From: a virus
DNA length: 64,000 nucleotides
IMG/VR virus record: IMGVR_UViG_3300000115_000012
Strand: one strand, 5' to 3'
Made by a program: the position numbers and the translations under genes. Shown here piece by piece: positions 1-64,000 of this stretch (position 1 is the stretch's first letter; the number at the start of each line of letters is the position of its first letter). The notes beneath the pieces were generated by a model, which was not told where the DNA came from, ran no database searches, and saw only the letters and a program-made list of their open reading frames with translations.

Positions 1-67
1 CACCAGGAACTTTAGCTCTTTGGTGGAAGTCGTCTATGTCTTCCCAATCTAAATTTACTTTAATCAC
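1..67 (-). CDS. 5' part of the hypothetical protein seen complete at 42340-42648 (cut by window start)
   Basis: Same sequence as 42582-42648. Confidence 0.7.
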   Translation of the reverse strand, partial: MIKVNLDWEDIDDFHQRAKVPG

Positions 68-606
68 TTCTTTTCTCCTAATAGTCTAGTCCACATCATT
101 GTTATATATTGTGCCTGAAATTTAGCATCATCTAAAGCATTATGAGCTCCTTGACGATTCACCGTTTTATTGAACCCACCTCTTGTGGACTCATACATAT
201 CCAGTACCGTACGACAATCTCTAATATTCCAAAACTTCCAAGGGATTTCAATATCGTACTGACGGTAAGCATCCTCAAGCATAGAGATATCAAACGTAGC
301 TCCGTTACCCCATATCTTAGCATCTTTGGGCAACCACTCAGCAAGCTCTTTAAGGACGTCGTCTAAAGCATCCAAACCAAAGTGAGCTGCTTTGGCTTCG
401 GCTGTTTGACCTTCCCACCACTCAGTAGTTTCTGAACAGATGTGTCGTTCCTGGTCTTCCCAATCTAACTCACGGTAGAATGTCTCCTTAGACACTTTAC
501 CGTAACGAGGGTCAAACACAATAGCACCGATAGAGACAATAGCTGATTGCGGAGTAGTTCCCATTGTTTCTAAGTCTATCATTACGTGACGTAGTTGTTT
601 AGTCAT
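64..606 (-). CDS. DEDDh 3'-5' exonuclease (RNase T/Rv2179c-like)
   Basis: Motifs MIDLETMG, WGNGATFD, HNALDDA; start moved to ATG 606 behind GAGGAG. Confidence 0.85.
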   Translation of the reverse strand: MTKQLRHVMIDLETMGTTPQSAIVSIGAIVFDPRYGKVSKETFYRELDWEDQERHICSETTEWWEGQTAEAKAAHFGLDALDDVLKELAEWLPKDAKIWGNGATFDISMLEDAYRQYDIEIPWKFWNIRDCRTVLDMYESTRGGFNKTVNRQGAHNALDDAKFQAQYITMMWTRLLGEKK

Positions 607-790
607 GGTCGTACTCCTCAATCATACTCAAGTCAGAATCCAATAACTCACACCGGACTCCTTGTACTCCCGATTTTTCAAATTGATGCCAATACCCGTT
701 ATCACTCCAGTTGCAACCGATATACTTTAGAATCTCATCTTGATATTTGAATTTATAAAGACGACCTCTCTTCATCTGTTCTCTATTCAT
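599..790 (-). CDS. hypothetical protein
   Basis: AGGAG RBS before ATG 790; overlaps the next gene in an operon. Confidence 0.7.
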   Translation of the reverse strand: MNREQMKRGRLYKFKYQDEILKYIGCNWSDNGYWHQFEKSGVQGVRCELLDSDLSMIEEYDHD

Positions 791-800
791 TTCAGAACTC

Positions 801-1115
801 CTATTTAACATTCGAGTCTACTAACTCGCATTCATGTTCAGTGTAATGTTTGAGAGTTATAGACCCGTTCTTAACGAGAATCAACTCAACTTTAGTTCGG
901 TCAAGCATACCTAAGAACTTCATAGTCTTAACCTTACCCTCTATTTTAGCACCGATGTACTCTGCTGTAAAGTGTATATCGGGAATTTCTAGATAAGCTT
1001 CTCCATCTTGAGGTTCGAATATCACCACATCCTGGTTGTTACACTCCAATAGAAGAGTCCCAGCTTGAGCTGATGTAGATAGGATGAGTAGTAATGTCGC
1101 TAATGTTTTGTTCAT
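801..1115 (-). CDS. hypothetical exported protein (Sec signal peptide)
   Basis: MNK-hydrophobic-AQA|G N-terminus; two Cys in the mature part. Confidence 0.7.
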   Translation of the reverse strand: MNKTLATLLLILSTSAQAGTLLLECNNQDVVIFEPQDGEAYLEIPDIHFTAEYIGAKIEGKVKTMKFLGMLDRTKVELILVKNGSITLKHYTEHECELVDSNVK

Positions 1116-1303
1116 AGTGATTTCACCTTGTCGATATTAAACTCAAGGTCCTCAGCATTATGACAAACAACCTTACCTTTAGAGTCTAGAGTTACGGCTT
1201 GTGTCCATTCATCTTCTGAAGTTCCAGTTAAGAACTCTATAAATATGTACTCTTCCTCGGTACGAGAGTTCATTACTTTTAAACCAAATAGTGGATGTTT
1301 CAT
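1112..1303 (-). CDS. hypothetical protein
   Basis: GAGG RBS; 4-nt overlap with the next gene. Confidence 0.7.
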   Translation of the reverse strand: MKHPLFGLKVMNSRTEEEYIFIEFLTGTSEDEWTQAVTLDSKGKVVCHNAEDLEFNIDKVKSL

Positions 1304-1368
1304 ATTTTGTTCCTCTGTTAAATAGTGAGAGTTCTGATTTCTGAGTTATACCAGTTGCTCTCGGATTG

Positions 1369-1486
1369 TAGGGTTAGAAAGGTTGGGTTTTTATATCAAC
1401 ATTGCTTTATAAAAGAAATTTTTTTACTTATAAACTTTTTTCTTAATGTTTAAGTTAATGATTAAAACCCAACCTTTCTAACCCTA
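1369..1486. repeat. Perfect 23-bp inverted repeat flanking a 72-bp AT-rich core; candidate replication origin (element E1)
   Basis: tagggttagaaaggttgggtttt (1369-1391) / aaaacccaacctttctaacccta (1464-1486); degenerate half-site at 1527-1545; directly downstream of the primase-helicase gene. Confidence 0.75.
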
Positions 1487-1548
1487 TTAAAGATTTCAGC
1501 GGAGTCAGATACAAAATTCCAACTCCAAACCCAACTAAACTAACCTTC

Positions 1549-4137
1549 CTAAAAGTCTTCTTCAAATTCATCAAAATCATCGAAGACTTCTTCTAATAAT
1601 TCACCTCCATATAACCAGAGTCTGTTTCCTCCAGCTTCTTTCTTAGTAAGACCTATATTAGTCAAATCTTTATAAAAGTTGTTACGGTTCTTAGGTGTAA
1701 TACCATTAGTTGTACACCATCTATCGTATCTATTATGAGCTTCAGTAGCTGAACACATTTTTATAGTTTTGTCTTCAAGAAGAGTAATATTCTCCTTAAC
1801 AAACCTTACTACATTATTAGCTTCACACAACCATTCATTTTTGGCTTCCTTGCATGACTCAGGAGGAAGAAACTTACCTCTCTCAGCATAACGCTTATAT
1901 CCTTCCAACATAAAGTTTAATACGCCTGCTAACTCTTCATCATCCTGTAAAATTTTACGAGCACGATTGTTATCAGCTGTTCCGGCTTTTACAAATTGTC
2001 GGTTAAAAGGAATTACATTGGCACGACGGACAGTACCTTCGCTTGTATCTTTAATTACTGGGAAGTGGTTACAACACATAATCAAAGAACCAATATAATT
2101 AAAGCTGAACGTATCCTTATTCTTGGGATTAGCCGTCATCTTGGTATTTTCAGCAAGCATCTTTAGACCACTATCATTAAGTGCTTTACCTGCTTTAAGC
2201 TCCTCAATAACAACTGCTAATTTACCGACTAAGTCAGTTGTAATATGACTGTTACCGCTTCCACTACCAGTGGCTAATAAGGCTTCGTCAGCACTATAAA
2301 GAGCATCACCTAATATTCCGTTGAGAACTTTAATAATAGTTGACTTACCATCACCACCAGGACCACGGAACATCCACCAGTTAGCGTCTGGTTTATATGG
2401 TTGGATAATGTAACCTAAGACTTCACCAATATGACGAATCATTTCTTGTGTATCTGGGAAATGATCAAATATCTCTTCTAGTGTTTGTATAAACAAAGGA
2501 CATTTAGCACTAGGATCATAATTGGCTTTCAAGCATCGAAGTTGATACGATTTATAACTATGTGGTTTAATAATATGAGAACCATCGTTGTTAATATGGA
2601 CTTCACCGTTCTTACAATTGATAATAGGTAAGTAATCGTCAGTTTTGAACAGTTTAGACATAGGAGTACTCTCACGAGCCATAATAGTCTTAACCGCATC
2701 TGTCATTAATACCACTTCCTTGACATCTATTTCCATTTTGTCTTTGAGTGTGTCTAATACACTAAGAACAACTTTACTGAGGTAGTTATCAGATATAGGC
2801 AACCAATGAGTTTTATTAAATATCCATATCTGTTTATTAGGTTCTACAGTAATATGTTTACCGTCCTTAAACACAGATTTACGTGTTAGGTTGGACAATA
2901 CCTCACCTACTGAATCTTTCATCTTCTGGTCTAAAGATTTCAAACGCTTATTAATAGCTCCTACCTTCATAATACCACGGTCAACCAGGATTTCTTGAGC
3001 TTCAATACTTTCTTCCGCTGTCGACACTTTAATTAGACGAATAACTTTCATCTTCTCAGAAGCATCAGCGGAAGCATCTATGTCTCTAGCCGCTTGTATA
3101 GCTGCTCCCTCAATACCACCTTTATCCTTTGGTACATCTATTATATCGGATACTTCTATTTGGGAAGCTGCTCTCTTGGAACTTTTAAGAATATCATCGT
3201 CTTCATCTGTTTCTGAGAAGTCGTTTACGTTACTGAATTCTAAAACAGCTTTTGCACCAGATACATCCTCACCCTTCTGTTTAAGCTCATATATAAGTGA
3301 ACTAGCTTTACGGGTTACTTCTTTGTCACCATCTAACGATTCCCAGCGATTACGAATTTTGTTTTCATCACCATCATAGTTAGTATCACCTAATGACCAA
3401 GCCAGGAATTCTTCAATACCGTCACCAGCAGTAGCGTGATGAGCAGCCATCATTAATGGTTCCCATGTGTCGTTACTGTCGTAGTCGGATACATCTAATT
3501 TGTCAAGAATAAGTTCCTGTAATTGTGTACCACTAAACGCACCATAACCAGAAGTGTAATCTGACTTTTCAAACGGGTCACGTTGGATTAGAGCCAGGAG
3601 TTCTTCAGGAGCTTCAATACGGTCAGCTTCGTTTTCCCATAAGTAGTAATTACCTGATGGATGCTTACTACCAGCGGCTACGACATAACCACCTTTCTTC
3701 TTGAAGTCAACACCAGGAATATTCTCTACGCATTTGCGTAACAAACGGTAATCTGCATCGTCTGGTAAAGTGCAATAAATATGGTATCCGCCACCACCAG
3801 TCTTAACCACTGGTAATTCCCAAATGAGATCTTCAAAATCTAAGTAACCGAACAAATCAGCTATTAATTCTTCAGAGTCAATACCGTCAGCGTAGTTACG
3901 AGGGTCAAGATCAACTATTAATTCATTTTCTTTAATACGATAACCAAGGTTATAACCAGAGTCAACCCAACCTTTATACACTTTATTATTTTGGCTGTAC
4001 TCACGACTATTCCATTCAGAATGAATAGGTGTTTTACCACGGTCACTACCTTTAATTTGTTTGTTCCATACATGGAGAGGAATAAGCTCAGCTTGGAATC
4101 CTAGGTATGGTTTTAATTGTTCTGTTTTATAGTTCAT
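1549..4137 (-). CDS. Primase-polymerase / SF3 helicase fusion (Prim-Pol + PriCT-2 + D5/P4-alpha-type helicase)
   Basis: IVDLD..., KTGGGGYHIY, GGYVVAAGSKHPSG..Y (Prim-Pol); INCKNG (D5_N); Walker A GPGGDGKS; CNHFP..KDTSEGTVRR. Confidence 0.92.
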   Translation of the reverse strand: MNYKTEQLKPYLGFQAELIPLHVWNKQIKGSDRGKTPIHSEWNSREYSQNNKVYKGWVDSGYNLGYRIKENELIVDLDPRNYADGIDSEELIADLFGYLDFEDLIWELPVVKTGGGGYHIYCTLPDDADYRLLRKCVENIPGVDFKKKGGYVVAAGSKHPSGNYYLWENEADRIEAPEELLALIQRDPFEKSDYTSGYGAFSGTQLQELILDKLDVSDYDSNDTWEPLMMAAHHATAGDGIEEFLAWSLGDTNYDGDENKIRNRWESLDGDKEVTRKASSLIYELKQKGEDVSGAKAVLEFSNVNDFSETDEDDDILKSSKRAASQIEVSDIIDVPKDKGGIEGAAIQAARDIDASADASEKMKVIRLIKVSTAEESIEAQEILVDRGIMKVGAINKRLKSLDQKMKDSVGEVLSNLTRKSVFKDGKHITVEPNKQIWIFNKTHWLPISDNYLSKVVLSVLDTLKDKMEIDVKEVVLMTDAVKTIMARESTPMSKLFKTDDYLPIINCKNGEVHINNDGSHIIKPHSYKSYQLRCLKANYDPSAKCPLFIQTLEEIFDHFPDTQEMIRHIGEVLGYIIQPYKPDANWWMFRGPGGDGKSTIIKVLNGILGDALYSADEALLATGSGSGNSHITTDLVGKLAVVIEELKAGKALNDSGLKMLAENTKMTANPKNKDTFSFNYIGSLIMCCNHFPVIKDTSEGTVRRANVIPFNRQFVKAGTADNNRARKILQDDEELAGVLNFMLEGYKRYAERGKFLPPESCKEAKNEWLCEANNVVRFVKENITLLEDKTIKMCSATEAHNRYDRWCTTNGITPKNRNNFYKDLTNIGLTKKEAGGNRLWLYGGELLEEVFDDFDEFEEDF

Positions 4138-4147
4138 ACCTGCTCCG

Positions 4148-4381
4148 CTATAGGTCTGGTCTTAGGTACTTGCTAGAAAACTCACCCTTAAACCTGTCAT
4201 TCTTAGAAACCTTAACAGCTCCTGCTTTACTAATACGACCTCTAGTAACCCAACCTTGAGTTGTACTAGACGGAACGGTTAACATTTTAGCCAAATGAAC
4301 ATAACCACCAGCAAAGGTAACTAATTCATTTAAGCGCTCCTCAAGAAGCTTATCAAGCTCCTCTTTTGTATACTGTAACAT
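4148..4381 (-). CDS. Cro-like helix-turn-helix protein
   Basis: LVTFAGGYVHLAKMLTVPSSTTQGWVTRGRIS resembles a Cro HTH; start moved to ATG 4381 behind GAGG. Confidence 0.65.
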   Translation of the reverse strand: MLQYTKEELDKLLEERLNELVTFAGGYVHLAKMLTVPSSTTQGWVTRGRISKAGAVKVSKNDRFKGEFSSKYLRPDL

Positions 4382-4416
4382 GGCTACGACCTCTTTTAAT
4401 ATTAATAAGTGCGTCA

Positions 4417-4445
4417 AGTATGCGTCATAAATCGCGTAATGTAAA
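4417..4445 (-). promoter_or_regulatory. sigma70-like promoter for the HTH/primase operon
   Basis: TTTACA-17 bp-CATACT. Confidence 0.65.
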
Positions 4446-4481
4446 GCCAAAAATATTTACAAGTTTTTGAGTAAATAATGT

Positions 4482-4510
4482 TTGCTTTATGCGTAACGTT
4501 ACCCCATAAT
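4482..4510 (+). promoter_or_regulatory. sigma70-like early promoter (divergent)
   Basis: TTGCTT-17 bp-CATAAT; palindrome GTAACGTTAC (4493-4502) in the spacer. Confidence 0.7.
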
Positions 4511-4589
4511 GATTCGTACTAGCAGGGAGTAACACAGAAAGCTAGTTAAAACAGTATAAACCCTTAACTTAATTTTAAAGGAGTCAGCA

Positions 4590-5261
4590 ATGACTAACCA
4601 CGTAACTTACGCAATTGAACTAACGCCTGAAAATGCACCAAAAATTGATGCAATCAACCGTATCATCCTGGGTACTGCTTATTCAACTGTTGAAACCAAA
4701 GTAGCGGCAACTGAGATTGAGCAAAAAGCAACTAAAGCTTCAGCTCAAGCAAAAGCTGATAAAGCGGTTACAGCAGACAACCAAAAAGTAGCTCAGCAAG
4801 CCAAAGCGGAACAGGAAGCAGAAGCTTCTAGCATAACCCTTGATGATGTTAAAAAAGCAGCTAAGAAAGCCAAAGCTGACCACGGTGAAGAGTTCACTAT
4901 GGAAGTGCTTAAAACAGCAGGTGTTGACGTAGCTGCAACTCTTGGCCGTAGTATGGCTAAAATCGATGCTGATATGTACGACGCTATTATTGCCGCTTGG
5001 GTTGAAGGACCTCAAGTAACTGAACAGGCTTCTGATGAACCTGAAGACGACCTTGATGAAGATGATGGTTTCGGTGACGATGAAGAAGATACTGCTGAAG
5101 TAACAGCCGATGCAGTTAAGACAGCTCTTAAGGCTTATGCTAAAGAAGTTGGTCGTGACGAAGCTAAAGAAATCATGCAGAAACACGGTGCAGCGGCTTT
5201 AAGTAAAGTTGACGACTGTACTCCTAAGCAACTATCAGCTATGTTCGCTGAATTAGTTTAA
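4590..5261 (+). CDS. hypothetical acidic Ala/Lys-rich protein with an internally duplicated helical domain (type usually found upstream of DUF2800/DUF2815)
   Basis: ITLDDVKKAAKKAKADHGEE / VTADAVKTALKAYAKEVGRD repeats; AAGGAG RBS. Confidence 0.8.
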   Translation: MTNHVTYAIELTPENAPKIDAINRIILGTAYSTVETKVAATEIEQKATKASAQAKADKAVTADNQKVAQQAKAEQEAEASSITLDDVKKAAKKAKADHGEEFTMEVLKTAGVDVAATLGRSMAKIDADMYDAIIAAWVEGPQVTEQASDEPEDDLDEDDGFGDDEEDTAEVTADAVKTALKAYAKEVGRDEAKEIMQKHGAAALSKVDDCTPKQLSAMFAELV

Positions 5262-5269
5262 TCCTTATT

Positions 5270-5300
5270 GTCCTGGTTACTTCGGTAATCAGGACTCCTT
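5270..5300 (+). terminator. Rho-independent terminator
   Basis: gtcctggttac-TTCG-gtaatcaggac, C(UUCG)G loop. Confidence 0.7.
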
Positions 5301-5314
5301 ATTTGGAGACTATC

Positions 5315-5932
5315 ATGTCTAATCAAATTTTAATTACTCTTAGTGCCATAGCTGCTTTCCCTTCTTGCGTTGAAGCAATGGGTGAAGGTTGGGACAATTT
5401 AGTAGAGTTAACCGAAGGTGATATGGATAAAGAATTCCCTGTGTCCTCAATACTTACATCTAACGGTTTTAACGATACTTTGTCAATCCTAAACTTCTTA
5501 CCTGATTATAAATCCCTTTGGATTAAGTTTGGTAATTGGTGCGCTTTACAAAATATAGAAAAGATTAAGAATTATTGTTCAGATGAAGATTACCAAGTGT
5601 TAATTGCTTATTTAAATGGTGATGACTCATTGGTCGATAAAGCTTATGAAGTGGTTAAGACTACTGAAGATTCAGTTAGGGTCTCAGCTAAGTCATTGGA
5701 AGTCGGTTCCTCAAAATCATTAAAATTAGAGATTGAATTGGCTAAATCATCAGCTCATTCAGCTCGCATAGCTGTAGAGTTGAAATTCAGATCTTCCTAT
5801 GGATTGTTACGCTCAGTAGCACTATCGGCTTGTAATTCCTTACGATCAGAAAATGCTGCTGTATGTCCATCTACACGGATTAATCAAGAGAATAAGCTTA
5901 AAGAAATTCTTGATTCAGGTGAGTTTAAATAA
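5315..5932 (+). CDS. conserved phage hypothetical protein
   Basis: GGAG RBS; SILTSNGFNDTL resembles the widespread 'ILxSNGLDDALW' phage family. Confidence 0.7.
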   Translation: MSNQILITLSAIAAFPSCVEAMGEGWDNLVELTEGDMDKEFPVSSILTSNGFNDTLSILNFLPDYKSLWIKFGNWCALQNIEKIKNYCSDEDYQVLIAYLNGDDSLVDKAYEVVKTTEDSVRVSAKSLEVGSSKSLKLEIELAKSSAHSARIAVELKFRSSYGLLRSVALSACNSLRSENAAVCPSTRINQENKLKEILDSGEFK

Positions 5933-5997
5933 TAGCAGTCTTATTTATCCTGACTACTTGGGTGGTCAGGGTTATTTCATAAGAGATAGGATAAACC

Positions 5998-6026
5998 TTG
6001 CTTTTATGAAATATCTACTAAATAAT
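5998..6026 (+). promoter_or_regulatory. sigma70-like promoter
   Basis: TTGCTT-17 bp-AATAAT. Confidence 0.65.
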
Positions 6027-6050
6027 AAAACAGCTTAACAGGAGACCAGT

Positions 6051-6368
6051 ATGAGTTCCCAAATGACCCAACAAGATTGGGAGAATTTACATCAGGAATG
6101 GTTGGAGTCGTTTAGAACTTCTCATACTACTCCTGGTGAGTTCAAACATCAGTACCAGTACGAGCCAAAGGTGGATACCACTGGTTATAAGTTTCTACGT
6201 AAGATAGGTAGAGGTACACCGAAGGCTCAATTCTTCTTAACTGAAGATGGTATAGCCGGAGATTTCGGGTTCTGGTGTCCCAAGTCTGCAATCGTGTCAG
6301 TTAGCGAGGATGAAGTTAAAGTCGCTAGTTGGTGTAAAATTAAAGTAATCGAATATAATAGGTATTGA
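6051..6368 (+). CDS. hypothetical protein
   Basis: AGGAG RBS, operon position. Confidence 0.75.
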   Translation: MSSQMTQQDWENLHQEWLESFRTSHTTPGEFKHQYQYEPKVDTTGYKFLRKIGRGTPKAQFFLTEDGIAGDFGFWCPKSAIVSVSEDEVKVASWCKIKVIEYNRY

Positions 6369-6369
6369 T

Positions 6370-7632
6370 ATGGCCGATTTAGTAGAAGAGAAACAACATG
6401 CTCGGTTGAGTCCGAGTGCAGCCAAACGTTGGATGTTATGTCCTGGTTCCATTGGTATGACTGAAAAGTTAAATATCCAAGACAAGCCAAGTCGTTTCGC
6501 AGCTGAAGGTACGGTAGCTCATGAAGTCCATGAACTTTGTTTAGTTAAGAATCACGTAGCCCAGGATTACTTCGGTAAAACTATTGAGGCCGATGGGTTC
6601 AAATTCAAAGTTAACGATAACATGATTGAAGCTGTACAACTTAGCTTAGATTATATCCAAGAACGTATTGAGATGGCCGAGCTAATTGGTTGGACTGTTA
6701 AGGTTAAAGTGGAAGTTCGCTGTTCACTTAAATCACTTGGAGTTCCTGGTCTTGATGGTGGTACATCGGATGTTATCTTAGAATTCTGGGATGGTAATAC
6801 CTTAATGGAAGTTGAGGTATTCGATTACAAACATGGAGCAGGAGTGGCAGTTGAGGCGATTGATAACCCTCAGGCTATGTGTTACGGTTTAGGTGTAATT
6901 TTGTTACCTGAGTACGCTGACCAGGATATTCCAGACGGTGTAACTATTACCATTAGTCAACCTCGTGCTCATCATCCTGACGGTCGTATTCGTAGTTGGA
7001 AAACTACCAAACAACATTTACTTGACTGGTGTGAAGAAGATCTAGTTCCAAAGGCTAAAGCTACTCTTGAAGAAGATGCACATTTAGAACCAAGTGATGA
7101 CGGTTGTCGTTTCTGTCCTGTGGCAGGTCAATGTCCTAGACTTTTTGAGCGTACCCAGGAAGTTGCGATGTTAGATTTTGCTGATTCTGACGATGAACCT
7201 AAACTACCGGATGTAAATACGTTAACAGCTGAGCAGAAGCGTTTTATAATGGATCATGCTGGTATGTTACGTTCGTTTATTGTGGCGGTTGAGAACCAAG
7301 TCAAGCATGAAGTTGACCACGGTAGTCAGGATTACGAAGGTCATTACAAGTTAGTACGTAAAACAACAAGACGTAAATTCGTTGAAGATGCACTTGACGA
7401 ACTTACTTCACCTCTACTAGACCATCTAGCACATGAAGATGTCTATGAAGAGAAGTCTCGTTCTATGACTGAAATTGAGCGTCGCCTTAAGAAAGCTATA
7501 GGGGTAAAAGATGCTAAAGAAGTTATGGATGAGGTCACTACCAAACCAGAAGGTGAATTAGTGATTGCTCCTCAATCCGATAAGCGTAAAGCTCAACAGC
7601 CTAGTCTTATCGGTGATTTTAACGGTATGTAA
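6370..7632 (+). CDS. Cas4-like PD-(D/E)xK exonuclease (DUF2800 family)
   Basis: HARLSPSAAKRW..CPGS, GTVAHE, GTSDV, DYKHG, NPQ..CYGLG, CRFCP....C. Confidence 0.88.
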   Translation: MADLVEEKQHARLSPSAAKRWMLCPGSIGMTEKLNIQDKPSRFAAEGTVAHEVHELCLVKNHVAQDYFGKTIEADGFKFKVNDNMIEAVQLSLDYIQERIEMAELIGWTVKVKVEVRCSLKSLGVPGLDGGTSDVILEFWDGNTLMEVEVFDYKHGAGVAVEAIDNPQAMCYGLGVILLPEYADQDIPDGVTITISQPRAHHPDGRIRSWKTTKQHLLDWCEEDLVPKAKATLEEDAHLEPSDDGCRFCPVAGQCPRLFERTQEVAMLDFADSDDEPKLPDVNTLTAEQKRFIMDHAGMLRSFIVAVENQVKHEVDHGSQDYEGHYKLVRKTTRRKFVEDALDELTSPLLDHLAHEDVYEEKSRSMTEIERRLKKAIGVKDAKEVMDEVTTKPEGELVIAPQSDKRKAQQPSLIGDFNGM

Positions 7633-7737
7633 CATTAATACCAAATAACCCTTTACTTACGATTACCGTTAAGTAAAAATTTTAACCAGACCAATAATGG
7701 TCTACACACTAAAACAGTAATATAGGAAACCTAGATT

Positions 7738-8274
7738 ATGGCTAAAGTAATCCTTCAAGATGTTCGTTGTTCATACGTATTTGCTCACCAAGAGCGTAAA
7801 GACGGTGGATTCGGTGTTCAACCTTTGGTAGAGAAAGGTTCAGCTCTTCATAAGAAACTTATCAAGATTGTTGATAAAGTTCTTGTTGAGAAGTTCGGCC
7901 AAGATGCTCTTAAGAAGAAAGCTCGTTACAAGCTACCTTTACGTGACGGTGATGAAGAACGTGACAGTGAAGAATATGAAGGTATGATCTTCTTCAATGC
8001 GAATTCAGGTAAGAAACCTGGAATCGTAAATCGTAACAACGAACCAGCTGATATTGACGATATTGAAGAATATTGTTACAGCGGTGCTTACTTCCATGTA
8101 TCCGTTAACATTTATCCATTTGATGCTAAAGATGGCGGTAAACCTGGAATTGCAGTTGGTCTAAACAATATTATGCTTCGTAAGAAGGGTGATCGTTTAG
8201 ATGGTTCGGTATCGGCTACAAGTGAGTTCGCTGACTTTGCAGAAGATGACGATTTCGAAGATGACGACTTTTAA
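7738..8274 (+). CDS. ssDNA-binding/annealing protein (DUF2815 family)
   Basis: VRCSY.F, LPLRDGD, YCYSGAY...SVN.YPF, GLNNIM..K.GDRL; acidic tail ending in F. Confidence 0.88.
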   Translation: MAKVILQDVRCSYVFAHQERKDGGFGVQPLVEKGSALHKKLIKIVDKVLVEKFGQDALKKKARYKLPLRDGDEERDSEEYEGMIFFNANSGKKPGIVNRNNEPADIDDIEEYCYSGAYFHVSVNIYPFDAKDGGKPGIAVGLNNIMLRKKGDRLDGSVSATSEFADFAEDDDFEDDDF

Positions 8275-8287
8275 GTGAGTTAAGGAT

Positions 8288-8312
8288 AGGAGGGCTTCGG
8301 CTCTCCTTTTCT
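8288..8312 (+). terminator. Rho-independent terminator
   Basis: aggagggc-TTCG-gctctcct followed by a T-tract. Confidence 0.8.
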
Positions 8313-8319
8313 ATTTATT

Positions 8320-8541
8320 ATGAATGATAATAATGAAATGTGGTCAATGACCTTAAACATGGTTATCGCAGCTTATCTCCACAAAGACCCAGACACTCAG
8401 GTTAGAAGAATGGCTAAGCGATATAAGAAATCAACCAAAGATAAGACCGCCCAAAGGACTCTAAGGGTTATAATTAAAAGTCCTCAACCTTCTAAGGTGG
8501 TTAAGGTAGCGTACGATGAACTCACAAGCGAGATGGACTAA
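8320..8541 (+). CDS. hypothetical basic protein
   Basis: ORF track; fills the intergenic space. Confidence 0.6.
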   Translation: MNDNNEMWSMTLNMVIAAYLHKDPDTQVRRMAKRYKKSTKDKTAQRTLRVIIKSPQPSKVVKVAYDELTSEMD

Positions 8542-8824
8542 TTACCCAGGAACTCCAACTGGTAACGGTTTAAAAATAAATGATATAAAAGGTTATAAAC
8601 ATCTAGACCCAAGGTCAAAACGTCTAGCTAGAACCAGAGCAACAAAACTCCTCCAATCTATGCAAGTAGGTCAGTCTTATTTGCAAACCTCCATTCTACC
8701 TCCCTACCTAATCCTAGAACTTTGGAACAACGAAGTTTTCTACAAAGACCTAAACAACTTTAAATTAGTAACCGAAACATCGTTCGATGGCGGTACAAAT
8801 TTCTACGTTGAAAATAAATCGTAA
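8516..8824 (+). CDS. hypothetical protein
   Basis: ORF track; start uncertain (26-nt overlap). Confidence 0.55.
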   Translation: MNSQARWTNYPGTPTGNGLKINDIKGYKHLDPRSKRLARTRATKLLQSMQVGQSYLQTSILPPYLILELWNNEVFYKDLNNFKLVTETSFDGGTNFYVENKS

Positions 8825-8841
8825 ATATTTCTCATAAACGC

Positions 8842-8870
8842 TTTACATCTGTTCAAAGATGATGAATAAT
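8842..8870 (+). promoter_or_regulatory. sigma70-like promoter
   Basis: TTTACA-17 bp-AATAAT; GTAAATATTT upstream; inverted repeat catct/agatg in the spacer. Confidence 0.7.
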
Positions 8871-8935
8871 GAGTTTCAAGGTTGAGGTGAGTTACTTCAA
8901 CCTACTCTAAAACACTAAAACAGGAAAAACACATT

Positions 8936-9445
8936 ATGAACACTCAAATCCAAACTAAAACTGAAGCTCAAATCACTGAACTTAAATTCTCTGAGCAAGC
9001 TCCAATCTACAACGAATTTGCAGCTGCTTTAGGTATCAAACAAGTTAAGAAATTCCGTGACAAATCAACTGGTGTTTCTCGTATCATGCAAATCCAGGAA
9101 CAGTATGTTGAAGAGCGTGACGAAATCCTAGCTGAGCAAAAAGCTAAAGCGGCTAAAGCAGTTAAGAAAGTTGAAAAAGCTGTAGCTAAAGATACCAATC
9201 GTCAAACTCGCTTCGATATGGATTTAATCGTTACTACGGTTAAGGATGAATCTAAAGAAGGTACTATCGAAAACAGCCTTCACGCTGCGATTGCTTCAGG
9301 TTGTACTACAGCAGGTGAAATCGTTGACTGTCTTGTATCTACTCATAAACGTCCTCGTAGCGGTTTAGGTGTTGACGAACAATATGTTGTTCATAATATT
9401 AAGTGGTTCGTTAAGAAAGGTCACTTGAAATTGGCACAAGCATAA
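8936..9445 (+). CDS. hypothetical protein with a C-terminal putative winged-helix domain (paralogue A)
   Basis: Coiled Lys/Ala-rich middle; C-terminal ~60 aa aligns with the 9503-10159 product. Confidence 0.8.
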   Translation: MNTQIQTKTEAQITELKFSEQAPIYNEFAAALGIKQVKKFRDKSTGVSRIMQIQEQYVEERDEILAEQKAKAAKAVKKVEKAVAKDTNRQTRFDMDLIVTTVKDESKEGTIENSLHAAIASGCTTAGEIVDCLVSTHKRPRSGLGVDEQYVVHNIKWFVKKGHLKLAQA

Positions 9446-9458
9446 GTTAAAATTAACA

Positions 9459-9490
9459 GGGTATGGGATGTAACCTATACCCTTATTTAT
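9459..9490 (+). terminator. probable terminator hairpin
   Basis: agggtatggg-atgtaa-cctataccct followed by tattt. Confidence 0.55.
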
Positions 9491-9502
9491 TAGGAGAAAA
9501 GT

Positions 9503-10159
9503 ATGTTTTATGCAATAGATTTTGACTCTCGTACGGTAGAGTCTAAAAGTGAACAAGGCGAAGATTTAGCCGCTTATGTTCTAGATAACGATTTAACCCT
9601 AGCTATATCTCTGGTTGATAGTGAAGATGAATTATGTCTTAGCTTTTCATTAGGTGAGATGCAAGACCTTCATAATAATATTCAGTTAATGGATACTTTC
9701 TTTGAAGGTAAACATCCAGTATTCGCTGATGAGGAAGAAGCGGCTGAAGCATGTTGGAAAATACTTGAAGAGTACCAAGATGACTTCCCAAAATTCACTC
9801 CAGCTTTAGGTAAAAAATTACTCAAACAAGCTACAAAACAGTCCTCAGACAAGCCAAAACCAGCAGGTAAGCAAACGGCTAAAGTTAGCAAAGAGTCTAC
9901 TCCTCGTACTAGAGTTACCTTAAACAATGATGATTCTTTAACCGTTGTGGACGGTAAGTGTAAACAAGGTAGTATTCTACATACCATAGTTGTTGCTATT
10001 GACGATGAGTTCTGTGAGACAGTTGGTGATGTATTAGATTACATTGTAGCTAATCACGTTATCCCTAAAACTGGTGAATTAGCCGATATGAAGTTCGCTG
10101 AGCATAATATTAAGTATTTCCTCAAGCAAGGTAAGATTTCTACAGGAGAAGAACTATGA
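9503..10159 (+). CDS. hypothetical protein with a C-terminal putative winged-helix domain (paralogue B)
   Basis: AGGAG RBS; HNIKYFLKQGKI matches HNIKWFVKKGHL of the upstream gene; ATGA overlap with the glycosyltransferase. Confidence 0.8.
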   Translation: MFYAIDFDSRTVESKSEQGEDLAAYVLDNDLTLAISLVDSEDELCLSFSLGEMQDLHNNIQLMDTFFEGKHPVFADEEEAAEACWKILEEYQDDFPKFTPALGKKLLKQATKQSSDKPKPAGKQTAKVSKESTPRTRVTLNNDDSLTVVDGKCKQGSILHTIVVAIDDEFCETVGDVLDYIVANHVIPKTGELADMKFAEHNIKYFLKQGKISTGEEL

Positions 10160-11409
10160 GAGTTTTACTAGCTCATTTCCAAATACAGGATTGGGGAGGT
10201 ATTGTAAACTACTCTGAATTCCTGGCTCGTGGTCTTAAAGCAATCGGTCATGAAGTAGATTCTGTTATGCTTAAGAACAAAGGTAAAACAGGTTATAACA
10301 AGACCAAGGATCGTTCAGAAACTCAAGGTTGGGAATTCGGTCCAGGTTTAGGCTTATGGATGCATCAGAAATCTGGTTGGGATGGTATGTACCAACTCAA
10401 CTACACTACTGATGTGATGTCAGGTGAGTCTTGGACAGCTGATTACGACTTAGTGATTTATATTGTCCCAGTACCAACTTGTTCTAAAGCGACCAAAGGT
10501 GATGAGGGATGGTTAAAGCTGTTCCGTAACAGCTCAGCTAAACAGATTGCAGTTGTACATGATGGTAATATGCAAAAACTGTATCCTCACTTATTAAATA
10601 TATGTGAGGAACTTGACGGTATTGTATGTGTACATGATGCTTCGTTTAATAGTTGCGAAGTATTACCTGTTCGTCGTACATTTATTCCTAATCCTCATGA
10701 TTATGATCCTCTTTGTGATATTACACCGATGTCAGAACGTACCGATGGATTTGTGTCTATGCAGACATTTAAACGTTGGAAACGTGTTGATGATTTGGTA
10801 AGAGCTATTCCGTTTATGGATGATTTTCATGAGAAGATTATTTGTGGCGGTGGTATCGAATATCACTATATGACCAGTGAGACCAAATGTAAACCTATTT
10901 ATAAAGATGAAGACGGTAATCGTATTTGGGATAACGCTGTTAAGTCTGGTATGGACTTCCGTGGATATATTACTACCGTGGAACGTGATGCGATTCTGCA
11001 AGATGTTAAACTTCTAATAGACCCTAGTTGGTCATTGAAGTATTCCGAGTTAGGTGCTCACTTTAACCGAGTTATGGTTGAGGCAATGTCTTGGGGATGT
11101 GTACCAGTTTGTACCGATTTAGGTATGAAGAATAGTATCCTATTCAAACCTGGAGTTAATTATATCGAAGTACCTCATGATATAGACCCAGAGGGTTACG
11201 CTGATATTATTGATAAAGCTTTAACTAATGAATCTCTTCTAGAATATATCCAAGAGAAGAATTTATTATTAATGGAAGCTTTTGACAAAGATAATATTGC
11301 TAAAGCTATCGTTGAGTTTGCAGCAGGTGAGTCAGGTGAAGTTGGTAAAGCTACCGAAAAACTAATTACCGATGCAACTCGTAAAATGGATCATTTTGAG
11401 GACTTCTAA
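10156..11409 (+). CDS. GT-B fold (GT4-like) glycosyltransferase, probably DNA/nucleotide-modifying
   Basis: MRVLL...WGGIVNYSEFLARGLKAIGHEV N-terminus; KRWKRVDDLVRA; FNRVMVEAMSWGCVPVCTD donor-binding motif. Confidence 0.85.
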   Translation: MRVLLAHFQIQDWGGIVNYSEFLARGLKAIGHEVDSVMLKNKGKTGYNKTKDRSETQGWEFGPGLGLWMHQKSGWDGMYQLNYTTDVMSGESWTADYDLVIYIVPVPTCSKATKGDEGWLKLFRNSSAKQIAVVHDGNMQKLYPHLLNICEELDGIVCVHDASFNSCEVLPVRRTFIPNPHDYDPLCDITPMSERTDGFVSMQTFKRWKRVDDLVRAIPFMDDFHEKIICGGGIEYHYMTSETKCKPIYKDEDGNRIWDNAVKSGMDFRGYITTVERDAILQDVKLLIDPSWSLKYSELGAHFNRVMVEAMSWGCVPVCTDLGMKNSILFKPGVNYIEVPHDIDPEGYADIIDKALTNESLLEYIQEKNLLLMEAFDKDNIAKAIVEFAAGESGEVGKATEKLITDATRKMDHFEDF

Positions 11410-11410
11410 T

Positions 11411-12274
11411 ATGAAGGATGAAATGATTCATAAGTTCTTTGCTTTTGTGCAATGTCGTCATTATATTTGGCAAGCTAAGGATAAAGGTTTGCCAAAACCA
11501 TGGACTGATATTGAGATATTACAGGAGTATAAGTTCTGTAACGTATTTCGTGAATTGGATACAGTTACAATATGGATAGATAAAAATATCCGTCAACGTT
11601 GGGCTAATCATAAATACTTGTGGTTTGCCTTATGTGTTGCTCGTCGTATAAACTTACCAGAAACATTGGAATATCTTAATGAGTTCTTAGTTGATTGGGA
11701 CGCTGATAAAGTACATGCTATATTGGAGAGACGTAAATCTAAAGGTCTTCCCATTTATAATAGTGCTTACTCATTAACTACCGCCAGTCGTAAAATGGAT
11801 AAGAATACATATACTGTTTACGAGTGTCTAGATAAGTTATGGGAAAAGCGTGAAGAAATTACCAACTGGTTAAGGTGGGATTCCTGGGACTCACTGGAGC
11901 GTACCTTTAATAAGTTTGCGAAGGGTAATCCTGGTATTAGTGGTTTTCTAGCTTATGAGATAGTAACTGACTTGCGTCATACTCGTTATCTTCGTAATGC
12001 TATGGATACTATGAGTTGGGCTAATGCAGGACCAGGAGCTGTTAGAGGTTTGAACCGTATCTACGAAAAACCTATAACTAGGAAAATTAATGCTTGTCAA
12101 GCCAACAAAGATATGCAAAAATTATTGTCGTTGGCTGAGTTGTATAACCCTGACAGTTTTCCAAAGATGGAAATGAGGGATATAGAACACTGCTTATGTG
12201 AGTTCGATAAGTTCATGAGAATCAAATTAGGTAAGAGTTTTCTCTGCCGTAAATATAATGGAAAAGGTGAATAA
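11411..12274 (+). CDS. alpha-glutamyl/putrescinyl-thymine pyrophosphorylase clade 1-like protein (HhH-glycosylase-related; thymidine hypermodification)
   Basis: YKFCNVFRELDTVT.WI, GFLAYEIVTDLRHT, GPGAVRGLNRI, DIEHCLCEFDKF; start moved to ATG 11411 behind GAGG. Confidence 0.8.
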   Translation: MKDEMIHKFFAFVQCRHYIWQAKDKGLPKPWTDIEILQEYKFCNVFRELDTVTIWIDKNIRQRWANHKYLWFALCVARRINLPETLEYLNEFLVDWDADKVHAILERRKSKGLPIYNSAYSLTTASRKMDKNTYTVYECLDKLWEKREEITNWLRWDSWDSLERTFNKFAKGNPGISGFLAYEIVTDLRHTRYLRNAMDTMSWANAGPGAVRGLNRIYEKPITRKINACQANKDMQKLLSLAELYNPDSFPKMEMRDIEHCLCEFDKFMRIKLGKSFLCRKYNGKGE

Positions 12275-12275
12275 T

Positions 12276-13331
12276 ATGTTAGTAATTAATGCTCGTAATG
12301 CAAATGACGCTTTGGGTCAGGGTATCCAATTAATTCAAGAATCAGCTGAAGCTATTGAGAGTCGTGTGGGTATGACTCTTGAAGTTCCAATGTCAGTTAC
12401 CACGGTTTACCACAAACCTTGGGAACGTGTACTACTTAGTAAAGTTCGTGACGCTAATCCTTTCTTCCACTTAATGGAAGCTATGTGGATTATTGCTGGT
12501 CGTCAAGATGTTAAGTTCCTAACTGAGTTTAACAAACGTATGGCTGATTACAGTGATGACGGTGAAGTATTCAATGCACCTTATGGTCACCGTATGCGTA
12601 ACCACTTCCCTAGTATTTATCAAGGTGAGACTACGCTAGACCAACTTAAAACTGTAATTGGTATTTTACGTAACGATCCTAACAGTCGTCAAGCGGTAGT
12701 ACAGATTTGGGACTCTAAAGATTTAGCTCCTGAAATTAACACTAAAGATAAAGCCTGTAATATGTCTATCGTGTTTCGTATTCGTAACGGTGAACTTTGT
12801 GTCACAGTTTACAACCGTTCTAACGATATGATTTGGGGAGCTTATGGTGCTAACGTAGTGCAGTTTAGTATGATTCAAGAGTACGTAGCGGCTCAATTAG
12901 GACTCCCTCTTGGTACTTACACGCAAGTTAGTAATTCATACCACGTTTATACAACTGGTGCAGGTGGTAAAGTCTGGGATCGTTTAGTTGAGTCTTACGA
13001 TGCAGATAAAGATATTTACGACTCAGTTGTTAATAATCAAGTGTATATGATGGATTATGACATGTCAGCAATGGACTACGATTTGGCTATGTTCTTTAAC
13101 GCTTATGACCAGTTTGGTATTGATGAGTTAGGTGAGATGCGTTGTTGGCAATCTCAGTATTTTAATCAATTGATCATGCCTGTTTTGTGTATCTACTTAA
13201 TTCACAAACAACATGGTCCGACTCAAGCTTTAAAATACACCCATACCATTCAATCTGATGATTGGCGTATAGCTTGTGAAGATTGGCTAACTAACCGTGA
13301 AGAAGCTCGTAAAGCTAAAGAGGTTAAATAA
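12276..13331 (+). CDS. Thymidylate-synthase-fold dUMP hydroxymethylase (5hmdUMP synthase)
   Basis: EAMWIIAG, PNSRQAV, catalytic KACN, RSNDMIWGAYGAN (Asn at the dUMP-specificity position), SYHVY. Confidence 0.82.
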   Translation: MLVINARNANDALGQGIQLIQESAEAIESRVGMTLEVPMSVTTVYHKPWERVLLSKVRDANPFFHLMEAMWIIAGRQDVKFLTEFNKRMADYSDDGEVFNAPYGHRMRNHFPSIYQGETTLDQLKTVIGILRNDPNSRQAVVQIWDSKDLAPEINTKDKACNMSIVFRIRNGELCVTVYNRSNDMIWGAYGANVVQFSMIQEYVAAQLGLPLGTYTQVSNSYHVYTTGAGGKVWDRLVESYDADKDIYDSVVNNQVYMMDYDMSAMDYDLAMFFNAYDQFGIDELGEMRCWQSQYFNQLIMPVLCIYLIHKQHGPTQALKYTHTIQSDDWRIACEDWLTNREEARKAKEVK

Positions 13332-13834
13332 TGAATATTTCAAAAGTATTAGAAAGTTCAGGTGTTAGCCGTTTCCATGCAGTACCAGGATTGGCTCAGC
13401 AGACCATAGCTCAGCATTCTTGGGGAGTGTCTATGTTATGCCAATATTTTAATCCTGAGTGCCGTAAGGAGCTTGTTTTATCAGCTTTAACTCATGACTG
13501 TACTGAGTTAGTTACTGGTGACATCCCAGCTACAGCCAAATGGGAATCTCCTGAACTGAAAGTTATTTTAGACCAAATCGAGTCTAAGACTGAACAGGAA
13601 TGGGGAATACAGTTTACACTTGACGAAGATGAGAAGCGTCTACTTAAATTATGTGACGGTCTTGAAGGTATGAATTATTGCCTTGAACGTCGCAGACAAG
13701 GAGAGTTAGAAGCATCTGTTGTATTTTACCGTTGGGCTGACTTTATCATGGGTAAATTTGTATTCAATGAGAAAGAAACAGAATTCTTTTCTACTTTAAT
13801 TAATAAAATGGGGAATCTTACCAATGGAAGTTAA
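13331..13834 (+). CDS. HD-domain (YfbR-like) deoxynucleotide phosphohydrolase
   Basis: RFH....QTIAQHSW, LTHDCTELVTGDIP, LKLCDGLE. Confidence 0.85.
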   Translation: MNISKVLESSGVSRFHAVPGLAQQTIAQHSWGVSMLCQYFNPECRKELVLSALTHDCTELVTGDIPATAKWESPELKVILDQIESKTEQEWGIQFTLDEDEKRLLKLCDGLEGMNYCLERRRQGELEASVVFYRWADFIMGKFVFNEKETEFFSTLINKMGNLTNGS

Positions 13835-14228
13835 TGAAATTCAAATCGGTGGTAAACACTATAAACGTGAATATCAGCACTGGGATCTTGTTTGTGACTT
13901 AGAGTTACATTACTTGTTAGGTTGTTCAACTAAATATGTATCTCGTTGGCAAGAAAAGAACGGTCTTGAAGATTTACGTAAATCTCTTCATTATATTGCT
14001 AAGTTTGAAGATAAAGGTTTATTGGTTGAAGAGTACACACATGAGCAGTCTAATAATCTAGATATGTTCTGTGATCAACTTCACCATGTTGACGGTATTA
14101 TTGTTAAACTTATTTGTTTAGGTTCGTTTGAAGAAGCTGTCAAACTTATCAATGAATTAATCGAGGAAGTTGAGAGCGGTCCAACTTCTAATTACGTAGA
14201 CCCAGACAACAATTATATTAGAGGTTAG
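13824..14228 (+). CDS. DUF3310-family (T7 gp1.7/SaV-like) putative nucleotide kinase
   Basis: QIGGKHYK, LGCSTKYVSRWQEKNGLEDLRKSLHY. Confidence 0.78.
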   Translation: MEVNEIQIGGKHYKREYQHWDLVCDLELHYLLGCSTKYVSRWQEKNGLEDLRKSLHYIAKFEDKGLLVEEYTHEQSNNLDMFCDQLHHVDGIIVKLICLGSFEEAVKLINELIEEVESGPTSNYVDPDNNYIRG

Positions 14229-14229
14229 T

Positions 14230-14775
14230 ATGTCGTTATTATCTTATAATGCTTTAGTAGGTTTAGTTCAGGAAGGAGTTATCAACGCTCCACTTGAACA
14301 TATTAGCGGTGCAAGTATTGATATTACAATTGGTGAAGATATCCTAATTGAAAAACCAATGTCTCAGCAACCAATCATTGACCTTAAATCCAAACAGTCA
14401 CTTGAGTTGCGTCGTCATCGCATACATAATGATGGTTTCCGTTTATATCCTGGTCAGTTTATCCTAGCGACAAGTCAGGAAACGTTCAACTTACCAAACG
14501 ATGTAGCCTGTGAATATAAACTGAAGAGTTCTCTAGCTCGTTCAGGTTTACAACACATGTTAGCAGGTTGGTGTGATCCAGGTTGGAATAATTCTAAGTT
14601 AACTTTGGAAATTAAGAATGTTACGCAGAATCACATTCTATTATTAAAACCTGGAATGAAGATTGGACAGATGGTATTCTTTGAATGCGAACCAGTTCCT
14701 GACGAGCATAGTTATGCTAATACAGGTCAGTATAACGGGCAAGACACTGTAACTGAGAATAAAGGTGTAAGATAA
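14230..14775 (+). CDS. dcd: dCTP deaminase (possibly bifunctional dCTP deaminase/dUTPase)
   Basis: ASIDITIG, KSSLARSGL, AGWCDPGW...LTLEI, PGMKIGQMVFF, Y.GQ. Confidence 0.92.
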   Translation: MSLLSYNALVGLVQEGVINAPLEHISGASIDITIGEDILIEKPMSQQPIIDLKSKQSLELRRHRIHNDGFRLYPGQFILATSQETFNLPNDVACEYKLKSSLARSGLQHMLAGWCDPGWNNSKLTLEIKNVTQNHILLLKPGMKIGQMVFFECEPVPDEHSYANTGQYNGQDTVTENKGVR

Positions 14776-14780
14776 TATTT

Positions 14781-14807
14781 AGGCTACTTCGGTAGCCTTT
14801 ATTCTTT
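14781..14807 (+). terminator. Rho-independent terminator closing the modification operon
   Basis: aggctac-TTCG-gtagcct followed by ttattcttt. Confidence 0.75.
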
Positions 14808-14816
14808 GGAGTTATT

Positions 14817-16676
14817 ATGAATCATAAGAAACTATTAACGTGTGACGTTGAATGTTACACCAACTACTTTCTAATAATGTTTAGAAAGGTATCGAGCGGA
14901 GATATTATTTACTTTGAGAAGTTTAACGGTTCAGAGTTAAATAGACAGAATATCCTCCATATTATTAACAAGTATACGATTATAACTTTTAACGGTAACT
15001 CGTATGACCAAGTGGTTATTGAAGCAGCTTGTCAGGGATTCAGCAATGAGTCTCTTAAGAAAATAACCGATTATCTTATTGTTGGTAAAGACGGTAGAGG
15101 TAATCAAGCTTGGCAAGCTCGTAAGCAGTTTGGTATTGGTAAAATGGAATTTGACCATATTGACTTAATTGAGGTAGCTCCATTGTCAGCCTCACTTAAG
15201 ATTTATGGTGGTCGTTTACATTCCCCTAAAATGCAAGATTTACCTATCGCACCTGATGCAATTATCCAGGAAGAAGATTTACCTGATATGCGTAAATATT
15301 GTGGTAATGACTTGGATGTTACTGAACGGTTATTCCTACAGTTAGAACCTGAGATAGAACTACGTACCATGATGTCTAAAGAGTACGGTGTGGACTTACG
15401 TTCTAAATCAGATGCACAAATAGCTGAAGCAGTAATTAAGAAGGAAATGGACGACAATTATGGTTTTATACCTAAACGTCCAAAAGTAGAACCAGGAACT
15501 CAATATACATATAAAGCTCCTGCTAATTTAGAATTCAATAGTGAAGTTCTACAAGACCTATTTCGTCAATATACCACTATACCGTTTGAAGTTAATAAAT
15601 CAGGTTATGTGGAATTCAACTTTGAAATGTTGGAATCTGACCGTATTAAATCAGGTAAGAAGAAAGGTGAATTTCCAGCTAGTAAAAAGCAGATGAAGTT
15701 CATGATAGGTAATACTAAGTATACAGCTGGAATCGGTGGTCTGCATAGTTGTGAGAAAGGTGCTCGTCATACCAATAATGGTAATATATTACGCGATTAC
15801 GATGTAGCGAGTTACTATCCTCGTATTATTCTTAACAACCGTCTATATCCTAAGCATATCGGTGAACCGTTCTTGGCTATTTACGAGTCCATTGTTGACC
15901 GTCGTCTAAAGGCTAAACGTAGCGGTGACAAAGTAACCAACGAATCACTTAAGATTACCATTAACGGATCATTCGGTAAACTTGGTAGTAAATGGTCTTG
16001 TTTATACTCACCTGATCTTATGCTCCAAGTTACGGTTACTGGTCAACTTAGTTTGTTAATGTTGATTGAACGCTTAGAACTAGCTGGGATATCAGTAGTT
16101 AGTGCGAATACCGATGGTATTGTTGTTAAGATGAAACCTGAGCAGGAAGCCAAAGCGGAGGAAATAGTTGAAGATTGGCAATTCGATACCGATTACGAGC
16201 TTGAGGGTACTGATTATGTAAGTCTAAACAGTCGTGATATTAACAACTATATAGCAGTAAAATCTAGCGGAAGTAAGGGTAAAGGAGCTTACTCAGACCA
16301 ACGTGAGCACTATTACAAGCTACGTAGTAACCCAAGTAATGATATCTGTACCGAGGCTGTTAAGTTGTTCTTACAGGACGGTACTCCAGTTGAAGAAACA
16401 ATACGAGCTTGCCAGGATATTACCAAGTTCCTAAACTTGAGAACCGTAAATGGCGGTGCTGTAAAAGACGGTCAAGTTATTGGTAAGGCTATCAGATGGT
16501 ATTATGGGTCTGAAGAGCTTGATGCAATATTTTATAATACTAATGGTAATAAAGTACCAAAGTCCGATGGCGGTGTACCGCTTATGGACTTACCAGATGA
16601 GTTCCCTGAAGATGTGGATTTCAACTGGTACGTAACCGAAGCCAAACGTATACTAAAAGATATTGGATGGAAATAA
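14817..16676 (+). CDS. Family B DNA polymerase with 3'-5' exonuclease
   Basis: Exo DVECY, FNGNSYD, YCGND; polymerase DYDVASYYP, KITINGSFGK, ANTDG. Confidence 0.93.
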   Translation: MNHKKLLTCDVECYTNYFLIMFRKVSSGDIIYFEKFNGSELNRQNILHIINKYTIITFNGNSYDQVVIEAACQGFSNESLKKITDYLIVGKDGRGNQAWQARKQFGIGKMEFDHIDLIEVAPLSASLKIYGGRLHSPKMQDLPIAPDAIIQEEDLPDMRKYCGNDLDVTERLFLQLEPEIELRTMMSKEYGVDLRSKSDAQIAEAVIKKEMDDNYGFIPKRPKVEPGTQYTYKAPANLEFNSEVLQDLFRQYTTIPFEVNKSGYVEFNFEMLESDRIKSGKKKGEFPASKKQMKFMIGNTKYTAGIGGLHSCEKGARHTNNGNILRDYDVASYYPRIILNNRLYPKHIGEPFLAIYESIVDRRLKAKRSGDKVTNESLKITINGSFGKLGSKWSCLYSPDLMLQVTVTGQLSLLMLIERLELAGISVVSANTDGIVVKMKPEQEAKAEEIVEDWQFDTDYELEGTDYVSLNSRDINNYIAVKSSGSKGKGAYSDQREHYYKLRSNPSNDICTEAVKLFLQDGTPVEETIRACQDITKFLNLRTVNGGAVKDGQVIGKAIRWYYGSEELDAIFYNTNGNKVPKSDGGVPLMDLPDEFPEDVDFNWYVTEAKRILKDIGWK

Positions 16677-16690
16677 ATTGTATTTAGGGG

Positions 16691-16719
16691 TTTACTTTTA
16701 TATCCGTAGACCCCATACT
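16691..16719 (+). promoter_or_regulatory. sigma70-like promoter
   Basis: TTTACT-17 bp-CATACT; overlapped by inverted repeat ggggtttac/gtagacccc. Confidence 0.65.
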
Positions 16720-16773
16720 TGTTCTATCAGCTGAGTTAGCTGAATCATTAATTAACTGAAATAGGTGAACACT

Positions 16774-17118
16774 ATGTCTAAACTTGACGAACTAAAGAAA
16801 ATCAACGAACAGAAAAAAGAACTTGCTGCTCAACAAAAAGCTCTACGTGAAGAGTTAGATGCAACCAAAGAGCAACGTAAAGAAGCTCGTAAAGTACAAG
16901 CTCAAGCCCGTAAAGATGTACGTGAGCAAAAAGCTGATCTACGTGACTTGTCTGCTAAAGTTTACGAAGCGTTCTCAAGCAATGATCCTGAAGTAATTGG
17001 CAAACTAGCTGATGACATCATGGAAAGTGCTTCTGAATTAAGCGGTACAATCCGTAAGTTTGCGGATGCTGCTAAAGATCCTGAAACTGAAGAAGTTGAG
17101 TCAGACGAAGAACTGTAA
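16774..17118 (+). CDS. coiled-coil hypothetical protein
   Basis: AGGTG RBS; heptad K/E/Q/A-rich helix. Confidence 0.75.
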   Translation: MSKLDELKKINEQKKELAAQQKALREELDATKEQRKEARKVQAQARKDVREQKADLRDLSAKVYEAFSSNDPEVIGKLADDIMESASELSGTIRKFADAAKDPETEEVESDEEL

Positions 17119-17138
17119 ACTTCACAAATTTACGGAGG

Positions 17139-17167
17139 AAAGGCTGAGTTAATACTCGGCCTTTTTC
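17139..17167 (+). terminator. Rho-independent terminator
   Basis: aaaggctgagt-taat-actcggccttt followed by T's. Confidence 0.75.
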
Positions 17168-17171
17168 ATTT

Positions 17172-17507
17172 ATGGATATTGATAAATTTCTAGGTAATGC
17201 TACCAAACGTAAAACTAAAGAGTCTGAGATTACAGAAATCGATATAGAGCAGGAATTCTGTAAACATGCAACTAATAAAGGTTGTAAGGCTTTAAAGTTA
17301 ATATATCTCAATAAGAAAGGTTTTCCAGACCGTACAGTGGTTTGTCCTAATGCTCGTATATTCTTTATTGAGTTTAAACGTAAAGGTAAAAAACAATCTC
17401 CACCTCAAAAGTTAGTTCAGAAGATGCTTGAGTCATTTGGGTTTGAATACTATGTGTGTGATGAAATAGGTCAAGCTGAACTCTATTTAAATAAATTCCT
17501 TGCTTAA
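17172..17507 (+). CDS. VRR-NUC domain nuclease (Holliday-junction resolvase-like)
   Basis: IEQEF, GFPDR, FIEFKR.GKK.SPPQ. Confidence 0.88.
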   Translation: MDIDKFLGNATKRKTKESEITEIDIEQEFCKHATNKGCKALKLIYLNKKGFPDRTVVCPNARIFFIEFKRKGKKQSPPQKLVQKMLESFGFEYYVCDEIGQAELYLNKFLA

Positions 17508-17528
17508 TCCCACCTAAACATTAATAAT
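17500..17528 (+). promoter_or_regulatory. sigma70-like promoter for the helicase
   Basis: TTGCTT-17 bp-AATAAT. Confidence 0.55.
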
Positions 17529-17552
17529 GACTCTTATACAATAGGAGTCATT

Positions 17553-18980
17553 ATGTCACAGATTTGGAAACCTCATTCATACCAACGAACAGCTATATCA
17601 TTCTTGCTGTCCAATCCTTGTTCAGGTCTGTTCCTAGATCCTGGTCTTGGTAAAACTTCTACCAGTTTATCGGCTATTAAAATATTACGTAACGCTGATA
17701 TGATTAAGGGAGTCCTACTGGTAGCTCCGTTACGTGTTATTTATAGCGTATGGCCTCAAGAGATAGATAAGTGGTCTAACTTTGAAGGTATGTCTTGCAC
17801 CATACTACATGATAAAACTAAGAGTACTCTTTGGGGATCCCAAAAGGACATTTACCTAATAAACCCTGAAGCTCTTAAGTGGTTACATACAGAGTTACTA
17901 ATTGGTCTTAAAGCTGGTAAGAAGTGTCCATTTGATGTATTGTGGATTGACGAAAGTACCAAGTTTAAATCTCACGAATCAAGCCGTTTCGGTTACGTAT
18001 GTGATATGCTACCCTTGTTCAAACGTAGACATATTATGACAGGTACTCCATCACCTAAGAGTCTATTAGATTTATGGTCTCAGGTTTATATACTTGACGA
18101 AGGTAAAGCTCTCCAACATAACTTCCATCACTTCCGTAATAAGTATTTTCAAGCTAATGATTGGGATAAATATAACTGGGAAATTAAAGACTTCTCAGCT
18201 GATCAAATACACGAAGCAGTTGCACCATTGGTATTGGAGATGTCAGCTGATGATTATTTAGATATGCCAGATTTATTATTCAATGATATCCAAGTGGTAT
18301 TACCAGATAAAGCGTTTAAACATTATAAGCGAATGGAGAAAGATTTCTTCCTGGAGTTAGATGGTCTAGAAGCTACAGCCGAAGCAACTGCTCAAGCTAG
18401 TATGAAGTGTCACCAAATAGCTAACGGTAGGGTTTATGAGGATATACCAGAAGGTCTTGATGAAGATGAGATACGTGAGTTTAAGAAGAGACGTAAACCA
18501 ATACAGGTACATAAGTCCAAACTGGAAGCTCTTAAGGATTTAGTTGATGAGCTGAACGGTAAACCTTTGCTTATAGCTTACCATTATAAACATGATCTAG
18601 AAGCTATTAAATCAGTCCTGGGAGACGTACCATATATCGGAAGTGGTGTTAACCCAAAACAAACACAAAAGTTAGTAGCGGACTGGAATGATGGTAAATT
18701 ACCGATATTAGTTGGCCATCCAGTGAGTATGGCTCATGGTCTAAATCTACAATCTAGTGGTAATGATATTTGTTGGTTTAGTTTAACTTGGAGTTTAGAG
18801 GACTACTTGCAATTCAATGCTCGTATATACAGACAAGGAGTTAAAGGTTCAGTTAGAGTACATCATTTAATAGGGAAGGGTACAATAGATGAGGTCATGT
18901 TATCCCGTTTGGGTGAACGGGCAAAAGGACAACATGACCTAAGAACAGCATTGAAGAATTATAGGTTAGGTCTTACTTAA
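17553..18980 (+). CDS. SNF2-like (SF2) DNA helicase
   Basis: PHSYQ, DPGLGKT, VAPLRV, IDEST, MTGTP, HGLNLQ, QFNARIYRQG. Confidence 0.93.
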   Translation: MSQIWKPHSYQRTAISFLLSNPCSGLFLDPGLGKTSTSLSAIKILRNADMIKGVLLVAPLRVIYSVWPQEIDKWSNFEGMSCTILHDKTKSTLWGSQKDIYLINPEALKWLHTELLIGLKAGKKCPFDVLWIDESTKFKSHESSRFGYVCDMLPLFKRRHIMTGTPSPKSLLDLWSQVYILDEGKALQHNFHHFRNKYFQANDWDKYNWEIKDFSADQIHEAVAPLVLEMSADDYLDMPDLLFNDIQVVLPDKAFKHYKRMEKDFFLELDGLEATAEATAQASMKCHQIANGRVYEDIPEGLDEDEIREFKKRRKPIQVHKSKLEALKDLVDELNGKPLLIAYHYKHDLEAIKSVLGDVPYIGSGVNPKQTQKLVADWNDGKLPILVGHPVSMAHGLNLQSSGNDICWFSLTWSLEDYLQFNARIYRQGVKGSVRVHHLIGKGTIDEVMLSRLGERAKGQHDLRTALKNYRLGLT

Positions 18981-19431
18981 TTTTATTGGTTTGGACACCT
19001 TTATTTTTCTCAAAACTACGCATACCACCTATTCCGAGCATACCAGTTACGATCGTACCTAGTAATCCGGATTCCATATATGGAGGAGCCTCAACTCCAG
19101 GTGGTATTGTACCAAACGCAACAAGAATAGACCATATCCATATTAGTAAGGGGTGAACTATACCTGCATAAGCTAATGATGATCCACCTACCCATCCTAT
19201 AAATGGTCTCCATCCAGCCACAAATACAGATGAATGTTCTGCTTCCTTCATATTAACTTTTATCTGAGCTAACATTAAGTCTACGTGCATCTGCATCTTA
19301 GCTAGATCACCTGATTGTTTCATCTCTTCAAGCTTACGTAACTCTTCAGCTCTTTTAATAGGATCAGGCCATATCTTATCTATGGCTGATTTACCTAGGT
19401 CAAATAGAGCTGATAGCGGGTCGAATGACAT
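18973..19431 (-). CDS. Holin (GTA 3TM-holin-like)
   Basis: GWRPFIGW motif, hydrophobic segments, GMLGIGGMRSFEK; adjacent to the endolysin. Confidence 0.85.
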   Translation of the reverse strand: MSFDPLSALFDLGKSAIDKIWPDPIKRAEELRKLEEMKQSGDLAKMQMHVDLMLAQIKVNMKEAEHSSVFVAGWRPFIGWVGGSSLAYAGIVHPLLIWIWSILVAFGTIPPGVEAPPYMESGLLGTIVTGMLGIGGMRSFEKNKGVQTNKIK

Positions 19432-19432
19432 G

Positions 19433-19819
19433 TTAATCCACCAATTCCACGTGAGGATAGTCCTTAAATGACTTCCATAGACCTCCCCACTTTAATTTAT
19501 AACCAAGTATAGATGCAGCTTGTAAAAATGCAGCGGCGACCATTGCGAGATGCTCTGTGTCCCAACTTGCCTTACCATTTACAAACGCATAGAAGTCAAG
19601 AGCCTTACCGCTTTGGTGACAACTCAACTTCTTATACCCATCACATTTAGACTTACCTGCAACAAACAGCTCATTTTGTCGTTCAGCTGTTCGTTTACCT
19701 GCATCAGCAGGATGACCGAAATCAACCACGCTGATGCTCAAGGCTAAGTCTGATATTTCAATAAGACGAGGGTCAACACCTTCACGTCTTTGTTTTGAAC
19801 TATTAGACAATTTAAACAT
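19433..19819 (-). CDS. Endolysin, M15 L-Ala-D-Glu peptidase (T5-endolysin-like)
   Basis: RTAERQNEL, S.HQSGKALD, WGG.W..F.DYPHVEL Zn ligands. Confidence 0.92.
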   Translation of the reverse strand: MFKLSNSSKQRREGVDPRLIEISDLALSISVVDFGHPADAGKRTAERQNELFVAGKSKCDGYKKLSCHQSGKALDFYAFVNGKASWDTEHLAMVAAAFLQAASILGYKLKWGGLWKSFKDYPHVELVD

Positions 19820-19831
19820 TACTCACTCCTA

Positions 19832-21643
19832 TTAAGTAGCAGGACTAACAGTAGATATATACATAGGAACCCAAGTTCCCGGAGTACCTGTAACAGTACA
19901 TATATGACCCACTAATATCATATTATTAGCATCGACAGTAGGGAAGAAGTTATGAACTATATCACCTCTAACCCAATTACCTGAAGTCGGTGCAGAACTA
20001 TTCCACCATACATTTCTTATACCTCCAGTTGCTCCCGTTCTAGATCCTTCAAGTAGAGCTCCGTCAGGGCTTAGATTATAAGCATGGCAATCCTTAGCTG
20101 TGATACGACCAGTTGATCCAGGATTACTGAAGTTATATGGGGTAGCTGTCTCAAATGTATCATTTAAAGAATACAACAGTTTATCGCTACCAAAGAAATT
20201 ATGGAATATATCAGCAATTCCGTAATAACGATTAGACTTAGAAGTCATACGTTTACCCGATGCACCAAAACTATACGTAACCCTACCGTTGAAATTATTA
20301 CCTGGACCAATAACTACAGATTCGTCAAGGCAGTTATTAAATTCGATTTCGTTTTCAACATAGTTGTCCGCTATCAAAGTACCAACGCTCATACCACGTA
20401 CATCAATAGACGCAGAGCCGTACATGTGATTATCGGTAATATTAGCTCCTGCTGTCGTCTGTATAAATATATCTCCATCTCTCATAATGTTAGATTGGAT
20501 GAACATGTCGGTTAGTTTGTTACCAGTGTCCCTAACTGCAAAAGATCCGTTTGAGAAATTACCTCTTATAATATTATTTTTGATTTTGTTTTCAACTAGA
20601 GTTCCGGAACTAGTGGATCCAGATATACCATTACCTGTTATTACGAGAGCATCACCAGAACCTTGAGACCAGAAGTAACCTTTGTCAAAAATCGACCCGT
20701 ATCCATACCATACTAACGCATTATCACATGGACCATCACTCCAAACTCTAATTCCACTCCATTGAATTGGATCGTTACCAGATGTGGAATTATTAACATA
20801 AGCAGCTGAGGCAATCAGATAATCGCTATTAGTAGGACTAGCGATAGATTTAATAGTACTTTGGAATCTACCGTCCCCATGATAATCACAGGTTCGATTA
20901 GGAATGGTAAGATTATCGGAAAGGAAAATCCCGTCAGGTAGATATTTGGAAGGGTAATCAAAATCTAACCACGCTTGTAAGGCTAACTGATTATTCGCAG
21001 CTGAAGGATACGCCCCACAATTGAGAGCATTTATACCCTTACCTTGGATTTTAAGAATCAATACATAGGTTGCGTCAATAGCATGGTTAACACCTACCGT
21101 TCCGTCTCCGTCTATCACATCACCATCTGCTGTGGCTTGGGTTAATGTTTTAACTATATAATCAGCTCCTCCCAATTTGGAAGCAGAGCTAAAATATGTA
21201 GTCTTGATAGTAAACCCTAAGAACTCAGACCAGTCTATAGTACCTTGATAATTTATAGGCTTGCTATCCAAAGCATCCGACAAGGTTTGGAATATTAGAG
21301 GGGAGGCAGTCGAGAACGATATCCAGTTAACTCCTGAATCAGAAGTGGGATTGTTACCGCTTTGCTCAGTTATAGCTATATATAACTTTCCGTTTGAACC
21401 TTTAGAAATACCACCTATAGGATAGGTTGTAAATATATCCCAAATATTAATACCCTGTTCATTGTTGTAAGCTAGACCTTGGCTGAACCATTTTTGAAGG
21501 AAGTTAAAATGTTCAAAAGGTGGGACTTCAGCTTGCCAACCTGCTAACACTTTACCAGGAGTAGTCGTGTCTGGGTCTACTACGTTTCCTGACGGAGCTC
21601 CATTAGCCCATACTCTAGTTAAATCTGGTTTTACAGTTGCCAT
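19832..21643 (-). CDS. Tailspike/tail fibre with a parallel beta-helix (putative polysaccharide depolymerase)
   Basis: N-terminal baseplate anchor (GW..EVPPFEHFNFLQ); pectate-lyase-3-like NCGAYPSAANNQLALQAWLD; Asn/Gly-rich beta repeats; C-terminal APTSG.W.RGD..GTPGTW. Confidence 0.85.
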   Translation of the reverse strand: MATVKPDLTRVWANGAPSGNVVDPDTTTPGKVLAGWQAEVPPFEHFNFLQKWFSQGLAYNNEQGINIWDIFTTYPIGGISKGSNGKLYIAITEQSGNNPTSDSGVNWISFSTASPLIFQTLSDALDSKPINYQGTIDWSEFLGFTIKTTYFSSASKLGGADYIVKTLTQATADGDVIDGDGTVGVNHAIDATYVLILKIQGKGINALNCGAYPSAANNQLALQAWLDFDYPSKYLPDGIFLSDNLTIPNRTCDYHGDGRFQSTIKSIASPTNSDYLIASAAYVNNSTSGNDPIQWSGIRVWSDGPCDNALVWYGYGSIFDKGYFWSQGSGDALVITGNGISGSTSSGTLVENKIKNNIIRGNFSNGSFAVRDTGNKLTDMFIQSNIMRDGDIFIQTTAGANITDNHMYGSASIDVRGMSVGTLIADNYVENEIEFNNCLDESVVIGPGNNFNGRVTYSFGASGKRMTSKSNRYYGIADIFHNFFGSDKLLYSLNDTFETATPYNFSNPGSTGRITAKDCHAYNLSPDGALLEGSRTGATGGIRNVWWNSSAPTSGNWVRGDIVHNFFPTVDANNMILVGHICTVTGTPGTWVPMYISTVSPAT

Positions 21644-21656
21644 TGTTTATTCTCCG

Positions 21657-22361
21657 TTAGAATATTAAATTACCGAGCTTACCGCCCTGACTAGGATTAC
21701 TTACAGATCCAAGTCCGAGACTATTCGGTAAGCCTTGGAACCCGAAGAAATTATTACTATCAAATTCTGTAACATAACTAGCTTGAACACCAGCTGTTTT
21801 TGGAACAATATTAGTATCTAAAAGTATAGACTTCTCATTAAGTCCTAATTTCCTACCAATACTAATTTCATATTTTGTATCTCCGTCAATAAACAGTACT
21901 AATGGGGAATCAAATATATATCTTATTTGCGATATAATATCCTCAGGTGTGGACGAAGTTCTGTTTCTAGATATACGAGCTTTTATAAACAATCTATATT
22001 CGTCATCGGTGAGTTGTCTTATACCAGTGGTGATTTCGTCTACAAACTTAAACCTACCGCCTAAAGACGCATCTACAACTGAACCAAAAGATTGAGCTTG
22101 AGGATTATCTGCAAATCCGAAATAATCAAATATTTCAGCGTCTATGAACTCTCTAGATTGACCGACTATAGATCCCAATATATCTAGATTTACTCCTTCG
22201 GCAGTATCTATCCATCTTTTTTCCAGTAAATCACAAAACACTTCTTCTAGATTATTGGCTTCCAATAGGAGAGCTCGTATATAATTTATAAGATTAGTTG
22301 ACTCTTTAAACTGAGTAGCTAATCTACTTATAGCAAGAGATTTATGATCTATGGAGGACAT
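21657..22361 (-). CDS. Baseplate wedge protein (DUF2612-like)
   Basis: IDTAEGVNLDILG.IVG, YFGF, LTDDEYRLFIKARI. Confidence 0.85.
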   Translation of the reverse strand: MSSIDHKSLAISRLATQFKESTNLINYIRALLLEANNLEEVFCDLLEKRWIDTAEGVNLDILGSIVGQSREFIDAEIFDYFGFADNPQAQSFGSVVDASLGGRFKFVDEITTGIRQLTDDEYRLFIKARISRNRTSSTPEDIISQIRYIFDSPLVLFIDGDTKYEISIGRKLGLNEKSILLDTNIVPKTAGVQASYVTEFDSNNFFGFQGLPNSLGLGSVSNPSQGGKLGNLIF

Positions 22362-23536
22362 TATGAATTCACCACTATATTAGTAATTAAGAAATTGGAT
22401 GTTTCGGTTGCTGATATAGGAATATTAACTGTTCCAGTTGGACTAGGAGCTAAACCTATTCTCAATGCGTCTATCTCATGACCTTGAACGTAGTTAACAG
22501 GAGTATACAATCTGGTATAAATCACATCGTCTGATAATCCAAATTCTCTACCATCAACCAGATCACCATTCGCATAATCTACTATGGCCTGTTTAATCAG
22601 ATCGTCACCGTTAGCTGGATACTCAGGGAATATAGTTAAGTCCACTTCAACATAAATATCTACAGTTGTAGGTCTAGAAAAAGATATGTCGTGAGTGATA
22701 CCCTGACTATCTAATATTTGAGTCGTAGTGGATCCGAAACTTAAAATACCAGCAGGTTTTTTCAACCAAATAACATCGGCTATTTCTTCGTCCACCCCAC
22801 CAACTACAATAACTTGGAAGGAATGAGGAGGTAATCCGTTTGAATCAGTTACGTCTGTATCGTTTTCCAATACTACCGTTTGTGTAACTCCAGGTACGTT
22901 AGCTACCGCTGCGAATATAGCATCTATAATAGCTTGAGCATCACGAGCTACTGAGCGTTCACGACGAGAACGTAATTCAACATCTGTCTCTTCATTAGTA
23001 CCAACCTGAGCATCTGCCAAATTAGTAACAGAATTCCAACCTGTAATAGGAGTATCTATTTCTGTAACCGTGCCTGATAAAGCTGATATCGGACCTGTCT
23101 CTACAGCATTAGCAAACACAGAACCATTACCAGCTCCGTCTAATGTAATTTGAACCTCAGTTGAGAATTGATCAGAAGTATCACTAGTACTAACTAAACT
23201 ACCGATTGGGATTATAGTTCCGGTCGTACCAGTTAGTGATAATTGAACTCTAGAAGGAGTTGCAGGCAATCTAGTTATACCGTTCAACTGAACCAAGTTT
23301 GAAAGGGTAACTCCTGTCGCAGCAGAAGGGTTAAACGCATTGTAAGACTCTTCTGCAATTTCCCATAGGTTTGCGTTAGATTCAGAAATAGTACCGTTAA
23401 TTTGTCCGTCTGGGGACTCTGGTGATACATTAAAATTATCACCAAATATAGACTTAACTTCACTATTTAGTTCTTCTAGAAGTTGATCAAGACGTTTACG
23501 TTTGAACCCTTCAGATGATATACCGTAATTAGACAT
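22361..23536 (-). CDS. Baseplate J-like protein
   Basis: SPDGQI, NPSAATG..L, G...ETD.ELR.R, PHSF, KKPAGI. Confidence 0.9.
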   Translation of the reverse strand: MSNYGISSEGFKRKRLDQLLEELNSEVKSIFGDNFNVSPESPDGQINGTISESNANLWEIAEESYNAFNPSAATGVTLSNLVQLNGITRLPATPSRVQLSLTGTTGTIIPIGSLVSTSDTSDQFSTEVQITLDGAGNGSVFANAVETGPISALSGTVTEIDTPITGWNSVTNLADAQVGTNEETDVELRSRRERSVARDAQAIIDAIFAAVANVPGVTQTVVLENDTDVTDSNGLPPHSFQVIVVGGVDEEIADVIWLKKPAGILSFGSTTTQILDSQGITHDISFSRPTTVDIYVEVDLTIFPEYPANGDDLIKQAIVDYANGDLVDGREFGLSDDVIYTRLYTPVNYVQGHEIDALRIGLAPSPTGTVNIPISATETSNFLITNIVVNS

Positions 23537-23897
23537 TGATTGTCACCTTCTCATTATTTATAACGCCATAAGTTGTTTCAGCTGAGAAAGAAACATTTAA
23601 TCTTCTTACTGAACCTCCCTCGTAATCCATGGAAAACTCAGTTAGTGTTAGAACCTCAGGCGTATTAAGTATTCTAGACTTAAAAATTGATTCAATATTA
23701 GCTAAGTTCGCAGGTTTTGTAAATATTTGTTGGAAGTAAGGAGTACCAGCATCTAAATCTAAAAACCATTCTTCTAGGTAAAATTGAAGACGAGTACGAA
23801 CATGTTGTACAGTTTCGGCTCCATCCTCTACTAATTTCAAATTCCCTTTAGGTGCTACGACTAAGTCATTATTTGAATCCAAAGCTCTACCTATCAT
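23529..23897 (-). CDS. Baseplate wedge initiator (gpW/gp25-like)
   Basis: RTRLQFYLEEWFLD...GTPY; position between spike and J. Confidence 0.8.
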   Translation of the reverse strand: MIGRALDSNNDLVVAPKGNLKLVEDGAETVQHVRTRLQFYLEEWFLDLDAGTPYFQQIFTKPANLANIESIFKSRILNTPEVLTLTEFSMDYEGGSVRRLNVSFSAETTYGVINNEKVTINV

Positions 23898-24724
23898 ACT
23901 GGTACTCCTGTATTTGAAACTGGTCCATCTGGTGCTGTCGCTGAACCGCTATGTGTATGTTCTGACATCTCTTTACCACCAACTGATAAACTAGATGATG
24001 AAGTAACCGAAGTGGACTCAACCGTTGGTATCTTAGCAGTCGGACCATCTATCTCACCAGTAAACGATATATTACCGTTCACAGTGACGTTACCATTAAA
24101 AGTACTCTCAGGACAATTAACCTCTGCTGATGAAGTCGCATCCACCTTTATATTTTTACAACTAATATTGACGTCTTCGGTAATAGTTGCATTCATATTA
24201 CCTTCAGCAACGATATCTAAGTCCGAATTTTCTTTCAGCTTAATAGATACAGTACCGTCGTCCTTTTTAATCTCAGTGTTAGTTGGATCGTAATTAGGAA
24301 CTTTATTCGGTAGTGAAGAGAGACCGACAAAAGCAGTAGCGTCACTTAATGAATGGAAGCGTCTAGCTCCAGGTTTCTTGACCTTACCTGTTTCATGCCA
24401 GTTATCAATAGATCTTTCACAAAAGTTAAGTAGACATTCATCTCCCTTTTTAACTGGGAATGTTAATGAGAATCCGCCACCTCTTGGAAATATAATAGGT
24501 ACGTTAATAAGAATAGGTAAATCGCTAGGGGTTAGTATTTCGGTATCACCATCCCTAGTTACAAATATTCTTCTTATTGCAGGTTGTATAGAAGCTAATT
24601 GAGTTTCAGCATCGAAGCTTTCAATGATTCCTGGCATGGAAGTATGTAAGTCTTTTAATCTTGACTCTACTCCCTGTTTAATATTAGATGCTAATGTTGA
24701 TAATCCTGGAGTTTTATCAGCCAT
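23894..24724 (-). CDS. Baseplate central spike (gp138/gpV-like)
   Basis: LHTSMPGII, PVKKGDECL..F.ER.ID.W, R.HSLSDA, C-terminal HTH metal-binding HxH. Confidence 0.88.
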   Translation of the reverse strand: MADKTPGLSTLASNIKQGVESRLKDLHTSMPGIIESFDAETQLASIQPAIRRIFVTRDGDTEILTPSDLPILINVPIIFPRGGGFSLTFPVKKGDECLLNFCERSIDNWHETGKVKKPGARRFHSLSDATAFVGLSSLPNKVPNYDPTNTEIKKDDGTVSIKLKENSDLDIVAEGNMNATITEDVNISCKNIKVDATSSAEVNCPESTFNGNVTVNGNISFTGEIDGPTAKIPTVESTSVTSSSSLSVGGKEMSEHTHSGSATAPDGPVSNTGVPV

Positions 24725-25586
24725 TTATTAATCTCCCTTTAACAGCAGAAGTCCACTCACCTTCACGAGAATCACCTTTAAATGTAACCTCTTGTATTTT
24801 GTAAGTACCTTCAGCTGATGTTCGTTTTACGTTCCTAAAGAATAAATTACCTAGTTGGATATCAGCATTTACAGACTCAATCTTAAATGCCTTGTTAGGC
24901 AACATTCTAGGATTTAATAAAGTGGTTACATCAGCACCAACTTCGGTTATAGTTGGAGATCCTATCATACCAGTTGCAGAATTAACCAATACAGCTTCGT
25001 CCCCTTCTAATGGACTTTCTACGGGAGTTATAATAACTTCGCCATCTTGGATATTCCAGTCAAACCCGTACTCATCTGCAAATCCGTCAAGTATATCCTT
25101 TGAGGATCCAGATAAGGTCTGCCCACGTAGTTTATCAGCTACCTGAGGTAAACCATTAATAACACCAGTTGTAACTTCCTTAAACGATTTTAGGACTTCT
25201 TCAATAGCCGAGCTGATGGTTACATTTTCGGTAAAGGTTTTATTGAAGGTTGCATTCTGCCAATCCCTTTCTCCGTCACCTGCATAAATGGTAACAACTC
25301 TATCTGTACCACCTTTAGACTGGAATACGTTACGGATCTCACCTTTAAACAATAATCGTAAATCACCTTCGTATCCTGCGTTTAATACAATCTTAGTATA
25401 CTTCTTTTGTAAAGCAGATAAGGTGTCGTCATTAGGATTGTATATAGTTAATTTGCACAAATTAGGAAAACTGAGAATACTTTTAGTAATCTCAAAATTA
25501 ACTCTTAACTGTTTAATTATACGAGACTCACCATCGGTCGGGATAATAGTTAAGTCGTATACCCTTTTATACTGTCTAGCCACCAC
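24717..25586 (-). CDS. Baseplate hub protein
   Basis: IYNPN, LNAGY, LLFKGEI, W.IQDG, TGMIGSP, LLNP. Confidence 0.82.
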   Translation of the reverse strand: MVARQYKRVYDLTIIPTDGESRIIKQLRVNFEITKSILSFPNLCKLTIYNPNDDTLSALQKKYTKIVLNAGYEGDLRLLFKGEIRNVFQSKGGTDRVVTIYAGDGERDWQNATFNKTFTENVTISSAIEEVLKSFKEVTTGVINGLPQVADKLRGQTLSGSSKDILDGFADEYGFDWNIQDGEVIITPVESPLEGDEAVLVNSATGMIGSPTITEVGADVTTLLNPRMLPNKAFKIESVNADIQLGNLFFRNVKRTSAEGTYKIQEVTFKGDSREGEWTSAVKGRLING

Positions 25587-25890
25587 TCACCTCTTCTTCA
25601 GTAAGTATAAACAATTTAGCTACAGTACCCAAGTTAGTTTTAGTCGGATCCTGGTTAGTATTGTCCAGATTCACAATATAAGCGTTCTCAATTGGAATAT
25701 TATATTGATTTAGGATATCCACTCCACCTAATAAATAAACACCAACTATTATGTCGACTCCGGATTGGGAAAAGGATATAGACCAAACTCCAGTTCTGGA
25801 ATTCAGTATGACTCTGCAATCGTAAGTATTGCCGTTTAAAGTAATAGAGAACAACTGCTCAGGATTTGAATTTAATGGGACTTCTATCAT
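25576..25890 (-). CDS. Baseplate/tail accessory protein
   Basis: Conserved position between the Dit-like and hub genes; start at ATG 25890 overlapping the upstream stop. Confidence 0.7.
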   Translation of the reverse strand: MIEVPLNSNPEQLFSITLNGNTYDCRVILNSRTGVWSISFSQSGVDIIVGVYLLGGVDILNQYNIPIENAYIVNLDNTNQDPTKTNLGTVAKLFILTEEEVSGG

Positions 25891-26504
25891 TATCCACCTA
25901 CCCAACTCGTAATAGATTTAAGAACCGACTTGTTCGTCGTCTCGCTTGGTGTAACTGGTTCCTGACGACCTTTCTTTTCCGCTGACGTAGCTTGTTCACG
26001 GGCAGATCCTTCTTGTAATTGTTCAGGGGTTAACTTAACAATCTGAGATTCAGTTATCAGTACTTCTTCCAAACTAATATTCATTAACACTATACGGGAG
26101 GTATTCTTATCTTGAGTAACAGATAACGAGGTAATCACCATATCTTGGTACAATTTCAATTTAGTTTGTACTTCTATTGGTTCACGTTCTTCCATCAGTT
26201 GAACTATTGCGTTATAAGCAGCATTACTACGAGTTATATTCTGAGTGGTGGAAGTACCGAATAAACCAGTGACTAAATCTACAATCTGACCGAATGCCGC
26301 TGTACCTAGAGGGGTATCACTAACCTGAGCTACAATGTTAATTTTCTTAGGTTCTATAACAGCATGGTCAGTTATATCAGCACCCAACTCAACTGGATTT
26401 TTAGTAAGTCTAATCTGATTAGTATGAGTTTCACTTATAACAGCATCTAACTCTATACCACCGATTGATTTCTTGGTTCTTATAAATAAATTTTCAAAAG
26501 CCAT
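25890..26504 (-). CDS. Dit-like tail tube initiator
   Basis: LDAVISETH, T.NPVE.GA.ITDHA..EP, V.T....Y.DMVI. Confidence 0.78.
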   Translation of the reverse strand: MAFENLFIRTKKSIGGIELDAVISETHTNQIRLTKNPVELGADITDHAVIEPKKINIVAQVSDTPLGTAAFGQIVDLVTGLFGTSTTQNITRSNAAYNAIVQLMEEREPIEVQTKLKLYQDMVITSLSVTQDKNTSRIVLMNISLEEVLITESQIVKLTPEQLQEGSAREQATSAEKKGRQEPVTPSETTNKSVLKSITSWVGG

Positions 26505-27925
26505 TAGTAATCCACCGCTGTGTTTAAGTCCTGAGAAGTCTGCTGGAATATATTAAATACTTCGTCAGCTACTGCTTTAGGATCTCCTGAACCATCAATC
26601 TTAATCTCAATTTTATCAACTGAGGTAGATGAACTATTAGAAGTACTATTACCACCTAGCTCAGGAATAGTTTGAGGTTCATCTGAGCCGAATGGATTAA
26701 GACTGCTGAAGAAATCACCAGTTGAATCTATAACTCCATCCACTGATAAATTCTTTATCGAATCTATAGCGTTAGTAAATGATTCTGGTAATTTAAAATT
26801 CTTAACCGCATCGATAATTTGGAATATAGTATCCCATACTTCATTAGCTATCTTACCAAGGAATTTAAATGCGTCAACTACCGCATATATCACTTCACCT
26901 AATAATGGGAACTGTTCAACTAAATCCCCAATGAAACTATCACCTCCATTTATGAAGGTCATTATCTCATCTATTAGTAAACCGACTGCAACAATAGCCG
27001 CTGCAATTAGAGCAGGGATTAACATAGCCGAAGCATTAGCAATCATGGTCGCAGCTGAGAATGCTTTCATCACTGCTATAAGACTCATAACATGACTAAC
27101 TAATCTCATAGCTATCCATGCTCCTGCCGCTATTGTTAACAGTTTAATAGCGAAGGTTGCTTTCTCAATCCACTCTGGTAAGTTCTGCTCAATAATAGAA
27201 CGATTAGTTTTCCACCAATCTATAAACATGTCGTTAGTTTCTTTGAGCATAGGTACTAAACTACGAGCTAATACTCTAGATACCTGTTTTACTATTTTCC
27301 ATATATTAGTTAATCCATCCTGGAACTCAGCCGCTGCCGCTGCATCTTCAGCTGTTGTTACACCTAAAGCCCGAGCTTCATCGGTTAATTCCCGAATCGC
27401 AGCTGGTCCTTGTTGTAACAATCGGATAGAATCAGACAGACCTAACTTATCAGCTAGGTCTATTTGTTGTGATTTGTTTAAACCTTGGAATCTCTGAGAG
27501 ACCTCCAACATTAAATCGCTGGACTTTTTGAGTTTGCCTCTGGAATCAGTCGCAGATATACCAAGTAAACCAAACGCCTCAACACCGCTACCGACTCCTC
27601 TAGCGGCTTCAGCAGCACGAATAGACAAACTCCTAAGGGAACTTGTCATACCGTCTGCGGATCCTCCTGAACGCTCTAAGGCGAATTGTAAAGCGTCAAT
27701 ATTCTCAACGCTATCACCAATTTCGTCAGCTAGTTTACCTTGTTCATCAGAAGCTCGTGTTGAGGCTACAGCAAGACCAGTAATAGCAGCCGCACCAACA
27801 ACCGCCATGCGTGCTAGATTCTTGATGACTCCAGTTGTCTTGGATACGTCTTCTTTGAACTCGTTCATCTCTTTAGGATCGTATTCAAATCCCAATCCGA
27901 CTAGTAGTTCATCAATTAAAGCCAT
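26504..27925 (-). CDS. Tape measure protein (short, 473 aa)
   Basis: IDELLVGLGF start, Ala-rich helices, hydrophobic central segment; follows the tail chaperone. Confidence 0.88.
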   Translation of the reverse strand: MALIDELLVGLGFEYDPKEMNEFKEDVSKTTGVIKNLARMAVVGAAAITGLAVASTRASDEQGKLADEIGDSVENIDALQFALERSGGSADGMTSSLRSLSIRAAEAARGVGSGVEAFGLLGISATDSRGKLKKSSDLMLEVSQRFQGLNKSQQIDLADKLGLSDSIRLLQQGPAAIRELTDEARALGVTTAEDAAAAAEFQDGLTNIWKIVKQVSRVLARSLVPMLKETNDMFIDWWKTNRSIIEQNLPEWIEKATFAIKLLTIAAGAWIAMRLVSHVMSLIAVMKAFSAATMIANASAMLIPALIAAAIVAVGLLIDEIMTFINGGDSFIGDLVEQFPLLGEVIYAVVDAFKFLGKIANEVWDTIFQIIDAVKNFKLPESFTNAIDSIKNLSVDGVIDSTGDFFSSLNPFGSDEPQTIPELGGNSTSNSSSTSVDKIEIKIDGSGDPKAVADEVFNIFQQTSQDLNTAVDY

Positions 27926-28084
27926 TTAGTTCTTACCCTTTGGTTTAGGAGCTAGACTTATCTTCAAATCTAGCAACTCATTCATAAGCATTACATCCTC
28001 TATAGAATAAGTCCCGTCTTGTAACTCTTTTAGAGTACACATTGGTGGATCCACTAACATAGGTCTATGTAGGAATGAATCCAC
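27926..28084 (-). CDS. Small tail-chaperone extension ORF (not in track), probably expressed by -1 frameshift from the upstream gene
   Basis: VDSFLHRPMLVDPPMCTLKELQDGTYSIEDVMLMNELLDLKISLAPKPKGKN*; lies in the -1 frame, open back to the slippery site; no clear RBS. Confidence 0.75.
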   Translation of the reverse strand: MDSFLHRPMLVDPPMCTLKELQDGTYSIEDVMLMNELLDLKISLAPKPKGKN

Positions 28085-28104
28085 GTTTGGGAACTTTTTA
28101 CTAT

Positions 28105-28551
28105 CTATAGACTTTGATTCATTTTGGCCAGAAAGCGGTCTGCCAACTGGCCTTTGAATAAATTTGAGTAGTTAACCTGTAATACGAATACGAAGACCTT
28201 ATAGACCTCCAGTAATTCGTCCCCTGAAAATAACTCGTTAAAAGAACTATCGGTAATACGTCTACCGTCACAAGCAACACCCACTACACAACTCTTCATT
28301 AGAGCTACGAGTTCTTCTGGTGAATTACTTTGGAATAAGACAGAAAGACCTTCAGATAAAGCCAGAGCTTCGTCTTGTTCGGTTACTTTCTTATCTTTGG
28401 TAGACTGAGGAGAGTTCCCCATTAAAGTAGCTAACGAAGCTCCAAACGCTTTAGCTAAGCGGAACTTCGTTAACATAGATTTGTCTGCAGGCCACTGAGT
28501 AACACTGTACTCGTGATCGCCAATTTGTTTTGTTTCTGTTTTGCAAGCCAT
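28105..28551 (-). CDS. Tail assembly chaperone
   Basis: Position between tube and tape measure; GGAG RBS. Confidence 0.8.
   Translation of the reverse strand: MACKTETKQIGDHEYSVTQWPADKSMLTKFRLAKAFGASLATLMGNSPQSTKDKKVTEQDEALALSEGLSVLFQSNSPEELVALMKSCVVGVACDGRRITDSSFNELFSGDELLEVYKVFVFVLQVNYSNLFKGQLADRFLAKMNQSL
28159..28165 (-). promoter_or_regulatory. -1 ribosomal slippery heptamer A AAT TTA with a downstream hairpin
   Basis: In-frame X XXY YYZ; GGCCAG/CTGGCC stem begins 6 nt downstream (28152-28126). Confidence 0.65.
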
Positions 28552-28571
28552 TATAAACTCCGGTCTAGTTT

Positions 28572-28649
28572 ATTCCGGCCTAAATAAAATCCGAGGAAGG
28601 TTATCTTCATTAGGCCGGAATCATAAAGATAAATGAACCCTTCCTCGGA
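28572..28649 (-). promoter_or_regulatory. Interleaved 11-bp and 12-bp stems (H-type pseudoknot candidate) in the chaperone leader
   Basis: 28590-28600 pairs with 28639-28649; 28572-28583 pairs with 28610-28621. Confidence 0.55.
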
Positions 28650-28656
28650 AAACTTT

Positions 28657-29073
28657 TTAACCACCGTGAAGTAAGTCTAAACGCTCCACTGTAATCATCC
28701 ATTCCTGACCATTCGCATTAGTACCACGAGTCATTGATGCAGGACGGTTAATATAACCCTGAGTACCAGAACCTAAGTCCAGTCCACGAGTGTCTTTGAA
28801 TTGCATAAAGATTGGAATGAACGCTCCATTCTCTTGTGCATTAACTAACCCTGATAAATAGGTATTAGAGTCAGAAGACTGCATAAGTCTAAAAGTACAA
28901 GTACCTGAACGGTCTGCACTAATAGACACTGTCATCTCACCATCTGTACCAATCTTGTGAGCAGCTGAATCATTCAACCGCTCGAGAGCGATTACATCAT
29001 CACCCTCGTCGAAGCCGCTGATCTCTACGCCATTCACAAGCAATAGGGTATCTAGAAAGCTATATTCTTTCAT
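28657..29073 (-). CDS. Tail tube protein (DUF3277-like)
   Basis: YSFLD, GTDGE, SG..TFRLMQSS.SN.YL. Confidence 0.88.
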   Translation of the reverse strand: MKEYSFLDTLLLVNGVEISGFDEGDDVIALERLNDSAAHKIGTDGEMTVSISADRSGTCTFRLMQSSDSNTYLSGLVNAQENGAFIPIFMQFKDTRGLDLGSGTQGYINRPASMTRGTNANGQEWMITVERLDLLHGG

Positions 29074-29084
29074 TTAAGTTCTCC

Positions 29085-30578
29085 TTATCGCTCGAAAATA
29101 CCATTGATCTGGACACTATGAATAGCACCAGCACCTAAAACCGTAAAGCTCAAACCAGGATAATAACGAGCTTCTTTATCCGATTGGTTGATATCTTCAA
29201 CCGGAATAACTGTCGTCTTATAACCATTTGGTAAGAACTCACCATCAATTGTCTCACCTGGAGCAATAAGACCGTTGTTAACGGCTTCGTCCAATGCTGA
29301 GATAACTTGTTGCTCAATCGCTGCTACACCTTTGTTGGTATATGGAACTTTAGTAGTACGAGTTAACAAGTAACCGAACACATTAGTTTCTACCGCATTT
29401 TGTAACCAGTCAATACCATGTACTTCATCAAAGAATACACCGCTTGCCATCCACGATTCAGCATACATATCACTTGAGCCAACTTCAATTAGAGCATTGG
29501 CAAACTTACTATCCAATGTAGCTTTTTGAGATTGAGTTAATTGTTCAACTGTGATTGTTGGCATCTGTTTGAACTTCAGTGTAATAGTGCTGTTTGTTTG
29601 ACTGAAGTTAACAGTAAACGCACGACCAAGAACAGAAGCTGAAGGATACTGGTTAGGATAAGAACTAAACGTAGTAATAGTACGACGTAAATTCTTAGCT
29701 GATAACACAGAAGCGATATCGTTAGTTGTCACACTATCTAAAACATCTAAATCATTAGTAGTGTTCGCAAACACCTTAACTCGTGCTTCACACCAATCAG
29801 CAGCAGCTTCTACAGCGTCTTCAGTATTAACTATGAAACCATCTCGTACTTCCTTGGTGAACATAAGTCCATACCAGTCGGTATCAATTTCCTGAATAGC
29901 GTTAAGAGAAGCAGTGATTGTTTCTGCATCGATACCACCAGTTTTAGTTCCTTCACCTTGTTTCATTTGTAACAAAGAAGAAACGTCAGTACCACTTGCA
30001 GGATCTACAGCTCGTAAAAAGCTAATTGCAGATGATGCACCAGTTGTACCTGAATTAATGAAGAAGCGACCAGATGTTTCGTCACCTTCATAAATACAAG
30101 TCGCAGCAGTGTAACCACCAGTCGCTACAGCCTGTAAAGCTGTTTGGATTGTAGCTGCAATCTGATCACCGTCGGTATCACTGGTAAAATCTAAAGCGGT
30201 AATATCTTCATTAGCACCGTCAATCGTTGCAGCAAAAGAACCGTCCGAAATAGCAATAAGCGAAGCCAAATCAGCAGCTAGTACAGAACCACCTCTTAAT
30301 TGTGCCGCTTGTGCCGTTGGGTAACGAGTTGAAACTTTTAAAGCTGTTGGTTTAGGTTGTTGGCTAAAATAAGCCGTAGCCGCACCAACTACTTCAGAAT
30401 CAGCAGGCCAATCGGCTGTGACTCCGTCTAAGTTTTGATAAGAGCGAATTCGTTCAGCAATGCCAATAACACCCGTTTCCGAAGTAACGATGTTAAGAGT
30501 GCCGAACCCTGCTCTCGCTGGGAATGGAGCACCAATGGCGATGCTGACATTAACCACGCTAGAAACTGGGATTGTCAT
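29085..30578 (-). CDS. Tail sheath protein (DUF3383-like)
   Basis: SVVNVSI, YFSQQPKP, ITLKFKQ.P, FFDEVHG.DWLQN, KVPYT..G, AGAIHSV. Confidence 0.92.
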   Translation of the reverse strand: MTIPVSSVVNVSIAIGAPFPARAGFGTLNIVTSETGVIGIAERIRSYQNLDGVTADWPADSEVVGAATAYFSQQPKPTALKVSTRYPTAQAAQLRGGSVLAADLASLIAISDGSFAATIDGANEDITALDFTSDTDGDQIAATIQTALQAVATGGYTAATCIYEGDETSGRFFINSGTTGASSAISFLRAVDPASGTDVSSLLQMKQGEGTKTGGIDAETITASLNAIQEIDTDWYGLMFTKEVRDGFIVNTEDAVEAAADWCEARVKVFANTTNDLDVLDSVTTNDIASVLSAKNLRRTITTFSSYPNQYPSASVLGRAFTVNFSQTNSTITLKFKQMPTITVEQLTQSQKATLDSKFANALIEVGSSDMYAESWMASGVFFDEVHGIDWLQNAVETNVFGYLLTRTTKVPYTNKGVAAIEQQVISALDEAVNNGLIAPGETIDGEFLPNGYKTTVIPVEDINQSDKEARYYPGLSFTVLGAGAIHSVQINGIFER

Positions 30579-30579
30579 G

Positions 30580-31116
30580 TTATTGCACCTCTATATTGAA
30601 GTTGTATGTTAAACCACGAGCTTGGAACTCACCACTGATATCTACAGAACCTATAGATTCAATTAAATCAGCATCCGTACCCACAGCGCTCAGAAATATA
30701 TCAAACTGAGCTCTTTCTTCCCATCCGTTTTCTAAGGATTCAGAAATCTCCCTAACCTCAGAACGTCTTGTTAAGCCTAAACCAGCTTGACGGAATAAAC
30801 TCTGTATAGATTCACGAGTCATTCCTTGATGCACCTTCCTGGCATTGTCTACTGAACTGTTACGATAAAATCCGATAGACATCATTATTTGCCGCATACC
30901 TTTAGAAGTTACATCTAGCTTGGAATCTATATCACGATTCTCATATTGGAATTGTTCCCAACCGAGTCCCGTATCGCTAACAAAATCAACATCACCATAA
31001 TCACCCGTAGGTCTAGGAGCATCTTTTTGCTTAGCCTTAATTGTGTAACCTTGAGAACTTAAAAGCAAGTCTGTCGTGTCACGTAATAGTTTATTAATTG
31101 TTTCCTCTAGTATCAT
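30580..31116 (-). CDS. Tail terminator/neck protein
   Basis: Position before the sheath gene; WEERAQFD motif. Confidence 0.72.
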   Translation of the reverse strand: MILEETINKLLRDTTDLLLSSQGYTIKAKQKDAPRPTGDYGDVDFVSDTGLGWEQFQYENRDIDSKLDVTSKGMRQIMMSIGFYRNSSVDNARKVHQGMTRESIQSLFRQAGLGLTRRSEVREISESLENGWEERAQFDIFLSAVGTDADLIESIGSVDISGEFQARGLTYNFNIEVQ

Positions 31117-31469
31117 TGGTCTCTTGCTCCAAAGGAAGTAGTATGTCCGTAGGAATCCCAGTCACCTGCCGATATAATTTTATAATTGAAACCTTTATAT
31201 CTAACTAGGTCAGCGATAAGCCCATCTCTATCACTAGCGGTACGAACAGGCTTTTTAGATATGAACTTACGTATATCTTTATTACGCTCACCTTCTGGTA
31301 AGTTCTGTAATTCTTCTGGAGTTGGTTGTTGAACACTACATACCGTTTTGAAAGTCGATTGACCTCCCTTTTGATATATACCATCTACATAACCACCGCC
31401 TGATGTGCGTATTACAGTTACTATTTCGGATGTGTCTGTGTCTAGTGCTTCGGATACATTAACTGGCAT
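31113..31469 (-). CDS. Head-closure protein
   Basis: SVQQP..EELQ.LPEGER, DLVRYKG..YKI..AGDW..YG. Confidence 0.78.
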   Translation of the reverse strand: MPVNVSEALDTDTSEIVTVIRTSGGGYVDGIYQKGGQSTFKTVCSVQQPTPEELQNLPEGERNKDIRKFISKKPVRTASDRDGLIADLVRYKGFNYKIISAGDWDSYGHTTSFGARDQ

Positions 31470-31921
31470 TAGTCTTCAACCTCAAAAGTTATAGATTGAC
31501 GTAAGTGACCAGTATCAACAAGAGGATTACCCTCTCTATATTTTAATTCTGGTTCCTTTATATCTGTTATCTTTTCTCTAACATCGGTTTGAACTTGCAA
31601 ACCAATAAGACCAAGAGCTTGTTTCTTGGTTATTTGACCTTTAATAATACGTATGGATAACTTCTTAAACATGTCTTTATAAGGACGTTTGTTAGATTCT
31701 ACAGTGGATCTTAAGAAACTACGCTGAGGGATATTTTTAGAAGGGCTACCAAACTCATGAACAGTACCAACCATTATAACCGAAGTTCCGTCAGGGTAAT
31801 CGTTACTACCTTTAGGAAGACCAACTTTAACCAAGTTCGGACCTTTCAAAGACTTAGCTAATTTTTCTATTTCCTTAGCCGCTTTTCTTGGTGATTTGAT
31901 TACTTTGGTCTTGGACTTCAT
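31469..31921 (-). CDS. Neck/tail-completion protein (HK97 gp10-like)
   Basis: VKVG, HEFG...IPQRSFLR, NPLVDTGHLRQSIT. Confidence 0.82.
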   Translation of the reverse strand: MKSKTKVIKSPRKAAKEIEKLAKSLKGPNLVKVGLPKGSNDYPDGTSVIMVGTVHEFGSPSKNIPQRSFLRSTVESNKRPYKDMFKKLSIRIIKGQITKKQALGLIGLQVQTDVREKITDIKEPELKYREGNPLVDTGHLRQSITFEVED

Positions 31922-32313
31922 AAACAGTTAGCCACAAGAACACCTACGAAACAGGTATTACGAATAATTAAGAATTGTTGACCATAAGAAGTACCCATAT
32001 AGAAGTCATCCATATCAGAACGATCCTTAGCTACTACTGCACGACTAACTGAAACACCACCTGCACTCTTAGAAGAAACTGGTCCAGCTTTAACAGAACT
32101 ATCACCTGCTTCAGCTCCAGTACCAATGGTAAGAAGATGAGCCGCTAAATAGCACTGAGCGTAATTATATTTATTACACCAACGACCTTCATCAGTTCCC
32201 ATATAAGCGTTAGCAGAGTCATCTAGGAATAATTGAATACGTACATCAGAGTATTCTACATTATCTGCAAACTCTGGGAAACGTATTCTGAATTCTTCTA
32301 CTGTACAAGCCAT
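31918..32313 (-). CDS. Head-tail adaptor (DUF4054-like)
   Basis: FRIRFPEF, YLAAHLL, VSSKSAGGVSVS, T.YGQQF. Confidence 0.88.
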   Translation of the reverse strand: MACTVEEFRIRFPEFADNVEYSDVRIQLFLDDSANAYMGTDEGRWCNKYNYAQCYLAAHLLTIGTGAEAGDSSVKAGPVSSKSAGGVSVSRAVVAKDRSDMDDFYMGTSYGQQFLIIRNTCFVGVLVANCL

Positions 32314-32314
32314 A

Positions 32315-32737
32315 TTAACCTCTGGTAATTTTGTATATTAGTACAGCACCGATAATACCTACTAACCATTTTAGGACTTCTTTACTTACGTCCTTTTGAC
32401 CTTTATTTACATCTTTGTTAGCTTCAAGATCGTCTATCTTTTTCTTAAGAGTACCAACATCGTCTTGAACATTAGTTATTAGGCGTTCTACAGAGGACTT
32501 ATCTCCAAAATTAGCTTGCCATAACTCAGATTCCCTAATACGAGTATCATGGTTATCGAGTCTACTACCGTATCTAGATAGAGCTTGGTCGTGACTATTT
32601 ACACGCTCTTCAAGTCTAACTACTTCTGATAGTTGTGATTCAATTCCCGATAATCTATCGCTTATGGTATCTAGAGTTTTCCATAATCTAGTTTCGGATA
32701 ATTCATTCACATTTTCTAATCCTCTGAGTTCATTCAT
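32315..32737 (-). CDS. Coiled-coil protein with a C-terminal transmembrane helix
   Basis: Heptad repeats, then WLVGIIGAVLIY. Confidence 0.7.
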   Translation of the reverse strand: MNELRGLENVNELSETRLWKTLDTISDRLSGIESQLSEVVRLEERVNSHDQALSRYGSRLDNHDTRIRESELWQANFGDKSSVERLITNVQDDVGTLKKKIDDLEANKDVNKGQKDVSKEVLKWLVGIIGAVLIYKITRG

Positions 32738-32798
32738 AAAAACTAATAAGGTCCATTATTGTTCTTTTAAATAGATTACTCGTAAATAACCTATTTAA

Positions 32799-32826
32799 AA
32801 GAACCTCAGCCGAAACTGAGATTCTT
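32799..32826 (-). terminator. Terminator after the capsid genes
   Basis: aagaatctcag-tttcgg-ctgaggttctt followed by tt on the minus strand. Confidence 0.6.
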
Positions 32827-32830
32827 AGTT

Positions 32831-33121
32831 CTACTTCTTAGCAGGCTTAGGAGCAGGAGTCGATTTAGACTTAGCTTTGGTATCAGGATCTTGTTCTAAC
32901 TCAAGATCGTCAACTTTATCACCAAATTCCAAATGACCTTTCTTCTGTAGCTCAGCTACGTAAGGATCTACCGTTTTGCCGTCTTTAGATACAAAGGCTT
33001 CCCAATGAGCGTCTTCAACTACGTTGAACCCAGGAGCAACTCGTACCGTAACACGATTACCAGTTTTAGCAAGACACTTCAGGTTGAACTGACGTGCTGT
33101 TTTATTTACGATTCCGGCCAT
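32831..33121 (-). CDS. hypothetical head-associated protein
   Basis: Follows the major capsid gene; start at ATG 33121. Confidence 0.7.
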   Translation of the reverse strand: MAGIVNKTARQFNLKCLAKTGNRVTVRVAPGFNVVEDAHWEAFVSKDGKTVDPYVAELQKKGHLEFGDKVDDLELEQDPDTKAKSKSTPAPKPAKK

Positions 33122-33125
33122 GATC

Positions 33126-34166
33126 TTAAATCCCCGTTGCAATAGCTAGTGAAAGAGGATAGTAGATATTTAGACCTGCTAAACGGCTACGTCCAGGAAC
33201 TACGAACTCAAGGTTCTTCTGTTGAACAGGAAGCATTTCCAATTCTACAGGAATCTCAAGCTGAAGCTTATCTGGGTTACGGTCATAAGCGACCATAGCA
33301 TCAGCAGTAAGCTCAGGGTTATTCGCAGCAGCACATTCGTTAACAGGAATGATATCGTCAATGCTAGTTAGGTAAGGGCTATTAGCCGCTACATACTGAG
33401 CAATGGTTGTATCGCTGTTAGACGCACGAGGAGTAGACATGATATAAGACCATTGAGCAGCAGGTAACAATAAAGTATTACCTTGTTCAACCATCTTAGT
33501 AGTCTCGAAAATATCAGCGAACAAGTCGTTAATATCGAACAAGATTTCATCAGGTGATTTGTTTACCCACGCTGTACCAGAACCAGGATTCACTACAGCA
33601 CCAGTTGGAATATTAGGGTTACTAAATAGACCAGGAAGACCACTGGTAGCATCACCGAAGAACGCTACGTCGTTAACCACTTGCTCATTAGAACGACGAG
33701 CAGCATTAGCACGACGTTGGTCAAGAGAAGAACCAGTTAACTGTGAAGATTGAATTTCGTCAAGGTTGTAACCGTAAGAAATACCAACCGAACGAACCGG
33801 AATAGTTGTCTCTTTACCTGCTACATCAGCACGAGGCAAATCATCAGCATAAGCGTTAATGATTTTAGCTGCACCAGCTTGGTCGTAAGTACGATAAGTG
33901 ATAGAGGTAACACCTGGACCACCTTCGTTAGACACTGGGAACAACATACGAGCTTTGAGTTCAGCATATCGAACATCGTAGCTACGAGCTTTAATATGCT
34001 CTAATTGACGTTGGAAAAAGAAAGCACCATCAGCGTCCATAATACCATTGCCGATAGCAGATGAGATAGCACCATCAATTGTGATAGTTTTACCTTGATC
34101 TACTACAGTGGCGAAAGCACCGTCGAACTGCATAGTGGAACCGTTACGAAGTTTAAATTGTTTCAT
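33126..34166 (-). CDS. Major capsid protein (DUF2184/encapsulin-like HK97 fold)
   Basis: FFQRQLEHI, RMLFPV, G.AKII..YADDLP..D, GLFSNPN, RSRLAGLNIYYP. Confidence 0.93.
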   Translation of the reverse strand: MKQFKLRNGSTMQFDGAFATVVDQGKTITIDGAISSAIGNGIMDADGAFFFQRQLEHIKARSYDVRYAELKARMLFPVSNEGGPGVTSITYRTYDQAGAAKIINAYADDLPRADVAGKETTIPVRSVGISYGYNLDEIQSSQLTGSSLDQRRANAARRSNEQVVNDVAFFGDATSGLPGLFSNPNIPTGAVVNPGSGTAWVNKSPDEILFDINDLFADIFETTKMVEQGNTLLLPAAQWSYIMSTPRASNSDTTIAQYVAANSPYLTSIDDIIPVNECAAANNPELTADAMVAYDRNPDKLQLEIPVELEMLPVQQKNLEFVVPGRSRLAGLNIYYPLSLAIATGI

Positions 34167-34179
34167 TATTCAGTCCTCC

Positions 34180-34659
34180 TTATGAACCAGCAGTAGTGTT
34201 AAGGCTGTTCAAACGGATCACAGCAAGCTCGCCAGCAGCAGCTACAGTATCCCATTGAGCACCATCAAGAGCGGTTTCACCTGCTCCAGCTGCACCAGAA
34301 TCGATAACGCCAGTAGCGTTAGTGTATTTAACAGCATCGCCTGGATTACAACCAGTTGGACATACAGCCCAGATGTAACCGTCACGAAGAATACCAGCAG
34401 CTTCTTTTTCGTTCCACTTAATAGCTCCGGTGTTTGCTGCACCTTCTTTATCTAGTGAACGAATAGTAATACCAGTAAATGTAGTACCGCCTGCAACGAT
34501 TTGACGTTCTAGGTTAGTACCACGGCTTACAGCGACACCAAAGCCGATACCAGCTACAGTCTCTACGTCACGAGAAACGATATCGTGAGGAGCTTGAGCG
34601 TATACCAAACCTGCATAGGCTTTAGGTTGCTTAATTGAATAGGAAGTTTGGGCGCTCAT
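34180..34659 (-). CDS. Capsid cement/decoration protein
   Basis: Between protease and capsid; IGFGVAV, G.IW, Gly/Ala/Thr-rich. Confidence 0.8.
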   Translation of the reverse strand: MSAQTSYSIKQPKAYAGLVYAQAPHDIVSRDVETVAGIGFGVAVSRGTNLERQIVAGGTTFTGITIRSLDKEGAANTGAIKWNEKEAAGILRDGYIWAVCPTGCNPGDAVKYTNATGVIDSGAAGAGETALDGAQWDTVAAAGELAVIRLNSLNTTAGS

Positions 34660-35810
34660 TATTTAGCTCCTTTGGTTTTCCAAGCATTTTGACTGTCAGC
34701 CATCATCTTTTCACGAGCGATGACGTCAGCCGAACGAGTGTCTTCAACTTTCTTGCTTTTGTCATTTACTTGTTGGGTAAACGCATCGTCAAGTTGTTGC
34801 TGACTGTTAGATTCAACAGACTCAACCAACATATCAAAGCGAGCTTTAATATAGTCTGTTGAAACAGAGTCCATTTGAATATTTTGGCATTTAGCAGCAA
34901 CCACTTCACGACGAAGAGTATCTGCATCTTTACCTTGCCATTCCATTTCAGGAGCTACTTTAAGGATCGAATCAACCAGAGCTGTTCTATCAGCGACTAG
35001 CTTGTCCAAAGTATCGGCAGTTGGGATTTTGGAATTAGCGTCGTCAAGTTTAGCTTTCAAAGAATCTTCGGTTTTCTTGGCTTCTTTAGCCTCTTCTTCC
35101 ATTTCATCTTCTTTAGCTTTAACTTCTTCAGCTTTCATTTGGGTTTCTTTTTCAGCGTCAATCAGACTAGCTTGCAGTTTACCAACTGCTTGAGCAGCCT
35201 GATCAGACACCTCAAAATCTACCCCATCAATGGTGATTTTAGCCATAGTGACTGTATCTCCTAAGTTGGGTAAGTTGTCGGCCACTCTGCAAGCAGGTCC
35301 AGCGCGACCACGTTCTACGATGGCAATGTGATTGCCCTTAATGTTTCTCTGGACAGCGTCGTATTGCTCACCATCCGGAGTAACTCCTGGAGTCCAATCG
35401 ATATCAGCCGTGTAACCATTAGATAGTTCACATTTACCGCTCTCTATGTTTTTAATGGCTTCTTCGTCTGTTACGTTTAGGACTGTTTTTGCGAACATAC
35501 CATCCCGAGTTACTTCAGGTCCAGAGAATCCAACGCCATATTGACGTGAGTTCTTAGTATTGACTAACTCAGGAGGATGATTGTTTGTAACTGGTTTACT
35601 AGCGAAAGAAGTAAGCGACTCATCTGAGAACACTTCCTCCTCTGGTCGGTAAACTCTAATGATATCCTGTGGATCTCTATCACTAAGACCCATCTCGATA
35701 GCTAGGTATTCTTGAATACCAGTGCGAGAAATACGAGCTGGAACCTTAAGAAAGCCCTCGTCAGTATATTCACGTTCTGTTGTAATATTCAGTCTATCTG
35801 CTAAAAACAT
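34659..35810 (-). CDS. Capsid maturation protease/scaffold (DUF2213-like)
   Basis: EGFL.V...ISRTGIQEY, YRPEEEVF, PVTNNHP, ELSNGY, NHIAIVERGRAG; coiled C-terminus. Confidence 0.9.
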   Translation of the reverse strand: MFLADRLNITTEREYTDEGFLKVPARISRTGIQEYLAIEMGLSDRDPQDIIRVYRPEEEVFSDESLTSFASKPVTNNHPPELVNTKNSRQYGVGFSGPEVTRDGMFAKTVLNVTDEEAIKNIESGKCELSNGYTADIDWTPGVTPDGEQYDAVQRNIKGNHIAIVERGRAGPACRVADNLPNLGDTVTMAKITIDGVDFEVSDQAAQAVGKLQASLIDAEKETQMKAEEVKAKEDEMEEEAKEAKKTEDSLKAKLDDANSKIPTADTLDKLVADRTALVDSILKVAPEMEWQGKDADTLRREVVAAKCQNIQMDSVSTDYIKARFDMLVESVESNSQQQLDDAFTQQVNDKSKKVEDTRSADVIAREKMMADSQNAWKTKGAK

Positions 35811-35835
35811 TTAAGGATCCTTATGGTTTGAATCA

Positions 35836-35864
35836 ATATTAAATCATGTTCTCAAGAAAAACAA
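35836..35864 (-). promoter_or_regulatory. Late promoter carrying the motif TGATTTAATATTGA
   Basis: TTGTTT-17 bp-TAATAT; 14-mer (35833-35846) identical to the one upstream of TerS. Confidence 0.55.
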
Positions 35865-35890
35865 CTTTTAGATAAAAATTACTCTAATAA

Positions 35891-36709
35891 CTATAACTTT
35901 ATAATAGGCTGAGCCACACAACGACATTGAATATCCTGGCCTGGATGTCCTGTGTCCTTTGGTGGATCGTCCCATCTAAATACTTTGCCGTTTTTAGTTC
36001 TATGAGAATCACGTACCCTTTCATCACCTGCTGTACGCCAAATATATTCCTCTACACCCAAGTTCTGAGAACGTTGTTGGGTAAGAGCCGAATTCAATTT
36101 AGAACTTTGATCACGAGCAATTAGCTTAGCACGATTATTAGTTACCTTACCTTGTTTGGATATTTGCTTAATCATTGATCCAGCTGTACTACCTTGAGTA
36201 GTTCCGCTAAATACTATACTTTCGATATTCTTAAAATACTCTTCAGGTATAGAACGAATAAGACTAACATTCTCACGAGTAGTCGCAACTAATACATCTT
36301 CTAGACCTTCATTCTGTAATACACTTTGTAAGTTTACACCAACTGCTTCTTCCATAGAAGAATAGAATCTTTGCTTATTCACTTGATTACTATTAGTAAC
36401 AAACGAATTAGCAACAATCTGTGCGTTCTCATTAATATCAGAATAAGACCTACGAAGGCGATTGAACGCCTCCTCTAAGGTTCTTGCATAAGCGTCATTA
36501 ACGTACTCAGGTTGTAGTTGTCTAAGCAATGGTACAATCTGAGTATTAACATCGTTACGTAGTTTAGCTGCTAACGCAGATAACTGTCTACGATACCTCA
36601 CTTCCGGAGACTTCGGGGTCTTCACTGGTCTCACCCGTTTCTTCTTCTCCTGTCGATGTTTCTTGTTCAGCTCCAGGTTCAAGGTTGTCGGTATCGGTGT
36701 CAAAGCCAT
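35891..36709 (-). CDS. Head morphogenesis protein (SPP1 gp7/Mu F-like)
   Basis: AKLIARDQ, YIWRTAGDERVRDSH, G.VF.WD.PP, HPGQDIQCRC. Confidence 0.92.
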   Translation of the reverse strand: MALTPIPTTLNLELNKKHRQEKKKRVRPVKTPKSPEVRYRRQLSALAAKLRNDVNTQIVPLLRQLQPEYVNDAYARTLEEAFNRLRRSYSDINENAQIVANSFVTNSNQVNKQRFYSSMEEAVGVNLQSVLQNEGLEDVLVATTRENVSLIRSIPEEYFKNIESIVFSGTTQGSTAGSMIKQISKQGKVTNNRAKLIARDQSSKLNSALTQQRSQNLGVEEYIWRTAGDERVRDSHRTKNGKVFRWDDPPKDTGHPGQDIQCRCVAQPIIKL

Positions 36710-38039
36710 TTTCAAATTCCTCTAGTTCTTCCAAGTACTCATCTGTGATATTTGTGTACGTACCGTCTTGTTTGAGTTCCTTAGCTACGATTTCTTCAGT
36801 GATTACGTTACGGTCAAGATAGATTTGGTCACGTTGAGCGTTAACCAATTGTAGATCAGCCATCTCTTTAGGAGTCATCTGGAATAGGGATTTGAAATCA
36901 TAATCCATATCAGTGTCGTCAGCTAGACCTAGGCTCTTAGCCATAATCTTATCAAAGTAATCAAGTAAGGGTTTATATACTTTCTTCTGAGTAGAACGTA
37001 CAGTATCATAATAGTTCTTAAGATCACCTTCACCAGTGGCATTTAAACCGCTTGCAGAACTACCTAAGAGACGTGTCGCTGGAATATCACTAGCAGCACT
37101 TAGGAATAATGCAAAACGGTCTAACAAGTCCGGCAAACCAGCAAAAGTATTACTCTTTGACTCGTACCCTTCTTCATTATCCAGTAGCATCATGTTATTG
37201 AAGCTTTTCATCATTCCAGCCATAGTGAAACGCTTACGAAGTAGAGCCTCACCTTCAGCTGTCTGTAGATAGCCCATCAAACCTTTGACCTTCATGATAT
37301 CTACGTTTGTCTCATAGACCATACTAGCTGCACCATCGGCAGTAGTATTGAAGTTAGTTACGGCTTCATATAAACGACTTAAAACTGAATCTGACCAATA
37401 GTTGTTACGACGGAACTCATCAAACGGTAATGGTATACCATCAAATCTTAATATACGACTATGGTGAATTTTAACCGATGTCTCATTGAATCGATAATAT
37501 TCAGGCATACCAAAATTAATATTCATCGGGTCAGCAATAGGAACAATATCTGCATTACTCACACGGTGACGGTCAATAGCTTTAATATGACGTAGACCAC
37601 CTTTCTTAATTTTATTAATATCAAGAGGTTTATCAGGAGTTTGCCCGTCATCAATAGACATCACAATAAGACCACCGCCATATAGACGACCCCATTTATG
37701 AGCCTCATTAAAGTAAGAGCTCAATTGTAGACGATCTTCTTCATCCTCTAAAAGCTTAACAACTTTAGGATCAACGTCACCAGTAAACTCACGCCATTCA
37801 CGAGTCATATCGTCAGGAATAATATCTACTACTTTACCGCATAGCCAATCGGTACGGTACATAGCATTTAATTCATCTTGATTACCGTCAGCCGATAGCA
37901 TCTTGTTATTTACGAACTTAGAATGTGATCGTTTATCTTGTTCTGTTCCCAATTGAGCTACGAGGTTTTCTAGACCATCTTTTTGGAATTGCTCCTCGTC
38001 GCTCAAGATTTTGGCTTTCTGGACGCTCTGGTCACTCAT
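36588..38039 (-). CDS. Portal protein (DUF1073-like)
   Basis: YRTDWL..KVVDIIPDDMTREW, GRLYGG, IHHSR.L.F, IPATRLLG.S..GLNATGEGDL.NYYD; start at ATG 38039 behind GAGG. Confidence 0.92.
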   Translation of the reverse strand: MSDQSVQKAKILSDEEQFQKDGLENLVAQLGTEQDKRSHSKFVNNKMLSADGNQDELNAMYRTDWLCGKVVDIIPDDMTREWREFTGDVDPKVVKLLEDEEDRLQLSSYFNEAHKWGRLYGGGLIVMSIDDGQTPDKPLDINKIKKGGLRHIKAIDRHRVSNADIVPIADPMNINFGMPEYYRFNETSVKIHHSRILRFDGIPLPFDEFRRNNYWSDSVLSRLYEAVTNFNTTADGAASMVYETNVDIMKVKGLMGYLQTAEGEALLRKRFTMAGMMKSFNNMMLLDNEEGYESKSNTFAGLPDLLDRFALFLSAASDIPATRLLGSSASGLNATGEGDLKNYYDTVRSTQKKVYKPLLDYFDKIMAKSLGLADDTDMDYDFKSLFQMTPKEMADLQLVNAQRDQIYLDRNVITEEIVAKELKQDGTYTNITDEYLEELEEFENGFDTDTDNLEPGAEQETSTGEEETGETSEDPEVSGSEVS

Positions 38040-38057
38040 AGTCAATCCTCTCGGTTG

Positions 38058-38174
38058 TAAAGTTAATAAGGTTAGTTTTGGATACATAACCTTATTATAT
38101 TAAATAAAATTTTTACTTGTAAATATTTCTTACACATTAAAAGGTAGGTTTAAAAACTAACCTTATTAACCCTA
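38058..38174. repeat. Perfect 18-bp inverted repeat flanking a 73-bp AT-rich core (element E2, homologous to E1 at 1369-1486)
   Basis: gttaataaggttagtttt (38062-38079) / aaaactaaccttattaac (38153-38170). Confidence 0.72.
38094..38123 (-). promoter_or_regulatory. sigma70-like promoter for the portal gene, inside E2
   Basis: TTTACA-18 bp-TATAAT. Confidence 0.6.
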
Positions 38175-38188
38175 ATGTACAAAACTCA

Positions 38189-38764
38189 CTAAAAATCCTT
38201 AATACGAGGAAGACCTTGAGGAGTTATTTCGAACCACTTTAGGACTAACTTGAAATAAGTAGCTTCTGCAGACTGATTTTCAAACTCAATTAAGATCTCA
38301 GTTCCTGGTGGATACAGTCGATAAGAAGACTCAGCAGACAAATCTCCATTAACTGGGACATTTCCCTGACCAGGAGCACCTATTAATGGGATATCGATTA
38401 ACTTGGAACTCTGATCTATTGTCGTCGGAGCAGTTAGTATATTAATAGTAGACTCAGAATCAATAGTACTATCTAGTCTTAATTTAAACGGAGTTAGTAA
38501 AGCACCTAGAGTACCACCAGTAAAAGAACTAAAGGCTCTATATGTACCTCGTTCCTGATCCATTTGTACAATACGAGTTGTTAGAGCTGCATATTTACCA
38601 GCAGGGACTACCCATTTAGTATACACTTTAGATCCAGCTGCAATAGCCTCTTCAGTCCAATCTAACTCATACTCTATACCATAAGAAGTAAAACGTTGAG
38701 CGATAGGTAATGACGTTACCAAATCATCAATTACCTTACCTCTGTTATCTCTTAATGAACTCAT
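38189..38764 (-). CDS. hypothetical protein between terminase and portal
   Basis: AAGGA RBS; 191 aa with a beta-rich pattern. Confidence 0.75.
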   Translation of the reverse strand: MSSLRDNRGKVIDDLVTSLPIAQRFTSYGIEYELDWTEEAIAAGSKVYTKWVVPAGKYAALTTRIVQMDQERGTYRAFSSFTGGTLGALLTPFKLRLDSTIDSESTINILTAPTTIDQSSKLIDIPLIGAPGQGNVPVNGDLSAESSYRLYPPGTEILIEFENQSAEATYFKLVLKWFEITPQGLPRIKDF

Positions 38765-38793
38765 ATCTTGTCATCCTTATTTAAATCGGCCTG

Positions 38794-39540
38794 TTACATG
38801 GAACTACTACTGTATAACATATCTTCAAACACGATTAGATCCTCTACTGCATCCATTGTAGGGTCTATTTGGTCATCATGTTTGTGAGTCATAAGAGGAG
38901 TAAACTTGCGGAACTCCTCTTTATAATCGTGTAAGTATTCAGCGTTACGAGGTAAATGAATATATCCAGCTGCAAAGTATTTAACCACACCCATAGCCCT
39001 TAATACTTTATCAGTATTACGTTGGATAGGTTCTACGGGAATCATGTAGTCCTTTTTAATAGATTGAATAAGTGAACTACCAGAACTCTTATCTTCAATC
39101 TTGACTACTTGTGCTCCCATTGGTTTAAATTGAGTTGGTTTATGTTTATTCCAAAACTCCACTAACTTAGACTCTAAATCTGGAGCTTCCCATTTACCTC
39201 TAAATTGATCAACCAGGAATATACCCTGAGTACGGGATCTAGCCCATAATTGGAATACACTAAAGTCATTACGCTCTTTGGTCTTCTGTGCTGTATCCCC
39301 GTATATACGGTACAGGTCTATATCAGCAGGTAGGACGTCATAATATTTCCAATATTTATCCTTAAACATACCTCCGCCAAGTGGACTAGGATTCTGTTGA
39401 TACTGGGATGAAAAAGTATACTTATCACCCTCTTCGATTACCCGTAGTTTTGGAAGGTCTTGTTTAAAAGCCCAAAGCGGACTTCCTAGCGGTATTTCCG
39501 CTGGACAAATATTTGCTATTTCTTGCATACTAAAAATCAT
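38794..39540 (-). CDS. terL: Terminase large subunit, C-terminal nuclease part
   Basis: PLW, QYQQNP, GDTAQK..ERNDFSVF, IEDKSSG..LIQ, DKV.RA, HDDQID. Confidence 0.9.
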   Translation of the reverse strand: MIFSMQEIANICPAEIPLGSPLWAFKQDLPKLRVIEEGDKYTFSSQYQQNPSPLGGGMFKDKYWKYYDVLPADIDLYRIYGDTAQKTKERNDFSVFQLWARSRTQGIFLVDQFRGKWEAPDLESKLVEFWNKHKPTQFKPMGAQVVKIEDKSSGSSLIQSIKKDYMIPVEPIQRNTDKVLRAMGVVKYFAAGYIHLPRNAEYLHDYKEEFRKFTPLMTHKHDDQIDPTMDAVEDLIVFEDMLYSSSSM

Positions 39541-40396
39541 ACTGTGTACCGTCTGCTAAGCATTTTAGTATATCGTTAATATGGATTTGTTTACCGTTAG
39601 TATAGTCAGCTGGATAAGGCTTATTGATCTCTTCTTCACTGAGTAAAGTGGGGATAGTTAGATGATGCCAAATATCACCCGAACCACCTTTGAGTAGATA
39701 CCCACTTAGGTCATCTTCATGAATACGCTGCATAATAACCACCATAGGGACTTCCTCTACAGCTAAACGACTACGCATAGTATTGTTAAAGCGGTTGTTA
39801 ATAGCGTTACGCTTAACAGCTGAGTAAGCATCATCAGGTTTAACAGGATCATCAATTACAAATGCACCAGTAAACCCAGACTCCATTCTACCTGCACGGA
39901 AACCAGTAATCTGACCTCCAGCAGGAGCAGCCATCATACCACCACCTTTCTCGGTAAACCAGCGTTTCTTACCTTTGGAGTCAACTCTAATATCCATAGG
40001 CCAGAGTTCTTGAAACTGCTCACCGCCTACCATCTCTTTAATTTTAGAGGAGTTCTCTTGGGCTAAGTCGCCTGAGTATGAGGCATGGATGTATTTAGAA
40101 CGAGGGTTAATAGCTAACCCTCTAGCAATAAAATTGAGTACGACCTGCTCAGTCTTTGAATAGCCTGGAGCGATATTAACCACTAGTCTTTGGATTTTGC
40201 CGTCATACACTGCTTGCAGGACGTACTCAATAACGTAATGATGCCAATTACGTAGCATCTTTGTTCCTTCACGATGCTTAAAGAAATAACGCATAAATTG
40301 AATACCGTCATTCTCTAGCATATACTTGAGCATACGTAGTTCGTTGTATGACCAAGGTTGTAAATCTTGTTCTTCTTGGGAGTTAGAAATCGTCAT
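39530..40396 (-). CDS. terL: Terminase large subunit, N-terminal ATPase part
   Basis: NWHH, Walker A NIAPGYSKT, ASYS..LA, Walker B VIDDPVK, IMQRIHEDDL. Confidence 0.9.
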   Translation of the reverse strand: MTISNSQEEQDLQPWSYNELRMLKYMLENDGIQFMRYFFKHREGTKMLRNWHHYVIEYVLQAVYDGKIQRLVVNIAPGYSKTEQVVLNFIARGLAINPRSKYIHASYSGDLAQENSSKIKEMVGGEQFQELWPMDIRVDSKGKKRWFTEKGGGMMAAPAGGQITGFRAGRMESGFTGAFVIDDPVKPDDAYSAVKRNAINNRFNNTMRSRLAVEEVPMVVIMQRIHEDDLSGYLLKGGSGDIWHHLTIPTLLSEEEINKPYPADYTNGKQIHINDILKCLADGTQYDF

Positions 40397-40787
40397 TGAA
40401 TTTCTCCCTAAATAGCTCTATTTCCTCAGCTGTTAAAGGTTGGTTAGCTGGATCTGCTGTACCACCTTGACCTCCATTTATTTCTACTTGTTTACGCTTA
40501 GCATGAAGATATTCAGCAAGGGTCTTACTAGCCGCTAGGGAGTCAGATAGAGGTACAGTATGATATTTATAACGAGAGGTAACGTGATCTACTATTTCAG
40601 ACCAATCTGACTTAGACAACTCACCATTGGTAAAGCTGTCTATCTCGCAGATTAGTTCATATATTGAGGAAAGTCTACGGGGATCCTGACCATTCATTAC
40701 TGATTCTAAAAAGATCAGGGGATCCTTGGCCTCACCTTTGTTGATGAGATCCCTTAGATCTTCTATTGATAATGGTTTAGGCTGCAT
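40383..40787 (-). CDS. Probable terminase small subunit
   Basis: Directly upstream of and overlapping TerL; AEYLHAKRKQVEI resembles TerS C-termini. Confidence 0.65.
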   Translation of the reverse strand: MQPKPLSIEDLRDLINKGEAKDPLIFLESVMNGQDPRRLSSIYELICEIDSFTNGELSKSDWSEIVDHVTSRYKYHTVPLSDSLAASKTLAEYLHAKRKQVEINGGQGGTADPANQPLTAEEIELFREKFNDDF

Positions 40788-40849
40788 ATTGATTTAATAT
40801 TCTCCGGCTTTTATACCTCAATATTAAATCAATTATGAGAAATTGTAAA
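40788..40849 (-). promoter_or_regulatory. Late promoter plus a 14-bp inverted repeat upstream of TerS
   Basis: TTTACA-17 bp-TAATAT (40849-40821); attgatttaatatt (40788-40801) / aatattaaatcaat (40820-40833). Confidence 0.6.
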
Positions 40850-40862
40850 TTTAGAAAGGAAG

Positions 40863-41174
40863 TTAAGTAGGGAACCTCATGTCATAATAGTCACCTTCAT
40901 CCTCTTCAGGCTCTATAATTGTCAATTGTAACCGCTCACCAGGATGATAATGTTTGGCTTCCATATAACACTCGGCTTCGTTAATGGATTCTTGACCTGT
41001 CGCTACGTCACAATGAGTTCCTGCATTACAGTTACAAAACTCACAACAAGACTTGAGGTTGTAAAAGTGAAACTCAGCGAACTCCGAACCAGTACACTTA
41101 CCACCAATACGATGAGGGAACTTATAGGCCGAACAAGTACAAATCGGCCTATTGTCTTTGCGTTTCTTACTCAT
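40863..41174 (-). CDS. Cys-rich (putative Zn-binding) hypothetical protein
   Basis: CTC..Y.FPHR.GGKC, CCEFCNC..GTHC. Confidence 0.7.
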   Translation of the reverse strand: MSKKRKDNRPICTCSAYKFPHRIGGKCTGSEFAEFHFYNLKSCCEFCNCNAGTHCDVATGQESINEAECYMEAKHYHPGERLQLTIIEPEEDEGDYYDMRFPT

Positions 41175-41428
41175 AAGAACATACTACTAATTTGACCACT
41201 GAGGTCTTTGAGTAAATCCCTATCGTTAAAATTAGCACTATAACTAGGACCAACTCTAACTTCCCTGTTTACGTGAATACGAGAATGGACAGTTAAATAC
41301 TTACTATCCTTATCCTCAGTGATAGTTACGTGAATCCAATCAGGTAACTCTTTAGGTTCCATGCGATACCCACGTTCAGCTGGATATTCTACTCTACATA
41401 GTAGATGATTATATTTTCTGACTTGCAT
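41171..41428 (-). CDS. hypothetical protein
   Basis: AGGAG RBS; 4-nt overlap with the next gene. Confidence 0.7.
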   Translation of the reverse strand: MQVRKYNHLLCRVEYPAERGYRMEPKELPDWIHVTITEDKDSKYLTVHSRIHVNREVRVGPSYSANFNDRDLLKDLSGQISSMFL

Positions 41429-41455
41429 ACTGTTCTCCTGTTTTAACTATATTTC

Positions 41456-41484
41456 ATTATTGCTCGTCCTTGAGCATAAAGCAA
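41456..41484 (-). promoter_or_regulatory. sigma70-like promoter
   Basis: TTGCTT-17 bp-AATAAT; shares TTTGCTTTATGC with the 4482 promoter. Confidence 0.65.
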
Positions 41485-41485
41485 A

Positions 41486-42343
41486 TTATAAATCATCGGG
41501 ATGTCGTATTTCTAACATCTTACCAAATCTAGGTATACCGTCCTTACTCAACTCCTGGTAACTAAACTTAACTAACTCACCAATAAGATCTTCACGATTA
41601 TTCCATAATTCTTGTTTAACCGAGTCTGTGAATCCTGGTCCAAAACCTACACGGAACTCTTTATCATTCCACTTAACAACTAGACTACCAGCAGTCCCAG
41701 CTGGAACAAGATTCTCTTTACAAGAGCTACGTTTAGAGTACCCTAGTTCATCGTAGTCTTGTTCGTTAAGGTTATGTTGAGCCTCAATGATTTCTAACAA
41801 CTCAGCTTCGTCGTCAAAGAACTTCTTAATCTTAAGTAGAGTTCCTTGCTTAACAGTACTACGACCAAACTTATATTTAGAGTTAGGTTGACGAATCATT
41901 ACTCCCTCGTAACCTAACTCTAAACAACCATCCAGATATAGAGTTAGCTGAGCTTCATCTTTAATGATCACTGGATGTAAGATCTTAACATGAGGGTTAG
42001 TACAATACCATTCAGTATCTTCCAATCTAAGAGGATACCCGTAGTCCAAAGACCAGTTGTCAAACACATGAAAGGTAAAGTCAGGCTCACCGTCCTGGCT
42101 CATAATACCCGACATAACAGAGTTAAAGTCACCGTTAACCATAAGCTCACCGTCTAGACCGTGTAGCCCTTTTAACTGCTCCTGGACGTACTGGTTAGGG
42201 ATTGGCTTCATGCTACGTGACATAGCTACACCATCTACCATTAAACAACGAATCCCGTCTAGCTTGGGAGTAGCTAGTACGGGATATTGGATTTTATCGA
42301 ACTCAGCTTTGGTAGCCAATAACGGCTTAATTACTTTACTCAT
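41486..42343 (-). CDS. ATP-dependent DNA ligase (minimal, Chlorella-virus-like)
   Basis: TPKLDGIR (KxDG adenylation site), LDGEL, FHVFD, GYEGVMIR, LLKIK, GIPRF. Confidence 0.93.
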   Translation of the reverse strand: MSKVIKPLLATKAEFDKIQYPVLATPKLDGIRCLMVDGVAMSRSMKPIPNQYVQEQLKGLHGLDGELMVNGDFNSVMSGIMSQDGEPDFTFHVFDNWSLDYGYPLRLEDTEWYCTNPHVKILHPVIIKDEAQLTLYLDGCLELGYEGVMIRQPNSKYKFGRSTVKQGTLLKIKKFFDDEAELLEIIEAQHNLNEQDYDELGYSKRSSCKENLVPAGTAGSLVVKWNDKEFRVGFGPGFTDSVKQELWNNREDLIGELVKFSYQELSKDGIPRFGKMLEIRHPDDL

Positions 42344-42648
42344 TTATTAGACTCCTTATTACAGTTACATATTGATTTATGATTATAACAGCCACCACAA
42401 TAAGGAGGTCCATAGGAACAAGTTGGATCCTTATCTCCTGGTTGCATTATTTCCTCTTCACCCCATGAGTGAGTTAGGTCAGGTACAAAAGTCATTGATG
42501 TTTGCCATGCATAACCATCAGTAGGTCTCATGTCTTCATGTAAAGAAACATATACATCCTGATGAACTTTGACTAACCATCCACCAGGAACTTTAGCTCT
42601 TTGGTGGAAGTCGTCTATGTCTTCCCAATCTAAATTTACTTTAATCAC
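42340..42648 (-). CDS. hypothetical protein with a Cys-rich C-terminus
   Basis: RAKVPGGWLV motif; C....YCGGC.....CNC. Confidence 0.7.
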   Translation of the reverse strand: MIKVNLDWEDIDDFHQRAKVPGGWLVKVHQDVYVSLHEDMRPTDGYAWQTSMTFVPDLTHSWGEEEIMQPGDKDPTCSYGPPYCGGCYNHKSICNCNKESNK

Positions 42649-43187
42649 TTCTTTTCTCCTAATAGTCTAGTCCACATCATTGTTATATATTGTGCCTGAA
42701 ATTTAGCATCATCTAAAGCATTATGAGCTCCTTGACGATTCACCGTTTTATTGAACCCACCTCTTGTGGACTCATACATATCCAGTACCGTACGACAATC
42801 TCTAATATTCCAAAACTTCCAAGGGATTTCAATATCGTACTGACGGTAAGCATCCTCAAGCATAGAGATATCAAACGTAGCTCCGTTACCCCATATCTTA
42901 GCATCTTTGGGCAACCACTCAGCAAGCTCTTTAAGGACGTCGTCTAAAGCATCCAAACCAAAGTGAGCTGCTTTGGCTTCGGCTGTTTGACCTTCCCACC
43001 ACTCAGTAGTTTCTGAACAGATGTGTCGTTCCTGGTCTTCCCAATCTAACTCACGGTAGAATGTCTCCTTAGACACTTTACCGTAACGAGGGTCAAACAC
43101 AATAGCACCGATAGAGACAATAGCTGATTGCGGAGTAGTTCCCATTGTTTCTAAGTCTATCATTACGTGACGTAGTTGTTTAGTCAT
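42645..43187 (-). CDS. DEDDh exonuclease (copy 2)
   Basis: Identical to 64-606. Confidence 0.85.
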   Translation of the reverse strand: MTKQLRHVMIDLETMGTTPQSAIVSIGAIVFDPRYGKVSKETFYRELDWEDQERHICSETTEWWEGQTAEAKAAHFGLDALDDVLKELAEWLPKDAKIWGNGATFDISMLEDAYRQYDIEIPWKFWNIRDCRTVLDMYESTRGGFNKTVNRQGAHNALDDAKFQAQYITMMWTRLLGEKK

Positions 43188-43371
43188 GGTCGTACTCCTC
43201 AATCATACTCAAGTCAGAATCCAATAACTCACACCGGACTCCTTGTACTCCCGATTTTTCAAATTGATGCCAATACCCGTTATCACTCCAGTTGCAACCG
43301 ATATACTTTAGAATCTCATCTTGATATTTGAATTTATAAAGACGACCTCTCTTCATCTGTTCTCTATTCAT
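43180..43371 (-). CDS. hypothetical protein (copy 2)
   Basis: Identical to 599-790. Confidence 0.7.
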   Translation of the reverse strand: MNREQMKRGRLYKFKYQDEILKYIGCNWSDNGYWHQFEKSGVQGVRCELLDSDLSMIEEYDHD

Positions 43372-43381
43372 TTCAGAACTC

Positions 43382-43696
43382 CTATTTAACATTCGAGTCT
43401 ACTAACTCGCATTCATGTTCAGTGTAATGTTTGAGAGTTATAGACCCGTTCTTAACGAGAATCAACTCAACTTTAGTTCGGTCAAGCATACCTAAGAACT
43501 TCATAGTCTTAACCTTACCCTCTATTTTAGCACCGATGTACTCTGCTGTAAAGTGTATATCGGGAATTTCTAGATAAGCTTCTCCATCTTGAGGTTCGAA
43601 TATCACCACATCCTGGTTGTTACACTCCAATAGAAGAGTCCCAGCTTGAGCTGATGTAGATAGGATGAGTAGTAATGTCGCTAATGTTTTGTTCAT
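43382..43696 (-). CDS. exported hypothetical protein (copy 2)
   Basis: Identical to 801-1115. Confidence 0.7.
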   Translation of the reverse strand: MNKTLATLLLILSTSAQAGTLLLECNNQDVVIFEPQDGEAYLEIPDIHFTAEYIGAKIEGKVKTMKFLGMLDRTKVELILVKNGSITLKHYTEHECELVDSNVK

Positions 43697-43884
43697 AGTG
43701 ATTTCACCTTGTCGATATTAAACTCAAGGTCCTCAGCATTATGACAAACAACCTTACCTTTAGAGTCTAGAGTTACGGCTTGTGTCCATTCATCTTCTGA
43801 AGTTCCAGTTAAGAACTCTATAAATATGTACTCTTCCTCGGTACGAGAGTTCATTACTTTTAAACCAAATAGTGGATGTTTCAT
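43693..43884 (-). CDS. hypothetical protein (copy 2)
   Basis: Identical to 1112-1303. Confidence 0.7.
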   Translation of the reverse strand: MKHPLFGLKVMNSRTEEEYIFIEFLTGTSEDEWTQAVTLDSKGKVVCHNAEDLEFNIDKVKSL

Positions 43885-43949
43885 ATTTTGTTCCTCTGTT
43901 AAATAGTGAGAGTTCTGATTTCTGAGTTATACCAGTTGCTCTCGGATTG

Positions 43950-44067
43950 TAGGGTTAGAAAGGTTGGGTTTTTATATCAACATTGCTTTATAAAAGAAAT
44001 TTTTTTACTTATAAACTTTTTTCTTAATGTTTAAGTTAATGATTAAAACCCAACCTTTCTAACCCTA
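43950..44067. repeat. Element E1 inverted repeat / candidate origin (copy 2)
   Basis: Identical to 1369-1486. Confidence 0.75.
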
Positions 44068-44129
44068 TTAAAGATTTCAGCGGAGTCAGATACAAAATTC
44101 CAACTCCAAACCCAACTAAACTAACCTTC

Positions 44130-46718
44130 CTAAAAGTCTTCTTCAAATTCATCAAAATCATCGAAGACTTCTTCTAATAATTCACCTCCATATAACCAGA
44201 GTCTGTTTCCTCCAGCTTCTTTCTTAGTAAGACCTATATTAGTCAAATCTTTATAAAAGTTGTTACGGTTCTTAGGTGTAATACCATTAGTTGTACACCA
44301 TCTATCGTATCTATTATGAGCTTCAGTAGCTGAACACATTTTTATAGTTTTGTCTTCAAGAAGAGTAATATTCTCCTTAACAAACCTTACTACATTATTA
44401 GCTTCACACAACCATTCATTTTTGGCTTCCTTGCATGACTCAGGAGGAAGAAACTTACCTCTCTCAGCATAACGCTTATATCCTTCCAACATAAAGTTTA
44501 ATACGCCTGCTAACTCTTCATCATCCTGTAAAATTTTACGAGCACGATTGTTATCAGCTGTTCCGGCTTTTACAAATTGTCGGTTAAAAGGAATTACATT
44601 GGCACGACGGACAGTACCTTCGCTTGTATCTTTAATTACTGGGAAGTGGTTACAACACATAATCAAAGAACCAATATAATTAAAGCTGAACGTATCCTTA
44701 TTCTTGGGATTAGCCGTCATCTTGGTATTTTCAGCAAGCATCTTTAGACCACTATCATTAAGTGCTTTACCTGCTTTAAGCTCCTCAATAACAACTGCTA
44801 ATTTACCGACTAAGTCAGTTGTAATATGACTGTTACCGCTTCCACTACCAGTGGCTAATAAGGCTTCGTCAGCACTATAAAGAGCATCACCTAATATTCC
44901 GTTGAGAACTTTAATAATAGTTGACTTACCATCACCACCAGGACCACGGAACATCCACCAGTTAGCGTCTGGTTTATATGGTTGGATAATGTAACCTAAG
45001 ACTTCACCAATATGACGAATCATTTCTTGTGTATCTGGGAAATGATCAAATATCTCTTCTAGTGTTTGTATAAACAAAGGACATTTAGCACTAGGATCAT
45101 AATTGGCTTTCAAGCATCGAAGTTGATACGATTTATAACTATGTGGTTTAATAATATGAGAACCATCGTTGTTAATATGGACTTCACCGTTCTTACAATT
45201 GATAATAGGTAAGTAATCGTCAGTTTTGAACAGTTTAGACATAGGAGTACTCTCACGAGCCATAATAGTCTTAACCGCATCTGTCATTAATACCACTTCC
45301 TTGACATCTATTTCCATTTTGTCTTTGAGTGTGTCTAATACACTAAGAACAACTTTACTGAGGTAGTTATCAGATATAGGCAACCAATGAGTTTTATTAA
45401 ATATCCATATCTGTTTATTAGGTTCTACAGTAATATGTTTACCGTCCTTAAACACAGATTTACGTGTTAGGTTGGACAATACCTCACCTACTGAATCTTT
45501 CATCTTCTGGTCTAAAGATTTCAAACGCTTATTAATAGCTCCTACCTTCATAATACCACGGTCAACCAGGATTTCTTGAGCTTCAATACTTTCTTCCGCT
45601 GTCGACACTTTAATTAGACGAATAACTTTCATCTTCTCAGAAGCATCAGCGGAAGCATCTATGTCTCTAGCCGCTTGTATAGCTGCTCCCTCAATACCAC
45701 CTTTATCCTTTGGTACATCTATTATATCGGATACTTCTATTTGGGAAGCTGCTCTCTTGGAACTTTTAAGAATATCATCGTCTTCATCTGTTTCTGAGAA
45801 GTCGTTTACGTTACTGAATTCTAAAACAGCTTTTGCACCAGATACATCCTCACCCTTCTGTTTAAGCTCATATATAAGTGAACTAGCTTTACGGGTTACT
45901 TCTTTGTCACCATCTAACGATTCCCAGCGATTACGAATTTTGTTTTCATCACCATCATAGTTAGTATCACCTAATGACCAAGCCAGGAATTCTTCAATAC
46001 CGTCACCAGCAGTAGCGTGATGAGCAGCCATCATTAATGGTTCCCATGTGTCGTTACTGTCGTAGTCGGATACATCTAATTTGTCAAGAATAAGTTCCTG
46101 TAATTGTGTACCACTAAACGCACCATAACCAGAAGTGTAATCTGACTTTTCAAACGGGTCACGTTGGATTAGAGCCAGGAGTTCTTCAGGAGCTTCAATA
46201 CGGTCAGCTTCGTTTTCCCATAAGTAGTAATTACCTGATGGATGCTTACTACCAGCGGCTACGACATAACCACCTTTCTTCTTGAAGTCAACACCAGGAA
46301 TATTCTCTACGCATTTGCGTAACAAACGGTAATCTGCATCGTCTGGTAAAGTGCAATAAATATGGTATCCGCCACCACCAGTCTTAACCACTGGTAATTC
46401 CCAAATGAGATCTTCAAAATCTAAGTAACCGAACAAATCAGCTATTAATTCTTCAGAGTCAATACCGTCAGCGTAGTTACGAGGGTCAAGATCAACTATT
46501 AATTCATTTTCTTTAATACGATAACCAAGGTTATAACCAGAGTCAACCCAACCTTTATACACTTTATTATTTTGGCTGTACTCACGACTATTCCATTCAG
46601 AATGAATAGGTGTTTTACCACGGTCACTACCTTTAATTTGTTTGTTCCATACATGGAGAGGAATAAGCTCAGCTTGGAATCCTAGGTATGGTTTTAATTG
46701 TTCTGTTTTATAGTTCAT
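44130..46718 (-). CDS. Primase-polymerase/SF3 helicase (copy 2)
   Basis: Identical to 1549-4137. Confidence 0.92.
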   Translation of the reverse strand: MNYKTEQLKPYLGFQAELIPLHVWNKQIKGSDRGKTPIHSEWNSREYSQNNKVYKGWVDSGYNLGYRIKENELIVDLDPRNYADGIDSEELIADLFGYLDFEDLIWELPVVKTGGGGYHIYCTLPDDADYRLLRKCVENIPGVDFKKKGGYVVAAGSKHPSGNYYLWENEADRIEAPEELLALIQRDPFEKSDYTSGYGAFSGTQLQELILDKLDVSDYDSNDTWEPLMMAAHHATAGDGIEEFLAWSLGDTNYDGDENKIRNRWESLDGDKEVTRKASSLIYELKQKGEDVSGAKAVLEFSNVNDFSETDEDDDILKSSKRAASQIEVSDIIDVPKDKGGIEGAAIQAARDIDASADASEKMKVIRLIKVSTAEESIEAQEILVDRGIMKVGAINKRLKSLDQKMKDSVGEVLSNLTRKSVFKDGKHITVEPNKQIWIFNKTHWLPISDNYLSKVVLSVLDTLKDKMEIDVKEVVLMTDAVKTIMARESTPMSKLFKTDDYLPIINCKNGEVHINNDGSHIIKPHSYKSYQLRCLKANYDPSAKCPLFIQTLEEIFDHFPDTQEMIRHIGEVLGYIIQPYKPDANWWMFRGPGGDGKSTIIKVLNGILGDALYSADEALLATGSGSGNSHITTDLVGKLAVVIEELKAGKALNDSGLKMLAENTKMTANPKNKDTFSFNYIGSLIMCCNHFPVIKDTSEGTVRRANVIPFNRQFVKAGTADNNRARKILQDDEELAGVLNFMLEGYKRYAERGKFLPPESCKEAKNEWLCEANNVVRFVKENITLLEDKTIKMCSATEAHNRYDRWCTTNGITPKNRNNFYKDLTNIGLTKKEAGGNRLWLYGGELLEEVFDDFDEFEEDF

Positions 46719-46728
46719 ACCTGCTCCG

Positions 46729-46962
46729 CTATAGGTCTGGTCTTAGGTACTTGCTAGAAAACTCACCCTTAAACCTGTCATTCTTAGAAACCTTAACAGC
46801 TCCTGCTTTACTAATACGACCTCTAGTAACCCAACCTTGAGTTGTACTAGACGGAACGGTTAACATTTTAGCCAAATGAACATAACCACCAGCAAAGGTA
46901 ACTAATTCATTTAAGCGCTCCTCAAGAAGCTTATCAAGCTCCTCTTTTGTATACTGTAACAT
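46729..46962 (-). CDS. Cro-like HTH protein (copy 2)
   Basis: Identical to 4148-4381. Confidence 0.65.
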   Translation of the reverse strand: MLQYTKEELDKLLEERLNELVTFAGGYVHLAKMLTVPSSTTQGWVTRGRISKAGAVKVSKNDRFKGEFSSKYLRPDL

Positions 46963-47170
46963 GGCTACGACCTCTTTTAATATTAATAAGTGCGTCAAGT
47001 ATGCGTCATAAATCGCGTAATGTAAAGCCAAAAATATTTACAAGTTTTTGAGTAAATAATGTTTGCTTTATGCGTAACGTTACCCCATAATGATTCGTAC
47101 TAGCAGGGAGTAACACAGAAAGCTAGTTAAAACAGTATAAACCCTTAACTTAATTTTAAAGGAGTCAGCA

Positions 47171-47842
47171 ATGACTAACCACGTAACTTACGCAATTGAA
47201 CTAACGCCTGAAAATGCACCAAAAATTGATGCAATCAACCGTATCATCCTGGGTACTGCTTATTCAACTGTTGAAACCAAAGTAGCGGCAACTGAGATTG
47301 AGCAAAAAGCAACTAAAGCTTCAGCTCAAGCAAAAGCTGATAAAGCGGTTACAGCAGACAACCAAAAAGTAGCTCAGCAAGCCAAAGCGGAACAGGAAGC
47401 AGAAGCTTCTAGCATAACCCTTGATGATGTTAAAAAAGCAGCTAAGAAAGCCAAAGCTGACCACGGTGAAGAGTTCACTATGGAAGTGCTTAAAACAGCA
47501 GGTGTTGACGTAGCTGCAACTCTTGGCCGTAGTATGGCTAAAATCGATGCTGATATGTACGACGCTATTATTGCCGCTTGGGTTGAAGGACCTCAAGTAA
47601 CTGAACAGGCTTCTGATGAACCTGAAGACGACCTTGATGAAGATGATGGTTTCGGTGACGATGAAGAAGATACTGCTGAAGTAACAGCCGATGCAGTTAA
47701 GACAGCTCTTAAGGCTTATGCTAAAGAAGTTGGTCGTGACGAAGCTAAAGAAATCATGCAGAAACACGGTGCAGCGGCTTTAAGTAAAGTTGACGACTGT
47801 ACTCCTAAGCAACTATCAGCTATGTTCGCTGAATTAGTTTAA
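47171..47842 (+). CDS. acidic Ala/Lys-rich hypothetical protein (copy 2)
   Basis: Identical to 4590-5261. Confidence 0.8.
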   Translation: MTNHVTYAIELTPENAPKIDAINRIILGTAYSTVETKVAATEIEQKATKASAQAKADKAVTADNQKVAQQAKAEQEAEASSITLDDVKKAAKKAKADHGEEFTMEVLKTAGVDVAATLGRSMAKIDADMYDAIIAAWVEGPQVTEQASDEPEDDLDEDDGFGDDEEDTAEVTADAVKTALKAYAKEVGRDEAKEIMQKHGAAALSKVDDCTPKQLSAMFAELV

Positions 47843-47895
47843 TCCTTATTGTCCTGGTTACTTCGGTAATCAGGACTCCTTATTTGGAGACTATC

Positions 47896-48513
47896 ATGTC
47901 TAATCAAATTTTAATTACTCTTAGTGCCATAGCTGCTTTCCCTTCTTGCGTTGAAGCAATGGGTGAAGGTTGGGACAATTTAGTAGAGTTAACCGAAGGT
48001 GATATGGATAAAGAATTCCCTGTGTCCTCAATACTTACATCTAACGGTTTTAACGATACTTTGTCAATCCTAAACTTCTTACCTGATTATAAATCCCTTT
48101 GGATTAAGTTTGGTAATTGGTGCGCTTTACAAAATATAGAAAAGATTAAGAATTATTGTTCAGATGAAGATTACCAAGTGTTAATTGCTTATTTAAATGG
48201 TGATGACTCATTGGTCGATAAAGCTTATGAAGTGGTTAAGACTACTGAAGATTCAGTTAGGGTCTCAGCTAAGTCATTGGAAGTCGGTTCCTCAAAATCA
48301 TTAAAATTAGAGATTGAATTGGCTAAATCATCAGCTCATTCAGCTCGCATAGCTGTAGAGTTGAAATTCAGATCTTCCTATGGATTGTTACGCTCAGTAG
48401 CACTATCGGCTTGTAATTCCTTACGATCAGAAAATGCTGCTGTATGTCCATCTACACGGATTAATCAAGAGAATAAGCTTAAAGAAATTCTTGATTCAGG
48501 TGAGTTTAAATAA
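47896..48513 (+). CDS. hypothetical protein (copy 2)
   Basis: Identical to 5315-5932. Confidence 0.7.
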   Translation: MSNQILITLSAIAAFPSCVEAMGEGWDNLVELTEGDMDKEFPVSSILTSNGFNDTLSILNFLPDYKSLWIKFGNWCALQNIEKIKNYCSDEDYQVLIAYLNGDDSLVDKAYEVVKTTEDSVRVSAKSLEVGSSKSLKLEIELAKSSAHSARIAVELKFRSSYGLLRSVALSACNSLRSENAAVCPSTRINQENKLKEILDSGEFK

Positions 48514-48631
48514 TAGCAGTCTTATTTATCCTGACTACTTGGGTGGTCAGGGTTATTTCATAAGAGATAGGATAAACCTTGCTTTTATGAAATATCTACT
48601 AAATAATAAAACAGCTTAACAGGAGACCAGT

Positions 48632-48949
48632 ATGAGTTCCCAAATGACCCAACAAGATTGGGAGAATTTACATCAGGAATGGTTGGAGTCGTTTAGAACT
48701 TCTCATACTACTCCTGGTGAGTTCAAACATCAGTACCAGTACGAGCCAAAGGTGGATACCACTGGTTATAAGTTTCTACGTAAGATAGGTAGAGGTACAC
48801 CGAAGGCTCAATTCTTCTTAACTGAAGATGGTATAGCCGGAGATTTCGGGTTCTGGTGTCCCAAGTCTGCAATCGTGTCAGTTAGCGAGGATGAAGTTAA
48901 AGTCGCTAGTTGGTGTAAAATTAAAGTAATCGAATATAATAGGTATTGA
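48632..48949 (+). CDS. hypothetical protein (copy 2)
   Basis: Identical to 6051-6368. Confidence 0.75.
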   Translation: MSSQMTQQDWENLHQEWLESFRTSHTTPGEFKHQYQYEPKVDTTGYKFLRKIGRGTPKAQFFLTEDGIAGDFGFWCPKSAIVSVSEDEVKVASWCKIKVIEYNRY

Positions 48950-48950
48950 T

Positions 48951-50213
48951 ATGGCCGATTTAGTAGAAGAGAAACAACATGCTCGGTTGAGTCCGAGTGC
49001 AGCCAAACGTTGGATGTTATGTCCTGGTTCCATTGGTATGACTGAAAAGTTAAATATCCAAGACAAGCCAAGTCGTTTCGCAGCTGAAGGTACGGTAGCT
49101 CATGAAGTCCATGAACTTTGTTTAGTTAAGAATCACGTAGCCCAGGATTACTTCGGTAAAACTATTGAGGCCGATGGGTTCAAATTCAAAGTTAACGATA
49201 ACATGATTGAAGCTGTACAACTTAGCTTAGATTATATCCAAGAACGTATTGAGATGGCCGAGCTAATTGGTTGGACTGTTAAGGTTAAAGTGGAAGTTCG
49301 CTGTTCACTTAAATCACTTGGAGTTCCTGGTCTTGATGGTGGTACATCGGATGTTATCTTAGAATTCTGGGATGGTAATACCTTAATGGAAGTTGAGGTA
49401 TTCGATTACAAACATGGAGCAGGAGTGGCAGTTGAGGCGATTGATAACCCTCAGGCTATGTGTTACGGTTTAGGTGTAATTTTGTTACCTGAGTACGCTG
49501 ACCAGGATATTCCAGACGGTGTAACTATTACCATTAGTCAACCTCGTGCTCATCATCCTGACGGTCGTATTCGTAGTTGGAAAACTACCAAACAACATTT
49601 ACTTGACTGGTGTGAAGAAGATCTAGTTCCAAAGGCTAAAGCTACTCTTGAAGAAGATGCACATTTAGAACCAAGTGATGACGGTTGTCGTTTCTGTCCT
49701 GTGGCAGGTCAATGTCCTAGACTTTTTGAGCGTACCCAGGAAGTTGCGATGTTAGATTTTGCTGATTCTGACGATGAACCTAAACTACCGGATGTAAATA
49801 CGTTAACAGCTGAGCAGAAGCGTTTTATAATGGATCATGCTGGTATGTTACGTTCGTTTATTGTGGCGGTTGAGAACCAAGTCAAGCATGAAGTTGACCA
49901 CGGTAGTCAGGATTACGAAGGTCATTACAAGTTAGTACGTAAAACAACAAGACGTAAATTCGTTGAAGATGCACTTGACGAACTTACTTCACCTCTACTA
50001 GACCATCTAGCACATGAAGATGTCTATGAAGAGAAGTCTCGTTCTATGACTGAAATTGAGCGTCGCCTTAAGAAAGCTATAGGGGTAAAAGATGCTAAAG
50101 AAGTTATGGATGAGGTCACTACCAAACCAGAAGGTGAATTAGTGATTGCTCCTCAATCCGATAAGCGTAAAGCTCAACAGCCTAGTCTTATCGGTGATTT
50201 TAACGGTATGTAA
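48951..50213 (+). CDS. DUF2800 Cas4-like exonuclease (copy 2)
   Basis: Identical to 6370-7632. Confidence 0.88.
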   Translation: MADLVEEKQHARLSPSAAKRWMLCPGSIGMTEKLNIQDKPSRFAAEGTVAHEVHELCLVKNHVAQDYFGKTIEADGFKFKVNDNMIEAVQLSLDYIQERIEMAELIGWTVKVKVEVRCSLKSLGVPGLDGGTSDVILEFWDGNTLMEVEVFDYKHGAGVAVEAIDNPQAMCYGLGVILLPEYADQDIPDGVTITISQPRAHHPDGRIRSWKTTKQHLLDWCEEDLVPKAKATLEEDAHLEPSDDGCRFCPVAGQCPRLFERTQEVAMLDFADSDDEPKLPDVNTLTAEQKRFIMDHAGMLRSFIVAVENQVKHEVDHGSQDYEGHYKLVRKTTRRKFVEDALDELTSPLLDHLAHEDVYEEKSRSMTEIERRLKKAIGVKDAKEVMDEVTTKPEGELVIAPQSDKRKAQQPSLIGDFNGM

Positions 50214-50318
50214 CATTAATACCAAATAACCCTTTACTTACGATTACCGTTAAGTAAAAATTTTAACCAGACCAATAATGGTCTACACACTAAAACAGTA
50301 ATATAGGAAACCTAGATT

Positions 50319-50855
50319 ATGGCTAAAGTAATCCTTCAAGATGTTCGTTGTTCATACGTATTTGCTCACCAAGAGCGTAAAGACGGTGGATTCGGTGTTC
50401 AACCTTTGGTAGAGAAAGGTTCAGCTCTTCATAAGAAACTTATCAAGATTGTTGATAAAGTTCTTGTTGAGAAGTTCGGCCAAGATGCTCTTAAGAAGAA
50501 AGCTCGTTACAAGCTACCTTTACGTGACGGTGATGAAGAACGTGACAGTGAAGAATATGAAGGTATGATCTTCTTCAATGCGAATTCAGGTAAGAAACCT
50601 GGAATCGTAAATCGTAACAACGAACCAGCTGATATTGACGATATTGAAGAATATTGTTACAGCGGTGCTTACTTCCATGTATCCGTTAACATTTATCCAT
50701 TTGATGCTAAAGATGGCGGTAAACCTGGAATTGCAGTTGGTCTAAACAATATTATGCTTCGTAAGAAGGGTGATCGTTTAGATGGTTCGGTATCGGCTAC
50801 AAGTGAGTTCGCTGACTTTGCAGAAGATGACGATTTCGAAGATGACGACTTTTAA
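50319..50855 (+). CDS. DUF2815 ssDNA-binding protein (copy 2)
   Basis: Identical to 7738-8274. Confidence 0.88.
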   Translation: MAKVILQDVRCSYVFAHQERKDGGFGVQPLVEKGSALHKKLIKIVDKVLVEKFGQDALKKKARYKLPLRDGDEERDSEEYEGMIFFNANSGKKPGIVNRNNEPADIDDIEEYCYSGAYFHVSVNIYPFDAKDGGKPGIAVGLNNIMLRKKGDRLDGSVSATSEFADFAEDDDFEDDDF

Positions 50856-50900
50856 GTGAGTTAAGGATAGGAGGGCTTCGGCTCTCCTTTTCTATTTATT

Positions 50901-51122
50901 ATGAATGATAATAATGAAATGTGGTCAATGACCTTAAACATGGTTATCGCAGCTTATCTCCACAAAGACCCAGACACTCAGGTTAGAAGAATGGCTAAGC
51001 GATATAAGAAATCAACCAAAGATAAGACCGCCCAAAGGACTCTAAGGGTTATAATTAAAAGTCCTCAACCTTCTAAGGTGGTTAAGGTAGCGTACGATGA
51101 ACTCACAAGCGAGATGGACTAA
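50901..51122 (+). CDS. hypothetical protein (copy 2)
   Basis: Identical to 8320-8541. Confidence 0.6.
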   Translation: MNDNNEMWSMTLNMVIAAYLHKDPDTQVRRMAKRYKKSTKDKTAQRTLRVIIKSPQPSKVVKVAYDELTSEMD

Positions 51123-51405
51123 TTACCCAGGAACTCCAACTGGTAACGGTTTAAAAATAAATGATATAAAAGGTTATAAACATCTAGACCCAAGGTCAAA
51201 ACGTCTAGCTAGAACCAGAGCAACAAAACTCCTCCAATCTATGCAAGTAGGTCAGTCTTATTTGCAAACCTCCATTCTACCTCCCTACCTAATCCTAGAA
51301 CTTTGGAACAACGAAGTTTTCTACAAAGACCTAAACAACTTTAAATTAGTAACCGAAACATCGTTCGATGGCGGTACAAATTTCTACGTTGAAAATAAAT
51401 CGTAA
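51097..51405 (+). CDS. hypothetical protein (copy 2)
   Basis: Identical to 8516-8824. Confidence 0.55.
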   Translation: MNSQARWTNYPGTPTGNGLKINDIKGYKHLDPRSKRLARTRATKLLQSMQVGQSYLQTSILPPYLILELWNNEVFYKDLNNFKLVTETSFDGGTNFYVENKS

Positions 51406-51516
51406 ATATTTCTCATAAACGCTTTACATCTGTTCAAAGATGATGAATAATGAGTTTCAAGGTTGAGGTGAGTTACTTCAACCTACTCTAAAACACTAAA
51501 ACAGGAAAAACACATT

Positions 51517-52026
51517 ATGAACACTCAAATCCAAACTAAAACTGAAGCTCAAATCACTGAACTTAAATTCTCTGAGCAAGCTCCAATCTACAACGAATTT
51601 GCAGCTGCTTTAGGTATCAAACAAGTTAAGAAATTCCGTGACAAATCAACTGGTGTTTCTCGTATCATGCAAATCCAGGAACAGTATGTTGAAGAGCGTG
51701 ACGAAATCCTAGCTGAGCAAAAAGCTAAAGCGGCTAAAGCAGTTAAGAAAGTTGAAAAAGCTGTAGCTAAAGATACCAATCGTCAAACTCGCTTCGATAT
51801 GGATTTAATCGTTACTACGGTTAAGGATGAATCTAAAGAAGGTACTATCGAAAACAGCCTTCACGCTGCGATTGCTTCAGGTTGTACTACAGCAGGTGAA
51901 ATCGTTGACTGTCTTGTATCTACTCATAAACGTCCTCGTAGCGGTTTAGGTGTTGACGAACAATATGTTGTTCATAATATTAAGTGGTTCGTTAAGAAAG
52001 GTCACTTGAAATTGGCACAAGCATAA
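51517..52026 (+). CDS. paralogue A (copy 2)
   Basis: Identical to 8936-9445. Confidence 0.8.
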   Translation: MNTQIQTKTEAQITELKFSEQAPIYNEFAAALGIKQVKKFRDKSTGVSRIMQIQEQYVEERDEILAEQKAKAAKAVKKVEKAVAKDTNRQTRFDMDLIVTTVKDESKEGTIENSLHAAIASGCTTAGEIVDCLVSTHKRPRSGLGVDEQYVVHNIKWFVKKGHLKLAQA

Positions 52027-52083
52027 GTTAAAATTAACAGGGTATGGGATGTAACCTATACCCTTATTTATTAGGAGAAAAGT

Positions 52084-52740
52084 ATGTTTTATGCAATAGA
52101 TTTTGACTCTCGTACGGTAGAGTCTAAAAGTGAACAAGGCGAAGATTTAGCCGCTTATGTTCTAGATAACGATTTAACCCTAGCTATATCTCTGGTTGAT
52201 AGTGAAGATGAATTATGTCTTAGCTTTTCATTAGGTGAGATGCAAGACCTTCATAATAATATTCAGTTAATGGATACTTTCTTTGAAGGTAAACATCCAG
52301 TATTCGCTGATGAGGAAGAAGCGGCTGAAGCATGTTGGAAAATACTTGAAGAGTACCAAGATGACTTCCCAAAATTCACTCCAGCTTTAGGTAAAAAATT
52401 ACTCAAACAAGCTACAAAACAGTCCTCAGACAAGCCAAAACCAGCAGGTAAGCAAACGGCTAAAGTTAGCAAAGAGTCTACTCCTCGTACTAGAGTTACC
52501 TTAAACAATGATGATTCTTTAACCGTTGTGGACGGTAAGTGTAAACAAGGTAGTATTCTACATACCATAGTTGTTGCTATTGACGATGAGTTCTGTGAGA
52601 CAGTTGGTGATGTATTAGATTACATTGTAGCTAATCACGTTATCCCTAAAACTGGTGAATTAGCCGATATGAAGTTCGCTGAGCATAATATTAAGTATTT
52701 CCTCAAGCAAGGTAAGATTTCTACAGGAGAAGAACTATGA
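52084..52740 (+). CDS. paralogue B (copy 2)
   Basis: Identical to 9503-10159. Confidence 0.8.
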   Translation: MFYAIDFDSRTVESKSEQGEDLAAYVLDNDLTLAISLVDSEDELCLSFSLGEMQDLHNNIQLMDTFFEGKHPVFADEEEAAEACWKILEEYQDDFPKFTPALGKKLLKQATKQSSDKPKPAGKQTAKVSKESTPRTRVTLNNDDSLTVVDGKCKQGSILHTIVVAIDDEFCETVGDVLDYIVANHVIPKTGELADMKFAEHNIKYFLKQGKISTGEEL

Positions 52741-53990
52741 GAGTTTTACTAGCTCATTTCCAAATACAGGATTGGGGAGGTATTGTAAACTACTCTGAAT
52801 TCCTGGCTCGTGGTCTTAAAGCAATCGGTCATGAAGTAGATTCTGTTATGCTTAAGAACAAAGGTAAAACAGGTTATAACAAGACCAAGGATCGTTCAGA
52901 AACTCAAGGTTGGGAATTCGGTCCAGGTTTAGGCTTATGGATGCATCAGAAATCTGGTTGGGATGGTATGTACCAACTCAACTACACTACTGATGTGATG
53001 TCAGGTGAGTCTTGGACAGCTGATTACGACTTAGTGATTTATATTGTCCCAGTACCAACTTGTTCTAAAGCGACCAAAGGTGATGAGGGATGGTTAAAGC
53101 TGTTCCGTAACAGCTCAGCTAAACAGATTGCAGTTGTACATGATGGTAATATGCAAAAACTGTATCCTCACTTATTAAATATATGTGAGGAACTTGACGG
53201 TATTGTATGTGTACATGATGCTTCGTTTAATAGTTGCGAAGTATTACCTGTTCGTCGTACATTTATTCCTAATCCTCATGATTATGATCCTCTTTGTGAT
53301 ATTACACCGATGTCAGAACGTACCGATGGATTTGTGTCTATGCAGACATTTAAACGTTGGAAACGTGTTGATGATTTGGTAAGAGCTATTCCGTTTATGG
53401 ATGATTTTCATGAGAAGATTATTTGTGGCGGTGGTATCGAATATCACTATATGACCAGTGAGACCAAATGTAAACCTATTTATAAAGATGAAGACGGTAA
53501 TCGTATTTGGGATAACGCTGTTAAGTCTGGTATGGACTTCCGTGGATATATTACTACCGTGGAACGTGATGCGATTCTGCAAGATGTTAAACTTCTAATA
53601 GACCCTAGTTGGTCATTGAAGTATTCCGAGTTAGGTGCTCACTTTAACCGAGTTATGGTTGAGGCAATGTCTTGGGGATGTGTACCAGTTTGTACCGATT
53701 TAGGTATGAAGAATAGTATCCTATTCAAACCTGGAGTTAATTATATCGAAGTACCTCATGATATAGACCCAGAGGGTTACGCTGATATTATTGATAAAGC
53801 TTTAACTAATGAATCTCTTCTAGAATATATCCAAGAGAAGAATTTATTATTAATGGAAGCTTTTGACAAAGATAATATTGCTAAAGCTATCGTTGAGTTT
53901 GCAGCAGGTGAGTCAGGTGAAGTTGGTAAAGCTACCGAAAAACTAATTACCGATGCAACTCGTAAAATGGATCATTTTGAGGACTTCTAA
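52737..53990 (+). CDS. GT-B glycosyltransferase (copy 2)
   Basis: Identical to 10156-11409. Confidence 0.85.
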   Translation: MRVLLAHFQIQDWGGIVNYSEFLARGLKAIGHEVDSVMLKNKGKTGYNKTKDRSETQGWEFGPGLGLWMHQKSGWDGMYQLNYTTDVMSGESWTADYDLVIYIVPVPTCSKATKGDEGWLKLFRNSSAKQIAVVHDGNMQKLYPHLLNICEELDGIVCVHDASFNSCEVLPVRRTFIPNPHDYDPLCDITPMSERTDGFVSMQTFKRWKRVDDLVRAIPFMDDFHEKIICGGGIEYHYMTSETKCKPIYKDEDGNRIWDNAVKSGMDFRGYITTVERDAILQDVKLLIDPSWSLKYSELGAHFNRVMVEAMSWGCVPVCTDLGMKNSILFKPGVNYIEVPHDIDPEGYADIIDKALTNESLLEYIQEKNLLLMEAFDKDNIAKAIVEFAAGESGEVGKATEKLITDATRKMDHFEDF

Positions 53991-53991
53991 T

Positions 53992-54855
53992 ATGAAGGAT
54001 GAAATGATTCATAAGTTCTTTGCTTTTGTGCAATGTCGTCATTATATTTGGCAAGCTAAGGATAAAGGTTTGCCAAAACCATGGACTGATATTGAGATAT
54101 TACAGGAGTATAAGTTCTGTAACGTATTTCGTGAATTGGATACAGTTACAATATGGATAGATAAAAATATCCGTCAACGTTGGGCTAATCATAAATACTT
54201 GTGGTTTGCCTTATGTGTTGCTCGTCGTATAAACTTACCAGAAACATTGGAATATCTTAATGAGTTCTTAGTTGATTGGGACGCTGATAAAGTACATGCT
54301 ATATTGGAGAGACGTAAATCTAAAGGTCTTCCCATTTATAATAGTGCTTACTCATTAACTACCGCCAGTCGTAAAATGGATAAGAATACATATACTGTTT
54401 ACGAGTGTCTAGATAAGTTATGGGAAAAGCGTGAAGAAATTACCAACTGGTTAAGGTGGGATTCCTGGGACTCACTGGAGCGTACCTTTAATAAGTTTGC
54501 GAAGGGTAATCCTGGTATTAGTGGTTTTCTAGCTTATGAGATAGTAACTGACTTGCGTCATACTCGTTATCTTCGTAATGCTATGGATACTATGAGTTGG
54601 GCTAATGCAGGACCAGGAGCTGTTAGAGGTTTGAACCGTATCTACGAAAAACCTATAACTAGGAAAATTAATGCTTGTCAAGCCAACAAAGATATGCAAA
54701 AATTATTGTCGTTGGCTGAGTTGTATAACCCTGACAGTTTTCCAAAGATGGAAATGAGGGATATAGAACACTGCTTATGTGAGTTCGATAAGTTCATGAG
54801 AATCAAATTAGGTAAGAGTTTTCTCTGCCGTAAATATAATGGAAAAGGTGAATAA
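53992..54855 (+). CDS. aGPT-PPlase clade 1-like protein (copy 2)
   Basis: Identical to 11411-12274. Confidence 0.8.
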   Translation: MKDEMIHKFFAFVQCRHYIWQAKDKGLPKPWTDIEILQEYKFCNVFRELDTVTIWIDKNIRQRWANHKYLWFALCVARRINLPETLEYLNEFLVDWDADKVHAILERRKSKGLPIYNSAYSLTTASRKMDKNTYTVYECLDKLWEKREEITNWLRWDSWDSLERTFNKFAKGNPGISGFLAYEIVTDLRHTRYLRNAMDTMSWANAGPGAVRGLNRIYEKPITRKINACQANKDMQKLLSLAELYNPDSFPKMEMRDIEHCLCEFDKFMRIKLGKSFLCRKYNGKGE

Positions 54856-54856
54856 T

Positions 54857-55912
54857 ATGTTAGTAATTAATGCTCGTAATGCAAATGACGCTTTGGGTCA
54901 GGGTATCCAATTAATTCAAGAATCAGCTGAAGCTATTGAGAGTCGTGTGGGTATGACTCTTGAAGTTCCAATGTCAGTTACCACGGTTTACCACAAACCT
55001 TGGGAACGTGTACTACTTAGTAAAGTTCGTGACGCTAATCCTTTCTTCCACTTAATGGAAGCTATGTGGATTATTGCTGGTCGTCAAGATGTTAAGTTCC
55101 TAACTGAGTTTAACAAACGTATGGCTGATTACAGTGATGACGGTGAAGTATTCAATGCACCTTATGGTCACCGTATGCGTAACCACTTCCCTAGTATTTA
55201 TCAAGGTGAGACTACGCTAGACCAACTTAAAACTGTAATTGGTATTTTACGTAACGATCCTAACAGTCGTCAAGCGGTAGTACAGATTTGGGACTCTAAA
55301 GATTTAGCTCCTGAAATTAACACTAAAGATAAAGCCTGTAATATGTCTATCGTGTTTCGTATTCGTAACGGTGAACTTTGTGTCACAGTTTACAACCGTT
55401 CTAACGATATGATTTGGGGAGCTTATGGTGCTAACGTAGTGCAGTTTAGTATGATTCAAGAGTACGTAGCGGCTCAATTAGGACTCCCTCTTGGTACTTA
55501 CACGCAAGTTAGTAATTCATACCACGTTTATACAACTGGTGCAGGTGGTAAAGTCTGGGATCGTTTAGTTGAGTCTTACGATGCAGATAAAGATATTTAC
55601 GACTCAGTTGTTAATAATCAAGTGTATATGATGGATTATGACATGTCAGCAATGGACTACGATTTGGCTATGTTCTTTAACGCTTATGACCAGTTTGGTA
55701 TTGATGAGTTAGGTGAGATGCGTTGTTGGCAATCTCAGTATTTTAATCAATTGATCATGCCTGTTTTGTGTATCTACTTAATTCACAAACAACATGGTCC
55801 GACTCAAGCTTTAAAATACACCCATACCATTCAATCTGATGATTGGCGTATAGCTTGTGAAGATTGGCTAACTAACCGTGAAGAAGCTCGTAAAGCTAAA
55901 GAGGTTAAATAA
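54857..55912 (+). CDS. dUMP hydroxymethylase (copy 2)
   Basis: Identical to 12276-13331. Confidence 0.82.
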   Translation: MLVINARNANDALGQGIQLIQESAEAIESRVGMTLEVPMSVTTVYHKPWERVLLSKVRDANPFFHLMEAMWIIAGRQDVKFLTEFNKRMADYSDDGEVFNAPYGHRMRNHFPSIYQGETTLDQLKTVIGILRNDPNSRQAVVQIWDSKDLAPEINTKDKACNMSIVFRIRNGELCVTVYNRSNDMIWGAYGANVVQFSMIQEYVAAQLGLPLGTYTQVSNSYHVYTTGAGGKVWDRLVESYDADKDIYDSVVNNQVYMMDYDMSAMDYDLAMFFNAYDQFGIDELGEMRCWQSQYFNQLIMPVLCIYLIHKQHGPTQALKYTHTIQSDDWRIACEDWLTNREEARKAKEVK

Positions 55913-56415
55913 TGAATATTTCAAAAGTATTAGAAAGTTCAGGTGTTAGCCGTTTCCATGCAGTACCAGGATTGGCTCAGCAGACCATAGCTCAGCATTC
56001 TTGGGGAGTGTCTATGTTATGCCAATATTTTAATCCTGAGTGCCGTAAGGAGCTTGTTTTATCAGCTTTAACTCATGACTGTACTGAGTTAGTTACTGGT
56101 GACATCCCAGCTACAGCCAAATGGGAATCTCCTGAACTGAAAGTTATTTTAGACCAAATCGAGTCTAAGACTGAACAGGAATGGGGAATACAGTTTACAC
56201 TTGACGAAGATGAGAAGCGTCTACTTAAATTATGTGACGGTCTTGAAGGTATGAATTATTGCCTTGAACGTCGCAGACAAGGAGAGTTAGAAGCATCTGT
56301 TGTATTTTACCGTTGGGCTGACTTTATCATGGGTAAATTTGTATTCAATGAGAAAGAAACAGAATTCTTTTCTACTTTAATTAATAAAATGGGGAATCTT
56401 ACCAATGGAAGTTAA
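55912..56415 (+). CDS. HD-domain deoxynucleotide phosphohydrolase (copy 2)
   Basis: Identical to 13331-13834. Confidence 0.85.
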   Translation: MNISKVLESSGVSRFHAVPGLAQQTIAQHSWGVSMLCQYFNPECRKELVLSALTHDCTELVTGDIPATAKWESPELKVILDQIESKTEQEWGIQFTLDEDEKRLLKLCDGLEGMNYCLERRRQGELEASVVFYRWADFIMGKFVFNEKETEFFSTLINKMGNLTNGS

Positions 56416-56809
56416 TGAAATTCAAATCGGTGGTAAACACTATAAACGTGAATATCAGCACTGGGATCTTGTTTGTGACTTAGAGTTACATTACTTGTTA
56501 GGTTGTTCAACTAAATATGTATCTCGTTGGCAAGAAAAGAACGGTCTTGAAGATTTACGTAAATCTCTTCATTATATTGCTAAGTTTGAAGATAAAGGTT
56601 TATTGGTTGAAGAGTACACACATGAGCAGTCTAATAATCTAGATATGTTCTGTGATCAACTTCACCATGTTGACGGTATTATTGTTAAACTTATTTGTTT
56701 AGGTTCGTTTGAAGAAGCTGTCAAACTTATCAATGAATTAATCGAGGAAGTTGAGAGCGGTCCAACTTCTAATTACGTAGACCCAGACAACAATTATATT
56801 AGAGGTTAG
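56405..56809 (+). CDS. DUF3310 putative nucleotide kinase (copy 2)
   Basis: Identical to 13824-14228. Confidence 0.78.
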   Translation: MEVNEIQIGGKHYKREYQHWDLVCDLELHYLLGCSTKYVSRWQEKNGLEDLRKSLHYIAKFEDKGLLVEEYTHEQSNNLDMFCDQLHHVDGIIVKLICLGSFEEAVKLINELIEEVESGPTSNYVDPDNNYIRG

Positions 56810-56810
56810 T

Positions 56811-57356
56811 ATGTCGTTATTATCTTATAATGCTTTAGTAGGTTTAGTTCAGGAAGGAGTTATCAACGCTCCACTTGAACATATTAGCGGTGCAAGTATT
56901 GATATTACAATTGGTGAAGATATCCTAATTGAAAAACCAATGTCTCAGCAACCAATCATTGACCTTAAATCCAAACAGTCACTTGAGTTGCGTCGTCATC
57001 GCATACATAATGATGGTTTCCGTTTATATCCTGGTCAGTTTATCCTAGCGACAAGTCAGGAAACGTTCAACTTACCAAACGATGTAGCCTGTGAATATAA
57101 ACTGAAGAGTTCTCTAGCTCGTTCAGGTTTACAACACATGTTAGCAGGTTGGTGTGATCCAGGTTGGAATAATTCTAAGTTAACTTTGGAAATTAAGAAT
57201 GTTACGCAGAATCACATTCTATTATTAAAACCTGGAATGAAGATTGGACAGATGGTATTCTTTGAATGCGAACCAGTTCCTGACGAGCATAGTTATGCTA
57301 ATACAGGTCAGTATAACGGGCAAGACACTGTAACTGAGAATAAAGGTGTAAGATAA
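56811..57356 (+). CDS. dcd: dCTP deaminase (copy 2)
   Basis: Identical to 14230-14775. Confidence 0.92.
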   Translation: MSLLSYNALVGLVQEGVINAPLEHISGASIDITIGEDILIEKPMSQQPIIDLKSKQSLELRRHRIHNDGFRLYPGQFILATSQETFNLPNDVACEYKLKSSLARSGLQHMLAGWCDPGWNNSKLTLEIKNVTQNHILLLKPGMKIGQMVFFECEPVPDEHSYANTGQYNGQDTVTENKGVR

Positions 57357-57397
57357 TATTTAGGCTACTTCGGTAGCCTTTATTCTTTGGAGTTATT

Positions 57398-59257
57398 ATG
57401 AATCATAAGAAACTATTAACGTGTGACGTTGAATGTTACACCAACTACTTTCTAATAATGTTTAGAAAGGTATCGAGCGGAGATATTATTTACTTTGAGA
57501 AGTTTAACGGTTCAGAGTTAAATAGACAGAATATCCTCCATATTATTAACAAGTATACGATTATAACTTTTAACGGTAACTCGTATGACCAAGTGGTTAT
57601 TGAAGCAGCTTGTCAGGGATTCAGCAATGAGTCTCTTAAGAAAATAACCGATTATCTTATTGTTGGTAAAGACGGTAGAGGTAATCAAGCTTGGCAAGCT
57701 CGTAAGCAGTTTGGTATTGGTAAAATGGAATTTGACCATATTGACTTAATTGAGGTAGCTCCATTGTCAGCCTCACTTAAGATTTATGGTGGTCGTTTAC
57801 ATTCCCCTAAAATGCAAGATTTACCTATCGCACCTGATGCAATTATCCAGGAAGAAGATTTACCTGATATGCGTAAATATTGTGGTAATGACTTGGATGT
57901 TACTGAACGGTTATTCCTACAGTTAGAACCTGAGATAGAACTACGTACCATGATGTCTAAAGAGTACGGTGTGGACTTACGTTCTAAATCAGATGCACAA
58001 ATAGCTGAAGCAGTAATTAAGAAGGAAATGGACGACAATTATGGTTTTATACCTAAACGTCCAAAAGTAGAACCAGGAACTCAATATACATATAAAGCTC
58101 CTGCTAATTTAGAATTCAATAGTGAAGTTCTACAAGACCTATTTCGTCAATATACCACTATACCGTTTGAAGTTAATAAATCAGGTTATGTGGAATTCAA
58201 CTTTGAAATGTTGGAATCTGACCGTATTAAATCAGGTAAGAAGAAAGGTGAATTTCCAGCTAGTAAAAAGCAGATGAAGTTCATGATAGGTAATACTAAG
58301 TATACAGCTGGAATCGGTGGTCTGCATAGTTGTGAGAAAGGTGCTCGTCATACCAATAATGGTAATATATTACGCGATTACGATGTAGCGAGTTACTATC
58401 CTCGTATTATTCTTAACAACCGTCTATATCCTAAGCATATCGGTGAACCGTTCTTGGCTATTTACGAGTCCATTGTTGACCGTCGTCTAAAGGCTAAACG
58501 TAGCGGTGACAAAGTAACCAACGAATCACTTAAGATTACCATTAACGGATCATTCGGTAAACTTGGTAGTAAATGGTCTTGTTTATACTCACCTGATCTT
58601 ATGCTCCAAGTTACGGTTACTGGTCAACTTAGTTTGTTAATGTTGATTGAACGCTTAGAACTAGCTGGGATATCAGTAGTTAGTGCGAATACCGATGGTA
58701 TTGTTGTTAAGATGAAACCTGAGCAGGAAGCCAAAGCGGAGGAAATAGTTGAAGATTGGCAATTCGATACCGATTACGAGCTTGAGGGTACTGATTATGT
58801 AAGTCTAAACAGTCGTGATATTAACAACTATATAGCAGTAAAATCTAGCGGAAGTAAGGGTAAAGGAGCTTACTCAGACCAACGTGAGCACTATTACAAG
58901 CTACGTAGTAACCCAAGTAATGATATCTGTACCGAGGCTGTTAAGTTGTTCTTACAGGACGGTACTCCAGTTGAAGAAACAATACGAGCTTGCCAGGATA
59001 TTACCAAGTTCCTAAACTTGAGAACCGTAAATGGCGGTGCTGTAAAAGACGGTCAAGTTATTGGTAAGGCTATCAGATGGTATTATGGGTCTGAAGAGCT
59101 TGATGCAATATTTTATAATACTAATGGTAATAAAGTACCAAAGTCCGATGGCGGTGTACCGCTTATGGACTTACCAGATGAGTTCCCTGAAGATGTGGAT
59201 TTCAACTGGTACGTAACCGAAGCCAAACGTATACTAAAAGATATTGGATGGAAATAA
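57398..59257 (+). CDS. Family B DNA polymerase (copy 2)
   Basis: Identical to 14817-16676. Confidence 0.93.
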   Translation: MNHKKLLTCDVECYTNYFLIMFRKVSSGDIIYFEKFNGSELNRQNILHIINKYTIITFNGNSYDQVVIEAACQGFSNESLKKITDYLIVGKDGRGNQAWQARKQFGIGKMEFDHIDLIEVAPLSASLKIYGGRLHSPKMQDLPIAPDAIIQEEDLPDMRKYCGNDLDVTERLFLQLEPEIELRTMMSKEYGVDLRSKSDAQIAEAVIKKEMDDNYGFIPKRPKVEPGTQYTYKAPANLEFNSEVLQDLFRQYTTIPFEVNKSGYVEFNFEMLESDRIKSGKKKGEFPASKKQMKFMIGNTKYTAGIGGLHSCEKGARHTNNGNILRDYDVASYYPRIILNNRLYPKHIGEPFLAIYESIVDRRLKAKRSGDKVTNESLKITINGSFGKLGSKWSCLYSPDLMLQVTVTGQLSLLMLIERLELAGISVVSANTDGIVVKMKPEQEAKAEEIVEDWQFDTDYELEGTDYVSLNSRDINNYIAVKSSGSKGKGAYSDQREHYYKLRSNPSNDICTEAVKLFLQDGTPVEETIRACQDITKFLNLRTVNGGAVKDGQVIGKAIRWYYGSEELDAIFYNTNGNKVPKSDGGVPLMDLPDEFPEDVDFNWYVTEAKRILKDIGWK

Positions 59258-59354
59258 ATTGTATTTAGGGGTTTACTTTTATATCCGTAGACCCCATACT
59301 TGTTCTATCAGCTGAGTTAGCTGAATCATTAATTAACTGAAATAGGTGAACACT

Positions 59355-59699
59355 ATGTCTAAACTTGACGAACTAAAGAAAATCAACGAACAGAAAAAAG
59401 AACTTGCTGCTCAACAAAAAGCTCTACGTGAAGAGTTAGATGCAACCAAAGAGCAACGTAAAGAAGCTCGTAAAGTACAAGCTCAAGCCCGTAAAGATGT
59501 ACGTGAGCAAAAAGCTGATCTACGTGACTTGTCTGCTAAAGTTTACGAAGCGTTCTCAAGCAATGATCCTGAAGTAATTGGCAAACTAGCTGATGACATC
59601 ATGGAAAGTGCTTCTGAATTAAGCGGTACAATCCGTAAGTTTGCGGATGCTGCTAAAGATCCTGAAACTGAAGAAGTTGAGTCAGACGAAGAACTGTAA
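59355..59699 (+). CDS. coiled-coil hypothetical protein (copy 2)
   Basis: Identical to 16774-17118. Confidence 0.75.
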   Translation: MSKLDELKKINEQKKELAAQQKALREELDATKEQRKEARKVQAQARKDVREQKADLRDLSAKVYEAFSSNDPEVIGKLADDIMESASELSGTIRKFADAAKDPETEEVESDEEL

Positions 59700-59752
59700 A
59701 CTTCACAAATTTACGGAGGAAAGGCTGAGTTAATACTCGGCCTTTTTCATTT

Positions 59753-60088
59753 ATGGATATTGATAAATTTCTAGGTAATGCTACCAAACGTAAAACTAAA
59801 GAGTCTGAGATTACAGAAATCGATATAGAGCAGGAATTCTGTAAACATGCAACTAATAAAGGTTGTAAGGCTTTAAAGTTAATATATCTCAATAAGAAAG
59901 GTTTTCCAGACCGTACAGTGGTTTGTCCTAATGCTCGTATATTCTTTATTGAGTTTAAACGTAAAGGTAAAAAACAATCTCCACCTCAAAAGTTAGTTCA
60001 GAAGATGCTTGAGTCATTTGGGTTTGAATACTATGTGTGTGATGAAATAGGTCAAGCTGAACTCTATTTAAATAAATTCCTTGCTTAA
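59753..60088 (+). CDS. VRR-NUC nuclease (copy 2)
   Basis: Identical to 17172-17507. Confidence 0.88.
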   Translation: MDIDKFLGNATKRKTKESEITEIDIEQEFCKHATNKGCKALKLIYLNKKGFPDRTVVCPNARIFFIEFKRKGKKQSPPQKLVQKMLESFGFEYYVCDEIGQAELYLNKFLA

Positions 60089-60133
60089 TCCCACCTAAAC
60101 ATTAATAATGACTCTTATACAATAGGAGTCATT

Positions 60134-61561
60134 ATGTCACAGATTTGGAAACCTCATTCATACCAACGAACAGCTATATCATTCTTGCTGTCCAATCCTT
60201 GTTCAGGTCTGTTCCTAGATCCTGGTCTTGGTAAAACTTCTACCAGTTTATCGGCTATTAAAATATTACGTAACGCTGATATGATTAAGGGAGTCCTACT
60301 GGTAGCTCCGTTACGTGTTATTTATAGCGTATGGCCTCAAGAGATAGATAAGTGGTCTAACTTTGAAGGTATGTCTTGCACCATACTACATGATAAAACT
60401 AAGAGTACTCTTTGGGGATCCCAAAAGGACATTTACCTAATAAACCCTGAAGCTCTTAAGTGGTTACATACAGAGTTACTAATTGGTCTTAAAGCTGGTA
60501 AGAAGTGTCCATTTGATGTATTGTGGATTGACGAAAGTACCAAGTTTAAATCTCACGAATCAAGCCGTTTCGGTTACGTATGTGATATGCTACCCTTGTT
60601 CAAACGTAGACATATTATGACAGGTACTCCATCACCTAAGAGTCTATTAGATTTATGGTCTCAGGTTTATATACTTGACGAAGGTAAAGCTCTCCAACAT
60701 AACTTCCATCACTTCCGTAATAAGTATTTTCAAGCTAATGATTGGGATAAATATAACTGGGAAATTAAAGACTTCTCAGCTGATCAAATACACGAAGCAG
60801 TTGCACCATTGGTATTGGAGATGTCAGCTGATGATTATTTAGATATGCCAGATTTATTATTCAATGATATCCAAGTGGTATTACCAGATAAAGCGTTTAA
60901 ACATTATAAGCGAATGGAGAAAGATTTCTTCCTGGAGTTAGATGGTCTAGAAGCTACAGCCGAAGCAACTGCTCAAGCTAGTATGAAGTGTCACCAAATA
61001 GCTAACGGTAGGGTTTATGAGGATATACCAGAAGGTCTTGATGAAGATGAGATACGTGAGTTTAAGAAGAGACGTAAACCAATACAGGTACATAAGTCCA
61101 AACTGGAAGCTCTTAAGGATTTAGTTGATGAGCTGAACGGTAAACCTTTGCTTATAGCTTACCATTATAAACATGATCTAGAAGCTATTAAATCAGTCCT
61201 GGGAGACGTACCATATATCGGAAGTGGTGTTAACCCAAAACAAACACAAAAGTTAGTAGCGGACTGGAATGATGGTAAATTACCGATATTAGTTGGCCAT
61301 CCAGTGAGTATGGCTCATGGTCTAAATCTACAATCTAGTGGTAATGATATTTGTTGGTTTAGTTTAACTTGGAGTTTAGAGGACTACTTGCAATTCAATG
61401 CTCGTATATACAGACAAGGAGTTAAAGGTTCAGTTAGAGTACATCATTTAATAGGGAAGGGTACAATAGATGAGGTCATGTTATCCCGTTTGGGTGAACG
61501 GGCAAAAGGACAACATGACCTAAGAACAGCATTGAAGAATTATAGGTTAGGTCTTACTTAA
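60134..61561 (+). CDS. SNF2-like helicase (copy 2)
   Basis: Identical to 17553-18980. Confidence 0.93.
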   Translation: MSQIWKPHSYQRTAISFLLSNPCSGLFLDPGLGKTSTSLSAIKILRNADMIKGVLLVAPLRVIYSVWPQEIDKWSNFEGMSCTILHDKTKSTLWGSQKDIYLINPEALKWLHTELLIGLKAGKKCPFDVLWIDESTKFKSHESSRFGYVCDMLPLFKRRHIMTGTPSPKSLLDLWSQVYILDEGKALQHNFHHFRNKYFQANDWDKYNWEIKDFSADQIHEAVAPLVLEMSADDYLDMPDLLFNDIQVVLPDKAFKHYKRMEKDFFLELDGLEATAEATAQASMKCHQIANGRVYEDIPEGLDEDEIREFKKRRKPIQVHKSKLEALKDLVDELNGKPLLIAYHYKHDLEAIKSVLGDVPYIGSGVNPKQTQKLVADWNDGKLPILVGHPVSMAHGLNLQSSGNDICWFSLTWSLEDYLQFNARIYRQGVKGSVRVHHLIGKGTIDEVMLSRLGERAKGQHDLRTALKNYRLGLT

Positions 61562-62012
61562 TTTTATTGGTTTGGACACCTTTATTTTTCTCAAAACTAC
61601 GCATACCACCTATTCCGAGCATACCAGTTACGATCGTACCTAGTAATCCGGATTCCATATATGGAGGAGCCTCAACTCCAGGTGGTATTGTACCAAACGC
61701 AACAAGAATAGACCATATCCATATTAGTAAGGGGTGAACTATACCTGCATAAGCTAATGATGATCCACCTACCCATCCTATAAATGGTCTCCATCCAGCC
61801 ACAAATACAGATGAATGTTCTGCTTCCTTCATATTAACTTTTATCTGAGCTAACATTAAGTCTACGTGCATCTGCATCTTAGCTAGATCACCTGATTGTT
61901 TCATCTCTTCAAGCTTACGTAACTCTTCAGCTCTTTTAATAGGATCAGGCCATATCTTATCTATGGCTGATTTACCTAGGTCAAATAGAGCTGATAGCGG
62001 GTCGAATGACAT
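61554..62012 (-). CDS. Holin (copy 2)
   Basis: Identical to 18973-19431. Confidence 0.85.
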   Translation of the reverse strand: MSFDPLSALFDLGKSAIDKIWPDPIKRAEELRKLEEMKQSGDLAKMQMHVDLMLAQIKVNMKEAEHSSVFVAGWRPFIGWVGGSSLAYAGIVHPLLIWIWSILVAFGTIPPGVEAPPYMESGLLGTIVTGMLGIGGMRSFEKNKGVQTNKIK

Positions 62013-62013
62013 G

Positions 62014-62400
62014 TTAATCCACCAATTCCACGTGAGGATAGTCCTTAAATGACTTCCATAGACCTCCCCACTTTAATTTATAACCAAGTATAGATGCAGC
62101 TTGTAAAAATGCAGCGGCGACCATTGCGAGATGCTCTGTGTCCCAACTTGCCTTACCATTTACAAACGCATAGAAGTCAAGAGCCTTACCGCTTTGGTGA
62201 CAACTCAACTTCTTATACCCATCACATTTAGACTTACCTGCAACAAACAGCTCATTTTGTCGTTCAGCTGTTCGTTTACCTGCATCAGCAGGATGACCGA
62301 AATCAACCACGCTGATGCTCAAGGCTAAGTCTGATATTTCAATAAGACGAGGGTCAACACCTTCACGTCTTTGTTTTGAACTATTAGACAATTTAAACAT
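62014..62400 (-). CDS. M15 endolysin (copy 2)
   Basis: Identical to 19433-19819. Confidence 0.92.
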   Translation of the reverse strand: MFKLSNSSKQRREGVDPRLIEISDLALSISVVDFGHPADAGKRTAERQNELFVAGKSKCDGYKKLSCHQSGKALDFYAFVNGKASWDTEHLAMVAAAFLQAASILGYKLKWGGLWKSFKDYPHVELVD

Positions 62401-62412
62401 TACTCACTCCTA

Positions 62413-64000
62413 TTAAGTAGCAGGACTAACAGTAGATATATACATAGGAACCCAAGTTCCCGGAGTACCTGTAACAGTACATATATGACCCACTAATATC
62501 ATATTATTAGCATCGACAGTAGGGAAGAAGTTATGAACTATATCACCTCTAACCCAATTACCTGAAGTCGGTGCAGAACTATTCCACCATACATTTCTTA
62601 TACCTCCAGTTGCTCCCGTTCTAGATCCTTCAAGTAGAGCTCCGTCAGGGCTTAGATTATAAGCATGGCAATCCTTAGCTGTGATACGACCAGTTGATCC
62701 AGGATTACTGAAGTTATATGGGGTAGCTGTCTCAAATGTATCATTTAAAGAATACAACAGTTTATCGCTACCAAAGAAATTATGGAATATATCAGCAATT
62801 CCGTAATAACGATTAGACTTAGAAGTCATACGTTTACCCGATGCACCAAAACTATACGTAACCCTACCGTTGAAATTATTACCTGGACCAATAACTACAG
62901 ATTCGTCAAGGCAGTTATTAAATTCGATTTCGTTTTCAACATAGTTGTCCGCTATCAAAGTACCAACGCTCATACCACGTACATCAATAGACGCAGAGCC
63001 GTACATGTGATTATCGGTAATATTAGCTCCTGCTGTCGTCTGTATAAATATATCTCCATCTCTCATAATGTTAGATTGGATGAACATGTCGGTTAGTTTG
63101 TTACCAGTGTCCCTAACTGCAAAAGATCCGTTTGAGAAATTACCTCTTATAATATTATTTTTGATTTTGTTTTCAACTAGAGTTCCGGAACTAGTGGATC
63201 CAGATATACCATTACCTGTTATTACGAGAGCATCACCAGAACCTTGAGACCAGAAGTAACCTTTGTCAAAAATCGACCCGTATCCATACCATACTAACGC
63301 ATTATCACATGGACCATCACTCCAAACTCTAATTCCACTCCATTGAATTGGATCGTTACCAGATGTGGAATTATTAACATAAGCAGCTGAGGCAATCAGA
63401 TAATCGCTATTAGTAGGACTAGCGATAGATTTAATAGTACTTTGGAATCTACCGTCCCCATGATAATCACAGGTTCGATTAGGAATGGTAAGATTATCGG
63501 AAAGGAAAATCCCGTCAGGTAGATATTTGGAAGGGTAATCAAAATCTAACCACGCTTGTAAGGCTAACTGATTATTCGCAGCTGAAGGATACGCCCCACA
63601 ATTGAGAGCATTTATACCCTTACCTTGGATTTTAAGAATCAATACATAGGTTGCGTCAATAGCATGGTTAACACCTACCGTTCCGTCTCCGTCTATCACA
63701 TCACCATCTGCTGTGGCTTGGGTTAATGTTTTAACTATATAATCAGCTCCTCCCAATTTGGAAGCAGAGCTAAAATATGTAGTCTTGATAGTAAACCCTA
63801 AGAACTCAGACCAGTCTATAGTACCTTGATAATTTATAGGCTTGCTATCCAAAGCATCCGACAAGGTTTGGAATATTAGAGGGGAGGCAGTCGAGAACGA
63901 TATCCAGTTAACTCCTGAATCAGAAGTGGGATTGTTACCGCTTTGCTCAGTTATAGCTATATATAACTTTCCGTTTGAACCTTTAGAAATACCACCTATA
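62413..64000 (-). CDS. Tailspike (copy 2, 5' end cut off by the window edge)
   Basis: Identical to 19832-21419. Confidence 0.85.
   Translation of the reverse strand, partial: IGGISKGSNGKLYIAITEQSGNNPTSDSGVNWISFSTASPLIFQTLSDALDSKPINYQGTIDWSEFLGFTIKTTYFSSASKLGGADYIVKTLTQATADGDVIDGDGTVGVNHAIDATYVLILKIQGKGINALNCGAYPSAANNQLALQAWLDFDYPSKYLPDGIFLSDNLTIPNRTCDYHGDGRFQSTIKSIASPTNSDYLIASAAYVNNSTSGNDPIQWSGIRVWSDGPCDNALVWYGYGSIFDKGYFWSQGSGDALVITGNGISGSTSSGTLVENKIKNNIIRGNFSNGSFAVRDTGNKLTDMFIQSNIMRDGDIFIQTTAGANITDNHMYGSASIDVRGMSVGTLIADNYVENEIEFNNCLDESVVIGPGNNFNGRVTYSFGASGKRMTSKSNRYYGIADIFHNFFGSDKLLYSLNDTFETATPYNFSNPGSTGRITAKDCHAYNLSPDGALLEGSRTGATGGIRNVWWNSSAPTSGNWVRGDIVHNFFPTVDANNMILVGHICTVTGTPGTWVPMYISTVSPAT

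Follow-up and report, generated by a model that had tools for sequence, protein, structure and literature searches.

The closest described relatives of the locus presented here are the thymidine-hypermodification clusters of M6/Yuavirus (SN1), PaMx11, ViI, PhiW-14, and SP10, which encode a 5-HMUDK plus amino-acid:DNA transferase pathway (PMC5889632, PMC8989533). In the M6-type clusters, DNA containing 5hmdU is made first and is then modified on the polymer, and M6 virion DNA contains a 5hmdU-derived base (PMC5889632, PMC8989533). The clade-2 transferase family (PF18724) includes PaMx11 gp46 (PUGT; PDB 8z2m/8z2n), a 5-PmdU glycinyltransferase whose substrate is phosphorylated 5hmU, and in the clade-2 motif VETVLC both Cys247 and Glu243 are catalytic (PMC11472151). 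A second, kinase-free association was reported in 2022 for HTVC023P-type pelagiphages, consisting of a thymidylate synthase homolog (TS), aGPT-Pplase1, a 5'-deoxynucleotidase, as well as a "beta-glucosyl-HMC-alpha-glucosyltransferase" (PMC9599517), and is also visible in the cultured phage PhiJL001 (AY576273). Sugars are likewise attached to DNA in T-even phages, where 5hmC glucosylation involves gp42 and the alpha/beta-GT, and in kinetoplastids, where base J is made by the JBP hydroxylase and the J glucosyltransferase.

Layout of the operon and its genome

The window analyzed, a stretch of 64,000 nucleotides, is a 42,581-bp circular genome wrapped on itself, and therefore the operon block at 10156-14775 recurs at 52737-57356. 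The virus is a small marine myovirus: a tail sheath protein (phrog_205, E 8e-118) and baseplate proteins confirm the myovirus type assigned in an earlier note on this DNA. Seven coupled genes, all on the + strand and each abutting or overlapping its neighbors, lie between two terminators in the order given below.

9458-9483, + strand: intrinsic-terminator-like hairpin with a stem of 10 bp and a T-rich tail after it; ends the preceding gene and forms the upstream operon edge
9503-10159, + strand: 218-aa protein without assigned function, co-transcribed; its stop overlaps the start of the next gene (ATGA)
10156-11409, + strand: GT-B glycosyltransferase (GT) of GT4 type, 417 aa (Pfam, AF2 model, Foldseek)
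11411-12274, + strand: PF18723 protein; helix-hairpin-helix (HhH) fold like that of DNA glycosylases; ORF open from 11372, likely start 11411
12258-13331, + strand: thymidylate-synthase-fold enzyme (TS homolog), proposed dUMP hydroxymethylase yielding 5hm-dUMP (Thymidylat_synt E 3e-22; phrog_5131 E 4e-104)
13331-13834, + strand: HD-domain hydrolase, YfbR-like 5'-deoxynucleotidase (Pfam, PHROGs), proposed to clear dTMP or dTTP from the pool
13824-14228, + strand: DUF3310 protein, possibly a 5hm-dUMP kinase (Pfam DUF3310; syntenic with SN1_014)
14230-14775, + strand: dCTP deaminase family protein, proposed dUTP/dUMP supply for hydroxymethylation (Pfam DCD E 8e-34; phrog_1663 E 1e-47)
14781-14798, + strand: terminator hairpin AGGCTAC-TTCG-GTAGCCT with a TTCG loop, then a T-run; downstream operon edge
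14817-16676, + strand: family B-like DNA polymerase (phrog_1252, E 4e-192); context, outside the block

The earlier note had described a six-gene block before the terminator and polymerase. Its gene assignments, their packing, and the TTCG terminator at 14781-14798 stand, but the operon begins one gene earlier, at ATG 9503, which together with an AGGAG Shine-Dalgarno sequence is located 3' of the 9458-9483 hairpin. The polymerase gene that the note placed directly after the block, at 14817-16676, is labeled PolB in relatives, and its product resembles E. coli Pol II weakly. The product of the first gene is a paralog of the 8936-9445 product via a common C-terminal domain, and Pfam and PHROG searches matched it to no family. 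An iterated profile placed members of its family upstream of modification clusters at 44 of the 71 viral GT loci; members also occur in the kinase-type phage SN1 and, as gp18, in the TAGT-type PhiJL001, so the family is not peculiar to clusters of the GT design.

The PF18723 protein, dUMP hydroxymethylase, HD hydrolase, and DUF3310 protein are collinear with their SN1 counterparts, 34-46% identical to them, and likewise polymerase-adjacent. Unlike the M6-type clusters, the whole 42.6 kb holds no P-loop 5-hmdU DNA kinase (PF18748), clade-2 amino-acid:DNA transferase (PF18724), PLP, or radical-SAM enzyme, nor the FAD tailoring enzyme. Three tests over this full length, namely a six-frame Walker-A scan, tblastn, and custom profiles run without filters, agree on the absence of kinase, transferase, PLP, and radical-SAM genes that had been noted from the sequence. 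Comparison of gene positions with M6 and SN1 likewise bore out that a glycosyltransferase, here of GT-B fold, fills the slot held by the kinase in M6-like phages. The backbones also differ, as M6-type phages are 60-kb siphoviruses with PolA, in contrast to the 42.6-kb myovirus with a PolB-like polymerase described here.

Recurrence of the gene trio among viruses

More than 189 homologs of the GT were found, of which 71 are in viral loci, and a kinase or related enzyme occurs near the GT at just one of these (L069). The synteny search proposed in the earlier note recovered the trio of GT, PF18723, and TS as adjacent genes in about 60 of the 71 viral contigs. Its gene order differs between the two replication backbones that carry it, with GT first, then PF18723 and TS, on the PolB backbone, and PF18723 first, then GT and TS, on a PolA backbone. 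This design is widespread rather than confined to one genome, and the suggestion of a candidate new pathway is not supported as it stood, since the association was already reported for HTVC023P-type pelagiphages (PMC9599517) and can be seen in PhiJL001. In the literature searched, no chemistry is reported for any member of the kinase-free GT/PF18723/TS design.

Like the phage described here, HTVC023P-type pelagiphages and PhiJL001 are kinase-free and carry PF18723 beside a glycosyltransferase and a hydroxymethylase, near the polymerase (PMC9599517; AY576273); in PhiJL001 these are gp19 (PF18723), gp22 (TAGT), and gp24 (TS). However, their glycosyltransferase is a TAGT-family GT-A enzyme (PF20691), unrelated to the GT4-like GT-B enzyme, and their backbone is that of a podovirus or siphovirus with PolA instead of a PolB-like myovirus. 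The two types meet in a sibling contig (L077) that has the same backbone and 55% identity in PF18723, and in which two TAGT-family GT-A genes stand exactly in the GT-B slot. A TAGT gene lies immediately downstream of PF18723 in 51 of the 80 nearest PF18723 loci, and well-supported branches of the PF18723 tree show at least 3-5 switches of partner type. Judged by gene order, the slot beside PF18723 accepts a glycosyltransferase of either fold.

Properties of the predicted enzymes

The TS homolog is 36% identical to the SN1 enzyme. The Asn in RSNDMIWGAYGAN corresponds in the alignment to the PFN Asn of thymidylate synthase, a position that is Asp in the CMP hydroxymethylase MilA. Both this uracil-specifying residue and the catalytic Cys are conserved without exception in 143 homologs, M6-like ones included. 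From these two residues the protein reads as an enzyme that uses dUMP, in line with the assignment made in the earlier note, although an Asn-bearing enzyme could in principle make dTMP instead. The HD hydrolase is syntenic with the SN1 HD gene (34% identity). PHROG "nucleotide kinase" families match the DUF3310 protein through its DUF3310 domain, which is also carried by the T7 gp1.7 nucleotide kinase (E 4.5e-23); pairwise BLASTP of the protein against gp1.7 was not significant.

Pfam scores of the GT barely exceed the cut-offs (Glyco_trans_1_4, 31.2 bits; Glycos_transf_1, 29.3 bits). Its AF2 model (pLDDT 93.4) matched HepE, PimA, TarM, MshA, and BshA in Foldseek with E values of 1e-13 to 1e-10, and the C-terminal NDP-sugar motif FNR..VEAM..G.VP aligns with those of BshA and HepE. 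Given the high-confidence GT-B model, the matches to GT4 enzymes, and the preservation of the motif, it looks like a working NDP-sugar enzyme. Its kinship to the proven hmU/hmC DNA glycosyltransferases is no closer than the general GT-B fold, and from gene linkage we propose that it glycosylates DNA, with 5hmU or a derivative as the putative acceptor.

PF18723 was formerly aGPT-Pplase1 and is now named "HMUDK_hel" in Pfam (E 8e-47). ATG 11411 is the most likely start codon of the gene, because GAGGA lies 6 nt upstream and the closest homolog has 287 aa. The protein is 40% identical to M6 gp55 and SN1_020, and its AF2 model (pLDDT 93.3) has PaMx11 gp46 (8z2m) as its top solved match (Z 10.7 over 218 residues, at ~10% sequence identity between gp46 and PF18723), followed by HhH glycosylases. 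Residues C276, E277, and K280 are invariant, and E272 is Glu in 52 and Gln in 12 of 64 sequences. The IEHCLC motif aligns with VETVLC of clade 2, and the Glu-x3-Cys catalytic motif of gp46 is common to PF18723 with the same spacing, so the protein is probably an enzyme. In vitro, the M6 pathway could dispense with the homolog gp55, and no member of this clade is known to have activity (PMC8989533); the kinase-free design could help to reveal the role of the protein.

Proposed pathway and alternative readings

We favor, with moderate confidence, the reading that the operon encodes a kinase-free pathway of thymidine hypermodification, which leaves a sugar-decorated, 5hmU-derived thymine in virion DNA. 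In its favor, PF18723, TS, HD, and DUF3310 are orthologous and collinear with SN1, and the M6 base derives from 5hmdU. The sugar-bearing thymine suggested in the earlier note gains support from the synteny in about 60 contigs and from the in-place exchange of GT-B for TAGT GT-A in the sibling.

Homology and synteny with M6-like phages suggest that, before replication, the dUMP hydroxymethylase would receive dUMP via the dCTP deaminase while the HD hydrolase would deplete thymidine nucleotides. The resulting 5hm-dUMP would be phosphorylated, perhaps by the DUF3310 protein, and the phage polymerase, which must accept 5hm-dUTP, would build DNA with 5hmU replacing T. On this DNA, as conserved gene linkage and fold suggest, the GT4-type GT-B enzyme would glycosylate the base with a host NDP-sugar, most likely on the oxygen of the 5hmU hydroxymethyl group, so that a base-J-like O-glycoside would result. 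If so, the sugar-decorated thymine derivatives in virion DNA would block restriction. In the least certain step, PF18723 would flip out the same base via its HhH fold, and its invariant cysteine would attack C6 as in the solved clade-2 transferases. Our preferred guess is that it processes 5hmU residues that escape glycosylation or still await it, which it might, for instance, turn into thymine or provide with a second substituent; we do not believe that its role is to ready the acceptor for glycosylation by the GT.

The order of TS-fold hydroxymethylation before replication and GT-B glycosylation on DNA resembles that of T-even phages. However, the specificity residue is Asn (uracil) and not Asp (cytosine), kinship to the T4 alpha-GT is undetectable beyond fold, and PF18723 has no T-even counterpart. 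The proposed product, with the sugar on the 5hmU hydroxymethyl in DNA, is like that of base J and of phage T-dioxygenase plus GT clusters (PMC13229309); those systems oxidize T in DNA, whereas here the TS-fold enzyme would supply 5hmU at the nucleotide level. Unlike in base J synthesis, the GT is not of the JGT/TAGT fold and an extra HhH enzyme is present.

It is rather unlikely that PF18723 acts first, dehydrating unactivated 5hmU via a Cys-C6 adduct and adding an amino acid, amine, or polyol that the GT then glycosylates, to give a sugar-plus-linker thymine of SP-15 type. The conserved Cys and Glu are consistent with this order, as is the fact that clade-2 relatives perform exactly such transfers (PMC8989533, PMC11472151). 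The GT of Bacillus phage SP-15 is the second-best match of the GT model in the viral structure library, and the two genes are tightly coupled, ATG 11411 standing one base past the GT stop codon. Against it, the kinetoplastid J glucosyltransferase, a TAGT relative, acts directly on 5hmU. Furthermore, PF18723's known relatives require a phosphate leaving group, as in 5-PmdU, and this phage, lacking a kinase, can make none. In L007 and L008 an intact GT directly precedes TS with no PF18723 gene on the contig, so the GT may not need a PF18723 product; L007-L009 are 5-kb contigs, however, so those genomes may encode PF18723 elsewhere.

We consider it improbable that the GT stands in for the kinase, its sugar being a leaving group that PF18723 displaces with a nucleophile or hydride so that the final DNA carries no sugar. 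An alkoxide sugar leaves poorly, and the two tandem TAGTs of L077, together with FkbM methyltransferase, cupin, and cytidylyltransferase genes as sugar-tailoring neighbors in related loci, suggest glycans that are built and kept. The GT does sit beside PF18723 where M6 and SN1 have the P-loop kinase, and PF18723 residues 136 and 155 are Arg in kinase-linked proteins versus Thr and Pro in both GT-linked kinds, a difference that may merely follow phylogeny.

Equally doubtful is a non-enzymatic PF18723, a base-flipping binder that recognizes 5hmU and presents it to an adjacent kinase or GT. Its HhH DNA-binding fold, its occurrence beside kinases as well as beside glycosyltransferases of both the GT-B and the GT-A type, and its fusion to a kinase in SP10 gp186, the origin of the current Pfam name (PMC5889632), all fit such a role. 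Nevertheless, the Cys-Glu pair occupies the clade-2 catalytic position, and 5hmU DNA is phosphorylated by M6 gp54 and by the SP10 kinase domain alone (PMC8989533).

Finally, it is very improbable that the GT acts on a host or virion glycan with its operon position incidental, or that the TS homolog is a thymidylate synthase of the usual kind and the DNA unmodified. Such readings would fit the marginal Pfam scores and the fact that lipids, polysaccharides, and small molecules are the usual substrates of GT4 enzymes. Against them, the GT adjoins PF18723 and TS in both gene orders and on both replication backbones, its place is taken in the sibling phage by the TAGT family, which is associated with DNA, and the TS is orthologous to the enzyme of 5hmdU-making M6-like phages.

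Genome and operon layout

The first 300 bases of the window are repeated at 42582-42881, which indicates that the 64-kb window is a circular genome of 42,581 bp wrapped on itself. The block studied here is consequently present twice, at 10156-14775 and 52737-57356. The gene content supports the small, myovirus-type genome described in the earlier note, with a tail sheath (phrog_205, E 8e-118), baseplate wedge and hub, tape measure, portal and major head proteins. The replication module comprises a primase-helicase, a DUF2800 nuclease, SSB, an SNF2 helicase and a phrog_1252 polymerase, which is named PolB in relatives and weakly matches E. coli Pol II. On the minus strand, the large terminase is encoded by two ORFs with an 11-nt overlap, one for an N-terminal part (39530-40396, 288 aa, no Pfam match) and one for a Terminase_6C nuclease part (38794-39540); a frameshift, programmed slippage or a genuine split could account for this. 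Partial relatives of the genome are present in marine metagenomes. Among 50,697 phage records, neither megablast of the block nor tblastn of the glycosyltransferase (GT) gave a match, i.e., no cultured phage with a GT-B of this type was found.

All six genes listed in the earlier note (GT, PF18723 protein, TS homologue, HD, DUF3310 and dCTP deaminase) were recovered by ORF, Pfam and PHROG assignment. The UUCG terminator that it placed at the end of the block is also there, as a TTCG-loop hairpin. Since a further hairpin lies upstream and the two bracket the unit, the operon includes a seventh gene:

9458-9483, terminator-like hairpin at the upstream operon edge
9503-10159, seventh, upstream operon gene (218 aa), its stop overlapping the GT start
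10156-11409, plus strand, GT
14781-14798, terminator-like hairpin with a TTCG loop at the downstream operon edge

The PF18723 ORF opens at 11372, and the gene start is taken as the ATG at 11411, which lies behind a GAGGA box one base past the GT stop; the closest homologue has 287 aa. The seventh gene and the gene before it (8936-9445) are tandem paralogues with a common C-terminal domain. An iterated profile of the 218-aa-gene family detected members upstream of the modification clusters in 44 of the 71 loci obtained by scanning IMG/VR with the GT alignment, and also SN1_026 in the kinase-type, M6-like phage SN1 and gp18 in phage PhiJL001. This family is thus a common companion of modification clusters.

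The nucleotide arm and the search for a DNA kinase

The PF18723, TS, HD and DUF3310 genes are collinear with those of SN1 (34-46% identity; 36% for the TS homologue). The TS homologue retains the catalytic Cys, and at the site where thymidylate synthases have Asn and the CMP hydroxymethylase MilA has Asp, its residue is Asn. Neither the Cys nor the Asn varied among 143 homologues, which came from loci of the kinase, GT-B and TAGT types. The reading of this Asn as dUMP-type rather than dCMP-type therefore held when aligned against MilA, and it sets the enzyme apart from dCMP hydroxymethylases of the T4 gp42 type, which have Asp at the pyrimidine-specificity position. As M6 DNA carries a base derived from 5hmdU (PMC5889632), the TS homologue is reasonably read as a dUMP hydroxymethylase. 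The DUF3310 domain also occurs in the T7 gp1.7 nucleotide kinase, which makes a role as 5hm-dUMP kinase plausible but unproven for the window protein; BLASTP between the two proteins was not significant.

The usual enzymes of thymidine hypermodification were searched for in several ways. A six-frame Walker-A scan of the 42.6 kb found no small P-loop ORF, and none of the tblastn queries from SN1 (kinase, clade-2 transferase, PLP and radical SAM (rSAM) enzymes) matched the genome. Unfiltered profiles built from 10-15 homologues of each (15 sequences for the kinase, 13 for the clade-2 transferase) reached a best E of 0.19 over all ORFs of at least 60 aa. Pfam scans of 30 window ORFs retrieved neither the kinase family PF18748 nor the clade-2 family PF18724, on both of which the SN1 proteins scored. 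The earlier statement that the 42.6 kb holds no kinase, clade-2 transferase, PLP or rSAM gene was thus borne out by all four approaches. Compared with the 5-HMUDK + AADT pathway, the genome has the putative dUMP hydroxymethylase but lacks the PF18748 kinase and the PF18724 transferase (ADDT).

The glycosyltransferase and its exchange beside PF18723

The GT scored just over the Pfam cut-offs and matched Glycos_transf_1-type families only. An AlphaFold (AF2) model from 38 homologues (pLDDT 93.4, pTM 0.90) had the two-Rossmann GT-B fold, with a Foldseek probability of 1.0 to the GT4 members HepE, PimA, MshA, BshA and TarM. The C-terminal NDP-sugar motif FNRVMVEAMSWGCVPV aligns with that of BshA and HepE, as does FNR..VEAM..G.VP in the family profile. 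Residues E309, K206, K209 and the G14-G15 pair were invariant in the 38 homologues. The family has at least 189 members, many of them on 43-48-kb contigs. Glycosyltransferases of the TAGT or base-J type (PF20691) combine a GT-A fold with a TAGT match, whereas the window enzyme is a GT-B without such a match.

In about 60 of the 71 GT loci, PF18723, GT and TS genes stand side by side, in the order GT-PF18723-TS on the PolB backbone (the window type) and PF18723-GT-TS on the PolA backbone. Within 7 kb, none of the SN1-type genes for the kinase, the clade-2 transferase, or the PLP and rSAM enzymes was found. The divergent locus L069 (6959-13067) carries a GT (30% identity), a small AAA_33/APS-kinase-like P-loop gene, PF18723 and then TS, possibly mixing the kinase and GT designs in one locus. 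In 18 PolA-backbone loci, among them L054 (12298-12735), the gene after HD is cytidylyltransferase-like (PF01467, E 9e-17). Its product could supply the GT with an activated donor; the window's genome lacks this gene. PolA-backbone loci also encode a protein of ~115-135 aa between TS and PolA (L035:9363-9761 and 45 other loci; L115:7303-7644), with the motif SYGNSW..RGG.GAFMMLARKWDR and no Pfam family. A scan of bacterial genomes for the GT retrieved only phage contigs binned into MAGs and one homologue on a chromosome (L160:5001-6246; OY282460.1, a Pseudomonadales MAG with a 4.3-Mb assembly). That gene is 39% identical and split by a frameshift, has no PF18723 or TS gene within 5 kb, and may be a decayed prophage remnant. 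The scan thus yielded no host for the phage.

PF18723 was present in at least 585 viral loci, of which the closest 80 were surveyed for partners. Immediately downstream of PF18723, 51 of these 80 have a GT-A gene of the TAGT family (PF20691, E 6e-24); an M6-type kinase cluster occurs at 13-14 and a GT-B at three. Ten had no partner call; among the few of them inspected, the gene directly upstream was a divergent TAGT in L151 and a weakly GT-B-like gene in L108. The GT profile gave a weak full-length alignment to this L108 ORF (E 0.04) and no match to the ORF upstream of PF18723 in L134. A radical SAM-SPASM gene (L135:4048-6008) and the divergent TAGT (L151:5047-5973) directly precede PF18723 and TS, which suggests further tailoring chemistry. 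In cultured PhiJL001, PF18723 (gp19), a TAGT (gp22, E 3e-53) and TS (gp24) occur together with no Walker-A gene nearby.

The most informative example is L077 (IMGVR_UViG_3300024265_000102, 44 kb), which shares the window's own backbone and whose PF18723 protein has 55% identity to that of the window. Its GT-B slot, directly upstream of PF18723, is taken by two tandem GT-A genes of the TAGT family (4270-6716), a natural, non-homologous swap of GT-B for TAGT. In the PF18723 tree the partner type switches at least 3-5 times on well-supported branches. What stays constant is therefore a glycosyltransferase, whatever its fold, beside PF18723 and the hydroxymethylase, which is a strong argument for the GT acting on the phage's own modified DNA and not on a surface glycan. 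Its steady association with TS and PF18723, together with the TAGT swap, leads us to infer DNA (5hmU) as the acceptor.

Hypermodified phage DNA withstands restriction enzymes and CRISPR nucleases, and the modifications are a source of DNA-labelling enzymes. The kinase-free gene design is common in marine viromes, and it was presented in the earlier note as a candidate new pathway. However, the gene association is not new. HTVC023P-type pelagiphages have TS, aGPT-Pplase1 (the former name of PF18723), deoxynucleotidase and glucosyltransferase genes near the polymerase (PMC9599517), and the PhiJL001 record of 2004 shows TS, aGPT-Pplase1 and a glycosyltransferase together. Independent pointers to glycosylated 5hmU come from phage clusters that combine a T-dioxygenase with GTs (PMC13229309). 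The window is distinctive in having the GT4-like GT-B version, carried by a small myovirus backbone with PolB. Our literature search retrieved no paper that determined what the kinase-free, TS-based design makes or what PF18723 does, and no phage with chemically shown sugar-decorated 5hmU from nucleotide-level 5hmdU. The GT-B and TAGT versions on one phage backbone offer a natural swap experiment. The design also separates PF18723 from the kinase and clade-2 transferase, so that its reaction becomes directly testable.

The PF18723 protein and candidate reactions

The window protein matched PF18723 at 160.4 bits (cut-off 25) over profile positions 2-276 of 281; the family has 3,539 representatives at E <= 0.001. 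Its AF2 model (pLDDT 93.3) has a helix-hairpin-helix DNA-glycosylase-like fold with a GPG hairpin at 220-222. A sequence search against the PDB gave no match and Foldseek of the model weak rows only; in an exhaustive structure search the best solved match was the clade-2 enzyme PaMx11 gp46 (8z2m, Z 10.7), followed by queuine-salvage DUF2419 and then Ogg, EndoIII and MutY. Residues C276, E277 and K280 are invariant, and position 272 holds either Glu or Gln. In the alignment, IEHCLC falls on VETVLC in the clade-2 enzyme from SN1, a motif that corresponds to Glu243-x3-Cys247 of gp46, where Glu binds metal and Cys is the nucleophile (PMC11472151). With this alignment and the fold match, the protein looks competent for catalytic attack at C6 of a 5-substituted uracil. 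PF18723 is fused to a kinase in SP10 gp186 (PMC5889632), from which the Pfam name HMUDK_hel appears to derive; among 150 representatives, the longer proteins had no second Pfam domain.

Residues 136 and 155 (window numbering) vary with the partner. They are Arg in 87% and 80% of kinase-linked proteins; residue 136 is Thr in 89% of GT-B-linked and 96% of TAGT-linked proteins, and residue 155 is Pro in 75% and 92%, respectively. The difference could reflect lost phosphate contacts or simply phylogeny, and the kinase-specific Arg was dropped as a sign of phosphate binding because phylogeny confounds it.

In the favoured reading, the GT would directly O-glycosylate 5hmU. TAGT relatives provide a precedent for this reaction, and tandem GTs and sugar-tailoring neighbours also favour it. 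The latter, in related loci, are an FkbM methyltransferase, a cupin and, in 18 loci, the cytidylyltransferase-like gene. GT-TS loci without PF18723 argue in the same direction. The short contigs L007 (231-2470), L008 (1-2270) and L009 (231-2484), with 62-65% identity in the GT, have TS as the next gene after the GT and no intervening PF18723; frame breaks occur upstream in L007 and L009, and the GT is intact in L007 and L008.

We give lower odds to PF18723, with its apparent catalytic competence, acting before the GT, against which these GT-TS pairs speak. A sugar serving only as leaving group is also less probable, since the tandem GTs of L077 and the tailoring neighbours suggest that the glycan is kept. 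A non-catalytic adaptor role for PF18723 is likewise less favoured, given its catalytic motif; the predicted GT-PF18723 complex scored 0.00, making no call either way on binding.

PF18723 may have a reaction of its own beside direct glycosylation by the GT. Virions of SP10, PhiW-14, M6 and ViI contain no 5hmdU, which is turned into the hypermodified base or thymine on the polymer (PMC8989533), and the step forming thymine from 5hmU has been described as unknown (PMC5977210). The clade-2 enzyme M6 gp51 yields thymidine with borohydride, and the PF18723 homologue M6 gp55 is dispensable in vitro for N-alpha-glycinylthymidine synthesis (PMC8989533). An enzyme forming an exocyclic methylene could, with a hydride donor, give thymine, and without a kinase this would require elimination of water or of the glycoside. 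It is conceivable, though rather unlikely, that PF18723 proteins act on 5hmU in the polymer by way of a Cys-C6 adduct and an exocyclic methylene, and so yield thymine or a different product without sugar; the clade found with GTs and no kinase would then dispense with a phosphate leaving group and use 5hmU or glycosyl-5hmU directly. If true, this would provide a candidate for a conversion of 5hmU to thymine in DNA that has been unexplained for decades. It would also account for the presence of the gene beside the hydroxymethylase irrespective of the decorating enzyme, for the dispensability of gp55 for the hypermodified base in M6, and for the finding of T without 5hmU in the virions of hypermodifying phages.
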